This document shows, piece after piece, positions 1 through 64,000 of a DNA stretch of 64,000 nucleotides (the first letter of the stretch is position 1; each line of letters opens with the position of its first letter). The position numbers were made by a program, and so were the translations under genes. This DNA is from Craspedostauros australis (taxonomy: Eukaryota), in assembly GCA_030167865.1 (NCBI GenBank), contig JALAGF010000911.1:1-64000 (forward strand), written 5' to 3'. The notes beneath the pieces are model-generated. The model saw nothing but the letters and a program-made list of their open reading frames with translations, was not told where the DNA came from and did no database searches.

Positions 1-637
1 AGGGCGACGACGATGGAGGTGGTGGTGGAAGAAGACTGGAGGAGGACGGTGGCGAGGATGCCAACCATGAGTCCGGCGATTGGGTTGGTCTCATCTCCGA
101 AGAGCTGTCCGGCGGTGCAGCCTCCCATGACCTTGGCTCCGGATCCGAGAAGGTCGAGTCCGAAGAGGAAGAAGTAGAGGAAGAAGACGACGGTGGAGAA
201 TCCGAGGAAGATCATGACCCACTCCTCGGCGCTGTGAACGCAGCAGGTCTGGATGACCTCCTCCCAGGAGGCGTTTCCGATATCGGCTGGGTCCTCGACC
301 TCGAAGTCGACATCTCCGACGTGCATGGACCCGGTTGGGCGGTCCTTGCGGCTCTTGGCCTCATCCTTGACGAGCTCTGGGTCCTGATCAGCCTGCAGTC
401 ATGGTGGTGGTGGCGGTGGTGGTGGTGATGATGGGATGCATGAGTGGTGGAGAGAGGATGTTGTTGTGAGATTGATGGCAATGTTGGAAGGAGTTCGGAG
501 CGGCAGAATACTTTGCTTGTTCGTGATGTGCTGTTCTGTCATGACACCCTGTCAGGAATTCAGCCGAGTTCCAATGTTGCGCATGAGTACCCCAGCGCTC
601 GTGTTGGCATCAATCTGTCGCTGCTTGGACTCACCAT
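1..637 (-). CDS. SLC34: Sodium-dependent phosphate cotransporter (SLC34/NaPi-II family), 5' part; runs off the window start
   Basis: Absent from the ORF track. Manual minus-strand translation of 392..1 gives ADQDPELVK...CCVHSAEEWVMIFLGFSTVVFFLYFFLFGLDLLGSGAKVMGGCTAGQLFGDETNPIAGLMVGILATVLLQSSSTTTSIVVA, which includes the SLC34 QSSS signature. Coding exon 1 is ATG alone (637..635) followed by GTGAGT. Intron 634..393 ends in CTGCAG. Confidence 0.92.
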
Positions 638-1071
638 GTTGACAATTGATTTGCGTTGCGTTTGCTTGTTGTTGTGGTGGTTGCGTTTGCTAGTTTGCAA
701 GTTAAGTTTTGTGAGATGAAGGAGATGAGGAGGAGTCGATCAAGATGTCAAGACACCACAATCCGCCTTGTTGTCACCCTCGTTCGCGTGTGAAGGCGGA
801 GGCAGAGACAGGACAAGATCGGCAAAGCACGGAGGTGTTGGTAATGGATGATGCACTCATTCATCACGACGGGTACAAGCTGCCTCCACCCACAGAACAA
901 AAGAGGAGCTCCGTGACCACGACAACATCACAGATACTCTGAGAAAAACGCAAACAGAAATCCGACTGGTGGCGTGTTGGTGTCATCCCGAAAGTGCGGA
1001 AAGAAGGCCAAGCGGAAAAAAATGACTGGCGGGCGTGTTCACAAAAAGTCGTGAACTTTTTGTCCCTGTCA

Positions 1072-1233
1072 AAGATTCGGTTTGGATTCCTCTCCACGTG
1101 GTAGCAAACCAAGCGAAAGGTACAGCGAAGTACAACCTCGAGGAAGACAGCGACACGTGTTCTGGCAATTGGATGTCAATTCTGGGGCATTTCTCTCCCG
1201 TTGTTTTTCGGAGTTTCTCAAACAATGAATCTT
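1072..1233. promoter_or_regulatory. Two candidate phosphate-starvation (PSR/Myb) elements upstream of SLC34
   Basis: CGAATCTT on the minus strand at 1072-1079 and TGAATCTT on the plus strand at 1226-1233, about 435 and 590 nt upstream of the ATG. Both match the YGAATCTH consensus I recall for diatom PSR. Confidence 0.45.
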
Positions 1234-1823
1234 CGTTCCTCTGTTTTTGGAAGCGCGGACAGACGAATTCGATACCATGAACTTTGAATCGTGTCAAATA
1301 GAAACATGATACTGCGATATGTGGCACTTGCGGCAAATCCCTTTTATACTATATTATCTGCATTGCTAGATTCCTCGGCTCCACGATGTTTCTGGGAGTA
1401 GTTGCGAACAGCATCAGTATCGCCACTGCCATTGCTCTGTGGGTGGTGCGATGGAGTCCTAATGCTCACGGTATGTAATATGAGTGGTACGTGTAGGAGT
1501 GCAGGAGCATACTCCGGAGTATGCACCAGGGTACGAGGAGATGGGCGGATTCCACGCCTTGCAACAAAGGCATCAAGTTCCCTCTCTCTCTCTCTCTCTC
1601 TCGCTTTGTGTCAAAGAGACGTGGCAATCGAGACTCACGGCTTCATCGTGTTGTGAATGAGTATGAACTAGAGCATGGTATTATGTCTCAGATTTAGGGT
1701 GCGTTGCCTACTATGTCACGGCATAGTATGATATTAATCGCTGTTATTTGTATACCATACCTAACCACGCACACACAAGAGTGCGTATGATGATGCAACA
1801 TGCGAGGTTACGAATTATTTCTT

Positions 1824-3742
1824 TCAGATTGCAGCCTTTCGGTCGGTTGCGTTGTTAGGACGCAGAACGCCGAACTCCTTCTTCCATGGCAAGCAGACGA
1901 TCTCCCCATCACAGTTGTGTTGCGACAGGAATTTATGGGCATTCGGCACCTCCGCCAAAGTGATGTGACGGACGATGTTAGGTTTCACGAAGTTCTTTCG
2001 CAGTAGGCGTAGGAGGATGTCGAGGTCGAGCTGGCAAGATCGATGGCGAGAGGGAAGAATATGTTCGGAAAGAATGCGAAGGTAAGTGGAATGGAATGCA
2101 TCATTTCGGTGAGCGATGATACGTGCTGGCAGATGCCCGAGTGCAAAAATGGTAGAGCACGCTGGTGCACGTGCAAGTTCCACGCACTCGTCCTCCCGTA
2201 ACGTCATACAAAACCAATTAATTCCCAATTTCCGATTGATCATTCCAACGATCAAGCGGCAACCGTTCAAACAGCCATTGGTCGCCAGCGCCAAATGCGC
2301 TGCGCACTGAGATGCTCACTCACCTTGAAAGCCTCCGGATCCTGCTTGAAGCTCTCCCACACATTGTACGACTTGGTCTTGGACATGAGGTTGCGGCTCT
2401 TGAAGTTCGTCCAGTGGGCCGACAGCGAGGCACCGAACATGCCTTGCTGATCGTTGCGAAGGTAAGACGACATTCCCAAACAGATAAGCACCCCATCGCG
2501 TTTCAGTGATGACGCCGGGGAACTGTGCCCATCTTCGCACGTGGCGTCAAATGCAACATCGATTTGATCCTTCAGATCCTCTCTCCACTCTTCTGGATTG
2601 TTCGACAACACCTCGACGTTGAAGGTGGCGCTCACTTGCTTGTGCTTGAAGTTGGGACTTGTGACGTAGATTCTCTCAGCGTTAGCCCTCTTGCAAAGCT
2701 GAATCAACGCCTGCCCGATTGGTTCGTCGGCGCCCGTGATCAGCACCGTTTTGTCCTCAAGCGAGAACTCATCCTTCGTCACCATCCGGATGGATTGGTA
2801 CGCGGTCATGAAGGTGGATACCATGCATACCGCTTCGGCAGGGTCGCATCCCTTCGGTACCTTCACCAGACTGGAATGGGGCACGACGATGTACCGCGCA
2901 TTGCCTCCAGTACGCACCAAGGCCGCAACTTTCTCACCAACCTCAAAATCAATCACCTTGTCACCCACCTGGACTACAGTCCCCACCACATCCTGACCAG
3001 GGATGTTCGGCAGAGAGACTGGATTGAAGATCTCGAAATCGATGCCGCGGCGGATGTTGCAATCGTACGAGGACACCGTCGATGCCTGAATTTGGTCGGA
3101 TGTACAAAGAAGTGGAGTATTGCGAATATACAGCGTTCACGCGGAATCCAACGCAACGCAATGCAACACAGAACTGGTGAGTGTCATCGTTGCACACAAT
3201 CACTGCAAACGATGCAATCCATGCGGCGCAGGGATAGTCTCTCACAGCTCACACGGAACACTCCGACTTACCAACACGCGAACGAGGACCTCATCGTCTT
3301 TCTTGAGCTCGGGGACATCGCTGCGGACGAGTTCCATGTTGTCGTCCACATCATCCCCAAAGTATGAGTACATGATGGCCTTCTGCTTCTTCCCTTCCGG
3401 TCCCGTGAATTGCTTCTTGGTTTCGGCGTCCTCCGTATCTTCGGGCATGGCCTCGCGGTCTTCATCCTCCGATGAGCCAGCACGGTTCCGGTCATCGTCG
3501 AGCGTCCGGCTGTCTCTCTCGTTGTTCTCTGTTCTTATCTCGACTTTGTTGCGCGTCTTGCTCTTGCCTCGGCGCCCACCCCTCAGACGGAAGAAGGATC
3601 TTCGTCCCTTGTGGCTGGAGCTGGCTGCCGTGGCTGTGCTCGTGTTTGCGCTGTGGGTCATGTCGCTGACATCCCCAGCCGATGTGCGAGAAGACTCCGC
3701 CTCTTCTTGCTGTCTGCGCAACGATCCCTTGCGACGGAACAT
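1824..3742 (-). CDS. Medium-chain dehydrogenase/reductase (quinone oxidoreductase/VAT-1-like), 3 exons
   Basis: Exons 3742..3272, 3085..2324 and 2030..1824, GT-AG and phase 0. Joined sequence DEVLVRVL|ASTVSSYDCNIRRG...PNIPGQDVVGTVVQVG...FEVGEKVAAL is a GroES-like MDR domain, followed by the Rossmann segment VLITGADEPIG. Confidence 0.88.
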
Positions 3743-4919
3743 GGTTCTGCTATGACTGTGACTGTTGCTGTTGCTTCGTTATGTTGCGATAGTGTTGTCG
3801 TATTGCTGTGTGATGCTGTGTGATACACCCGCCGTGAGACCAATTCTGATGATTGTGCTTTTGCGATCTGTCTGCAATTTATGCAATCGCATCTCCGACA
3901 GCGACCGAGAATGATGAGATCTGGCGATCTCCACCTCTGTCTCTCCCTCAGTTGCCATGTTGGCTGGATGCAGATTTCGATCGCCATCGTGTGGGATGTA
4001 CTCGCATGGCATGTACCCGTACTGTGGTCTGCAACGCAGTCCAGAATCGAAACACCAACAGCAACAACAACAGGAACAAGAAGAACAAGAACAACCGTGA
4101 AAAACATGGGCAAAACAGCACGAGACGATGCGTGGATGGAGGAATTGCCCATAACCGTATCCAACGGCTCCATTGAGACAGCAACACATGTATCGAATGA
4201 CATCGATCACTAAATAAACGTGTCTCGCACATTCAACAATTGTTAATTCAACGTGTCCGTGCGCGCACGGCGAGGTGCTCGATGGGGTTCACACACGATA
4301 ACCCAATTTATTCACGGAAGTCTTTTTTGTCAGATTTTGTGGACGCAACCCCGTTTCCCACAAATTTGGCTTGGGAGTCGGCGAAGAAAGGCGCACTTGT
4401 GTTTCTGCTTTGTGGAGATGATTCGAGGTGAGAGCAAAAAGTATTCGCATGGCGTGCACACATCCATGTATGCATGCATGTATGCATGCATGTGTGCAGG
4501 TACATGGAGCACAAAGACATTGACATGATGACGTTCCTACCTAACGCTCACGATCGACAGCATCAAGTATTTGTCAGTTGCCATCAACGGCATGCATTTG
4601 CAAGTTCGTTACTCTCGTCTTCGCTGCTCATGTGCGTTTCGTCGTTCATAGGCAAACGCGTCATCAGCAACTAACTGGAGGACGACCATCGCAAACAAAA
4701 GACGGTGGACAATGGAATGGGAGATAGTGATTCTAGGCAGTTTAACGTCTCTTGTCTCCACCATACGAGCTGCAAGTACTCGTACAGAGATTGGAACGAG
4801 ATGCGATGGTGCACTCGTTGGAATCTGAACGGTGCAGGGTAAGGGCAACTTGATGACATGGAATGGTCGTGATATTGATGATGATATTGATGATGACGAT
4901 GGACACGTGGATTGCTTGA

Positions 4920-7900
4920 CTACAAGACGCCAGCCGATCGCTTGCCTCGTCGTTTGGGATCGCTGAGGACGGTGAGACGTCTGGTCTTGTTCGATGTTGC
5001 GACCATCAGCGAGGTGATGTCTGTTGCGGACATGGCGCGAGTGTCGACAGAGTCGATGCCGATGATGACATCGCCGGGGAACAGCGTGCCTCGGAGCCTC
5101 GAAGTGGGATGCACCATGTGCACGATGGGTCCCTCGATGGTCGTGTCGATCACAATGCCCAGCTTGCCTTCCGGCGCCGGCACCAGCCGCTTGATCCAGC
5201 TTGCAGTCGACTTGGGTTGCTGATGTGGTGGGCGCGGCGGCTTCATGCGAGAGCCGTCGCTCTGTCTGCCCGAGTTGTTCGCACCGGGATACGGTTCGCC
5301 AGCGGCGTTGCGCGGAGTCGTCAGCTGATCCAGACCGGCCATGTCACTTGCAAGCGACAGGCTTTCGCCACTGTCGGCGGGGCTCAGGATCTGCGATTCT
5401 GGACCGCCAATGTCGGTGGGGACAGGCGGAATGCTGTTGTCGTCAGAAGAATAATGGGAGCTGGTCTTCGTTCCCTTCTTCGAGGATGAAGATCCCTTCG
5501 AAGCGCCATACACCTCCATCCTGTCCGACCCTGTCATCGTCACTTCGAAACCGGTCGATCTCTCCGGCCTGGCCGAGTAGCTCATGATGGTGCTCTTGTC
5601 GAAGTTATCGGCGTATTCGTAGGTGAACGTTGTGCCATCGTTGCTGGGTTGGCTCGTTCCCTGCGTGTTCGATTCGTCGTTGTCATTGGCATTCTCATTG
5701 TCGTTGTTGACGCCGCTGAGCAGCGATGGTGCAAGTCCGGGTTCCAAGCTGTAGGCATACGACATGTTGTCCATGTTTGTTACCACAGTCCCATCGCCGC
5801 CAACGGTGGCACCATGACCACCGCCGATGATTGTGCCGTTGGGTCCCCATGATGTGTTGGCGTAGCTGTTGCCACCGAACACCGAAGCGTTGCCGTCCAG
5901 CAGGGAGACATTTCCGTCGAAACTGTGCAAAGCCTGTGATTCGAGATCGCCAAGGGATCCTTCGGTGTTTGGTTGCTTCATGTCTTTGGGGAGGTAGAAC
6001 TTGCGTCGTGGTGGTGGGACTGCGTTGTTTGCATTGGCGGAAGCTGCAGTGTTGTTGTTGCCGCTGCTGCCCACTTTGTTGCCGCCGTCGTTGTTGGAAG
6101 AAGAAGGGCGGGGAGGTTTTGATTTCTGTTGTTGTGCCGTCGTGTTGCTGTTCTTGCGGTCTCGATAGGCAACAGATGGATTGGTGATGGTGCCCAAGTC
6201 CGAAAGGATACTGTCGTTTTCAGCTTGATGTTGTGCGCGACTGCCATCCTTGTTCCGTCGGTCGTTGCTGTCGCTGCGGCTGTCGCTCGCTCGATGATCG
6301 CGGCGGCCCTTGCAGTAGAGGTACACGACGAGGATGCCTAGGATGAGAGAGATGATGGCAAAGACCAGACCGAGGATAATGCCGGTATTCATCGAATCGT
6401 CGTTGTTGCCACCGTTGGATCCGGAGCCTTTGTTGACACCATCGTTGCTGCTGGCGTCAACTGGCGGACGGGTTGGCAGGCCGTTGTCTGGGATGCCGTC
6501 GGTTGTTGGCAGGACGATGACCTGTTGCATTGGCTCGAAGAAATCGACGGTAGACTCGCCTGATGCTGTGGCCGCGTACTGCTGGAGATACTCGACGTAG
6601 GTATCACCGGCGGAGAGGAAGAGATATTGCAACTCCTGACCGAGTTGTTTGCCCGCTGCATCTGCATCGCCAGTCGGTGATCGACCAGAGACCTGGAGGT
6701 CGACGTAAAGCAAGCCCAGATCCTGCGCGGCGGCGCCCTGCAGAAGGCGCGTTGTGCGCAGCATGCGCCGGCCTTGTCTCGCTTGCGTGACGAGCTGGAC
6801 GACGACGTTGGTGACCAACATCGGTGAGCCGCCCGAAGGAGGATCGGGCAGTCCGGGTCCTGCGCTTGAATCCAAGAAGTAGTTGCCGATGAACTCTTGC
6901 GTGGCATCGAGGAACACCCGCTCCGTTGGACCAGTGAGCAGAGAGGCCGTGGAACGGATTTCTAGATCCACCCTGCCCTCGATTGGGACGAGAGGAAGTG
7001 GGTCGGTGGGTTGCGCAGATGGCTGCAACGTTGGCACGGCAGTCGGCGATGTGGTTGGCGCCATGGTGTCCGCAACTGCCATTGCAGTGGGTTCCATGCT
7101 TGACATGGTCGGTGAGGCTGAGCTGTCAGTGGGTCCGCCGGTTGCCGTCGGTGCTTCTGTTTGACCCAACTCAGTTGGATTCGCAGTGGGCAGGTCGGTC
7201 TCCTCAGATGGTGCCTGGCTTGGGCTCTGAGTGATAATGGGGAGGATGGTTGGTGATATGGTTGGTGACGTGCTCGGGACTTCGGTGCCGTTCACGCCAC
7301 CATCGGTAGCATTCGTCGAAAGATCGTCGGCTGTGGTTGGTGGCGCGGTAGTGTTGATAGTACCCTCCTCAGTATCATTGCGATCTACAGAGTCGGGCGT
7401 GCTGTTCGTGGTATTGGTGCTGTTGCTATTGTCGACCTCCACAGTGGGGAGCAGAGTGTCCGTGCCGGTTCCATTCTGGGATGTTGGCGCAAGCGTTGGA
7501 GTTGGTGTCGGGAATTCTGAGAGGCCGGGAAATTCCAACGCCGTCTCGCTGGGAGCGGGTGTGGGTGCAGATGCTTCGTCAACATCCATGGCGGTGGGCT
7601 CTGTTGATGGGAAAGAAGTGGATACATTCGCGGTTGTGTTGGTGACAACGGCAGTAAAAGTGGGTGTGGGTGTTGGTGCGGTTGTTGATGTGGCATCCGG
7701 GATCGCTACAGTGAAGTTGGCTGATTCGAACCCACCAAGGGATGGTTTCCCAGACGGCGCTTGGGTTGTGACTTCTGTTGTGTTGTTCGCGCTGGTTGTG
7801 TTGGTTGGCATGGTGGTTGGTGCCATTGTTGCGACAGATGCAACTGGAACGACTGTTGCGTTTGGTACATCAAGTGAAGATGGCGCACTTGTGGGATGTG

Positions 7901-8216
7901 AGGTCGAGTTCATGGGCGGCATGGATGTCGGTGCCATGGTTGGAGCTGCTGTTGAGTTCGTGATTCTCGGCATCAAGCTCGGCATGGCGGTTGGACCAGC
8001 GGGGTATGGAGTGTTCATCTCGCTGGGTGCTTGCGTTGGGTTGAACATGGTCGCCTCAGTCGCGTTGGTTCCAGTCGGCGCCAGGGTCAGATTTGACGGC
8101 ATGCCAGATGGTGGGTTTGAGGGAATGAGGGTCGGGGAATCAAGCGGCAAGGCTGCCGCTGCCATGATTTGGCAGCATATCACGGCGAGAGCTGAGAATG
8201 TCGTTGCAGCTGACAT
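4920..8216 (-). CDS. Mucin-like type I membrane protein with C-terminal PDZ domain (1098 aa)
   Basis: Signal peptide, about 400 aa P/T/S-rich region, folded juxtamembrane domain containing RRMLR...RLLQ, TM helix IILGLVFAIISLILGILVVYLY, disordered tail, and PDZ-like APEGKLGIVIDTTIEGPIVHMVHPTSRLRGTLFPGDVIIGIDSVD. Confidence 0.85.
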   Translation of the reverse strand: MSAATTFSALAVICCQIMAAAALPLDSPTLIPSNPPSGMPSNLTLAPTGTNATEATMFNPTQAPSEMNTPYPAGPTAMPSLMPRITNSTAAPTMAPTSMPPMNSTSHPTSAPSSLDVPNATVVPVASVATMAPTTMPTNTTSANNTTEVTTQAPSGKPSLGGFESANFTVAIPDATSTTAPTPTPTFTAVVTNTTANVSTSFPSTEPTAMDVDEASAPTPAPSETALEFPGLSEFPTPTPTLAPTSQNGTGTDTLLPTVEVDNSNSTNTTNSTPDSVDRNDTEEGTINTTAPPTTADDLSTNATDGGVNGTEVPSTSPTISPTILPIITQSPSQAPSEETDLPTANPTELGQTEAPTATGGPTDSSASPTMSSMEPTAMAVADTMAPTTSPTAVPTLQPSAQPTDPLPLVPIEGRVDLEIRSTASLLTGPTERVFLDATQEFIGNYFLDSSAGPGLPDPPSGGSPMLVTNVVVQLVTQARQGRRMLRTTRLLQGAAAQDLGLLYVDLQVSGRSPTGDADAAGKQLGQELQYLFLSAGDTYVEYLQQYAATASGESTVDFFEPMQQVIVLPTTDGIPDNGLPTRPPVDASSNDGVNKGSGSNGGNNDDSMNTGIILGLVFAIISLILGILVVYLYCKGRRDHRASDSRSDSNDRRNKDGSRAQHQAENDSILSDLGTITNPSVAYRDRKNSNTTAQQQKSKPPRPSSSNNDGGNKVGSSGNNNTAASANANNAVPPPRRKFYLPKDMKQPNTEGSLGDLESQALHSFDGNVSLLDGNASVFGGNSYANTSWGPNGTIIGGGHGATVGGDGTVVTNMDNMSYAYSLEPGLAPSLLSGVNNDNENANDNDESNTQGTSQPSNDGTTFTYEYADNFDKSTIMSYSARPERSTGFEVTMTGSDRMEVYGASKGSSSSKKGTKTSSHYSSDDNSIPPVPTDIGGPESQILSPADSGESLSLASDMAGLDQLTTPRNAAGEPYPGANNSGRQSDGSRMKPPRPPHQQPKSTASWIKRLVPAPEGKLGIVIDTTIEGPIVHMVHPTSRLRGTLFPGDVIIGIDSVDTRAMSATDITSLMVATSNKTRRLTVLSDPKRRGKRSAGVL

Positions 8217-9055
8217 CTTGATGGTTATCGCCGCTGAAGTTGTTTTTGCTCCTGAGCAGAGCTCTTGATTGCTGATTGATTTTGCACTGCTGGTGCTGAT
8301 GTTGCTGTTGCTGTTGCTGTTGATGTTGCTGTGAACTCCGACGAGGCCGCAAAGACTGCTTCTGATTTCTTGTGAATGAAGAGAGGTGTAACCAAGGTCT
8401 CCTCGGACAAGTATTGACGGGCGCGCTTCGATAGATCACACGAAAGGATTGAGTGTGATCCCGAAGGGTGGTGCGCGATGCAAAGGAAGCGCAATCTGTC
8501 AAGAATCTGGTTGCAACGGCAAATGAAGGCAGTTCGGCCCTGATGGATGTTGTCGTTGCTTTTTGTGAGCGAGATTGTGTGACAGTTTTTCATACCGTTT
8601 GTCGTTTGAAGAACGATAATTATAACCCCCGCATAACGTATGGGCACATTTATCTTCACGGAATTTAGCCCGCTGAAACACATACTGAGTATGACCCCTT
8701 GGATTCAAAGGTTTCACGATCGCGCGTCCAATGGAGTACTTCGATTCGATCCAGCTCTTCGCAGAGGGAAAAAGAAGATTTCGCGTCTTCCAAGGATCCG
8801 ATCCATCTCATCCACCACATCAAGATCAACCAAGGTTCCAGCACGACGTCGTGGGGCGAGATTGCGATACTCGGGCAGCACACAAGAAGCAATCAAGGCA
8901 GCAATCAAAGTGGCAATCAAAGTGGCGATGTAAGAGAGTGGGCGATGTGGATAGCCAAGTATAATACCATACATACGAGCAGAACCTTGAGTCAGAATAG
9001 CAACATCCAACTCTCGTACAAATCCTACTGGTACAACCAGATCACGAAGACTACG

Positions 9056-10576
9056 ATGAGGCTGCCGGCGTTGGTTTGGATGCTTGCGTCGCTGTGCGTC
9101 GCACCACGCGTCGAGGCATCCCTCATACGCGCAGACATTGTGGAGGTGGACACGTATCAGGACATGCCCGTCACGGTGTTCTCTCCCACAGGCCGATTGC
9201 ATTCCGTGGAACGGGTCCATGCTGCTGTGGAAGACCCATCGGGTGCAGCTTCGTCCAATCTGGTTGTCGCGATTCAAACCTCGCAGGGGATCGTGGTCAT
9301 GTCTACCTTGCCAGGATCAGCGTACGTGCCGTCGACGCAGCTTCTGGAGGTTGCTGCGCAGAGGGCTCTGAAAGAGAAGGAATTGGCGGCAACAGAGAAA
9401 AATGAGGTGAAGGACGACGTTAAGGACGATGTGAAGGACGAGATGAAAGACGATGGGAACAGCAGCACAGCCATCAACAACAGCGGGGATTTCAATGATG
9501 ATGATGGCGATACTGCGACGACCAATGCGACATCGACGCGCAATGGCACGGACGATCTGAGACGAAAGTTGCTAGCCACAAAATCGAAGAGCTTATTCAG
9601 AACGCAGCAGTCACGCTCCGCGCTGACGGCACCATTCACGGTGCTGTCTCCGCACCCGCTCCTGGTGGCAACTGCAGGTCTGGACGCGCACGGACGAGTC
9701 CTGAGAAGCTACGTTGGTTCTCTTGCGGAAGCATCCTCGCTGTCGCTGTTTGAGCCGGACACGTTGTCACGTGGAACCGCAAAGGATGGACGCACGCACA
9801 CACCGTCTCATGCCTCATCGATGTTGGCAAGGATGGTTGCCGATGATCTGCAGATAAGTACCCAGACCATCGACAGCAAAGACAGTTTGGGGAAACTCCT
9901 GTCGAGCTGTGCCTTGATCATACAAGGGCCGGGAACGCATTCTGACGGCGAAATCACCAATGGGTGCAGTGGCGACGATGCTGATGCTGACGCTGACACG
10001 CTCTCGGGTCAGATATGGCAGGTAGACCCCAACGGCCAATTTTGGAGATGCCAAGCAACAGCGGTTGGGTGCAATGCCAACAAGGCGCGTGCAGAACTTC
10101 TCACTGCCATTCAGGAACGCATGAATGCCACCTCTGCGAACAACGAAACAATGTCCACATTGCAAACAGAATCGGCATCAGAAGATTCCAACGCAACTTC
10201 GGCATCCGCAACCAAGAACAACATCACGATGACCGAATCCCTCAATGAACTGACGCTTGCGGAAGCCATCCAGATCGCCAAGCGTTGCATACGTGCATCC
10301 TTCAAGAAGCCAATCGCATCTCGGCTGGCATCACTTGCAACGACCAGCAACAGCAAGTCGCAAACGTCCGATGCTAATCAAGATTCTAAGACGGATCCAT
10401 CAGCAACAGCAACATCGCAGGTATCAACTCCTCCTCCCGCATCAGTCGATTGGGAAGCCGTCGTCTTTCCAGCTTCCAAGGATTCGGCAAAGAGCATCGG
10501 ATGGGTGCCGCCACGTCGAAGAAAGGGATCTCAGAGCGCACCAATCATTTTGAAAAGGGGCTCCATCGTGTTGTAA
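9056..10576 (+). CDS. Divergent 20S proteasome alpha-subunit-like protein with N-terminal signal peptide
   Basis: ATG at 9056 gives MRLPALVWMLASLCVAPRVEA, signal-peptide-like. It is followed by the alpha-type signature VTVFSPTGRLHSVE, then VATAGLDAHGRVL, ARMVADDLQISTQ and IWQVDPNGQFWRCQATAVG, with low-complexity insertions. Confidence 0.78.
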   Translation: MRLPALVWMLASLCVAPRVEASLIRADIVEVDTYQDMPVTVFSPTGRLHSVERVHAAVEDPSGAASSNLVVAIQTSQGIVVMSTLPGSAYVPSTQLLEVAAQRALKEKELAATEKNEVKDDVKDDVKDEMKDDGNSSTAINNSGDFNDDDGDTATTNATSTRNGTDDLRRKLLATKSKSLFRTQQSRSALTAPFTVLSPHPLLVATAGLDAHGRVLRSYVGSLAEASSLSLFEPDTLSRGTAKDGRTHTPSHASSMLARMVADDLQISTQTIDSKDSLGKLLSSCALIIQGPGTHSDGEITNGCSGDDADADADTLSGQIWQVDPNGQFWRCQATAVGCNANKARAELLTAIQERMNATSANNETMSTLQTESASEDSNATSASATKNNITMTESLNELTLAEAIQIAKRCIRASFKKPIASRLASLATTSNSKSQTSDANQDSKTDPSATATSQVSTPPPASVDWEAVVFPASKDSAKSIGWVPPRRRKGSQSAPIILKRGSIVL

Positions 10577-10939
10577 ACTGATGCGTGAGGGAGCAGTGGC
10601 TTCGAAGCTGAAGAAGAAGCACAAAGAACGGCAAGGCATTGGAATGAAATGAGACACTTTGAAAAAAGAGATCGAGGTGTTCGCGGCCGCCTCCGTCGCC
10701 ACAAAAGTTCTAACAGAGTGCTGTTGCTGCCGTTACTCTGTTGGGATCATGCTCTTATCTTGTTGACATGCATCATTTATTTATTGCTGTTACCATTGCT
10801 ATTGCTTTGTGTTGCGTTGTGAATCATGTTGGCACGAATAATGCTCAATTATGTGTGTGTGCGTGTGTGTGTGTGGCGCATCAGTTGGATGGATGAGTTT
10901 ATGTTGCCATCATGTTTTATGATGACTATCAAAAATTGT

Positions 10940-13619
10940 TCATGCATCAATGACGCTGCCTCCCGACGAGTCGGAAAAGTAATCCAACGAATGGCGTTCG
11001 ATTCGGTGTCGTGCAAGCTGCGCATGCTCGATGGACGGGATGCTGGTGGGGACATCTCCGAAGGTCTTTGGCATGATCTTGGTTGGCAACGGTTGGTGTT
11101 GCTGCGGCTTCCCATACTGCTGCAGGAAGGTGTTGAGGTTGCTTGCCGCATCGTCGTCGTCACCTTCATCGTTGGATGCACCGAGGATGCGGTTCTTCTC
11201 TGATGCTCCTCGCACCTGCAATTCGGATTCCATTATTGCGCCCTGCGACAAAGGGCTGCACATGAGGTCGGACACGGACTCGTCGTTGCTGCTGGAATTC
11301 TGAATGATGAACGGAATGGCCATGTTGCGCGTGACCTGCTGACGGTTGTTGGCGAACTTGCGGAAGTATTGTTCCTGCTGCTTCTTCATGTCGTTGCCAG
11401 CAATGGCCGATGGGAAGGTTGCAGCGCAGTTTGCGCCTGTTCCTGCCGCCTTGCCTCCGTGTGCGCCAGTCATCATTGCGTCGCCATCTTCGTGGCCTGG
11501 TGTTGGCTGTGCGTTGCGGTTGGCCTTGTCCATCTTCATTTGGGCTCCGTCGAAGCTGTTTGCTGTGGCCTTGCGGTTCCATGCGCCCGTGATCTCCTTG
11601 CTGATGGTTTCGGTCCAGGAACCGACGATCTTGGTGAGATGAGGGTTGAGGAAGTTGGCGACTCGTTCTTCGTGCTGTTGTGCAAAAGGGAGGATTTGGG
11701 AGAGCAGGCAGTTGTGAAAGGATGGAAACATGGTGAGAAAGCGGCACGATGCACCAACACGCTGGTGACCTCAGTTTCCCTGATGCATGCATGGTATGGT
11801 ATGGTATGGTGGAGCACTCCGCACTTACCGGTGTCTCGGGTTCTTCCACATCGCTGAACTCGGACTGGCTTGGCGTTTCTGGGATGTCAATGTTGCTCTC
11901 GAAGCGGACGAAGTTCTTGCGACGGTCATTTGGTACATCGGTCGTGTTCAAGCGCAGGTTGCTCTTGGCGGCGTACAATGGCTGGGCACCACTCTCGTGG
12001 CTGCCATGCTGGCGGCGTGTGTCATGGAGGTAGTCCGAGTCTTCGGATCCAGAGAGGGAGACGACCGATGGCTGGTTCTCAATGTCGCGATCATCGTGCT
12101 TCCTGCGCGAGCTGGATCCAGAGCCGGTGTTGGTGATCGTTTTGATATCCTTCTGGTCGCGGAAGATAGACATCGCGTTGCTCCTGTCGTTGTTGCTGGC
12201 TCGGCTACCGTTGCTGCTGCTGTCGCTTCCACTTCCGCTTCCGTGCTTTGCGATCATGGAGTCATCACTGCTGCTGCCCCTCCTGTAGAACACGAAACCT
12301 GCGGATCCTGCGATGGAGAGCAAGACGCCGATGACGGCTCCAACCGCGACGAGCGGAAATGAGGCGGCGGCTTGTTCCTTGGTGGTCTGCTTCTCGTTCT
12401 GGGTCTTAGTGGTGGGTGCCTGCGCGTCCTGAAGGCCGAGGACGTAGAGGTTGTTTTGGAAGTCGTCCATGTTGTCCTCAAAAGCGATCTCGTAGGCCTT
12501 TTGGAAGTCGTAGAGGATGTCGCCTGGGAAGAATGTGGCATCGATGATCATGGTCACAAGCAGCTCGTTCTCGGCAAGGAATCGGTTGCGTCGAAGGCGT
12601 CCATTGGCTCCTTCGTCATCACCCTCGGTGCCATCTGTGGTCGTGGCGTTGACGAACTCTTGTCCCAAAACCAACAGCAAATCAATGTTAAAGGAGACCA
12701 GCTGATCCGGCCCCTTGAAGTTGTTCTGGAGAAACTCCTGCGCGTGCTGGCGGAAGCGATCCAAGTCGTATCCTTCGAGCTTCTCAGACATGGTTCCGAT
12801 GTTCACAGTGATCTCGATGTTCTCGTACGTCTTTGGTCCTGCTGTTGGAGCCGCGGTGGGTGTGGAGGTTGGTGGGTTCTTGTACGTTGGCTGGTGGCTC
12901 ATGCTTGGGGCGCCCGATGGGGCTGCGCTCTTGGTTGGGCCTTGGGATGGTTGCGGGGACATGGATGGCGCGGTGCTTGGCTGCTTGCTTGGGGATGTGG
13001 TGGGGTTGATCGATGGTGAAGCTGAGGGCGACATGGAAGGGGTTGCGGAAGGAACGACGGAAGGCAGATTCGACGGTGGCTCCGATGGTTGGACGCTCAA
13101 GGTTGGCTGCGAAGATGGCAGATCGGTCGGTCCGCTGGATGGCGCTGCGCTGGGCGAGTTGGATGGTGGCATGGATGGGAGGTCAGTGGGGCCCACGCTT
13201 GGGATCATGCTTGCTGTTGGCACAAAGGAGACGGATGGGCGCAGGGATGGTGTGGAAGATGGATGATCAGTCGGGGCTTCGGACGGCGCCACGGACTGGG
13301 TCGGTGTCGCAGATGGCATCTCCGAGGGATTCTGCGAGACAGATGGGCGCAGGGATGGTGTGGAAGATGGATGATCAGTCGGTGTTTCAGACGGCGCCAC
13401 GGATTCCGTTGGTGTCGCAGATGGTATCTCCGAGGGATTCTGGGAGACAGTCGGCTCTGCCGATGGCTGATCCGTTGGTCGCGGGGTGATGGTGGGAGCG
13501 GGGGAGATGGTGGGTGGACAATGACGTCCCTCGCTGACGTTCCATGCCGTCGTGAACAGCAGCACGCTGAGGAGGATGCTGGTGGTGGTGGTGCTTGAAA
13601 TGGGCCCGAACGTCTTCAT
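10940..13619 (-). CDS. Mucin-like (PS/PT-repeat) type I membrane protein, 2 exons
   Basis: Exon 1 13619..11829 ends at ETP|GTAAGT and exon 2 11674..10940 starts at CAACAG|HEER, phase 0. Signal peptide, PS/PT repeats, folded domain with GRLRRNRFLAE, TM FPLVAVGAVIGVLLSIAGSAGFVFY, and a long cytosolic tail. Confidence 0.8.
13234..13449 (-). repeat. Intragenic tandem duplication, about 108-nt unit (36 aa)
   Basis: gatgggcgcagggatggtgtggaagatggatgatcagtcgg occurs at about 13234 and about 13342. It encodes the repeated PTDHPSSTPSLRPSVS block. Confidence 0.8.
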
Positions 13620-14313
13620 GTTGCTTTTGCTTGTCTATTGCTTGATACTGTTGTTCCTGTTAGGTGAGTCGGTGCGTGTACTCGCTGATTGTCGAGTTGA
13701 TGCTTTGTCTTCTTTTCAATCTCCTTGTTGATGAGATGGTATTGGTATTGTGAGCAGATGGTGTCCAAGATTGAGGCCTCTGCTTCATTTCCGATGTGAT
13801 GGATGTGATGAATGTGATGGATGTGATGAATGTTTGTGTCACCATCAAAAGGCGCGTTCGTGATTTCGATTTGCGGACTTTGTGATCGGCGAGAAATTGT
13901 GGCGGAAAGTTTGCACATGACAACGACAACTTGTGTTGCCAAACAGTCGTGTGCACTTAGGCGAGACACATGTCGAATTTGTTCAACGTACATGTCGAAT
14001 TTGGTCAACACTTATGACTAATATAACCGTTGCAGATGATCGTTTGCAAGCCAGCCGGTACGCCAACATCCCACAACAAGAAGGCACCATCACAAACTCG
14101 CGAACAAAACACGAGAAAACGACTTTTTGCGTTGGGGCTGTGATGCAATGTACGTGCGCCGTGATGGGATGTGACGCTCATATCAGAGTTGCATTACATG
14201 TACGAGGACTCCACTATACTCCACAGTAAGCTGCAACGGATGCATTGCGTGATGCACATGTGCGAAGTCGACGCTTCTTCCCTCCAAGATCGCAAGCAAT
14301 AACACAAGAGAGC

Positions 14314-15602
14314 ATGGTGAACCTTGCGTTGGGGATTCCATTCCTTTGCTTCTTCATTTCGAGCGATGTGAATCAACCAGACACCCGACATCACAACGCT
14401 CATGATGGGCAAGATTGGTGCCTCAAGTCATCGCGGAGAAGGGAAGATTCTCCATCCACTTCAGCGAAAGAAACGCCGACGCTCACGGTCCTCTTCCAAT
14501 CGGAGCACATCGCCGTGATCGAGAAACCACCACTGGTACCATGCCACTATCTTGAGAAGCAAACGAACCGCAGGACAAAGATCCTGCGAAAGGACAGCAG
14601 CAACGGGAACTCGGATGACCCCGACGCAGAGGAAGTAATCCCTGTCCTCCAACGAGCCTACGCAACGTTCCCGAACAAGGAGGATGGAAGCATCCGCCTC
14701 GTGCATCGCCTGGATGCGGCAACATCTGGCTGTCTCATGCTCGCATTCTCCGCGGAGGCTGCCAAGGAGGCGCAGGATGCGCTGACCAACCACGCACAGA
14801 AGACCTATTACGCACTGTGTCGCGGGAATGGTGAATTCCTGAGACAGCAAGGCGTCATCACAGCCGACGGGCCTGTGAAGGACTCGAAGGGCAAGATGCG
14901 GGATGCTGTGACTGTGATCGAGGTAAATGCGTGTGCCATAACACGGTGTTGCTACGTGCGATGGATGGAAGGGGCGCATTGCGTCTTCACGGAGACATTC
15001 GCCCTCTTTCACTTCAAACACCACGATGCTGCTCTGCTTTTCGTGCAGAGCAAACCAATCGTCGATATCCCCTTCGTGCTACTTATGGCACAATCCACAC
15101 CGCCTCACTCAACTTTGCTTTTCATTCCATTCGACACAATGCATGCCAATGTATCCAGGGATTGTGCGGAAGCGACGGTCCACCACAACGGTGTTGCCTG
15201 GTCCGGGCAAGTCCAAGGACAGGCAGATGGCATCAGATCCGCCAACATCTGGGACGATTGAACCATCCCATCGTCTCCGAAACGAGGCATCATCCAGACC
15301 GAAAGGAGAACAAGGCTTGGAAGATCCATTTCGAAGATCTTGGATACCGACAGCGCTTGTGTTTGCACTGCCATTCCATCCGCATTGGACCGAATGCTGG
15401 CAGTTCGAGTTATGGCGATGGTGAACAAGGCACGATCGATCAATACAAGTATCTTCCACCTGATGGAATCCACATTTCGTGTCCTTTTCCAGCTGACCTT
15501 GAAGCCATCATCCAATCCACCAGCTGGTGTGACGATGCCAAGCGCAGTTTTCCGACATTGTTCGCTCAGGGACCAGGGAAGGATGTAGACAGCACAGGAT
15601 AG
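14314..15602 (+). CDS. RluA/TruC-family RNA pseudouridine synthase, 2 exons
   Basis: Motifs IAVIEKPP, VHRLDAATSG (catalytic Asp), KTYYALC, TGRWHQIRQHL and RLCLH. Exons 14314..14922 and 15159..15602, GT...CAG, phase 0. The start codon is uncertain. Confidence 0.9.
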
Positions 15603-15912
15603 CATCCTAAAATAGAATAAAGTAGAGTCTTCTGATGATGCCATTTCATAGTCCGAGCTACTTGTGTTGAGCTACGCTCACTCCTCTCCAAGATGTTTGC
15701 GCCCAAGATCATTCCGCAAACACCACTGCTGATCCAAATGAATCCCGGATGCCATCAAGCCGAACCCCTCGACAACCACCAAACCAGCCCAGCACACAAG
15801 CCTCCCCATCGCACCACAACTCAGATGATCCATCGCAGCCCCACAACTTGGTAACATTCAAATCTCAGCGATAGGAACAAACAAATTGACGACAGCAGTA
15901 GGAACATCCAGC

Positions 15913-17697
15913 ATGGGAGGCAATTCAGATGAGGAGGATGCATGGGATGCATTCGGGAGCGACAGCGATGACGACGATAATGATAACAACAACGGCAACG
16001 GCAAAAGTGGCGCTGAGCAAACCTGCGACGGTGCTTCGAATGGCAAAGCATCATCAGCAACAGCTGCGACAGCACAAGGCTGGAAAGAGGTTGCATCGGC
16101 ACTGGCTTTGAATCTTTCACAAGAGTTCCTCAAGAGCAACGCCCAAGTCAAACTGCAGGATCGCGTCGTCGGGCTTGCCATCAGCCAAATCGATGAAAAT
16201 GGGAGTAGCGGTAACACCACTACTAGTATTACCGGCGGTGATTGGCAACTGCTGGAGCGAGCAATTCGGCAGCATGTCCAACAGAGGGGCATTCAGATCA
16301 CATCACCCAGCGGGATCACATGCACAGAATCCGCTATGAGCCCCGATACAACAATCGAAACACAGGAAGCGGACAGCAACAGTTTGGATGCACTGATCAT
16401 TGTGGATGACGCACAGCAACAGAACGACATCTCAATGGTGATGCCAGGAGGTATCATTATGCTACTATTGCGCCAAGCATCTGGACGTTCAGTCTCGATC
16501 GAAGATCTACCCGACCATCTTCGAAAGCATGTTGCAAAGTCAACCATCAAGACGATATACTCGAACGAAAGCAAACACAATACGCTCGGTCCTTCGATAT
16601 CCCTTCTCGCCATGAAGAAACACTGCATCCAAGCCCATACCTCAATTTGCCCTTGGTTGCCATCATCTCACAAGATCACGACAGAACAAGCCTTCCTGGA
16701 AGATGCGACGACAACGCTCTCGGCATCCGAAGCCCGATCATCGACCATGACAGAGCATTCCATCCAAAGGGCGGCAAACGCCTTATCGAAGCACGGCTAC
16801 TGCATCATTCGGCAGATCCTCAATCCGCACGAATGCCAGCAATTTGGAAACGCAGTACTCCAAACTGTGCATGATGCTGCGAAGATCCTGAAGGAGCGCG
16901 ATCATGTTGACATTTACAATCCGCAAAACTCCGAATTCGAACCCCAAGCCTATCAGGAATTGTCGATGCGCGAAGATCTGCGATTGGATATCCGACATGG
17001 AAGCCAGCTATCGAAGTTGAGGAAAAGCATTGAAGGGAACAGTGGCGGCGATGGCAAAGACGACGATGACATTGGCAACGCCAACCGGATCGTCAAGTCC
17101 AACAACAGAACAACGTCTACAACTCCGGATGGTTTCTTGCGCGGCCACAAGGACTTGCTGGACATCGTGCGCACCTGCATGAGCCCCAAGGACGAAGCTC
17201 TGTACCGCGGCAACATGGGCCGATACAACTTTGAAGGATCGGGACCCGACGGTAGTTTCCAGGATCTGCGCGTATCACCCGTCGGCGGCATCGTCAGCTT
17301 CCCCGGCGCCGCCGAACAGGCCTTGCACGCCGACACGCCGCATCTGTTCGAGCACGTTCCCGACCTGCCCGCGCATTACGTCAACATCTTCACGCCTGGG
17401 GCCGCCTTCGACGAGGAAGTCGGCGGGACGGCCTTTGTGCATGGCTCGCACGATTTGCGATTCACGGCCCGGCACTGCGGCGAGGCCGACGACAACGTGT
17501 ATCCCTTCCTGGTGCGTCCGTGCTTGACGTTGGGCGACGTCGTGATGTTCGATTGCCGCATCCTGCACTTCGGGCTTGCCAACAACTCCAAGACAAAGGA
17601 GCGGCCGTTGCTGTACACCAACACCACCCAGGCCTGGTTCCTCGATCCAAAGAATTGGAACGACAAGGCACGCATCTTCGAAGAGCACGGCATCTGA
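15913..17697 (+). CDS. Fe(II)/2-oxoglutarate dioxygenase, phytanoyl-CoA dioxygenase (PhyH)-like
   Basis: HGYCIIRQIL, QALHADTPH (HxD), GGTAFVHGSH, GDVVMFDCRILHFGLAN (distal His) and ERPLLY (2OG-binding Arg). Long uncharacterised N-terminal region. Confidence 0.85.
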   Translation: MGGNSDEEDAWDAFGSDSDDDDNDNNNGNGKSGAEQTCDGASNGKASSATAATAQGWKEVASALALNLSQEFLKSNAQVKLQDRVVGLAISQIDENGSSGNTTTSITGGDWQLLERAIRQHVQQRGIQITSPSGITCTESAMSPDTTIETQEADSNSLDALIIVDDAQQQNDISMVMPGGIIMLLLRQASGRSVSIEDLPDHLRKHVAKSTIKTIYSNESKHNTLGPSISLLAMKKHCIQAHTSICPWLPSSHKITTEQAFLEDATTTLSASEARSSTMTEHSIQRAANALSKHGYCIIRQILNPHECQQFGNAVLQTVHDAAKILKERDHVDIYNPQNSEFEPQAYQELSMREDLRLDIRHGSQLSKLRKSIEGNSGGDGKDDDDIGNANRIVKSNNRTTSTTPDGFLRGHKDLLDIVRTCMSPKDEALYRGNMGRYNFEGSGPDGSFQDLRVSPVGGIVSFPGAAEQALHADTPHLFEHVPDLPAHYVNIFTPGAAFDEEVGGTAFVHGSHDLRFTARHCGEADDNVYPFLVRPCLTLGDVVMFDCRILHFGLANNSKTKERPLLYTNTTQAWFLDPKNWNDKARIFEEHGI

Positions 17698-17756
17698 CTC
17701 TCAACAGAGTAAATAGGTGTAACAGAAGGAAGCGTTGGGAACCAAATCATAACAAA

Positions 17757-17788
<32 letters not shown>

Positions 17789-18098
17789 CGGCAGACTTCC
17801 CTGGTCCTGCTTCGAAGGGTTTGCTCCAATTGCATTGACAGTACAAGTAGTCGCATGCTACCGGAGTGTATGTCAGCAATCGATGATAGTGCTTACTCTC
17901 TAGATTCCTCTTTGTACTGTGCGTCGCGGGAACGAAGCTTGGCGCCAACCAAATGCCCTCGACGAAAACAACACAGAACAACGCAGAACAACAACAACAT
18001 CAAAAGTAAGATTTGAGCATTGGCCATTCATCATCAACATCATCAACATCACCAACATCACATAACCAACGCACACGGATGCAAGAAATGGCTTGGAG

Positions 18099-19352
18099 AT
18101 GACGCAAGGCACACAACCGCGACGACAAGCGCGACGACGAAGCAGGGGCGTTGCGTTGGACAAATTGCTGGCGGCCATTCTCGCCATGATTGCGTGCGTG
18201 GTGACCATCGTCAATCTGGCGGCGCTGCACCATCTGGACTCTTCCGTCGTCATCGGAAAGGACATTGTCGGCACGCACGCTGCTGTCAACCGAACCAGCA
18301 AGGAGCGGCTGATCAAGATCCTGAAGTACGCCAGCGTGGCAGAGCCGGAGCGGCTGCGCGATCAGCTGCCGACATGGGGCGAAGTGATGGACCGGTTTGG
18401 CGACAAGCAGCACACGTACGGATTGGATACCTGCGAGGCGTACCGCAAACGCGTCAGCATCCATCGGCGATTGATGGCACCGGCCGGCACGTTCAACAGC
18501 GGCACGAACTTCCTCTTCGACGTTCTGCGCAACGCCTGCAAGCTGCCTTGGCAAGGTCCCGAAAAGGGCAACGAGGGCGTGTTTTGGCAGGTCAACTGGG
18601 GCAAGCACCAGCCTCCCAGATTTCGAATGGAGCATCATTCCAGGCCGCAGCTCATCAACCAGGACTACCTCCCCATCGTCATGGTGCGCGATCCCTTCAG
18701 CTGGATGCAATCCATGTGCAACGTGCGGTACGCCGCGCACTGGTTCCACGTCGTGGCACGCAGCAAGAACTCCACGGATGATCCGGCGCACTGTCCCAAC
18801 CTCATCGCAAACGACATCGACCGCAAGTGGCTGGACACGGATCCCAAGGAACTGCGGCAATACTACGACCGCGATCCGTGGAAGGTCGACAATATCAAGG
18901 ACAAGGCCAACTTCACCATCAACGCGACTCGCGTCCCGGTCCGCGTGCATTACAAGACGGCCGACCTGTATCACGACACCTTGCTCGACATGTGGGTGGA
19001 CTGGTACGGCGAGTACGCCAACGCGACGTTTCCGCGATTGATGGTCCGTCTCGAGGATCTCGTCTATCATCCGCACGAGGTTCTGACGGAAATCTGCGAT
19101 TGCGCCGGCGGCACGATGAACTCCAAGGTGCGGTTGACGGCGAAGTCCGTCAAGATGGGCGCCGACAACGTGCATGGAACGGATCACACCGATCTGGCCA
19201 AGGCCATGGCGAAGCATGCACGGCAGAACCGGACGTACGGTATGACGCAGGACGATCTGGCCTACGCCAAACAGCTCATTATGTCAAGCAGAGGCCAGCA
19301 GCTCATGGAGGCATTTGGGTACACCGTGCCTTCGGATGTGTTGCAGGCATGA
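18099..19352 (+). CDS. Type II membrane sulfotransferase-like protein
   Basis: Basic tail and TM anchor. PAPS-binding-like motifs PAGTFNSGTN and VMVRDPFSWMQS, plus WGKH and VRLEDL. Confidence 0.72.
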   Translation: MTQGTQPRRQARRRSRGVALDKLLAAILAMIACVVTIVNLAALHHLDSSVVIGKDIVGTHAAVNRTSKERLIKILKYASVAEPERLRDQLPTWGEVMDRFGDKQHTYGLDTCEAYRKRVSIHRRLMAPAGTFNSGTNFLFDVLRNACKLPWQGPEKGNEGVFWQVNWGKHQPPRFRMEHHSRPQLINQDYLPIVMVRDPFSWMQSMCNVRYAAHWFHVVARSKNSTDDPAHCPNLIANDIDRKWLDTDPKELRQYYDRDPWKVDNIKDKANFTINATRVPVRVHYKTADLYHDTLLDMWVDWYGEYANATFPRLMVRLEDLVYHPHEVLTEICDCAGGTMNSKVRLTAKSVKMGADNVHGTDHTDLAKAMAKHARQNRTYGMTQDDLAYAKQLIMSSRGQQLMEAFGYTVPSDVLQA

Positions 19353-19670
19353 TGAAGACGGTGCGAGTGGTGAGAAGAGTACCATGGGAAAGATGAAGGC
19401 ATGGATATGCTGCTAATACGAGCTACGACCGACGAACGGGGATGGAGGTGGAGATGAAAACACTGATGAATCCCTAGCTTTTGGTCGTGCGAGTCGGATC
19501 TCACAAATCGTGGAAAAACACGATTCTCTGAGTTGTCAACGAAGAACACAAGGATGAGAACCGTCAAGATGAACAAAAGCAGAACAAGAGGATCCAAACA
19601 CCGACCAACGCAACAACCGCAACACTGATCGTCGGTCTCTGCGGAGATTGAGATTGAGAGTCCATTGTGG

Positions 19671-21806
19671 ATGCTCTGCTATCGTCATCCGCTACAAATA
19701 CGTCGCGATCTCTGCCTCAGGCGAAGCAAGTTGAACCGGATGATGGCGACGAGGAAGACGCTGAGACAGGCGGCGTACAAGCTGATGACAGCGAGGAGCT
19801 CGCCCAGCATCCTCGATGGTCCCAGCTACCAAACGCAAGGCGCCGACAAGGCGTTCGGGGAATCGGCAGCGCTGTCGGAACTGGCGGACAACAAGCTCGT
19901 CTTCTGCGGAGAGATCCATTCCCGTCCGCCCATCGTCGCATTCCAGCAGGCGCTGCAGCAGGAGATGGCGCAGTCCGCGCAGAAGCTCCACGTTGTGATG
20001 GAACATTTCTCGTTGGACATGGATGGGCTGCTGCAGCAGTACCAGAAGGGCGAGATCGACTTTGAGCAGCTCAAGCAGCAGTACAATGACCATGGTAGCG
20101 AGGGGCATGACCTCGATCCCTACAAGCCCCTCCTGGAGGATGCCCGCGAGCATAATCACAAGATCAAGCTGCACGGAGGCTTCATTCCACGCCAATTTGC
20201 GCGCGTCCTCATCAAGGACGGCATCGATGCGGTGCGTGAGCAGACCTCCCCGGAGTGGTTGCCCATTCAGATCAATCTGGATGGCACGGACTTTCATTAC
20301 AACGTCTTTGAAAGCCTGATCACGGGGCGTCCCTTCTTCGAGTCTACTCCGCCCACGGACGGATTCCGAAAGATCTTCAAGGCGCAGGTTCTGAAGGACG
20401 TCTCCATGGCCAACAAGGTCAATCAGCTGCTAGCTGGGGAGGTGGCGGATCAGCAGCGGCGCGATGGTGGAAGTGGTGAGCATGTGCATACGCATGCGCA
20501 GGGCAAGGAGAATGTCGTTCCGACAACGCTGGCATCGGCACTAACCATGTCAACAGCGGCAGGATCGTCAAAGGCAGACGAAGGAGCAGCATCGTCAGCA
20601 GGCGTAAAGCAAGAACCAAAACTAGAAATTGGCGATGGAAAGTATGTGGCATCAGTGAAAGTTGAAGATGATCGTGCCAGAGACACTCGTAACGGTATGA
20701 CCGACCAGACGGAACCTCGTGGTGATAAATACCTCGTAATCGCTGGCAACGGCCATCTCATGAATTACTGCGGCGTACCAGAACGCGTGCTGGAGGCGCA
20801 TCCGACCATGGCAGGTGAAACCAGCTTGGTCTTGTCCATGAGCTCCACGGTCGACCTGGATGACGATGAGGCCTGCAAGGACGACATTCAGTCCATGTAC
20901 GGTCCAGAAGGCTCCAATCCTGCCGACTACATCTACCTCTACCAAGACGAGGAGGAGATGGCGAAGGAGGAAACGAAAGCCGCATACGATAAGGTGGGCG
21001 AATCTGCTCACCTGGAGGGCAACATGCGCAAGGCTCAGGCCATCATGTCCGCGCTGGGCTACACCGAAGAGCAGTTCCAGATTGCGGGTGCCGATGCGTA
21101 CAACTACCAGGGCGTAGGAAATCCGCACATCCATGCAAACATCCAACCAGGCGACGTTGTCCTGGACATCGGCTCCGGCCTCGGCATCGATTCCTTTATC
21201 GCTGCCGCCGCCACGGGACCCGCCGGCAAGGTCCTGGGCATCGACCTCAGCTCGAAGCAAGTCGAGCATGCCCGATCGCGAGCCCACGATCGCCGCCAAG
21301 CCAATCTGCAATTTGAAGTCGCGGACATGGAACGTTTGCCCATCCCCGACAACAGCTTCGATGTCATCATTTCGAACGGCGCCTTCTGCCTGGCTCCTAA
21401 CAAGGAGAGGGCCTTTGCCGAAGTCTTTCGCATCCTCAAACCCGGCGGCCGCATCTCCATCTGCACATCGACCATTCAGGATGAATCGTTGGAGCCTGGC
21501 GTGAATTGGCCCAGCTGCATGAAGCTGTTCGTCGCCAAGACCACCATCCAACCCATGTGCGAGGCGCTGGGATTCGTGGAGGTCCAGATCGATGGCAGCG
21601 ACAGTTCCATGTCCATGGAATTACCCGCGGAGGCCCTGGAAGGCAGCAATCCGGATCGCAACAAGGTGCACGTGGGTGGCGACGAGTTCAAGCATCTGGA
21701 GTCGTACGACATGGACAAGCTGTGCGCGCGAGTTGTGGTGGTGGCACGCAAGCCGTTGGAGGAAGGGCACCAGCCACACGACGACATCTCGGACGCGAAG
21801 CAGTAG
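19671..21806 (+). CDS. Fusion of a ChaN-like (EreA/TIKI superfamily) domain and an arsenite-methyltransferase-like SAM methyltransferase
   Basis: N-half motifs LVFCGEIHSRP, VVMEHF, YKPLL, AQVLKDVSMA and VIAGNGH...GVPERV. C-half motifs YQGVGNP, VLDIGSGLGIDSF, GKVLGIDLS and FDVIISNGAFCLAPNKERAFAEVFRILKPGGRI. Single uninterrupted ORF. Confidence 0.8.
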   Translation: MLCYRHPLQIRRDLCLRRSKLNRMMATRKTLRQAAYKLMTARSSPSILDGPSYQTQGADKAFGESAALSELADNKLVFCGEIHSRPPIVAFQQALQQEMAQSAQKLHVVMEHFSLDMDGLLQQYQKGEIDFEQLKQQYNDHGSEGHDLDPYKPLLEDAREHNHKIKLHGGFIPRQFARVLIKDGIDAVREQTSPEWLPIQINLDGTDFHYNVFESLITGRPFFESTPPTDGFRKIFKAQVLKDVSMANKVNQLLAGEVADQQRRDGGSGEHVHTHAQGKENVVPTTLASALTMSTAAGSSKADEGAASSAGVKQEPKLEIGDGKYVASVKVEDDRARDTRNGMTDQTEPRGDKYLVIAGNGHLMNYCGVPERVLEAHPTMAGETSLVLSMSSTVDLDDDEACKDDIQSMYGPEGSNPADYIYLYQDEEEMAKEETKAAYDKVGESAHLEGNMRKAQAIMSALGYTEEQFQIAGADAYNYQGVGNPHIHANIQPGDVVLDIGSGLGIDSFIAAAATGPAGKVLGIDLSSKQVEHARSRAHDRRQANLQFEVADMERLPIPDNSFDVIISNGAFCLAPNKERAFAEVFRILKPGGRISICTSTIQDESLEPGVNWPSCMKLFVAKTTIQPMCEALGFVEVQIDGSDSSMSMELPAEALEGSNPDRNKVHVGGDEFKHLESYDMDKLCARVVVVARKPLEEGHQPHDDISDAKQ

Positions 21807-22064
21807 AGCATGAAGCAAGAATATAATAAAACAAGAGCGCTACGAGTACAATCCCTTCTCTACCTATTGCATTGCGTCGCATTGTCGAATGCTCCATTTG
21901 TCTTCCGTTGCGTTGTCTTGCCTCCCGCGATGCGAAAGCCGTCCGCGACACAATACAAAATGATCCTCTCTGAATTGGTTCCAAAAAGACTTGATATTAT
22001 GATCACAGAGAGAGCCGGTAGGTTCTGATGCACAGCCGATCCAGGAGGCACACGCTTCGCCCGC

Positions 22065-23031
22065 TCACCGCTTCAAATTGTTCAACCGCGCTTCGAGCTC
22101 GCTGAGGGCAGGATCGTCGGCCTGCGTGATGGCCACCTTGGAGGGTCCCGTCGTATCCACCTTGGACACACCGCCGTGCGCAGCCTCCGGCAGCTCCTCG
22201 CCGAACGATATGCCAATCTCATCGAGGACCTGGTTGATGACGTTGTTCTCTTCTTCTTCCGTGGTCTCGTCGGCCAAGGCATCGTCCATCGTGTCGCCCA
22301 TGATCTCCTGCATGATCTCCGTCTTGGCATTCTCCTTTTCGAATTCTGCCATCATCTTGGTGATCGCCGGCACGTCGACGGCCTTGTTCATTTTGTACAT
22401 GGCCTGGGCGGTCGATTTCATGGCATCCGCCATGGCGTGGTGCGATTTGACGGTCTGCAGCTTGAGGGCGCATCCCTGCAGATGGCTGCGCATCTCAATG
22501 AATTTCGTAATGTACTGCCGCGTTCGCACCAGGTCCTATATTGCGAGCGGCAAAGTTGCCAGGGAAACATGAAAGAGGTGTGGAGAGAACAAGAGTGCAT
22601 TGCGTTGATGGGTGTGAGAATGGACATGGTCGCAAGCATTGGCTGTCTGCAGTAGCGACTTGATCGATTCATTCCTGTCTGCGCCATTGCGTTGATCGCA
22701 TCCGCACACAATCAACACATAATCAACACACAATCAACACACAATCAACACACAATCAACACACAATCAACATATTCTATATATAATAATAGAATAGAAT
22801 GAAGCAGTGAAGGTAACAATAGAGCAAGACACAACGCACCTTGGCCATGATCTTGACGGAACCCATTTGCTGAGCCTTGGCAGCCCTCTTGATCTCTATC
22901 GTGATCCGCTTCTCCTCCCTCTCCAGACCCGTCTTTTCTCTATCCAGCTCTCTGACGGCTCTGTTGATCGTGCGCTTGTTCTCTCGCAGGACCTCCTTCA
23001 GAGGCTTCTCCTTTCCGAACATGTTGCCCAT
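22065..23031 (-). CDS. VPS2: ESCRT-III subunit CHMP2/Vps2 (Snf7 family), 2 exons
   Basis: Exon 1 23031..22840 MGNMFGKEKPLKEVLRENKR...VKIMAK. Exon 2 22535..22065 DLVRTRQYITKF...ELEARLNNLKR, ending in a MIM1-like C-terminus. Confidence 0.93.
22705..22770 (+). repeat. Intronic minisatellite, 11-nt unit x6
   Basis: (cacacaatcaa)x6 with one mismatch, inside the VPS2 intron. Confidence 0.9.
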
Positions 23032-23812
23032 GGTGCCTGGTTTCTTGTTGTTGTTGTTGTTGTTACTGCTGCTGTTGCTGCTATTGGCTTTGATGGAATA
23101 GTGTCTTTCCAACAGTACTGCTATTCGTACAGTGATTTCGCAGGTTGTCCTTGGTGATGATCAAGAGCGGCTTTGGTCTTGTGTGTTCAACTCTCTCTTG
23201 CTCGGCTGGAGAGTGGTCGCTTGTTGCTTGTTGCTTGTCTTGTGAGGAATACGGTTGGACTCGTCGGTCGTGCTACCCTGTCACGATTAAGCGATTGATT
23301 GTGGTTGATGTGTTCTTGTTGATCTCTCTTGGAATCACTCTTGTGCTCAGGAGTCTCTTGTTGCTGTTGGACGGTGATGACGATGATAATGATGACGATA
23401 ACGACAATGTTCAAAGAGGAACTTTCGTTGGTGTTGTCGTTGGTGGTGTTGTCGTTGGTGTTGTTGTTGTTCCATTCGTTCGTGCGCCGTTATTTCTCCA
23501 AGAGGCGAAGTTCTTGACCGTTTTGAATCGTGTGTTGTTGCAAGACGAACAATGACCGTGGGACTAAAACAGATTTGACTAGAATGACTACACACCACAA
23601 AAACGAAAAAGGTCGACCATGGCGCGCCCATCTGTTCGTGCCGCTCTGTCACGGTCTTCCTTTCGCCAAACAGGCAAAGGAAGACGCCAACACTCGTGGT
23701 CGTATCTCTTCCTCTTCCTCTTCCTCTTGTGTTCATCCAGCATCAACACCATTGGACCCATCGCGAGCTACCAACCACACCGCACCACAGCATACTCTCA
23801 ATCCACGGCACC

Positions 23813-24545
23813 ATGCCATCGCATCCCACCGCCATGATAAAGCCGCCGCAGCTCCCGCGACAGCTGACGCCCGACGAAGAGCACGACATCCAATCCTCCT
23901 TCCGCGCCATGGACGTGCATCGTCTGGGGGAGCTCTCCTTCGATGACACCTACGCCATGTACCTTGCGTTGGGATACGCCTTCCTGGAGGAATCGGACTT
24001 TCGCAAGCTGCTGCGCAGCGTCAGTCCCGATCATCAGTACAATCCGCGCGTTCCCATCACGCTGCAAGTGGCACGCAAGCTCTTTGCGCAGGTGCGTGCG
24101 ATGCATCATGTTGTGCGACGGACGGCGTGTGGTTGATGGGTATTGGAAAACGTCGTGAAGGCGCATATGTCACCGAACTTCCTTGTGACATCGTGCTGCC
24201 ATCCATCTTGCTCAACATTTCTACTCGCATCCACCTTGCTCTGTTTACTGTCAACTCAATCACCAGTGCAAACCAAAGAACAGAGAGCGCACGTTCCATG
24301 AATGGTTCCAAGCCATCGACACGGATGGCAAGGGGCACATCACGGCAGAAGATCTGCGAAAGCTGTCCGAGGAAGTTGGCGAACCGATCACGGCGGAAGA
24401 AGCGCAGCGCATGGCGGAAGCCGCGATGTTGCATGGGAGGCAACTGGCCGTCAGCGACGAGGACCTGGAGCAGATGGATCGCGAGATCGCGCAGCACGGT
24501 GGCGTGACGAGGAGGGTATTCCGGACGGTGGCATCGTCAAGATGA
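23813..24545 (+). CDS. Small EF-hand (centrin/calmodulin-like) protein, 2 exons
   Basis: Exon 1 23813..24091 (LTPDEEHDIQSSFRAMDVHRLGELSFDD) and exon 2 24267..24545 (WFQAIDTDGKGHITAEDLRKLSEEVGEPITAEEAQRM), phase 0. One canonical EF loop, DTDGKGHITAED. Confidence 0.75.
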
Positions 24546-25085
24546 TCGTCAGGGGGTGGCAACATTCTGTGTGATTGCAAAGACTCCGCCGTGGACACTA
24601 AAAGAGAAGTGCGCGCATAGTCACCATTCTGCGAGGACAACAGGAAAGCGCGCAAACGAAAGCAAGCACAGAACATGGGATGCCATGACAAAGAGCTGCA
24701 GCCCCTTCACAAGATGATGGACACCACGCGACATCAGAGTAGAGAGCATTTATTTACTTTCATGGATGACACTATTGTCGAATGCAATGACACGTATATA
24801 TAGAGTGTAACTTTTTGGTTTGGTATATGGAGCGTATTCGGAGCCACCTCGTTTGGGCGCTCCCTTCAGGCAGTGGTGGTTGGCTTGCGTCTCGTCTTGC
24901 CGTATCTTGCTGTCCTGTCTTGTTCGTTCGTTGATTTGTTCGTTTGTTGTTTTGGTTGCCCTTCTTGCCCTTCTTGGACTGCTTTGTGCTGTCTTGCTTC
25001 TTTTCTTCATCTCAGACAACCATCTTTCACCGGCCTCGCCTGTGGCAGTCTTGGCGACATATCTCCTCTCCCGAGTTCCCAATCG

Positions 25086-26878
25086 CTACATCGTCAGTTG
25101 AGGAGCACCAAGACCACCACCCATGGTTGTCGCCGGTGCTTGAGCAGGTAAGTGTCCTGCTCCAGCAGCAGATCCGTCATCGGCAGGAGCATCTTCTGCG
25201 TCTCCCAGATCCCCAAAGTCCATGCTATCATTCGAAACTGGTTGCTCTCCAGGGAGGAGCTTGCCGTGTTCCGGATCCGAGGGTTCTGGCGATGCCACCT
25301 TCACGATGACGCCGATGTAGTTCACGATGTTGTTCTGGGCGTCCCGCAATGCCGCAATGAAGAGCTTGTTCCAGAATGGCGTGCCATCTGCCATGTAGTT
25401 GATCAATGTGATCGTCACGTCCTCGCCGCTGGCCAGACCCTTGCTGATCTCCTTTAGCTTTTCTTGGCTGGTCTCAGTGCCTTGGAGGAAGCGGCAGTTG
25501 CGTCCCAGGACATCATCACGCGAGTACCCGGTGATGGTGAGGAAGTCGTCGGATGCGAAGACGATTGGATTGTCTTGCAGGCTTGGGTCCGTGATCACGA
25601 AGCTGTGCTGCGAGCCTTGGATGCTGCGGACAAGGTTGAAGTCTTGCTGCGCCATGTCCCTGGCTTGCTCGCCACACGCTTCGAGAACTGCGGGTGGCAT
25701 TCTCTCTGCCGCATCGCATTCGTCCAAAATACGTTGGCCGTCTTCGCCCTTGAGCTTGTCCCGAACGATTCCCTTCAATGCTGCATTTTCCCGCTGCAGG
25801 TCCATGACTTCCTTCTGCAAGGACTCGAAGAAGAACTTCTTTCTCAACCGCGTTCTTCGCGCGAGGATGCGGTTACGTTCCCTCCTGCGGTCGATCTGGG
25901 CCTGGGTCTTCTTCCTTCCTCGGCCTTGCAGTGCTGCGGCGACTGCCGAGGGATCGGTCAAAACTGCTGACGGCTGTCCCATCATGGCGCCGTCCAGCCT
26001 CCTGCGTTTCGTCACGTTGACGTCCAGCAGGCCCGGCTGGAGCATGGGGGCTGGTGCGACAGGCGGGTGCGCCGCAATTGGCATGTGCGGCAGTGGCGCT
26101 GGTCGCAGTTGGGTCACCGCCTGTACCACCGACGAGACAGCTGGGGCTGCCGCCATGGCTTGTTGCTTCAGTGGGAGGGTCATGAGGCTTGGCGGTGCGC
26201 CCATCGGAGCTGAAACGGAGGCAACCGACATGAGCTGCTTCTGTTGCTGCTGCTGTGCCACGTGAGCAGCATGCTGGGTGATGATTTGCTTCACATGAGC
26301 CACGGAATCGTTGGGCTGTGTTGGGGCATGCATGGTAGGCGCGGAGCCATCGTCACTTTGTTCTGGTGAAACGATGCCAGAGCTACCCCCACTTTCATCC
26401 GCCGAGGATGAGCATGGGCAACCATCATGGGTTCGTTGGATTCGATTGATTCAGAGTAACCGAGTGCACACGCACATACGATGAAAGGAACCAGAGCGAT
26501 GGGTTATTGTTGTTGTTGCTTTGCTGTGAGTTCAGTAGTCTGTGGAGTGCGAGGTGATTGATAAATTGGCAGTAGCAGTGGCAGCAGCAGTACAGAGTTG
26601 GCATCAGTTCCAACACACGGCAACACTCGGAACAACAAAAGACAACGAACAAACATGTCTTTCCCGAAGTTCACTCACTTGAAGTCAAAGTTCATCGTGC
26701 TGGCAGTTGCCGGGCCATCATCGAGGAGGTACTCAGCCAAGAGATCGAAGTCCATGGAGTCTGCGCCACCTTCGGTGGAGTTCCACTGATCGGTTGCCTG
26801 ACCTTCAGGCTGCAACGCGGGCTGACTGGGTTGGCTGACGGAGCCGAATACCGGCATGGACATTGCTGCGTTCGACAT
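25086..26878 (-). CDS. AUREO2: Aureochrome (bZIP-LOV), class 2 type, 2 exons
   Basis: bZIP QIDRRRERNRILARRTRLRKKFFFESLQ and LOV DNPIVFASDDF...GRNCRFLQG...FWNKLF. Exon 1 26878..26679 (MSNAAM...MDFDLLAEYLLDD...FDF, donor GTGAGT). Exon 2 starts at about 26391 or 26382, both phase-compatible AGs. Confidence 0.9.
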
Positions 26879-29453
26879 GGTGCTGCTGGGTTGGGTGGAT
26901 TCTGTGGAAGAGTGCGGGAGAAAGGGAGCAAAATGCGGAGAGAGAGAGAGAGAGAGAGAAGAAAGGTAGAACGCGTGAGTTGTGGACTGTTGCGACATCA
27001 GCGCGATGAGGTATGATGGCGCTGCAATCAGATGAGCAACTGTTGCATGCGGTAGTGTGCCGATCCCTATGCCCGTTCTTGCGTGTGCTTGCGCATGCTT
27101 TCGTTTGCATGTGAAGTCTGGACGGATGAAGCAACTGAATTGGGTGCAACCACTGCTCAGAATCACTGGACGGCTTTCGTTGCTTTGGATGGAAGTGCCT
27201 TGGGTGCATTCATGAAGTCCATCACTACCACCTGCGCTTGATTCGGGAAGGTACGGGTAGACTAATGACGCGATGCGTCCCATGCAGCCGTCGTCTCCGT
27301 TGTCGTCATGGATAGAACGGCGCCAACCGAAAGAGCGTACTCTCTACGAGTAGAGTAGTGTGCCGGCCTCGGCCCCTTGTTGCAACCACACCCAATCCCA
27401 ACATCCCAACTTGGCTCTAATTCCGAGATGTCCCAGCACCAAAGCCTCCCCCGATCCCATGGTTCGGTTTGGGTAGTGATGCCTTGCCAAGGGCTGCTGG
27501 TTGGCGCTGTGTGTCTCGTCCACGCGATTGGACACGTGAACCATCGCAAAACCAGACACTGACCAATCCACCCAAGAGGAGCCATGGGAATGACGAAACG
27601 GCGGCCGTCCATGTGCTTGGGATGCGGCTGTGCACCGATTCGAGGATCAGGCCACGATGTACCATGCAACCTCCGCCATGATCTTGTTGGGGTTCATAGC
27701 TTCGCTACCGGAGTGAAGTGTGGTTTGGGGCACTGCGAAGCCATCATGGCTACGGCGTCTTGGTACTGCGTCTACGTGAGGCATCAATTTCTCGGTCTGC
27801 AAGAAGATCTCAGGATTCGATGTTGGTGATGATGCTGATGGTGTTCTTCCGCTTCATGCTCCTTCCTTGACCGCCGATTGCGTCTGCATGCATTGCTCTC
27901 TTTCCCAAACAAGATGCCAACATCAGCGCATGAGCTCTTCGTCGTAAGAGCAATGTATTCTACGATAATACCTACCAAAACTGTGGAGCGGGACGGATCG
28001 TTTGATGGATTCGGGTGTGCCTGTCTGCCTGTATTTCTGCGTGTGTTTGTGCTGTGCTCTTGAGCGGCCTTGATCTTCCTTCTCTGCGAGTTTATGTGTT
28101 GCAGACGACGTCGACGTTGATGCCGCTAACACAGTGCTGATGGTTGGTGTTGTTGCTGTCGTTCGCTCGGGATGATGATGTCGCCGTTCGCCACCTTTGG
28201 ATGCTTCTGCTTCTGCTCTCGTCGAGACCGTCGAGGTTGAGATTGGTGATGTCGCAGAACCTGCTCTTCTTGATGTCGCTGTTGATGTTTGTGCGATGGC
28301 TGTGCTCTCTTGCATTGCCACACAGTTCGCCGCCTTCCTGCGCGCACAACGGCGCGGGCAATTTTTCTCAACCATCTTGCCGTGACAACCGGTTTGGCGG
28401 AGTGACAGTTCTGGTCAAGAGCGTCTTCGTTGTTGCCGCCTGCACCGCCTGTCTGCGCGACAGACCATTCGAGAAACACGGATTTCAGCGGCTTTCTACC
28501 GCTTGCGTAGAATTCCTACCGCTTCGAAGCGGCTTCCATGGATAGTCCCTGAAGCGCTTGATGACGTCCACATTACTTAACACGAAAAACAGATCTTCCA
28601 ACCAGACCAACACAACGCATCTGGAACAGATCCAATCACCAATCGTAAATAAGGGACCGATCCGTGTGATGTCAACTCTCAAATAAGGATAGCGACACGC
28701 TGGATTTGTGCCTCCCACCATGTACTGTTCTCTTCGCCATCACGCCGTTGTTCCACAATCACCTTGCTCCTTGGCCGCCGCAACGAGAACTTCGTCCGTC
28801 GACAGGAATCTCCGACATTGTTGGGAACCCGGAAAAGTCCACAAGGACGGTTGACAACGGCATTCCGTATCCTCCTTCTCTCTGTCCGCAGAGCGACGAG
28901 TACAGAACTGTCAGAATCGTGTGGACATTTCTGAAAGGAATCACTTCTGCTGAATCGGGAGAGACCCAAGGGACCCTTTCAGAAATGGAGGCGCTGCTAC
29001 CTTGCGGGAGCCAGAGAGGCCAGCTTGACGATAGTTTGGAAAGTATAGCTCTTCCGCAAGAAGCAGTACTACATGCAATGGATTGGAAGGGTGGAGCACC
29101 GCAACACTATCCGTACGCCAGAGTACCAATGGTTAGCATGGGTTGAGAAAACATGAAGAACTTTAGTCTACTAATATTGTAAGATAGATGGAATGTGGTC
29201 CAGCGCCCACCCACAATTGGATGGAGCGTTGGCGTGGAAGTCGTAGCTAGGCAACGATCAAAGTGCCACGATGCACATGTGACACATAATAGATCGATTG
29301 AACTTCGATTCGGATGCGTGTTGGATCTTTGGCGCAATGTATTGTCGAAATGTATTGGCGCATTGTATGCATGTCCATCTCGATCGAACATGTGCCCATA
29401 TACGCACACACACACGTACTCTCGTATTCATTCCATTTGTCGACTCCGCTCTC

Positions 29454-31367
29454 CTACACCCAATCTTCCACGATGAGACGATCCTTGGACGAGCAGAACA
29501 TATGATTGAACATCATCTCCATGCTGGCCACGCTCGCATCGTCCCCCCGTTTCGTCAAGTCGCGTCTTAACCGCCTGAGCTTCTCCAGATCTTCGGGATG
29601 GATCTGAACCTGATGTTTGTGCTGACCCTCTGGCTTCCACGAACGCTGGCTCCCGTGCACCCCCCACGAGTATTCGCTGCCGGAAGCCGATCCGTTGGTG
29701 GATACCGAGGATCGTCGTCCGCGCGTTGCCCGAGTTTTGGCACGGGCAGCAGTATTCTCGGCATCGTCCGGTCGGAAGTACTCCTCGTTGAAGAAGTCGG
29801 AGTCATCATCATCATCGTCGTCATCACCGCCATTGCCGTTGCGCTGGTTGGTGGGGCGAGTTGACTCCTCATCGTCCGAGTCATGTCCCAGTACCAGTCT
29901 CTCCAGCATATCCATCGCGGTGATGGATTGGTGTATCTGGAACTTCGACGAGTTTTCGGATGCCACGCTGACTTGATCATTCGCCGAAACGGAGGTCATG
30001 CCCGTCAGTCTGGATTGGAACGCGGAGAGCTCGCTATCTTCATCGATGGCCCCAAGCCCCGATGAAATATCGTCCTCGCGCTCACCATACTTGTCGTGGA
30101 TGACCTGCCTCTCAAGCGCCGAGAAGAGGCTGTCCTCGTCGGTGGATTGCACCGTGTTCGTGGTGGTCTCCCATCCAGACGCCGAGGCGCTGAGGTAGCT
30201 GTCTTCATAATCCTGCTCGCTGTGCTGAACATTTGATAGCCCACCGAGGTTAGACGCCTCGATCGTTCCGGTCGTTTCCGTTCCCGAATGGCTGACATCG
30301 TCGTGAGACTCGTTTTCATGGAAATCCCTCATGGGCATTTCTTGTTGTTGCTGCTGTTGCTTGTGTTGCTGACGCTGGCGATGTTGATGAACATCAAATG
30401 AGCCATGTTCTTGCGCATGGTTGTGAGATCGATCCATGGCCCTTCTCTCCAGTATCATGGTCTCGTTCCTGCTCATCGGAGTTGGCTTGCGCATTTCGGT
30501 GTAGGTGAGCGTCCGCGATTCCAAGGCTGTCGGTCTAGTATTGAACAGATCCGATCCGTTGCCATTCATGCGTTGCAGAGCTGCCGTGTCTTGCGAGCCG
30601 AACGGTGAAGCTCTGTGGGCGTTGCGGGGTTGTTGTTTCGTTGGCGTGACTACGGCCGGGGTGGCTTGCTGCTGTTGTGATTGGTTCACGCTGTTGTCGT
30701 GCGATCTGCTGCCCCTAAGTCGCTTGTCATGCACCATCCGCAGCGTGGACAACACCTCGTTGATCATCTCATCCTTCGTGGGTTGCTGCACTGGGGCAGC
30801 CGGCTTTGGTCCCTGTTTGGCACCGCCCGATGTCAGATACGCGACCTCGGTCGATAGGAACGAATTGAAGATCATTGGCTCGGACGCATCCCCGGTCGAA
30901 CGTTGCGGACTTGCGGCGTGGTTGGCATCGGAGTGGCTCGATACCGTTGTGAAGGAATCTCCAACGTCCATCGCATCATGGAAATCCTCCTCCTTGACCT
31001 TCTTGCAAATGAGGCGCTTCAGCAGCTGCCGGGGTTTGCCAAAGCGACGATCGCTCTTGCGACTGCTGCTCGCGCTGCTGTTGCTCGTGCCGCGCTTGCT
31101 GCTCGCCATTGATGTGGTGGAGAGGTTGGTAATCACATGGTCCCTTCCACTCTTGCTCGCGCGAGTCTGCTGCGCTCTCGAGCCGCGCTGGTTGGCACTC
31201 GCGCCACCTTTCGATCGCTGCTGCATCTTCACGTGCTGAGCCTGTGAAGATGGCGGATACGCACTCGAGTACGAGTCAACGTGGGCTTGCGGCGGCATCT
31301 GATTGTATGATGGGTACTTGTGCTGCAACGTTGATTCATCCAAGAGCACTTCCACGCGCATTGTCAT
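29454..31367 (-). CDS. Hypothetical intrinsically disordered protein (about 637 aa)
   Basis: Long single-exon ORF with coding-like codon usage, S/Q/D-rich. No domain recognised. Likely start MTMRVEVLL at 31367. Confidence 0.7.
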   Translation of the reverse strand: MTMRVEVLLDESTLQHKYPSYNQMPPQAHVDSYSSAYPPSSQAQHVKMQQRSKGGASANQRGSRAQQTRASKSGRDHVITNLSTTSMASSKRGTSNSSASSSRKSDRRFGKPRQLLKRLICKKVKEEDFHDAMDVGDSFTTVSSHSDANHAASPQRSTGDASEPMIFNSFLSTEVAYLTSGGAKQGPKPAAPVQQPTKDEMINEVLSTLRMVHDKRLRGSRSHDNSVNQSQQQQATPAVVTPTKQQPRNAHRASPFGSQDTAALQRMNGNGSDLFNTRPTALESRTLTYTEMRKPTPMSRNETMILERRAMDRSHNHAQEHGSFDVHQHRQRQQHKQQQQQQEMPMRDFHENESHDDVSHSGTETTGTIEASNLGGLSNVQHSEQDYEDSYLSASASGWETTTNTVQSTDEDSLFSALERQVIHDKYGEREDDISSGLGAIDEDSELSAFQSRLTGMTSVSANDQVSVASENSSKFQIHQSITAMDMLERLVLGHDSDDEESTRPTNQRNGNGGDDDDDDDDSDFFNEEYFRPDDAENTAARAKTRATRGRRSSVSTNGSASGSEYSWGVHGSQRSWKPEGQHKHQVQIHPEDLEKLRRLRRDLTKRGDDASVASMEMMFNHMFCSSKDRLIVEDWV

Positions 31368-32450
31368 CTCCAGCTGCGCTGCGATGCAATATGAGTCGAG
31401 TTGTGCACGAGTTGTGAACGAGTATGAGCTGTATATCAATGGGATCTCAACTGGTCGCCAATAGCTGTGTCTGTGGCGCTTCGCCGCGACTTGGTACGAT
31501 GCGATGCGATGCAATGCTGTGCTCGACGATTATAGTACTCCGTTCCGCGAATAGAATGCTCGCCCATGTGATGAAAGTGAGGCCAACAGAGCCATGGAGC
31601 AACCATCAACAAGGCCAAGAAGGCACCACAAAGCACGAAACAAGGCCCAGATGCACATCATCACAACAAACTAAAATTTGGCCGAAACCTGGCTGCACGA
31701 CGGCAGAGCAACCACATACCCCACCATCCTCGTCATTTTCCCGAAAATTTTCCAATCACCCTCCCGCCAACGCGATTGTATGACATGCCATTTGTCTCGT
31801 TCATCAGTTTCAAGCAGTAACGGAAACGCCAACCAAACTCTCGCGTTTTGGGTTGACCTGCAATTTCGTGTGACACGAACGAACACGCTGGCTCGCCATG
31901 CTGTGAAACGATGCGACGCACACATCCGGCCGCCCATGTGACACACATGGTCGACGTCTCCAATCTGGACGAAAACTTGTTCGTTCGAATTGTTTCCGCC
32001 GCGAACCAATTTGACCACTTCGATCGTACCTAGACGTGGTTTCATTCCTGTTTCTGTCGGAGCCCCCAGTCCCGCCGTTCAAATGAAACGTGGTTGCTCC
32101 GGTTGCCTTCGAACAACCCGATTCAAACCCAATGATGTGCAGCGAAAAAACCCAACGGTCTTCTTCGATGAACGTTGTTGCTCGTGGTCGCCTCTTGTGT
32201 GTGCAAAGTCACCAAGAAAAAGAGATCGAAACAACACGAACAGAACAACAACGAAAGTGACAGCAAAGACGAAGAGCGCACAGCCGCATCACACTCCCGC
32301 GCGCATCGTACACACCCACACTGCCACACTCTCAAGCACACATCTCATTGCAAGTCTTCGTGCCCATACGAAATCAGCAACCACACGAACACACAGCTCC
32401 ACAAACAAACAAACAAACAAACAACAAAGGAACAAACCAGGACCACCAAG

Positions 32451-34126
32451 ATGAACCCAGAATAGTAAGTGCTCTGCATACTCGTACATGCAATGGACTT
32501 GCATCAATGGAGGCAAACAGCGCAGACATCGACCATGGCCATCGCCATGACTGTGTCAACAGCACGACTTGACGCAAAGCACCGCAAAACAGAAGGGTTG
32601 CTCTGCATGTTCTCGTGGCGAATTTTTTAGCCAACATCCACGCCGTGCGAAGCGGAACCAGCATTTTCAAAACAGTTCGCAGAGCATCCATCTGCGGGCA
32701 ACTCCTCACGCAGACGGAGGGAGAGGAGAGCCGATCCCACTCGACAATGGCGATGGGTGCCGTCGCAACGAGCGTCCACATTCGAATGCAGTCTCCCACA
32801 GCGTCATTGCACCTGGCGGCTGATGAATACGGAGAACATGCAAGCTGGATATCGTGGCAACAGCACACGCGGACCATGAATCATGTCAACGCAACAGCGA
32901 CGTGGCACTTCGATGAGCATGTGTGATGCATGTCATGATCTCCGAATTCATCTCTCTTCCCGAGCTTGCCTTCAATCCCATGGCATTCTCAACCAAGACT
33001 AACCGAATGCACCACTCCACTTCCTCTCCTCTGTTGCATCCATCTTCATCTCCCCTGTTTTCTGCAATTGACTGACGACACGCGACACCTGTCATCCAAA
33101 TCTGGAACCCACGCTCTGCACCCGACGACGATCACCATCATCACCACATGACTGCAACCACAGCGATTACCTCTTCAAACTCCTCCTCATCGGAGACTCC
33201 GGTGTCGGAAAGTCCTGTCTGCTTCTCCGATTCGCCGACGACACTTACACTGAGTCGTACATCTCCACAATCGGTGTTGATTTCGTAAGTTCGGTTCCGC
33301 ATGCCCTTTTGACGCAACATGCGCATCACGTGTGTCTCTGGAAAACGCTCGTGCAACAGTGATGTTGGAGGAGGTGCCGCAGATCTCGACAGCATCAACG
33401 TAATCGTTGTTGTTGTCGTTGTTGCTAGTGTCACCGGTAGCGTCGCCTGCAATGACTAAGCGCGCACCGGTTCGTTACGCCAAAAGTCGGCATCGACGAT
33501 GCTCTGGTGAAATTCGTCCATTTCGGTCACAACAACCAACTAACTCAACGCATGCATCAACTTCATTTCATCCCATCCCATTACAATCTTTCCTGCACCC
33601 GCCACCCCAATCTTCCGCTCCATCTCCTTCCGTGCGCACCAAATATCAGAAAATCCGCACCATCGAGCTCGATGGAAAGACCATCAAGCTTCAGATCTGG
33701 GATACCGCTGGCCAGGAACGCTTCCGCACAATCACATCGTCGTACTATCGCGGTGCCCACGGAATCATCGTTGTCTACGACGTGACAGACAACGAATCCT
33801 TCAACAACGTCAAGCAATGGCTCCACGAAATCGACAGATACGCCGCAGAGAACGTCAACAAGCTCTTGGTCGGTAACAAGTCTGATCTCACAGCAAAGCG
33901 CGTCGTTTCGACGGAACAAGGAAAGGAGTTCGCCGAGAGCCTCGGAATCGAGTTCCTCGAGACATCTGCCAAGACTGCTGACAATGTCGAGCAGGCTTTC
34001 TTGACCATGGCCAGCCAGATCAAGGCCCGAATGAAGACCCAGCCAACAGCGGCGGGCGCCCAGAGTGGAAAGGGAGGACTCCCACTCCGTGGACAGCAGG
34101 TCAAGCAGAACCAGGGATGCTGCTAA
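32451..34126 (+). CDS. RAB1: Rab1/Ypt1 small GTPase, 3 exons
   Basis: Exons 32451..32464, 33164..33284 and 33650..34126 join to [49 protein letters not shown]...WDTAGQERF...GNKSD...ETSAK...GCC. Confidence 0.97.
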
Positions 34127-35088
34127 ATGCAGCGGCTGCCGGTGCGCCAACATGTCAACGTGACGGATACCCTTGCGATTTTCAGAACGGACAAACGAAG
34201 CCAACGTGTTGTCGGCCCATTTACCGATTCAGCGGCAATCGTTGTGCGTTTGATGTTTGGTACTCCACGTCAAAGAATCCATGCAGGATGCATAACGATG
34301 AACAGCTTCCACGACAAATCGAAAACGCAACGTACTGTATACGTCGCATTGAAGCTTCCGACAGTTGGGGAGTGCCATGCTTGGGTACCTGGGGAAGTTG
34401 ACCCGTCACATTCGACAAGATCACTTCATCCTGTTCTCTCTTGTGCATTCCCAACCTGGCGATTGCCTTCTTCTTGCTCATGTTTCGCATATTCATGAAC
34501 CACCATGGTATTTGCCGAGGCGCCCCCTTTCAGAATGCTCAACGAATTGAGAACGATTGCAAACGTCATGGATAGCACAGACGACGCACACACAAACACA
34601 AACCAATCAAAAATATGAATGAACAATAAAAGTATAAATATTCGGATCCCAATGAAGCATGAGTATCCACGTGCATTGCATGGTACGACCTATGGCACCT
34701 GTAGAGTGCAGCAGACGACGTTGCCAGTATTGATACGGCCTTGCATTTGATGCATTGTGGTGTCACGTTGGATGCAGCTGAGTCGCTGCCCGTCTCCAGA
34801 CTGGACATCTTCGGCGCCAAGATCGACGCAACTTGATGTCCAGAGCAGGCAGCAATCGCAGGAAGATCAGCGTCATCATGGCACAAGTCCATGCGATACA
34901 GGACAAGCCAGCAAGGGAGCGTGCATCCAAACACTAGGTTGTGCTCTCATGTGTTCCTTCAATCATTCTGTTCAGCTAATCTTATTGCGATCCATCGTTG
35001 GCACCGCTCCAGGGTTGTGCTTTCGTTGTTATTGGTGCATGGATAGGTCGCATTGCATGCATTGCATTGCACTGCAGCGGAGGCTGGT

Positions 35089-35880
35089 TTACCTGATCTT
35101 GTAGTACCCGGCGACGTCGCTGGCGGACTTCTGCATCGGGTGGGGTCCGTGCTGGCGCACAGTGCCGTTACCGTGGTACTTGAGCGGTCGGAAGTAATGG
35201 GACGTTCCGGCCTCCTTGCGCTCCCACTGAGCGCAGGATCTGCCCTCGCGCTTGACGGTGTTGGCGATGGCCTGCGGGAGGAAGTTGTCCTGGTACTGCG
35301 CATCGTCGTCGCGCAGCTTGCGGATGACCGGCTCCTTGACCATGAAGCTCCAGCCGCGCTTCTTGGCGAAGTAGACGGCGTCTTGGGCGTTGCTGAAGTG
35401 CAGGGGCGTGTCGCATCCCATGGTGTCGGCGGTGGAGTTCCAGCCCATCAGCTGGTTGGTCCATCGATCGGCGACGGCTCCGTCGTCGTTGAAGGAGATC
35501 TTCCACACGCTCTCCGGGTTGAGCGGAGACTGGTTGGGCCGCGCGCGCAGCTGCTTGATGATCACCATGCGCTTGCGGCCGTCGGGCTGACGCTGGCTGC
35601 GCAGATGGGCGGGGTCCAGCGCGGTGACCTCGGCCGGGTTCTCGGGCAGGACGGGGGCCTCGATGATGTCGCCGGAGTCGAACACCATGGCGACGTCCTT
35701 GTCGGCCATCTGCTCCATGCGCTTCTCGACGGCCAGGGCATCCTCGGGCTCCTCGATCTCGCCGGCCTTGATGAGGCCCTTCTTCACGCTCACGGCCGTG
35801 CGCCGCGATCCGATCAGGGCGTTCGTGCAGGCCTTCGTGGCGCGTGCGGCGGCGGAACTGCGTGCGATGGAGGACAACAT
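35089..35880 (-). CDS. NDUFS4: Mitochondrial complex I subunit NDUFS4
   Basis: Presequence MLSSIARSSAAARATK. Motifs WKISF...RWTNQLMGWNSTADTM...LHFSNAQDAVYFAKKRGWSF...YQDNF, plus a C-terminal extension. Confidence 0.9.
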   Translation of the reverse strand: MLSSIARSSAAARATKACTNALIGSRRTAVSVKKGLIKAGEIEEPEDALAVEKRMEQMADKDVAMVFDSGDIIEAPVLPENPAEVTALDPAHLRSQRQPDGRKRMVIIKQLRARPNQSPLNPESVWKISFNDDGAVADRWTNQLMGWNSTADTMGCDTPLHFSNAQDAVYFAKKRGWSFMVKEPVIRKLRDDDAQYQDNFLPQAIANTVKREGRSCAQWERKEAGTSHYFRPLKYHGNGTVRQHGPHPMQKSASDVAGYYKIR

Positions 35881-36424
35881 CGTGTGCAACAGAGTCGAGC
35901 TTCTTGTTACGTCGTTCTTGACGATGGTGTTGACGATGGTGTTGATGGTGTTGATGTTCTTGAGTTGCTTGGCAGCTGCCAAACCAGGCAAGAACAACAC
36001 GAATCTCACCAACCAAGAAGGCGCAACAGTACGGTAGGCATCGCCTTGTTGCGACTCTCGCAATGAACGTAGCGCCTGTGCCGTTCGTGCCGTTCGCGTT
36101 GTTTTCTGCCATTGTGCTGCTTTTACTCCAGTTAGTCGAAGTCCCTTCTTCTGTCTGTCATTCAACCGTCGATGTCGAAGAAGGTCTTAGACTGCTCTGC
36201 GCAGAGTAGAGATATCGCCCTTCCTGTATTCGGAGTGCTCTGCAGTGGTTCCTTGCCAATGTTTGCTTGATCAATGATGCCCACGTACTCTTGTTACATG
36301 TACCTACTCTATTCGTATCTAAACAATGTGTTCTATTATGCTCGATTCAACTGTTAATGTGCATGTTTGCGTATGGTACAAATAGTGTATTGGCTTCCAG
36401 CCGTGATATGGATCAGCCATGCTA

Positions 36425-39400
36425 TCAGCAATCCACCTCCTCCGAGTCGGTGGAAAAGGCGATGGAAACATCGTCCACCGTTTCATCTGTCAAGGTGGGC
36501 GGGCGGATGTCGGCCGTTGCCACCGAGCCCCTGGACACGGTGCTCTTGGGTTTCAGGGTCGGCGTCATGTCGATGTTCAACGTGTCGTCCTCGACCACCG
36601 TGCTGGCCTTCGTCGACTTGTTCGATGACGTGTCGTCCTTGCTGTTGCTGTTGTTGAAGAGAATCACCTCCTCCTGGCTGTGCAGTACGACCGCGGTGTC
36701 CACCTCAGCGCATTTGGATTCTTTGTAGCGCCGCACCATTCTCTCCACGATGGCTTCGCCCTTGTCGGCCCATTCCCTGCGGTTGTCGATGGCGTAGTTC
36801 AGACATTCGTCGATGCTTACGCCGAAGATGCCGCACTTCTCCAGCTTGCCGGCCAACGGGATGATGTAGTTGTCGAAGAACCACAGCTCGCCCTTGTACC
36901 AGCCGAGCGATGGGTCCTTCATGGCGCGTCCGTTCTCGTACGCTCTGTACATCTCTTGGAACAGCTTTTCATTCCACCTGGTGTACACTTGCCAGTCTGC
37001 AGTGGTAAAATGGAGAACAACATGGGTAAAATAGGTGAGCGAGCCAGTGAGTAAGTGATTGAGTGAATGGAAGACGCGCATTCGTCAATTGGAAGCCAAC
37101 AACAACAACCGAACATTCATTGATGTGCAATTATCATTGGATGTATCGAGAAGTATTCGCCAAGCGGATAACGAGCATTGAGAGCAAGAAGTCGAACTTA
37201 CGTTGCATGGTGTGGGCGACGTCTGCCGCCTGGATGATTGCTTCGATGACGATGGAGGCCTTCAGGTCGGCATCCTGGTTGTCTGGATGGAACGCCTTCT
37301 CCCATCGGTTCTTCTGCATTTCCTTTCCAGCCTTGTCGAAGATGTCGGTGGAGATCACCATGTTCACGACCATCTGACGGAAACGCATCAGTTCCGATTC
37401 ATCCGCGAACATGCACTGCTGCAGATTGCTGAATGCGGAATCCGTCAGCATGTCCCAGGCAATGTCGATCGAGTTGGATTCGGCGATGCTGCGCGATCTG
37501 TACTTCTCTGCCATCCCAGGATTCTCCTTGCCGAGCTGAGCATTGGAAACGCCAGAGTGATCAACGTCGTGCACGAGCGCGGAAAACATAATTGCGACGT
37601 GCGTCAACGGATCTGACGTAATGCCGAAGGTGTAGTCATGAAGATCGGATGCGATGGCCTTCACGGAGCTGCGGTGGTAGTTCACATCTTCAGGCTTCAC
37701 AATTCGGCTCAGCAGCTTGCTGGCCGACATGCAGACGTGCGATGCGTGCGCAAAGTTATGGAACGGGTTGCCTTCGTGGTACAGAGCCGCGATGCGAGTG
37801 ACGTACTCGCGGAGCTCTGACATGACCTCCTTGGGGAGTTGGATCGTGGTTGGACGAGCTCTGGCCTTCGCAGCCCGAGGATCGAACTGCGGCATGTTGA
37901 TCGTTTCAGACACCTCGTCGACTACTGGCTCTCCTCGGGTGACGACGTTGGCCGGATCCTCCATAGGATTCGACATGTCTCTCCTGCGACCGGCGGACAG
38001 TTGCTTCAGCAGCTTGGCGAACAGATCCACCTGCCAGTCAATCCACCGCCCGTACTTCAATGCAAGCTGCGAATTCATCGTGTCGCTGACTTGCTCTGTG
38101 ATGTTCTCGTCGAAGCCCCATACCGATCCATTGTCGCTCATCAAGCTGCCTTCGTCCGACGTCTCATCGATCTGGTTGTAGCGAGACGGACGAATCGATG
38201 CCTTCTTGATGGCGCTTCGTTCGCTGCCGTCTTTCGGTTCCCTCGCCGTTAGCACCCAGTATGTTTTCACCGCACCCTTGCCCTTGGCATACACAACGTC
38301 GCTGCGTTCCAAGATCCAGTTGGCCTTGCCAGCCTGGATGAGCTGGTCCGCGGTGGTGTTCGAGATCTGGATCCGGCTCCTCATCCCTGTGCTCTCCATA
38401 CGCGACGCCGTATTCACCGTGTCACCAAATAGCTGGAAGCGAGACTTCTCGCCGCGCAAAACACCTGCGGTGACTGGTCCGCTGTGCAAGCCAAACCTCA
38501 TCGTCAAATCACCGGTGCCCGGTCCAAGCTGCACCTCCAGTTTCTTCGTAATCTTCGCCACCTTTTGCATGCAAGCACGTGCGAATTTCGTCATTCTCAC
38601 GGCGTGGTCTGAATAGAGTAAAGCGTCATACGAGTATTGTGAAGAATGGAGGGTTTGGGAGAGTTGAGCATTTCATTCGTGTTTGAGGTATGTCCGTTCA
38701 TCGTCGTTGTCACGATGATGATGGACAAGACAGAAGTGCGTGTGAGAGAGGACGGCTGCATGTCATCACATTCGATAGATTTACAAACAGTACAGGCGTA
38801 GCGCTGCTGCGAATCATCGCTGGTTGTCGCTTTCGTGGTGTAGTAATATGTTAAATGCAGTGCAGTGCAGAACAACATCGTCCAGCACAGCATGATAATG
38901 GGTGGTGGTACTTACCATCTTGACGATCAGGACATCCAGTGACTGCAACGTAGCAGTCTCCAATCGTCTGAAAGACGAAACAACACAAAACAAAATGCAA
39001 CAGTACGTGTGTGGTGGGAACACCCCGAATAAACGAATGGAGGAACGAACGAACAGATGGATAGGTGAATGATTGAGTGAGTGAGTGTACGGATGCATGC
39101 ATGAATGGACCGAGATGTGCATGAGTCGTTTTGCACATTAGTAGAGCATGCAGCAGACGAACTTGATAGTCAAATTGTATCAAGTTGCTGGACGTCCCAC
39201 ATGACGTTGCTTGTGAGGAAACGACACCAACCCACCAACCAACCAAGTGAGCAAGCACAACATGACGAGAGCAGACAAAGCAAAAGAAAACGAGGCAATC
39301 ACACCGTACGAGTAGAACATACCTCCACCTTGTACACAGCGCGACGTCTCGCTAGGATGTCAAATGATTGGAAGATGGTTTGCAAGAGCGTGAATACCTG

Positions 39401-42400
39401 CAATCGGCGACGGATGATGGATTGGAGAAGAATGAAATGAAATGAAAGGAAACGCATCAGAATATTGTTAGAAGATGGTGAACAACATATCCGTAGTTCT
39501 CGCACTCGTATACGCAATGTAACAAAAAAAAAAATCAACGCGCCTTCCGTGTGCCATTGATTATCCATTGTTTGGGAATGAGTTGGCACAAAAAGATGCA
39601 GCTCACGTCAACGCACCGACGCACCAATGCAAGTGCACATACACGCGCACACACCACAATCCAGCCCAACTCAATACAATACAATACAACACCATCTGTC
39701 ACTCACCTGTTCCGGTTCACGTTCGCTGCTCCAGGCGGTGAATCCAGAAATATCTCCAAAGAGGACGGTGCAGTTAGGGAACAGATCTGCGATGGGCTTG
39801 TCGGGCAGCACCAACTCAAAGGAATCATCGTCAGGCACATCGTCGCGTTCGGAATGCCTGCTGTGATCCTGGTTTAGCACGAACTTCAACCTCAGCTTGG
39901 GTGGCGCCAACGCGGCGAAACCTGCCATGGCACCCGAGAACAGCATATCGGGGACACCCTTGAAGATCTTGTCCTGATGCATGCTGGCACGTCGTGGCGC
40001 GACATTGTTGGAATCGGAATTGCTGCGGTGCCCCGAGTCATTCGATCGACGGCGGCTGCCAGAGTCGTTGCTGCGTCGGCGACTGCCGGAATCGTTGGAT
40101 CGCCGTCGTCCACCGGAGTCATTGGATCGCCGTCGGCCACTAGAGTCGTTAGAACGGCGGCGGCCTGCCTTGTGGTGGTAATTGATGCTGCCGTTGCTGT
40201 TGCTGTTGCCGTTGTTGCTGTTGCCGTTGGTCGCAATGCCCTGATCGAAGCTCTTGCGTCGTTCCGTACCGCCTCCGTTGCCGCCGTAGTGGCTAGTGCT
40301 GTGATCTTTACCTCCGTTCACGCTGCCGTTGACAGACCCACCTGCGCCAGCGCCCAGCAGCGACATGCTCATGCGTCGCAATGGCTGCGTCATGTTCGCG
40401 TTGCGTTCAATCTCCGTGGCTTTTTCTTCCTCCTCCTGAAGCAGTCGGTCACGGACGTTGGCGGGGAAGAGAGAGGAGACGATGGCACGGCTCTCGCGTG
40501 CGGACTTGACGGCATTCCACATGCGTCGTTGCACGAAGTAATCGTACGTCATGGCCATGACGGCGATGAGCACGACCAATGCCGCCAAGCTGAGCGCCAA
40601 TGTCAGCGGCAGCGACGAGGTGAATTGATCCTCCATGGAGCCTGTGGGGTAGATGCGGATATTGTAGTTGGGACACAGTGAATCGGCGCCGTTGTCATCG
40701 ATGCCAGTTTCCCACGTGATGGACTGCTCCAAACCGTTGAATTTGCTGTGATGCCGATCCGAATTATCCAGAAACGTCGTACTCGTGGATGTCACGTGGT
40801 ACGAGAAGACGTCACCACATGCATTCTCCACAACGACCATCGTGGGTGCGTCGCCATTGTCAGTGTCTGCCATGTCGCTGATTTGCAACGAGAGGAGCTC
40901 ATCGAACGATGCCGTGGCAGAAAGAATGGCCACGATCTCGCGTTCCGAGGCATCAAGCGAATTGAACACTGGAATGTTCATGGTAATCATGGGATGCTCC
41001 TTTTTGCCAGTCTCCGCATTGTTGCCATCATCACCTTCTCCAATTTGCAAGTGCTGGAAATAGTTGTTGACGAAATCTGTTGGTAGAACTCGCGTCATGG
41101 ACAGTTTGGATTGCTGCAAAGTCTGCTGCAGCGCGTTGGACTGGAAAGGCACGGACAACTGGTCGAGGTTGATATTGGAACCTATCGTCGGCACGGTTTG
41201 CCACGTCGGCAATATCTCCGTTGTCGTTGTCGTCTGCGCACCATCGTACTCCCGAATCGTGTGCGTAATTGTGGCGGCATCCTCTGCAACCGAATAGGGA
41301 TACCACGAGACATACGATGAAGCATCCGCAACCCACGCCTGCGCAGCATCTTGCGAGTACGTCTGCCACAATTCCTTCTCGCCGTCATCCAGAATTGGCA
41401 GCAGACTGACGGATAGGTACGGCAAGCTGTCTCGCAGAATCTCCGCGTGATAGTCGAAGTTTGGAATATTTTGAAAGGGCCACAGCGTGGTTCGATTATT
41501 GACATTCGCGATGGCAACGATGGAGTCTTCCATGGCGCTGCTGCTGAGCGTGATGGAGATGCTCATGGCCTCCATCGATGTCTTCCATTGCTGGTACTGC
41601 GTTGCGAAATGATCCAGGAGCAGGCTGGAATCGAAGTGCCGATTGAGCTGATCTTGCTGCGAGTCTCGAATCGTGTCGTGGATGATGATGGGCGCCCCGA
41701 TGGACATGCTGATGAATAGCATGATGACGATGCAGCGCAGTATCGCGGCGCGCTTCGTGTCCTTGCGGCCCATGATGTTGATGGCCTCCTCGTCCATGTA
41801 GCTGGATGCGTCGTCGAAATTGTTGTGCAGATCGTAGGACGATTCTTCGGATTCGCTGTACTCTTGGTACGTGAGCCAACGTTCGCTGTTGGGGAAGGAG
41901 GTTTGTCTGTGGCTGATATGGCTGGAGTATATGCCGTTCGTGCCGGCATCCCTGCTATTGCCGCTGGTCCGGACCTTGTCGTCGCCCGTATCGGCGTTGG
42001 CGTTGAGAACCTGGCTGGCCTGCGCCGATATGGGAGGTGACGACGAGGTTGGCGACGAGCCGGAGGACTGCAAGCTCAAGGAACGGCTGCCCGATGCCTT
42101 GCGCAAAAACTTGGAACGGTCTCTGAGCCGCCGCTGGCTTGGCTGTCGCTGGGGTTGCAGTTGCGGTCGTTTGCGTCCCATGGACCACGGCGCCGGACGT
42201 GACGGCAGCAAGGCATCGGGCTGCGCTCGGACTTGCGCCTGCGCTTGCGAATGTGACTGCGAGAGAGGGTTGGTGCCGGGGCTGCCAGGCTGGTGGTGGT
42301 TGAACCGCTTTGCCGAACGCGGCAGGATGATGGCAGACGAGGGCGGTACAAAGGTGGGCATGGACGGGGAACCTCCGCCGATGTCCATGACCCTGCTGTT

Positions 42401-42823
42401 GCCCGTGGTCGCATTCGAGTTTGTGCGCACATCGGCATTTGATTGCGATGCAAGGTTCATGCCTGTCATGGCGTTGTCATGGATGCTGCTGGGGTACTCT
42501 ATTCCATCTTCCAAATCCGCCCCATAGTCCATCGTTCTGGGAATCAGAGTCGGCGTGATAGATTTTGGGCTGAATGCCGGCGACGTCTTGACGAGGGTGT
42601 TGGATGTTGTCGTTATCGTTGCCATCGGCGGTGTGGCTGCGGTATCTCCATTCCTCCCTCTTGATGCAGCTGCAGCAGCCATAGCAGCGGCAGCGACCGT
42701 CGGAACTCCCGTATTCGCAACAGCGGCAGCCGACGAGCTGGGTAGCAATGCCTTGTGCCTCTGATGATGCTGGCGCCAGTCGAGTTGTTCCTGCATTTGG
42801 GGAGTTGGCATCATGGTTGACAT
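36425..42823 (-). CDS. Receptor-type class III nucleotide (guanylate-like) cyclase fused to a class I cyclic-nucleotide phosphodiesterase, 5 exons (about 1740 aa)
   Basis: Exons 42823..39707, 39397..39323, 38967..38916, 38608..37202 and 36996..36425 sum to 5223 nt in frame. Two TM helices flank an extracellular domain. Cyclase motifs TVLFGDISGFT, YKVETIGDCY, GLHSGPVTAGV and FGDTVNTASRMES. PDE motifs FHNFAH, HDVDH and AADVAHTMQHW. Confidence 0.92.
40031..40163 (-). repeat. Coding 27-nt tandem repeat encoding (RRRSNDSxx)x5
   Basis: Translation RRRSNDSSG RRRSNDSGG RRRSNDSGS RRRSNDSGS RRRSNDSG, with synonymous divergence between units. Confidence 0.88.
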
Positions 42824-45039
42824 ATGGTTAGCGTATGGTATGACCTGATACGGCAGTGGCTGTCTTTGTGGAAATGAGACAGTTCGATTCTGCGTGACCT
42901 TGACTTTGGCCTCGACTTTGGATCAGAGCGAAGTTGCGGTCGCGATTGTGGCACAATGACCTTCGATTGTCCCAACGAGATGCTCCTGCGATGGGTCAGT
43001 GGGGAGCCCGAAGTCCTTTCGACGCCGACTGCTTCTCTGCGTTGCTCCGTGGGCGCTTCACTCTATTTGACTGAGGCCGGTTTGTCGATTTGTTCCGCAA
43101 GAGCCTGACGATCACAGCCGCGATGGTATTTACGAGTACAGCACGAATACGACTATAGTCGTAGTACGATCTACGGATATGATCCAAGTTCTCTGCTCTA
43201 TCAGCGCCTGTACGACTAATCGAAGGGAAGAGAGGAACAAAAGCGCGATGGGATGCAATGCTTTCTGTCGCTCGTACGTGAAGTACAACTATGAGTGTGG
43301 GTGCCTGTACGAGCAATGAGTCTGTTGTGCACAAGAGTGGTTTGGTAAGGTCAACCAATCAATCAATGCGGATGCCGTTGATGCCGTTGATGTCGTTGAT
43401 GTCGTTGATGCCGAAAGAGAGGAAGACGATTGATGTTGTGAGAAAACGAATTGGAAAGGACAGTCACTTCACAACACTCCCATGATGATGCTTGGTCATG
43501 TTCAGGGAACCATCCATCCAATTACATCCATCCAATATAGTATAATAGGATGCACGCAGTTGCAATCCGCCGGTTTGATCCAACAACACGCACTGGGTTG
43601 GGCATTTATTTTATGTTGCCCCGGTCAATGCCTCCATCTGTTCAAACCACCCACAAGGACAGGAAACATTCTCTTCGTACCTTCGGCTCCGGAGTTGGGA
43701 GTGTACCGATAGTCCGCACGGATGCAACCTACGAGCGATCGTGTGATACTCTGTCAATAAAACCGAAGATCTGCTGGCGATGGCAGAACAAACCAATCCA
43801 CCCAATGATGTTGGAGACAAGCAGAGTCAGTCTCCTTGCAACTGGTGGTCACGCGGCTACCGTTGATGTTACCGTTGCCGTTGGTGATGTTGATGCTGTC
43901 CGATTCCTCCGTCCCTTGCTCCTTTTCTCTCTCTCTCTCTCTCTCTCTGATCCCTTGGTTTGTCGTTTGTCACGTCATGCACCTCTCTCTCTCGCTCTCT
44001 CGCTCGTGTTGTATCTCTTGCTTGGCCCTTGGTGTTCGTATTGTTGTGAGCGTGCCTTTGTGAACATTGTTGGTGCTGCCCCATTCCTGCCACAAATTAT
44101 GTAGCGTCGATTCATTCGACCAATCGAGGTTATAGTGATAATTACCTGGGCCTTTAATTCTGACTCATGAGCTCTTCGAGGACCAACCAAAAGTGACGTA
44201 ACATCGCATTGACAAAGTTCCCTCCTTCTTCGCAATGACCGTGATTGGAGTCCTTCGAAGAACTCGCGCGACAGCTTGCTTTTGTAGATTCGAGTCTTCT
44301 CCATCCATTGCGAACCCCCAACAAGCAATCCTTCCGTCGTCTTCCGTCTCCCCAACAGTTTGTCTCGCACAACAAAACAACAAAGGACATTCTATCTTTG
44401 ACAAGAACACGCTCCGTCCCATCATCAACGCACTCGTCACCCATCACACGTGATTTGTGCAGCGGCCTTCTGCTCTTGATTTCCGCCTCGTCCAATTGTG
44501 TCTGACGGCGGGTCTCTTCCTTGGTTCAAGGGGCGTCATCGTTCGATTTCTCTGTGCCGCATGGACCTTTGCGTTTTTTGTTTTTGTCTCTGCCTCTTTG
44601 CCGAGAAGCGATTGTCGTCATGTCCAAAGTGCCTGTGGAGCGGATTGGGAGCATTGTTGCTTGTTGTATCCATTGCAACCAAGATGATGAAAACAAGACG
44701 CGAAACCGCGGCGAAGTTGCACGCCGATCCCGTTTTCAACCTCAAGTCGCAATATGAATTCAACAAACCTATTTTACCATGGCTTCCATTTCTGAATGCA
44801 GAATACTTGTTTTATTATATATTTCACCGCCACTCCATATATATTATTGTTGATTCATGGGTGAATCTCAATCACGATGACATCCAGAGCGAACGAATGC
44901 GCGCGACAAATTCTGGCAGATCACGAAACAGACATCTCTCTTCTCTTGTGTGAAGATTGTGGAGTGAAGAAACACGCGTCCATCATCCCACAATCATCAT
45001 GGAATCAACGAGGATGCTGTCCTTCTTGAAGATCCCAGC

Positions 45040-48000
45040 ATGAGCATATCGCAACGCGCCGTCGGCGGCTTTGTCGATCTGTTGGATCTTGGCGACGATG
45101 GTGGTGATACTCAAGACCGCGATGACGATGATGACAATGATCATGATGATGACAATGATGATGACATCGTGGTGATGTCTGATAGCAACAATGATGGCGA
45201 TCCCCATGATGGTATGCAAGATGACGATGACAAGTCGACATCGAGCGAAGTGACACGAGGACAGGAGCCCGACACAGACAAGGCCAACGAACTCAAGTTC
45301 GCCGAGATCTGCAGAAGGCTGGAGAACTGCTGGAAGCACCGACACGGCCGCCATTCCATCAACCAAAAGAAGAGGCTCAAGCACACGGAAATCCTCACTC
45401 ACATCATGCCGGCCAAGCTCCTCGAGATGATGGACGGCCAATCCATCTATCCCTTCCTGCGATTGCTCATGCCGGATATTGATTCGGCGCGCATGCACAT
45501 GGGCATGAAGGAGCGCAACATCATCGCGGCGTACTGCGATTGCATGGGCTTTCGCGAAGGTTCTGCTGCGGGGGACATGCTGCGCAACTACACCAACCCG
45601 CACAAGGTGCCGAAGGAGCTCATGGCCGGCGATCTGTCGCTGGTGGTGCAGCACGCGGTGACGGACAGGGTGCCTCAGCAGTTCTCCTCCATCACCGTGG
45701 GCGAGATCAACGCATTGCTGGATGAGCTCGTCGAGTTGGCGAAACCGCCGTCTGCGCGGCGCGGCAACGCGGATGACTCGGGAGACACCAAGCCGCCGTG
45801 GCAACGATCCAGCCAGAACCAGACCTTGAGGGCATCGCAGGCGCAGGGCATCTACTCATCTCTCGAAGGCCTCTCGCAAAGTCAGGTGATGTCCGCCTCG
45901 CAAGGCATGACCTGCAATATGCTGAGCCAGGGATTGCTGTCGGCGCTGGAGACCAACACGAACATCAACAGAGGATCCTCGGCGACCCCAGCATCCTCGA
46001 GTCAGCGGCGCAGCAAGAAGATCATGCGCCAAAACTGGTTGCAAAAGGTCAAGAGCCATGGACTGTGCCCGTTGGAACATAAGTGGCTCGTTCGCATCCT
46101 TCTCCAGACGCTCGAATTTGGTGTTTCGTGGAGATCCATACTGAAGGTAAGCAACTTGATCGCAACACCATACTCTACCCTATTGGATTGTGTGACAATA
46201 CATCGTAGTATGGCACATTGCATTGGATGAGGTTGGATTGAGTAGATATCCATCGGAAGATTCTGCGAATGGAAATGCCGTGCTCTCCATTCTCATTCAA
46301 CGCCTTCCACACGCTCACTCCACTCTCTTTTGCCATCGTACTCCAACCTACCCACTCATCGCAACGCAACCGAACGGAATGGAACGTGCTGCAGTGGTAT
46401 AGTCCATTCGCAATTGAGCTTTGGAATGCGCACAACGACCTCAAGAGCTTGTGCGACCAGCTTGCCGATCCCGATTACCACGCGCGCAGAGAAGCTCAGC
46501 GCAAGCTGCAGCAGGAGATCATGGAAGGCAACGCCTCCAGGTGGGAGCCGCAAGTCGAACCGGTGGTCCTGCACAACACCATCTCGCCAATGCTCTCCAG
46601 CAGAGTATCCTTCGCCAAATGCATGACCAGCTTGCAGCTGAATCACGGAAAGTACATCAGCAACCACGTCGATAAGAAGAAGCGGGGCAAGTTGCTCACG
46701 CTGCGATTCCCACCCATCTGCTCCGAAATCAAGTTGGATGGAGAGCGTTTCATCGTCCACATCTCACACGGCACCGTCACGATGCAAACCAGGCGAGGCA
46801 ATTGGTACAGCCAGCTGTATTCGCCAGTCCTCGGCCCGGCCATTCGCAGATCGATGCGCCGATTCAAAAATCTCGACGTCATCCTCGATAGCGAAGTCAT
46901 CGCATGGGACGACATGCGCCAGGAAGTTGTTCCATTTGGTGGCAACCGCTCCGTCGCCTTTGCTCGACGTGCATACATGCGCAGAATGGGCTTGGCGGAA
47001 GACATCGATCACAATCTGCACAGCGATGCGCCCAGAAACGTATTGGTTATGACCGAGAAGGATGATTTCAAATTCTCGTACATAAAAGACAACTCGCACA
47101 ACGCAGAAGATGATGATCCTGGCGAGAAGTGCTGGCTCATGCTGGTCTCATTTGATATTCTGTACCTCAAAGGCAAGGATTCCAAACGGTTGCTGGAGCT
47201 TTGCAGCATCCCGCCCACAGACAAGGGAGGACGTTCTGCGACCGGCTCCATCCTCCACTTGCCAGCGATGCACCGCAAGAGAATCCTGCACACGCTCATC
47301 GAAGAGCAGCCGCACGAGGTGGAGATCTGCAAGTCTATGGTCATACGCCCCACCGGTGACCACATCGATGGCGAGCAGTACTTCTCAACGGACAAGGAAC
47401 TGACGGAGTGCGGACATCCCGTGTGGAAGCTCGATCTTACGCAGGAAACCTTCCGCGAAGATATCTCAGACCTTCTCGCCATCGACGACCAGCGTCGTCA
47501 GCGCAGGAGCACGACGGAAATCTCCATGATGCGATCCAATGCCATCGATGCATTCTACAAGGAGGTTGTTGAGAAGTACCAGATGGAAGGTCTCGTCATG
47601 AAAGACCTGGCATCACCGTACGTGCTGGGAGAGGCATCGAGGGGCAGGAAGTTCTGGTGGAAGTACAAGCCGGATTACGAGAAGACTGGTGCGACAGATA
47701 TTGACGTTGTCATCCTGGGTGCCTACTTTGCATGCGGCATGAAGACTTCGGGCAAGCCGTCGCGGTTTCTTTGCGGATGCCGCGACTCCAAGCAGCCTTC
47801 GACGTACATGACATGCTTCAAGGTCAACGGCTTGACGACCGACTACGATACGTTGGACATGATCCTGGGATTGACGGGCTTCAAGACAGCATCCAGAAAT
47901 CACGATGCCGAACTCGGCAAATGGTACCGCCACGAAGATCATGGAAAGGGGTTGCCTGATTTCATTTCGGAACGGTCCTTGGAACGTTCCTCCGAGGGCG

Positions 48001-49676
48001 ATTACCATGGTTGGGGCTTCAGCCTCACCAAGACCTATCCTGATCTCTGGATCAATCCGGATGATTCGGTGGTGCTGACTGTGGGCGGGGCCGAACTGAC
48101 TGTCTCCAAATTATTTTCCTGCGGCCTCACGTTACGCTTTCCTCGCATCGCGAAGGTTCGAATTGACGGCGATGAGAAACCCGTGGAGGAGATCCACGAC
48201 GAGAAGGAGCTATTCAAAATGTTCCGCGAGAATGAGGAGACGAAGAATCAATGGCAAAAGGTGATTACATCGTCGTCACAAAGCCAGAATTCCGCTCGGA
48301 TGGACCCTCTTCAGATTTTGTCTTCCGTGACGAGATTCCTCACACCAGAAGAGTACATGCAGATCAAGAAGAAGCGCCGGCGTCGCGCTGCGACATCATT
48401 CTCGACGGTGCCCAAGGAGAACGACAGAACTTCGTGCGCGTTGCTGGGCGTCAACGTGGCGGTGCTGGATGGGATGTACCGGATGCCTCTTGACAGCGTC
48501 GATGCTCGAGAGGGCAAGGAGGAGGGATGGCTGTATGCGGCGTCGCTTGTGAGGCGCAAGGAAGACGTCATGCGGTTCATCCAGCTGCATGGTGGGAAGG
48601 TGTACGTGGTCGCAGATGGAAGCGACGCGCTTGTGATCGGTGGTCGGGAAAAGGATGCGAAGGTCGTCGTCAACATGAGAGCGATCAACTCTGCGCGAAG
48701 CCAAGTGAATGCGCTGCGAGCAAAGCGCAGCTGCAGCAAGAAGGAGGAGCAAATCTTGAAGGTGGCCGAGTTTGATGGCATCCTGAAGTGGACGTTCCTC
48801 TATTCGATCGTCAAGAAGTACCTGCAAGAAGTAGAGGAGATCGACACCGAAGAACCCCTCACAAGAACCATCAAGGATCACTACCCCCATCTGCTCATCC
48901 CACGCCGACATGACTTCTTGGCCCGAAGCAAGTCGATCAACGGTGGCAGCGATGATGACGACGAAGACGATGCCATCTACGACGGCGAAAGCAACCAACC
49001 AATATCGATCTTTGACCTCACGAGGTCCATCGAAGATGTCGCCAGAAAGAGACAGAACAGCAGCAGCAGCAACGGCAGCAGCAGCAGCGGAGTTGGAACA
49101 TGGCGGTGGAGCATCCAGTCGAGTATGACGTCTCATCTCACTGGCGATGATATGTGTTCCTTGGGCACCTCGTACCAGCCATTCTGGCCTCAACCTGATG
49201 TGCGGCATGAGTGGAAGCAAGCTAGCTTCGTGACCCTGTACCCTGACATCTTCGTGGACGCCCATGATCATCCCTTCCATTTCGACGACACCAGCAACGC
49301 AACGGCATCCCCATCCAAGAAGGCCCGGCGGAGTCCCACCCCCAATCCCGGAGCCGCCGAAGATGGAGGACCGCACCGAATCGATCCCGAATTGGATCAC
49401 TTGATGGCATGCGTGCACTTGGCACGCGCGATGGGCGCCGCAACCACGTACCAGTTGCACCAGAAGGTCACTCACATCTTGTGCGATCTGGATGATGACA
49501 TCTCCTGGGCAGACTATGACCCGACGTCAACGCATGTCGTCATGTTCCGGGACAGGAGCAGAGGCGCAAAGCTCCTGCGTTGCTTGTCGCAGTTGCGCCA
49601 AGACGATCCCGCGGCCAAGTTCATGCTGGTGTCGCCCTCGTGGGTGCGCTCCAAGTGGCCGTCGACAGAAGGATGA
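45040..49676 (+). CDS. LIG4: DNA ligase IV (ATP-dependent, NHEJ), 2 exons
   Basis: Exons 45040..46146 and 46395..49676. N-terminal IYPFLRLLMPDID, motif I EIKLDGER, ILDSEVI, EGLVMK, WWKYKPDY, DIDVVILGAY, TLRFPRI, and two C-terminal BRCT-like regions (IQLHGGKV...; VTHILC...LVSPSWV). Confidence 0.93.
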
Positions 49677-50782
49677 CGCAATGCGATCGAGAGGTGCTGA
49701 TGTATCTGGAGACGGAGCAGAGCAGAGTAGAGTAGAGTGAAGCAGAATGTGGATGGTGAAACAATAGAGTATGCCTTGGTGAAGTCGTCCGTTGATCCCA
49801 TTTTCAAGCCGAAACCACATTGTAAATATGCAAGTATTATGTATTTCACCGTGACTTCCAATCACAATTTTTTACGAATATAATTTGTTGTGCCATGTTT
49901 ACCGCAGATCCATGTGTTGAAACTGGACAGACAAAACAAGATCAACATCATAGACAGACACTACAAACAGACATACATATATGTAAATACAATGGACATT
50001 CAATACTAACAGACATACATGTATCCAGTCACGCAATCGCAACGATTGAATCGTGGATGATGGTGATCACGGAGACGACTTGTAAAAATTGATCAATATG
50101 GCGGTTAATAACGGTTATTATGAGAATGGAACAAAGACGATTGTGCGCCGAGATTTGAATTCCTGGAATTGTGAACGGAAAGCAACATGGTCACTGCGGG
50201 ATTCACTTAGAAAGAGTCTTGGCGCCACCCACAATTTGAACCCAACCTCCCCCCAACCAAAGCCCACACAACGTGTGAAGCCTCCTCCGTTGCATGCATC
50301 TTGGATGCATCATACGTGCAATACCAGTGGTGGCAGTAGGTGTCGGCGGCAACTGAAGCAACAAGTTGTGACAACAGAAGACACGAGGATCGCAGAGAGT
50401 GTCAGAGAGCAACGGTCGTCGTGTGGACAACAATGCCCATCCCGGCACATGTGTGCCATGGATGTTGGTCGACCTTGAGTTCGTGCAACCTCCAGACTTC
50501 GTCGCAACTGATTCGCCTATCAGTGTTGTCTTGTGCACAACTGCCATCACCCTCATTCACTCTGGAGACGACTAACTCATTCCACCCCATTCATCCATCT
50601 TCCTCCCCATTCATTCCACACTCAGAAGCCGAGCGACTTTAACACACTAACATACTCTACTTGACTCTACTTTCTCTACTCGCATCTTCATTTGGATACA
50701 AACTGAGACTCCACTGAGACTTTCTCGAACACCAGTGCTGTAACCACATCCACAATCACAATCACAATCGCCAGACACAGAC

Positions 50783-52896
50783 ATGACGTGCGATCCAACC
50801 AGCATGGGCGCAGCCGCCTGCGACGACCTGATACGGGAGTACATCCACATCGACGATGATCCGCAACCCATCCTGGACAAAGACTCGCCTATTTTTAGTG
50901 AATTTGGCACCAGCAATTCGTACGATGACTTGGACGATGATGGCCGCTTCAGCTCCATGGAGTACGGAGCTTCGGAAGGGGTCGAGCAAGGTTATGGCCA
51001 TGGCAACAAGACGAGCGAGCACGGGGACACGATAGATGACACCTTCTACTCCGAGCCCACCTACGGCAGCAACGGGGTCATCAAGAGCGTCGAGCCCCAG
51101 CCCGAACGCGGCGGACGTCGTCGCAAGTTTGCCTTCCTGTGGCTCCTTGTCGTGGGCGCCATCATCGGTGGAGCATTCGCCATTGCGGCCAGAGCAAGGA
51201 GGGAGGACGATGATGCACCTGACACGACCGGCAACGAAGCCGTGCAGCAGGATCGCGACATCATCATCACGGCAAGCCCAACTTCCGCGCCTGTTCAGAA
51301 GGAGGAGGAGACAGCTGAGCCAACCGCAATGCCAAGCGCAGCAACTGGCGCACCAACTGTGAGTCCCATTGAGGGCACCACGCATGTGAGTCCTGATATT
51401 TGATACTCTGCTCACAAACTGCCGCAGACGCAAGCGCAATGCCATGCAATGCAATGCAAACTGCGTGCTTGAGGGGCGACACTTTGCGAGCATAGCCCAT
51501 CTTGCGGAGAGCATCGGAGAGTTGGAAACAACAGAACAATCCTCATCATTCATCGCTCTTCATTTGTCACTCACACCGTCTCAATCCACATTTGTAGCCG
51601 ACTCTGCGGCCCACTCTTTCACCAACTTCGCAACCATCTCCGACACCAATGTCACAAACAACTTCACAACCGACTTCACAACCAACCTCGCAGCCGACGT
51701 CTCAGCCGACGTCTCAGCCAACGCTGAATCCGAGCTCGAAACTGACCTCTGCACCAACAGAACAGCAAGTCCTCTCGACGTCTTCGCCAACAGCCGCTCC
51801 ATCAAAGGCAACACCGGTGCCAACGACGGAACCAACGTCTTTCCCAACGCGCTCTGGTTCCAGAATCACCGTGGGTGTGTACTACTACGCGAATTACGGT
51901 CAGAATGGTCTCTTCACGCCAGACGACTACTTGAGGGATAGCATTGGCCAACGGCCGACGCTGGGCGATTACAGCAGCAACGATCCTGAAACCGTCAGAC
52001 GGCATCTTGAGTGGAGCCGCAAGGCCAACATCGGCCTCTGGGTCACGTCGTACCGTGGTGAAGGAACCCCGGAGGATGTGGCACTGCAGCAAACCATCTT
52101 GAAGCATGAGAACCTCCGCGACATGCGGATTGCCCTGATGTACGAATCGATGGAACGAGTGAAGGCGTCCGAGGGATACACCACGCAGCGTGTCAAGAAT
52201 GACATGCAGTACATGTGCGACAACTACTTCAACCGTGCAAACTATTACCGCATCGATGGCCGGCCGATCGTCGTCATCGCCCTCACCAGAGTTCTGGAAC
52301 GTCACGAGGCGCTGGCTGATGTGATCTCGATCATGCGATCCATCGATGGCTGCGACCCCTACCTCATCGGCGATCATGCCTTCCAGCTGGCTCCGGATAT
52401 CGGCCACCAATCCGTAGCATTCGACTCCCTGGACGCCATCACGAACCATGACGTGTACGGTGGCATGATGACTGTGGATAACTACGTTGGCGAGGACACC
52501 ATTGAGAACTACTACTTGGAGCAGTCCAATTGGAAGCTGCACACTGTGCTGAGCAAGATCGGCTTCATCCCGTCCGTCACGCCCGGCTTCAACAACCGCG
52601 CATTCGACCCGCAGTCTTCCCTCACGCCCATGGCACGCAAGCTGACTTCCCTCTCGGACTCTGGCAGCACGTTCCGTTTCGCGCTGGGAGAAGCCCGGCG
52701 GCAGGTGACACAAGGCACCAACAACCTCCTGCTGGTCAACTCTTTCAATCATTGGATCGACGACACGCAGATCGAGCCGGTCACCGGCGCGCCGTTATCG
52801 GGTGTCGAAAGCTTGACGCAGGGGATCGACTACGAGGCGTACCGCGAGCAGTACTTGAACATTCTGAATGAACGCACGGAAGGGCAGATGCGTTGA
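50783..52896 (+). CDS. GH99-like endo-alpha-mannosidase homologue, copy 1 (catalytic motif altered), 2 exons
   Basis: Exons 50783..51385 and 51598..52896. TM FAFLWLLVVGAIIGGAFAIAA, P/T/S stalk, and domain motifs LGDYSSNDPETVRRHL, YYRIDGRPIV and PGFNN. It reads NSFNHWIDDTQIEP instead of NSFNEWHEDTQIEP. Confidence 0.85.
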
Positions 52897-53689
52897 AAAA
52901 CGAATCAATCGGGAAGAGGAGGGGAGGGAAGGGAATTGCATGTGCTTCTTTTGTTTTGAAGTGAAGGATTGAATTTGTAATGCATTGTCCTACTACTACA
53001 AATACCAACAGTAGAATAGGCACACCATTGAAACAACAACAACAACCAATGTCACCCGCGATGGAATACTCCCCTCCAGAGTGCTATCGGCATGGCACCG
53101 TACCTATTTTATTTCATCCCGCCAAGTGAGGACACCACGGAACATCATTGGATGTTTGGACCCTGAGTGAAGCGTTTTCCCATGTGTTCGGATGGTGTGA
53201 AGTGGAGCATTGTGCGTAGTCGAGCTGCGTGTGTGATGATACCAAATGATGAACACAACGGGTTCCATTGGCAAAAAATGCGAAGAGATGACAACCAATG
53301 ATGATTCATGCGAAGTCGCCCTTGTGGCTTTGCGGTCGGTTGGGGTCGTGTATAATAGCTGCTGCCTTAATTAGATTCGTCGCCATGGCGCCCATCGAGA
53401 GACAGGTGGTCATAATTTTGGTGACAAATTTGTGAACATCCATGTGGAACATGGCGACGATTGTGGATGTGATCAATGGCCGTTGAAGATGGCGGCGTGC
53501 GCAGTGGTGGCGATTGTGTGAGCAGAGCAGAGCGCAGTGGAAGAGAGTGAGGTGGGGCAGAGTGCTCACCCTCACACTCACACTCATACTCACACTCAAC
53601 CATTGGATACTCTGCTCTAATCCATTGGAATAACAGAGCAACATACTACTCTAGTGGTACTATACTCTGCCTCATTGAACATCACCACG

Positions 53690-55927
53690 ATGGCGTCGTT
53701 CTCGTTCTTCTCCCAATCGGAAGATGGCTTGAATTCTCCCAACGCCAACTCGCACAACGACGAGGAGGAGGGTCGCGGCATGCACATTCACTATGATGCG
53801 GCCGAGATTGTGAGGATCCGCAATGGCGCATCGGCATTCGAAGAAGACGAATGGAGCCGCGAAGATGGTGCTCCCAGCTTCGACGACCGCAGTGAAACCA
53901 ACGTGGCCATCGAAACGACCATCGCCAAGCCCAATCCCAACGACATCTCCTGCGATACGTACGTGATGTACGCCAAGCATGTTCCTGACGATGATGATAA
54001 GAGCGAAGGCGACATCGTTTGCGGGTTCTTCTGTTGCTGCTGCACGTCGAGGTTCCTCAAATGGATGCTTCTCGTCCTGCTTCTGGCAGCAATCGCCACG
54101 GGGGTCACCGTCGGTGTGCTGCATCGTCGGAACTCGGTTTCTAAAACCACAGTCGCTGGGGCAAGGGGCGGCATCGAAGAGCCAGCGGGAGAGGATAACA
54201 GCAACACTGACAGCAATGGCAGTAATGACAACGATAACGTTGGTGGCATTGACACCAACACTGACAATAGTGACAATGAGGGAGAGGGGAATGGGGAAGA
54301 TGGTGCCAATGATGGCAAGGGGGAGGGGAAAGACAAGGATCCCGACGACGCAAACACCGATCAGCCAACATTGAGCCCTACGAGCACGGGCACAACAAGT
54401 TCTGGTTCGCGGGAAGTGTCATCCGTTCCAACAAGTGCCCCAACAAATAATCCAACGGCGTTGCCAACCAGCAATCCGACGACGATGCCAACGAAGCGAC
54501 CGACAACGAGTCCAACCAGTCAACCGACGGCCACACCAACGCAGCGGCCAACATCCATGCCAACGAGTTCACCCACCACGAGGCCAACCAGTCAACCGAC
54601 GGCCACACCAACGCAGCGGCCAACATCCATGCCAACGAGTTCACCCACCACGAGGCCGACGGCTTTCAAATCGTCCGGGGCGGAGCTAACCGTCGGCGTG
54701 TACTACTACCCCTGGCATGGCAACAACTTTCATGGCAGACGCTACTTGCGACAATACTTGCAACCTCGGCATTTTCCTGAGCTGGGCGAGTACGACGACT
54801 CCAAACCGGAGACCGTCACGCAGCATCTCAAATGGAGCCGGCAGGCTAACGTCAATCTGTGGGTCACCAGCTGGTGGGGTCCCGACAGCCGCGAAGATAA
54901 GACGACGAAGGACGTCATTTTGCCGCACGAGGATCTGGGGGATATGAAGATCGCCTTGCATTACGAGACGACCGGCCGCATGAAGGACAACCTGGGTGGG
55001 TACAACACGGACAGGGCCTTCGATGATATCATCTACATGTGCGACAACTACTTCTCCCATCCCAACTACTACCACATCGATGGCCGCCCGGTCCTCGTCC
55101 TCTACATCACGCGATGGGTCGAGAACCGGGGGTTGCTCTCCGAATTGATCAGCCAGATGCGGGCGGCCGGGGAGTACTGCGGCACGGGTGTCTACCTCAT
55201 CGGCGATCACGTCTTCAACTCGCCACCTCCGTCGGACGGACCCTACTTGCCCCTTCTCTACCTCGACGGCGTCACCAATTACGACGTCTACGGCGCCATG
55301 CGCAGTCCAACGTACTATGCTGGCGAAGATGTCGTCAACGCCTACTTTGACGTGCAGAACCAATGGCGCACGCGAGCCCGCGAACACAACTGCGCCTACA
55401 TTCCGGCCGTCAGTCCTGGCTTCAATGACAGAGGCGTGCGGTTGGAGGTGGATCATCAGCCGCTGTCGAGGCGGTTGACGCCAGATTCCGAGCCAGGCAG
55501 CCTCTTCCGGTACGCATTGCGGAAGGCGAGACACACGGTCGATGAGACTTCGGACAACTTGATTCTGATCAACTCTTTCAATGGTGAGTCTCGATGGGCT
55601 TTGTTGGTTTCAATGTCTTCGGTGTCGTGTGGAATCGTCTGCTTGTGTGGATAGATAGTACTTTCTTCTATTGTTTGCTACGTCACACAACAGGTAATAC
55701 GTATGACTGCATACTCACACATAATGGACATTCATTGATATCTTGGCCTTGCACACGTCCTGTTTTCTCCTATTTTTGCAGAATGGCATGAGGACAGTCA
55801 GATCGAGCCTGTTGCCGTTGGTCCAGCCAGCGCCAGCGAACCATTCGACATGACAAAGGGTGTTGAGTACGAGGCTTATGGAGAGCTGTACTTGAACATC
55901 TTGCGTGACGAGACGGTGACTGAATAA
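53690..55927 (+). CDS. GH99-like endo-alpha-mannosidase, copy 2, 2 exons
   Basis: Exons 53690..55583 and 55782..55927. Motifs VGVYYYPWH, LGEYDDSKPE, VTSWWG, HPNYYHIDGRPV, SPGFND and spliced INSFN-EWHEDSQIEP. Confidence 0.88.
54512..54655 (+). repeat. Perfect 72-nt tandem duplication in the GH99 copy 2 stalk
   Basis: 54512-54583 is identical to 54584-54655 and encodes PTSQPTATPTQRPTSMPTSSPTTR. Confidence 0.9.
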
Positions 55928-56217
55928 ACCAGCATCGCCATGGTCATTTGCAGAAGTCATGTCCATGTCGATGCCCATGCAGTTTGAGTGTGATGCAACC
56001 CAGCAAAGTGTTTTGATGGATCCACATTTGTCCGAGACTTCGTGATGCGTCCACTCCGTCATTCGCAGGAAATGGCCCGAAGACCGTGAAGACCGTGAAG
56101 ACGATACCTCAATTCAGTTGGGCCTCATGGAGTCTTCTGAACTCAAGTACTCTCCTTGCATAGTACTAGTCCGCATTCCATTAGACTGGCTACTCGCCTA
56201 TCGAAATCATCATCTAC

Positions 56218-57742
56218 TCACATGTCAAAGCAAGCTCCATCAGGCACCGTGCAAGATCGGAGAATGTCGAGGTACAGTTCTCCGTATCCATCGTAGGAGA
56301 TACCGCGGGTGACGGATCCGGGCGAGGTTGTCACTTCGCCAGATGTCGGTTCAATCTGGGTATCCTCATGCCATTCTACTAGTATCAATGTCCACAACGT
56401 GTTGTGTTGGCAGTATTGAAAAGAGACGGCAATAGTCGTAGAACAGATTCGAGTGATGTGGAGTGGCGTAGAGTATGGTACATACACGCGCAGCACGCAA
56501 GAGCCGTTTGGTGAGAGACTGTGCGAGAAAGGAGACATGCCATACCATGCACACTGTTCCATTGCTTCGCACAACGAACTTACCGTTGAATGAATTGATC
56601 ATGAGAATGTTGTTTGCGGTCGAATCCGCCAGCTTCGTGGCTCTCGACAGTGTGGCACGGAACAAGCTCCCCTCCTCCATCTGCGCCGTGAGACGACGGG
56701 ACAGCGGATGATGGTCTGCATCTGGCCGTACACCGAGATCGTTGAATCCTGGAGATGCCGCCGGAATGTAGCTGCAATTGTGCGCCAGCGCTTGTGCCTT
56801 CCACTGCAGCTGTCTGTCGTAGTACTTGTCCAGGGCTTCCAAGCCGGCGTACGATTCTTGGTAGGTCATGCCACCGTAGACATCGTACGTCGTAACCGCA
56901 TCCAGGATGTTGAATGGACCGTATTCCCCATCCTCCGAAGGTGGAGCGCGGAATGTGTGGTCGCCGACGATGTAGATCTTCTTACCGCATGCTTCTGTCA
57001 CGCCAGCTCTCATCTCATCAACGACTGTTGACAGCTTGTCCACTCGCCACAGCACGCGTGATAGGTAGACGAAGAGGACTGGCCTGCCATCGATCGTGAG
57101 GTAGTTGGGATGATCGAAGTACTCGGCGCACATGAATTTCAAGTCAGGACGGATGCGCTGCGTGCTGTAGTCCTCCGACTTCTTCACACGGTTGGTGGTC
57201 TCGTAGAACAGAGCGATCTTGTGATCTTGCAGATCTTCGTGCGCCAGAATGGTGTTGCGTATCGTGGTGTCTTCTCGCTCTCCTTCGCCCCACCAACTCG
57301 TCACCCAGAGCCCGATGTTTGCCTGCCGACTCCAGACAAGGTGCTGCGTCACGGTCTCGGGCTTCGAGTCATCGTATTCGCCCAGTGTGGGTGCTTGGAG
57401 GGGGTCCAGCTGTTCGCGCAGGTATCCCTGACCGCGATGGAAATCATCCGAATGCCAGGGGTAGTAGTAGGCGCCGACGAGTATGTCGGGCGAGATCGTC
57501 GCGTTCCATCTGAAGTTGTCCAACCAGGCCTCAATGCTATCGGCGCGCTTCTGATTCCTCGCTTCAACGTCGACATCTTCAACTCTCTTGCCGCTGGCTT
57601 CGGCGGCCGCGGTGTTGCGTTGAGTCACGACGTAGGCAGCTACCGACCCGAAGATCACCACGCATACCATCAGGGTGACCCCCGACCAAAACAACCGCTT
57701 GCGACCGCTCTTGCGCTCGTGACTTCCCATGGCACCCAACAT
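56218..57742 (-). CDS. GH99-like endo-alpha-mannosidase, copy 3, 2 exons
   Basis: Exons 57742 (or 57730)..56584 and 56375..56218. Type II TM, short stalk, GAYYYPWH and spliced NSFN-EWHEDTQIEP. Confidence 0.88.
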
Positions 57743-58302
57743 GTTGCAGTCGTTCTCAGAAAGTCTCTTCACTTGCTGGCTTCTTCGCTTGATACCCAGC
57801 TCGTTTGGTTGCTTGTGCGATGTTTTCCTGTCCTGTTCTTGTCACAAAAATGTGACGATCCGGGATTTCTCACGCTGGTGAACAATGGGAGAAATGGAAC
57901 GATTTTGTCGACGCGTGTCCGCACATCCACGATCATGTCGCAGAGTTTCTCTTTTCTTCGAATGCGATCAGTTTGGCGAAAGAACAAGTGTCATTGAGAC
58001 ATATACCGTTATTTAGCGTTATTTCGGCGCCATTTCCTTTGCGTTTCATGTCTGAGTCGTGGATCGTCTCAATCATGAGTGTGTTTTTCTTCACTCACAA
58101 AATCGAGGCAGCGGAAACACTTTTCGATCTGTTGTGCCGAAGTCACACCTCCCGACTCTTCATGGGCATGGTGCAAGGACGACGGAATAGAGTAAGTAAA
58201 GCACTGTGCTTCTATGTGCTTTTATTTTCTAAATTGTATGGTATATCACCAACCATTCTCAATTCGGCGGGACTGTTCTATGGTGCGATTCTATTCCTCT
58301 CT

Positions 58303-60831
58303 TCAGTACGTTGTCGACGGCGTCGACGAATTGAAGCACGTTGAGCCACCCAACGTGCACTCTCGGAGGATGTCAAGGTACAGCTCTCCGTACCCGTCGT
58401 ATTCGATGCCACGGGTGAGTTCGAAAGGCGATGTGGTCACATTTCCGGCCGTTGGTTCGATCTGGGTATCCTCATGCCATTCTGTGGTTGTCGTGGCCAT
58501 CGTTGTTGTTGTTGTTGGTGGTGGTGGTGGTGTGCGAATGAGCAGAGCAAGGCAGATTTTGCAGTTGAGAAGCTGTGGACACAAACCGAACGCGGCAAGC
58601 AGACAAGTAGATCAAGCACATGCTTGTGCATCAGCCAAGCGCTCGTTCGTTTCCGCCAATCCATGTACATACGCAGGGTTACACTTACCATTGAATGAAT
58701 TGACCATGAGGATGTGCTTCGATGCCTTATTCGTCATCTTCATGGCCCTCGAAAGGGCAGCGCGGAGCAGGGTGCCCTCGTCCATCTCTGGAGTGAGACG
58801 GCGTGACAGTGGCGGATGGGCGGCTTCGAGCCGGACACCCAGGTCGTTGAATCCTGGAGTCACGCCGGGGATGTAAGTGCAGTTGTGCGTATCGGCCAAC
58901 GCCATCCACCTCAGCTGCCTGATGTAGTACTTGTCGACATTCTTGATGCCGGCGTAGTACTCCTGTTGAGTCATGCCGCCGTAGACGTCGTATGACGTTG
59001 CAGCATCCAGGATGTTGAACGCGCCGTATTCCAAGTAAAGCAACGGCGGTCCGCGGAAGGTGTGGTCGCCGACGACGTACAGGTCTTTGCCGCATTTGGC
59101 CTTGACGGTTTCTTTCATCTTGGCAACGACGGCCCCGAGGGCTCCAACCTGCCACAGCACTCGGCTGAGGTAGATGAAGAGCACGGGCCGGTCGTCGATC
59201 GTGAGGTAGTTGGGGTGGTCGAAGAAGTTCTCGCACATGAACTCCATGTCGGGACCGACACGCTGGATGGTGTAGTTCTCTGCGTGCTTCACGCGGCTTG
59301 TGGTTTCGTAGAGGAGAGAGATCTTGTGATCCCCGAGGTCTTCGTGAGGGAGGATGGTGTTGCGGATGGTCCAATCGTCGCGTCCACCTTCGCCCCACCA
59401 GCTGGTAACCCACAGCCCGATGTTCGCCTGCCGACTCCACGCAAGGTGCTGCGCCACGGTCTCGGGCTTGGAGTCGTCGTACTCACCCAGCGTGGGGAGT
59501 TGGATTGGATCCAGCTGGTGGCGCAAGTAAGTCTGGCCGTAGTGGAAGTTGTCCCCGTGCCACGGATAGTAGTATGCGCCAACCAACATGTCGGGTGAGA
59601 TGGTGGTATCCCAGTTAAAATTCTTCAAGAAGTTCTCAACTTTCTCCCCGCGCGCCCGATTCTCTTCGGTATTGGGATTGTTGTTTCCATTGCTGTTGCC
59701 ATCGTTTTCTCCTCCAGCACCATTGGAATCGTCGACAGCATCATCAGCATCGTCAGCATCGGTTGCATCGTTTGCATCATCGACGTCGTTTTCATCTGTG
59801 TCATTGGCATCGCTGGTATCATCGACATCTTCGTCAGCATCGGCATCTTCGTCAGCATCTGTTGTGTTGTTGGCGGCATCCACATCTTCGTCCGCGTCTG
59901 TTGTATTGTTGGCATCATCGATGTCGACGTCGGTAGTGTTGGCACCGTCGGTATCGGTTGCGTTGTTGGCATCATCGACATCCACGTCGGTAGTGTTGTT
60001 ACTGTCTGTGTTAGTTGTGTTGGTGCCATCGACGTCCACATCGGTAGTGTTGGCACCGTCTGCGTCAGTTGTGTTGGTGCCATCGATGTCCGCATCGGTA
60101 GTGTTGGCACCGTCGGTATCGGTTGTGTTGTTGGCATCATCGATGTCGACGTCGGTAGTGTTGGCACCATCGATATCGGTTGCGTTGTTGGCACCATCGA
60201 TATCTTCGTCGGAATCAGTAGAGTTGTTGGCACCGTTGGTATCATCGCCAGCATCGATGTCTTCGTCAGCGTCAGTAGAGTTGCTGGAGCCATTGGTATC
60301 ATCAACAGCATCGCTGTCTTCGTCAGTATTGTCCGTGACGCCCGAACCATCCATGCTGTTGATAATCTCATCTGTGTCTTCGTCTTCATCTTTGTCGTCG
60401 GTGTTGCCATTGCTACCATCGTTGACATCATCCGCATCACTTCCGCCATCACTTCCGCTGTCACCGTTGTTGCCGTCAGTACCGTCCTCCGTTCCAGAGC
60501 CATCCGTGCTGTTCTTGGTACCATCTTCATCAGTATCCTCAACGTCGCCACTGGCACCGCCATTGGCATCATCAACAACCACCTCATCTGTGGTGCTGTC
60601 GTTTCCTGTATCGCCATTAATGTCCACGCCAGGGATATCCCTGGCGACGCTCTCGATGTCATTGTCATCCAGAACAACATCGGCAAGAGAACCCTTTCCG
60701 TTATCTTGCTGCGACACCACGATGCCGGCGACCACTCCGATGAGCACAATTAAAACCACCAGGATGAGAGCCAAACAAAGCACCCCCCTGCGCTTAGTTC
60801 TGCGTTCGTCGCCTCCGACCGGACCTGCCAT
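58303..60831 (-). CDS. GH99-like endo-alpha-mannosidase, copy 4, with long acidic repeat stalk, 2 exons
   Basis: Exons 60831..58689 and 58481..58303. Type II TM, about 375 aa D/N/T-rich stalk, and spliced NSFN-EWHEDTQIEP. Confidence 0.88.
59850..60300 (-). repeat. Degenerate coding tandem repeat (D-G/D-A-N-(N)-T-T-D units)
   Basis: Recurrent plus-strand gtgttggcacc/gttgttggcatc units encoding DGANTTD and DDANNTTD. Confidence 0.82.
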
Positions 60832-61987
60832 CTTACTTTGCTTGTTTGGTGTTGTGCTGTTGTTGATGAGGTTCTTGGTTGTGATGAATTATGATCTCAT
60901 CTCGTCGTTTGTGTTTCCGTTCGGTCGGTTTGTGCCAGTTTGGTTGACTATGCCAGTGATGCAAACGCGCTGTGGCGTCGATTAGTAGTAGCTGTGGCAT
61001 CGATTGACCGGTCCTCCAATGGACCAAAAAGACAACGGAATGAGAATAATTGTGGAGTGTGGTACTTTGTGCCAGCAGCCACGACCAGGGATGGGACGAG
61101 AATTTGGGCGAGGTGAGTGAGGCAAGTTTCATCATTGGTTCTCCTCTGTGCCAAACTTGTGATGATGGTGGTGCTGGTTGGATCCAAGAGAGAATTTGTC
61201 TTTGTGATGGACGTTCTGAGAAACGGAGTTGCAAAATGAGAGAACAGACGTGGATGATTGTGTGGTGGCGGTGGATTGGAAGATTGAGCAAACTGCCGGA
61301 CCAATCACAGATCTTTAATATCCACGACTACTCGCCTCGATTGACGTGTTGGGCATACCAACCAACACGCCTGCGCACGATCCAGATCGTGCGAACTTTC
61401 GGTTGGATCTTGCCTTGCCTAAGTAGTGTTGGACTGATCGCAAGTGCTTACGTCATCTGTCCGTTGTTGAATTATGTCGTCAAATCGACTTCCTCTGTTT
61501 GGTTCCTCACGTGTTAATCGCGCCGATTTGAACACGAGCTGTAGTCCCTGTACGCACTCAATAGCGCTTTGGAGGACCTTGGAGAACTCTGGCGAAGCTT
61601 TTTGAAAACAAACATAGCAACGACATTTACACTGGGTTAAGTGGACGATTTGTATTCCAACTCCGTCGTTTTCATCGTAACGGCTATATCGGATCCCACG
61701 AAGTCACGACTGACATGACCAGGTCAGCTGAGTCATGAATTTCTGAGTCATGGATATCATGTCAATGGCCTGTACGTCGACCTGTCACAGAACTCATACG
61801 GCACATTCTCCTCTTCTGCGACGAGTATGCCCGTAAGATCTTCATCGAACTCGGCGAGACTATTCGAATACGAGTTACGAGGTAAGAATAGCGTTGTACT
61901 ATACACAACATACACTCTGCTCTGCATTGGATTAGAGTGACGGGAGTGTTGCTGCATTTGTATTTGTCCTGTGGCAGAGTGCGGGGC

Positions 61988-63702
61988 TCATGATGTCGCA
62001 TTGAAACATACTGAGTTGGGAGTTGTGCACTCTCGGAGGATGTCAAGATACAGCTCTCCGTACCCGTCGTATTCGACCCCACGGGTGAGAAGCTCGGGTG
62101 ATGTGGTCACACCGCCGGTTGTAGGTTCAATCTGGGTATCCTCATGCCATTCTGCTCGGAGAACGTACAGAAGTTTGGTTTCATATCATGTCATGCCATG
62201 CCATTTGTTGATGTTGTTGTTGTGAATAGGATTCGGGATTGCAAATCAGAGAACGCAGTGTGAGGATTGAGTGCGTGTGCTCCGTCGACCTCTTCAATGG
62301 TGTGCTTCGTGCTTCACATTCATCCAGTACATCTTCGGCTTGTACTGCGTCACTTACCATTGAACGAGTTGATCATGATCATGTTGCGCGCTGCTGGATC
62401 CGTCATCTTCGTGGCCCTCGATAGACCCGCGCGGAACAATGTACCCTCCTCCATCTCCGGGGTGAGGCGGCGTGACAGCGGAGGATGGTCTGCTTCGAGC
62501 CGGACTCCGAGATCGTTGAAGCCGGGCGATGCGGCGGGAATGTAAGTACAATTGTGGGCATCGGCCAATGCCTTCCACTTGAGCTGCCTGTTGCTGTAGT
62601 ATTTGTCCACGGCTTCGATACCGGCATAATGCTGCTGTTGCGTCATGCCGCCGTAGACATCGTAGGATGTTGCCGCATCCAGGATGTCGAACGCGCCGTA
62701 TTCCTCATCCAGCGATGGTGGTCCGCGAAAGGTGTGATCTCCGACGACGTAGAGGTCTTTGCCACATGTGGCCTTGACGGTCGCTTTCATCTCGGCCACG
62801 ACGGGACCCAATGCGTCAACTTGCCACAGCACACGAGAGAGGTAGACGAAGAGGACTGGTCTGCCATCGATTGTGAGGTAGTTGGAATGATTGAAGTACT
62901 CGGCACACATGAACTCCATGTCAGGACCGACCCGCTGGATGGTGTAGTTCTCCGATCTCTTCACGCGGCTTGTCGTTTCGTAGAAGAGCGCGATCTTGTG
63001 ATCCCCGAGATGCTGATGGGGCAGGATGGTGTTGCGAATCGTGGTGTCGTCACGTCCGCCTTCGCCCCACCAGCTGGTCACCCACAGCCCGATGTTCGCC
63101 TGCCGACTCCACGCAAGGTGCTGCGCCACGATCCTGGGATCGGAATCGTCGTACTCCCCCAGCGTGGGAAGTTGGATCGGATCCAGCTGCTCACGCAAGT
63201 AGCTCTGACCATAGTGGAAGTCATCTCCGTGCCAAGGATAGTAGTATGTGCCGACGAGCATGTCCGATGCGACCGTGATGTTCCAATCAAAGTTGTCCAA
63301 CCACTCCTGGATCTCCTCAGCTCGTTTCTGCTTCGCATCTTCATCCGAGTCAGCATCGTTGCTGTTGTTGCTGTTGTTGCTGTTGTCGTTACTACCGCCT
63401 CCATCGCCGCTTCCATCATCGCTGCCGTTGCCTCCGGCTGCGCCTGCGTCGTCGGCACTATCCTTCTTGCCAGCACCATCATCGCTGTCCTTCGCACCAT
63501 TCGCAGCCTCGCCACCATTCTGATCACTGTCGCTATCACCACGAGCAGCATCCGACGCAGAACCATTGCCATCCTTGCCTCGCGTGACAACGATGCCGAT
63601 CACCAATCCAAAGATGATGATGAGGACCACCAGCGCAATGGCCGCCCAAAGCAACCGCCTGCGCTTCTTCTTGCGTTCGTACGCTCCAGCTGAACCCGCC
63701 AT
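61988..63702 (-). CDS. GH99-like endo-alpha-mannosidase, copy 5, 2 exons
   Basis: Exons 63702..62358 and 62151..61988. Tail MAGSAGAYERKKKRRR, TM, G/D/N stalk, GTYYYPWH and spliced NSFN-EWHEDTQIEP. Confidence 0.88.
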
Positions 63703-64000
63703 GTCTGCACTTCGTTATTCTCCGTGGTGCATGTGCGGCAGAGAGGCGTCTGCTTTCCTTCGCTCCGCTCTGCTATACTCCACGGATACTCTGCAAGTGC
63801 TGTTGCGGCGACAGTATGGTATAGAACAGAACAGGAGAGTACGGTGAGAAGGACGGTAGTGCTGCACGATCTTTTGCCTGCATCGACAATTCGTTGTTGT
63901 GTGTTTGTCCCTCCTTTCATGATTGTGTCAAAGATGTGATGATCGCAGAGCGAGCAAAGAATGCGCCATGTTGCCAAAGTTGTCATCGTTCCGATTCATC

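Follow-up and report, generated by a model that had tools for sequence, protein, structure and literature searches.

A ChaN-type domain joined to an ArsM-like methyltransferase with replaced cysteines in the diatom Craspedostauros australis

A single reading frame of the diatom Craspedostauros australis joins a ChaN/TIKI-fold domain to a methyltransferase domain that, judged by sequence and structural model, is derived from ArsM, retains its SAM motifs intact and has a remodeled acceptor site (C573, C616, H667). Our tentative reading is that the protein couples a putative hydrolase to a methyltransferase, that its role is linked to haem or a different tetrapyrrole, and that it is not the arsenite methyltransferase of the cell. 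Members of the family occur in a wide range of microbial eukaryotes and in copepods; this mostly eukaryotic enzyme family is also present in a few marine archaea, from a narrow lineage. New here, at the level of sequence, are a sister subfamily that lacks ChaN and carries Cys-Pro repeats in half of its members, and an archaeal form with the two domains in reversed order. Within the family, an ArsM scaffold that has acquired a new set of cysteines is combined with a haem-type module in one of three ways: ChaN at the N-terminus, ChaN at the C-terminus, or Cys-Pro repeats.

Layout of the reading frame

The window, i.e., the whole stretch of DNA analyzed, comprises 64,000 nucleotides. The features below were assigned in it, the methyltransferase domain by profile, structure and alignment.

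19671..21806, + strand: whole ORF, 711 codons open, single copy in the Craspedostauros australis genome
19671..19739, + strand: residues 1-23, Arg-rich in-frame extension, probably 5' of the true start at Met24 (19740)
19758..20468, + strand: ChaN/TIKI-fold domain, part 1 (residues 30-266), with E81 (19911), H83 (19917), E111 (20001), K242 (20394) and D243
20469..20720, + strand: insert that splits the ChaN domain (residues 267-350, about 85 in all), modeled as disordered
20721..20948, + strand: ChaN/TIKI-fold domain, part 2 (residues 351-426), with the G-x-G-H362 motif (20754) and GVPER
20949..21761, + strand: apparently ArsM-derived class I SAM methyltransferase domain (residues 427-697), with V482 (Cys72 position, 21114), SAM motif DIGSGLG, D525, G570 (Cys174 position, 21378), C573 (21387), C598, C616 (Cys224, 21516), H667 and C685

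Met24 is probably the true start, with residues 1-23 upstream of it, because a conserved N-terminal motif of the type H/Y-R/K-L-V-G begins at position 36 here versus a median of 14 in homologues, because pLDDT is 41-52 over residues 1-30, and because GC3 is 0.62 in residues 1-23 versus 0.78-0.80 downstream. Of 117 homologues, 84 have the motif, and in 75 of these it begins no later than residue 20. Residues 36-40, which correspond to this motif, form a beta-strand in the model and lie inside the ChaN-aligned part (30-426); the mitochondrial presequence that a preliminary description had suspected in the Arg-rich N-terminus is therefore a weak proposition. Homologue N-termini are nevertheless basic and poor in acidic residues (mean of 3.0 basic and 0.6 acidic among the first 25 residues, 74 rows), so that targeting may still occur.

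The insert may be a recent insertion or an in-frame intron. The flanking motifs are 115 residues apart, versus a median of 28.5 in 116 homologue rows, and GC3 in the insert is 0.54/0.35 versus 0.70-0.80. A donor-like site (GTGAGC) lies within it at 20476, pLDDT is below 50 over residues 273-342, and its sequence has one match in the genome. Sequencing run X1, for which an RNA nature is a guess (share 0.20), covers the ORF region only at 21409-22000, as two contigs.

A ChaN-type domain with a complete hydrolase tetrad

In the Pfam search, PF04187 matched residues 68-255 with 107.8 bits (cut-off 27.7), and the motifs GEIH (80-83), MEHF (110-113), AQVLKDVSMA (238-247) and GNGH...GVP (359-370) were located. 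In the AlphaFold model of the whole protein (pLDDT 83.2, pTM 0.76), this half aligns with Campylobacter jejuni ChaN (2g5g) at Z 20.1 (rmsd 3.5, 235 aligned residues). With the domain alone, ChaN again ranked first (Z 19.9), followed by HopBA1, BcR136/135 and EreC at 13.5-14.7. Pfam and fold comparison thus bear out the earlier suggestion that the N-terminal half matches ChaN.

C. jejuni ChaN is the closest solved fold, and its GExH, E, QxxKD and GxxH motifs align with those of the diatom domain at 15-17% identity. ChaN is a free bacterial lipoprotein, whereas the diatom domain is fused to an enzyme. Haem ligation by C. jejuni ChaN involves a Tyr iron ligand and propionate contacts, and haem induces a ChaN dimer that holds two cofacial haems. 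The alignment with 2g5g covers two stretches only, in which K242 lies opposite the Lys of ChaN QQFKD, while the Tyr region is unaligned. Lys occupies the K242 position in 105/106 dereplicated ChaN domains.

The preliminary description had missed that the 2His/2Glu set (E81, H83, E111 and H362, assigned by motif and strand position) is complete. This E-H-E-H tetrad is found in 98/106 dereplicated ChaN domains, and six of the eight exceptions are proteins without a methyltransferase. The equivalent four residues are catalytic in EreC (PMC7979712) and RRSP (PMC6254334), and with the full tetrad kept, the ChaN domain is probably an enzyme and more than a haem binder. EreC (6xcq), BcR135/136 and RRSP (5w6l) have the core fold (Z 10.1-14.1) and the 2His/2Glu set in common with it; they are less similar than ChaN and their substrates differ (macrolides, Ras/Rap1). 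None of them is described with an ArsM-like partner domain in the accessible parts of the sources.

No ArsM-like gene was found in the fetched flanks of 40 bacterial ChaN loci (0/40). A search for a stand-alone ChaN partner with P0258 as query recovered only P0258 itself, and an Atlas search for stand-alone ChaN gave generic bacterial ChaN matches.

An ArsM-like methyltransferase with a different cysteine set

The C-terminal half matches Methyltransf_31 (Pfam, residues 492-608, 97.4 bits). Its top NCBIfam match is PRK11873, arsenite methyltransferase, with 159.7 bits, below the curated cut-off of 263; this cut-off does not discriminate here, because the canonical ArsM of the same genome likewise falls short (187.1 bits). 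ArsM 4fr0 is the top structural match of the model (Z 21.7, rmsd 2.5, 207 aligned residues), and together with the ChaN match it upholds the initial view that one ORF joins ChaN-type and ArsM-like domains. The SAM-motif residues D499, G501, G503, G505 and D525 are invariant in 82/82 rows. The fold is common to ArsM/AS3MT enzymes (CmArsM 4fr0/4kw7, CrArsM 5evj, human AS3MT 8xt7), as is the framework GxG-N-P, SNxxxL and W-x-x-C; the diatom domain stops about where the long C-terminal part of ArsM starts. Prediction of a domain-domain complex (residues 26-425 and 427-698 with SAM) scored 0.00 in both runs, with the alignment unused, and counts neither for nor against an interface.

The motifs GVGNP (21111-21125), SNGAFCL (568-574) and WPSC (613-616) are present as first described; of the three core ArsM cysteines, two are indeed replaced and Cys224 is kept (numbering of CmArsM, via alignment and PMC5552862). 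At the Cys72 position the diatom protein has Val482, with Val in 55/55 fused rows and Thr/Val in 45/45 stand-alone rows. The Cys174 position is Gly570 here and Gly throughout (55/55 fused, 45/45 stand-alone). Cys224 corresponds to Cys616, a Cys in 52/55 fused and 44/45 stand-alone rows, and the Cys44 region is without Cys. On the other side of the ledger, the diatom protein differs from ArsM/AS3MT by gaining C573, C598, H667 and C685 in addition to the fused ChaN. C573, three residues from the lost Cys174, is Cys in 55/55 fused and 44/45 stand-alone rows, and H667 is His in 52/55 and 36/45. By comparison, Cys occupies the 72 position in 30 of 31 SNC-type rows, which were chosen by an intact SNC motif and have Cys174 by definition, and both Cys72 and Cys174 are conserved across all ArsM orthologues surveyed (PMC5552862).

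The same genome encodes a separate four-Cys ArsM on contig C485 (ACC, YYGCG, SNCVINL, WGECL), which is 31% identical to the methyltransferase domain of the fusion over 160 residues.

Distribution and phylogeny of the fusion

Both domains were found in 115/117 homologues (diatoms, Amoebophrya), with ChaN first in 115/115. The fusion also occurs in one copepod and in Abedinium, and four MMETSP transcript ORFs marked complete carry it (P0038, P0044, P0063, P0069). It is therefore neither a chance product nor a mis-assembly, and the complete transcript ORFs of homologues agree with the single fused gene that had been proposed, rather than with two genes. P0147 lies inside the fused clade without a ChaN domain and has two Cys-Pro repeats.

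The family forms a single long branch apart from the SNC-type ArsMs (SH-aLRT 95, stem of 1.3 changes per column, 121/162 rows). A proposed search for the architecture in stramenopiles and bacteria turned up the fusion in diatoms and a family far wider than stramenopiles, and no prokaryotic relative with fused-type motifs in GTDB (0/18 pattern matches) and none in viral contigs (0/26). In line with the preliminary description, which knew of no characterized protein of such architecture, the literature within reach, from which subscription journals were mostly absent, yielded no description of a ChaN and ArsM-like fusion.

A stand-alone sister subfamily with Cys-Pro repeats

The sister subfamily has the methyltransferase without ChaN. 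N-terminal Cys-Pro (CP) dipeptides are present in 18 of 36 usable stand-alone rows (of 45), and the other 18 are without repeats. In total, the stand-alone N-termini contain 51 CP, versus a mean of 7.3 and a maximum of 15 after shuffling. The residue before CP is Lys in 35/51 and K or R in 38/51 cases, and the residue after it is Tyr/Phe in 35/51. In the controls, fused forms had 14 CP versus 12.5 shuffled, and N-termini of SNC-type ArsMs had 9 CP among 161 Cys. Because the pattern of CP versus ChaN mostly tracks two clades, it amounts to about two independent observations, not dozens.

The repeats match the definition of haem regulatory motifs, i.e., a Cys-Pro core with a basic residue before and a hydrophobic residue after it, and proteins such as HO-2, Hap1 and ALAS have motifs of this kind (PMC4127239). 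The diatom protein itself has none, the motifs belonging to the sister subfamily. Cys-Pro dipeptides also serve as redox switches, according to a title cited in PMC4127239.

Archaeal copies with reversed domain order

In marine euryarchaea the two domains are joined in reversed order, with ChaN C-terminal. The quick tree of 162 rows placed the archaeal fusion beside the stand-alone subfamily (support 91), and an AU test on 26 of those rows did not reject its grouping with N-fused forms (p 0.51). In a ChaN-domain tree (FastTree, 77/108 rows), the archaeal copy joined a chytrid protein, with a long-branch warning. The archaeal layout may represent a second fusion or a domain swap of one old fusion.

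A search with the stand-alone alignment found the family motif in 2/80 kept loci, both archaeal. Even sampling of that archaeal order, whose genomes are incomplete, gave a match in 1/251 genomes, namely the centre genome itself. Recognized neighbors of the archaeal copies were housekeeping genes (menaquinone, primase, Fe-S, FdhD), and no haem or chlorophyll genes were recognized near the gene in the diatom window or the archaeal loci.

Possible function

In the reaction we envisage, the ChaN domain would bind a tetrapyrrole-type molecule and hydrolyze an ester or amide bond via activated water, in the style of Ere/TIKI enzymes. The methyltransferase would then transfer the SAM methyl group onto an exposed or bound group (carboxylate or sulfur), with the new Cys/His residues holding the acceptor. 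In stand-alone forms of some organisms, contact with haem would come from the N-terminal Cys-Pro repeats, and haem could be substrate or regulator. A substrate other than arsenite, already suspected from the sequence, is supported by the replacement of Cys72 and Cys174 throughout the fused rows, by the separate four-Cys ArsM in the same genome and by the position of the family on its own branch; the specific substrate remains putative. Hydrolysis is suggested by the retained tetrad, and a coupled two-domain enzyme by the reversed joining of the same domains in euryarchaea. The original leaning toward haem or tetrapyrrole draws on ChaN as the closest solved fold and gains a hint from the Cys-Pro repeats of the sister subfamily. 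A shared fold, however, proves no function, and Ere enzymes, RRSP and PMT have this fold without haem (PMC7979712).

The main rival, which we consider rather unlikely, is a variant metalloid methyltransferase. C573 and C616 would take the place of the Cys174/Cys224 pair as ligands of an organo-arsenic(III) substrate (or one with Sb, Se or Te), while the hydrolase would free this substrate from a conjugate or trim an arsenosugar or arsenolipid precursor. Some ArsMs function with only two cysteines, and the kept Cys224 with the nearby C573 may form a metalloid-binding pair, which counts against a haem role; both residues are near-invariant, and ArsM is the top structural and NCBIfam match. Furthermore, organo-arsenicals such as AST-OH are known to be methylated by ArsMs (PMC8552651), and arsenosugars and arsenolipids are among the products of diatoms (PMC5552862). 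Set against this, the two cysteines common to all surveyed ArsM orthologues are lost, the genome has a canonical ArsM, no ars genes were recognized beside the archaeal copies, and the Cys-Pro repeats, rare in ArsM N-termini, are left unexplained. The repeats and the ChaN-type partner are equally unexplained by a thiol or selenol S-methyltransferase, in which the hydrolase would release a thiol from a thioester or peptide conjugate and a metal held by C573, C616 and H667 would activate that thiol. We regard this as unlikely, even though the Cys-Cys-His set is near-invariant in both subfamilies, zinc-thiolate methyl transfer is known in other enzymes, and GtmA/TmtA are among the fold matches (though not above other methyltransferases).

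It is improbable that the ChaN domain hydrolyzes nothing and solely senses haem in order to turn the methyltransferase on or off. C. jejuni ChaN has GEKH, LEM and GSYH at the corresponding positions, yet haem binding is the only role described for it, and Cys-Pro motifs are regulatory, not catalytic (PMC4127239). However, distant eukaryotes and the archaea retain all four catalytic positions along with many residues of the pocket, and the tetrad exceptions fall mostly in proteins without a methyltransferase. Least credible is that the protein is a normal arsenite methyltransferase carrying a passenger domain, or an annotation artefact merging two genes. Database names of the type "arsenite methyltransferase" in Nitzschia inconspicua, Seminavis robusta, Fistulifera solaris and Tigriopus favor it, but these names seem to have been transferred by similarity (one reads "Similar to arsM"), other residues stand in place of the key cysteines, and the artefact is largely refuted by the recurrence of the fusion, including in complete transcript ORFs. 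With such labels in diatoms and copepods, marine surveys of arsenic methylation that count labels may include another enzyme.

Under the favored haem/tetrapyrrole reading, the family may act on haem- or chlorophyll-type molecules, and it offers a handle on the function of eukaryotic ChaN domains; it is also a candidate for planktonic tetrapyrrole reactions to which no enzyme is assigned. A more specific idea, a long shot with inferred chemistry, is tetrapyrrole detoxification in aquatic grazers and algae. The ChaN-fold esterase would remove an ester from ingested or damaged chlorophyll or haem, and the ArsM-derived domain would methylate the freed propionate; phagotrophs would then use the resulting methyl ester as an activated intermediate when the ring is closed to give cyclopheophorbide enol, whose forming enzyme is unidentified (PMC10640588). 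Cyclopheophorbide synthesis was demoted as a role for the diatom protein, since none was detected in cultures of Nitzschia sp. and of Fistulifera solaris, which encodes the fusion; the fused form would therefore stop earlier or use another tetrapyrrole. Makers of cyclopheophorbide enol include Bodo saltans, Telonema, several dinoflagellates and some chytrids, and the groups of all four hold stand-alone family members.

The fusion protein and its gene model

The open reading frame at 19671-21806 is uninterrupted over 711 codons and contains every one of the motifs from which the preliminary description had proposed a ChaN-like domain joined to an ArsM-like methyltransferase. Both assignments were borne out by Pfam, with PF04187 on residues 68-255 (107.8 bits) and Methyltransf_31 on residues 492-608 (97.4 bits). 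In an AlphaFold model (pLDDT 83.2, pTM 0.76; input alignment of 82 of 118 sequences), residues 30-426 matched ChaN 2g5g with a Z score of 20.1, and the methyltransferase half (462-696) matched ArsM 4fr0 with a Z score of 21.7. Folded alone, the N-terminal domain gave ChaN (Z 19.9), HopBA1 (14.7) and BcR136/135 (14.1/14.0) as best matches, followed by EreC (13.5), RRSP (10.1) and PMT (9.9); all others scored below 8. The Craspedostauros australis genome has one copy of the fusion gene and two more ChaN genes, both stand-alone ORFs. A diatom host agrees with the identified close homologs, which are diatom proteins, and with a neighboring bZIP-PAS gene of the aureochrome type.

An N-terminal motif is kept in 84 of 117 homologs at a median position of 14, and the matching segment lies at position 36 here, so translation probably starts at Met24 (19740). 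In the model, this segment is a beta-strand within the ChaN-aligned region. The mitochondrial presequence suggested earlier is weakly supported: the strand belongs to the fold and most homologs have little room for a cleavable presequence. Over their first 25 residues, the homologs are still basic and acid-poor, so targeting may occur.

Residues 267-350 form an insert, as 115 residues separate the flanking motifs compared with a median of 28.5 (116 rows). GC3 is 0.54 and 0.35 in the insert versus 0.70-0.80 in the domains, and there is no second copy in the genome. In-frame GT-AG pairs are present; a translated insertion is favored over an intron, because a stop-free in-frame intron of that size has a chance of only ~2% by our own arithmetic.

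Conservation of the fusion

Both domains were found in 115 of 117 homologs, with ChaN N-terminal in 115/115. Diatom homologs come from Cylindrotheca fusiformis, Nitzschia inconspicua, Seminavis robusta, Fistulifera solaris, Amphora coffeaeformis and a Psemu1 model; four complete MMETSP transcript ORFs and Amoebophrya also have the fusion, and profile search added the copepod Tigriopus californicus and Abedinium. The Atlas holds two clusters with this architecture (57 and 65 members), and an automatic JGI name already reflects it ('SAM-dependent methyltransferase/uncharacterized iron-regulated protein'). No description of the fusion was found in the literature searched, in which subscription journals were thinly covered, nor in the available portions of PMC5398495 and PMC8939145. 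The fusion is real and conserved, an enzyme family built from two known folds and apparently not yet described.

Loss of arsenite-binding cysteines

Residues were counted in 162 dereplicated methyltransferase domains, numbered by alignment to CmArsM and PMC5552862. The cysteine rearrangement noticed in the preliminary description extends across the fused forms: the Cys72 position (V482 here) is Val and the Cys174 position (G570) is Gly in 55/55 fused rows each, and Cys224 (C616) is retained in 52/55. Among 31 comparison rows, chosen for an intact SNC motif, 30 have Cys at position 72. Every ortholog retrieved in PMC5552862 is stated there to keep Cys72, 174 and 224, and most ArsMs need four cysteines (PMC8552651). 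New near-invariant residues are C573 (55/55; Asn in 29/31 comparison rows), C598 (47/55), H667 (52/55) and C685 (52/55). C573 probably faces the pocket of the lost Cys174, since it lies three residues past that position on a short helix (571-574) in the model.

The same genome encodes a canonical four-cysteine ArsM on another contig (C485, locus L007, 1492-2574) that ends in GGCC and shares 31% identity over 160 residues with the fused domain. The PRK11873 cut-off is uninformative, as both proteins fall below it. The methyltransferase family forms a single branch on a long stem (121 rows, SH-aLRT 95 in a quick tree; support 99 in a 26-row tree). Judged by its sequence, the domain is ArsM-derived but outside ArsM by its defining cysteines, and it may act in an ArsM-like way on a different substrate.

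A group of ~410-aa methyltransferases with PF10851 (P0380, P0385, P0387, P0388 and P0399) also lacks ArsM Cys72/174 (SNG-x-L-N-L). In the 26-row tree it is placed beside the fusion's methyltransferase family with support 87, which makes it a possible source lineage.

Stand-alone and reverse-order relatives

A sister subfamily with the motif SNGGFCL (45 dereplicated rows) lacks ChaN; its support is 82 alone and 91 with the archaeal pair included. Its members or cluster members include Bodo saltans, Fabomonas tropica, Telonema subtile and a dinoflagellate. Cys-Pro occurs in 18 of the 36 usable N-termini, 16 of which have at least two repeats, giving 51 occurrences versus 7.3 after shuffling (maximum 15). 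Most are of the type K-C-P-Y/F/H, which fits the pattern for heme regulatory motifs in the available text of PMC4127239. The fused forms show no such excess (14 versus 12.5 shuffled), and in the N-termini of SNC-type ArsMs, CP accounts for 9 of 161 Cys. The fused clade includes 19 rows without ChaN. Among them, P0147 possesses a distinct N-terminus that carries two Cys-Pro repeats, and most of the remaining rows resemble fragments. The methyltransferase family is associated with two unrelated heme-type modules.

A mobile C-S/T-H-A motif occurs in 18/45 sister rows and 3/3 archaeal proteins. Written in full as C-S/T-H-A-R/K (P0163-P0376, P0134), this short motif is N-terminal in part of the family, and elsewhere it is found in a C-terminal loop.

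In marine euryarchaeal genomes, the methyltransferase precedes ChaN (a cluster of 67 including MBF26215.1; 2 GTDB and 8 metagenome loci with common archaeal neighbors). Identities to the two domains of the C. australis protein are 43% and 29%. This fusion is rare in the archaeal order (1 of 251 genomes searched), and an AU test leaves its origin as a separate event unproven (p 0.51). The pairing of methyltransferase and ChaN has outlasted a change in domain order. Close to the fusion, the archaeal loci (L018, 2803-6147 and 14544-18131) carry menaquinone genes of the futalosine route and a group of IscA, FdhD and molybdopterin oxidoreductase genes; no operon link of these neighbors to the fusion is evident. 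A ChaN of the fusion's ChaN subfamily also stands alone in a protein named from the chytrid Cladochytrium.

Possible function

The 2His/2Glu set used by EreC (PMC7979712) and RRSP (PMC6254334) corresponds to E81, H83, E111 and H362, intact in 98 of 106 dereplicated ChaN domains; six of the eight exceptions are proteins without methyltransferase. The ChaN domain therefore looks catalytic. ChaN itself has the same motifs, and the accessible part of PMC3417520 describes it solely as a heme-binding dimer of uncertain role. The single chain holds two active sites that look intact, and only one of its three core cysteines for arsenite remains. Our tentative reading is that the ChaN domain would hydrolyze a tetrapyrrole-linked substrate and the ArsM-like domain would methylate the same substrate.

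Heme binding by ChaN could also mean that the domain is a heme sensor only, which the intact tetrad makes improbable. On the methyltransferase side, the invariant C573 and the retained C616 could serve organo-metalloid methylation, which we consider rather unlikely, and metal-assisted thiol methylation is more doubtful still. That the protein is an ordinary ArsM is very hard to reconcile with the missing cysteines.

We also tested one specific role, formation of cyclopheophorbide enol, against culture data. In the available part of PMC6775998, the product is recorded for Bodo saltans, Telonema, many dinoflagellates and three of the five chytrid cultures, but diatom cultures including Fistulifera solaris were negative; PMC10640588 states that the forming enzyme is unknown. 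The overlap is weak, because the trait is very common among grazers. The family is surprising from the standpoint of arsenic and tetrapyrrole research and can be tested directly; the hints at its substrate are indirect.

In P0219, P0224 and P0242, FAST/RAP RNA-processing domains precede a ChaN domain of the same subfamily, which is probably non-catalytic because His83 is replaced by Tyr.

Neighboring genes

Other genes in the window include the following.

15886-17697, + strand: PhyH-family 2-oxoglutarate dioxygenase with a long acidic N-terminal part, 2 kb upstream of the fusion
18093-19352, + strand: ORF of 419 aa immediately upstream of the fusion, with a signal-anchor-like stretch
25086-26333, - strand: protein with bZIP and PAS/LOV domains, a blue-light transcription factor of the aureochrome type
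37134-38594, - strand: guanylate cyclase/phosphodiesterase gene piece
45040-49676, + strand: DNA ligase split across two ORFs

The ORF at 18093-19352 had no Pfam match at E 0.1; its motifs suggest a resemblance to a Golgi sulfotransferase. The gene pieces at 37134-38594 and 45040-49676 are probably due to introns. A tandem expansion lies at 51649-63702, where at least five consecutive ORFs, on both strands, have matches to the endo-mannosidase-like glycosyl hydrolase family 99; PT repeats are present in two of them.
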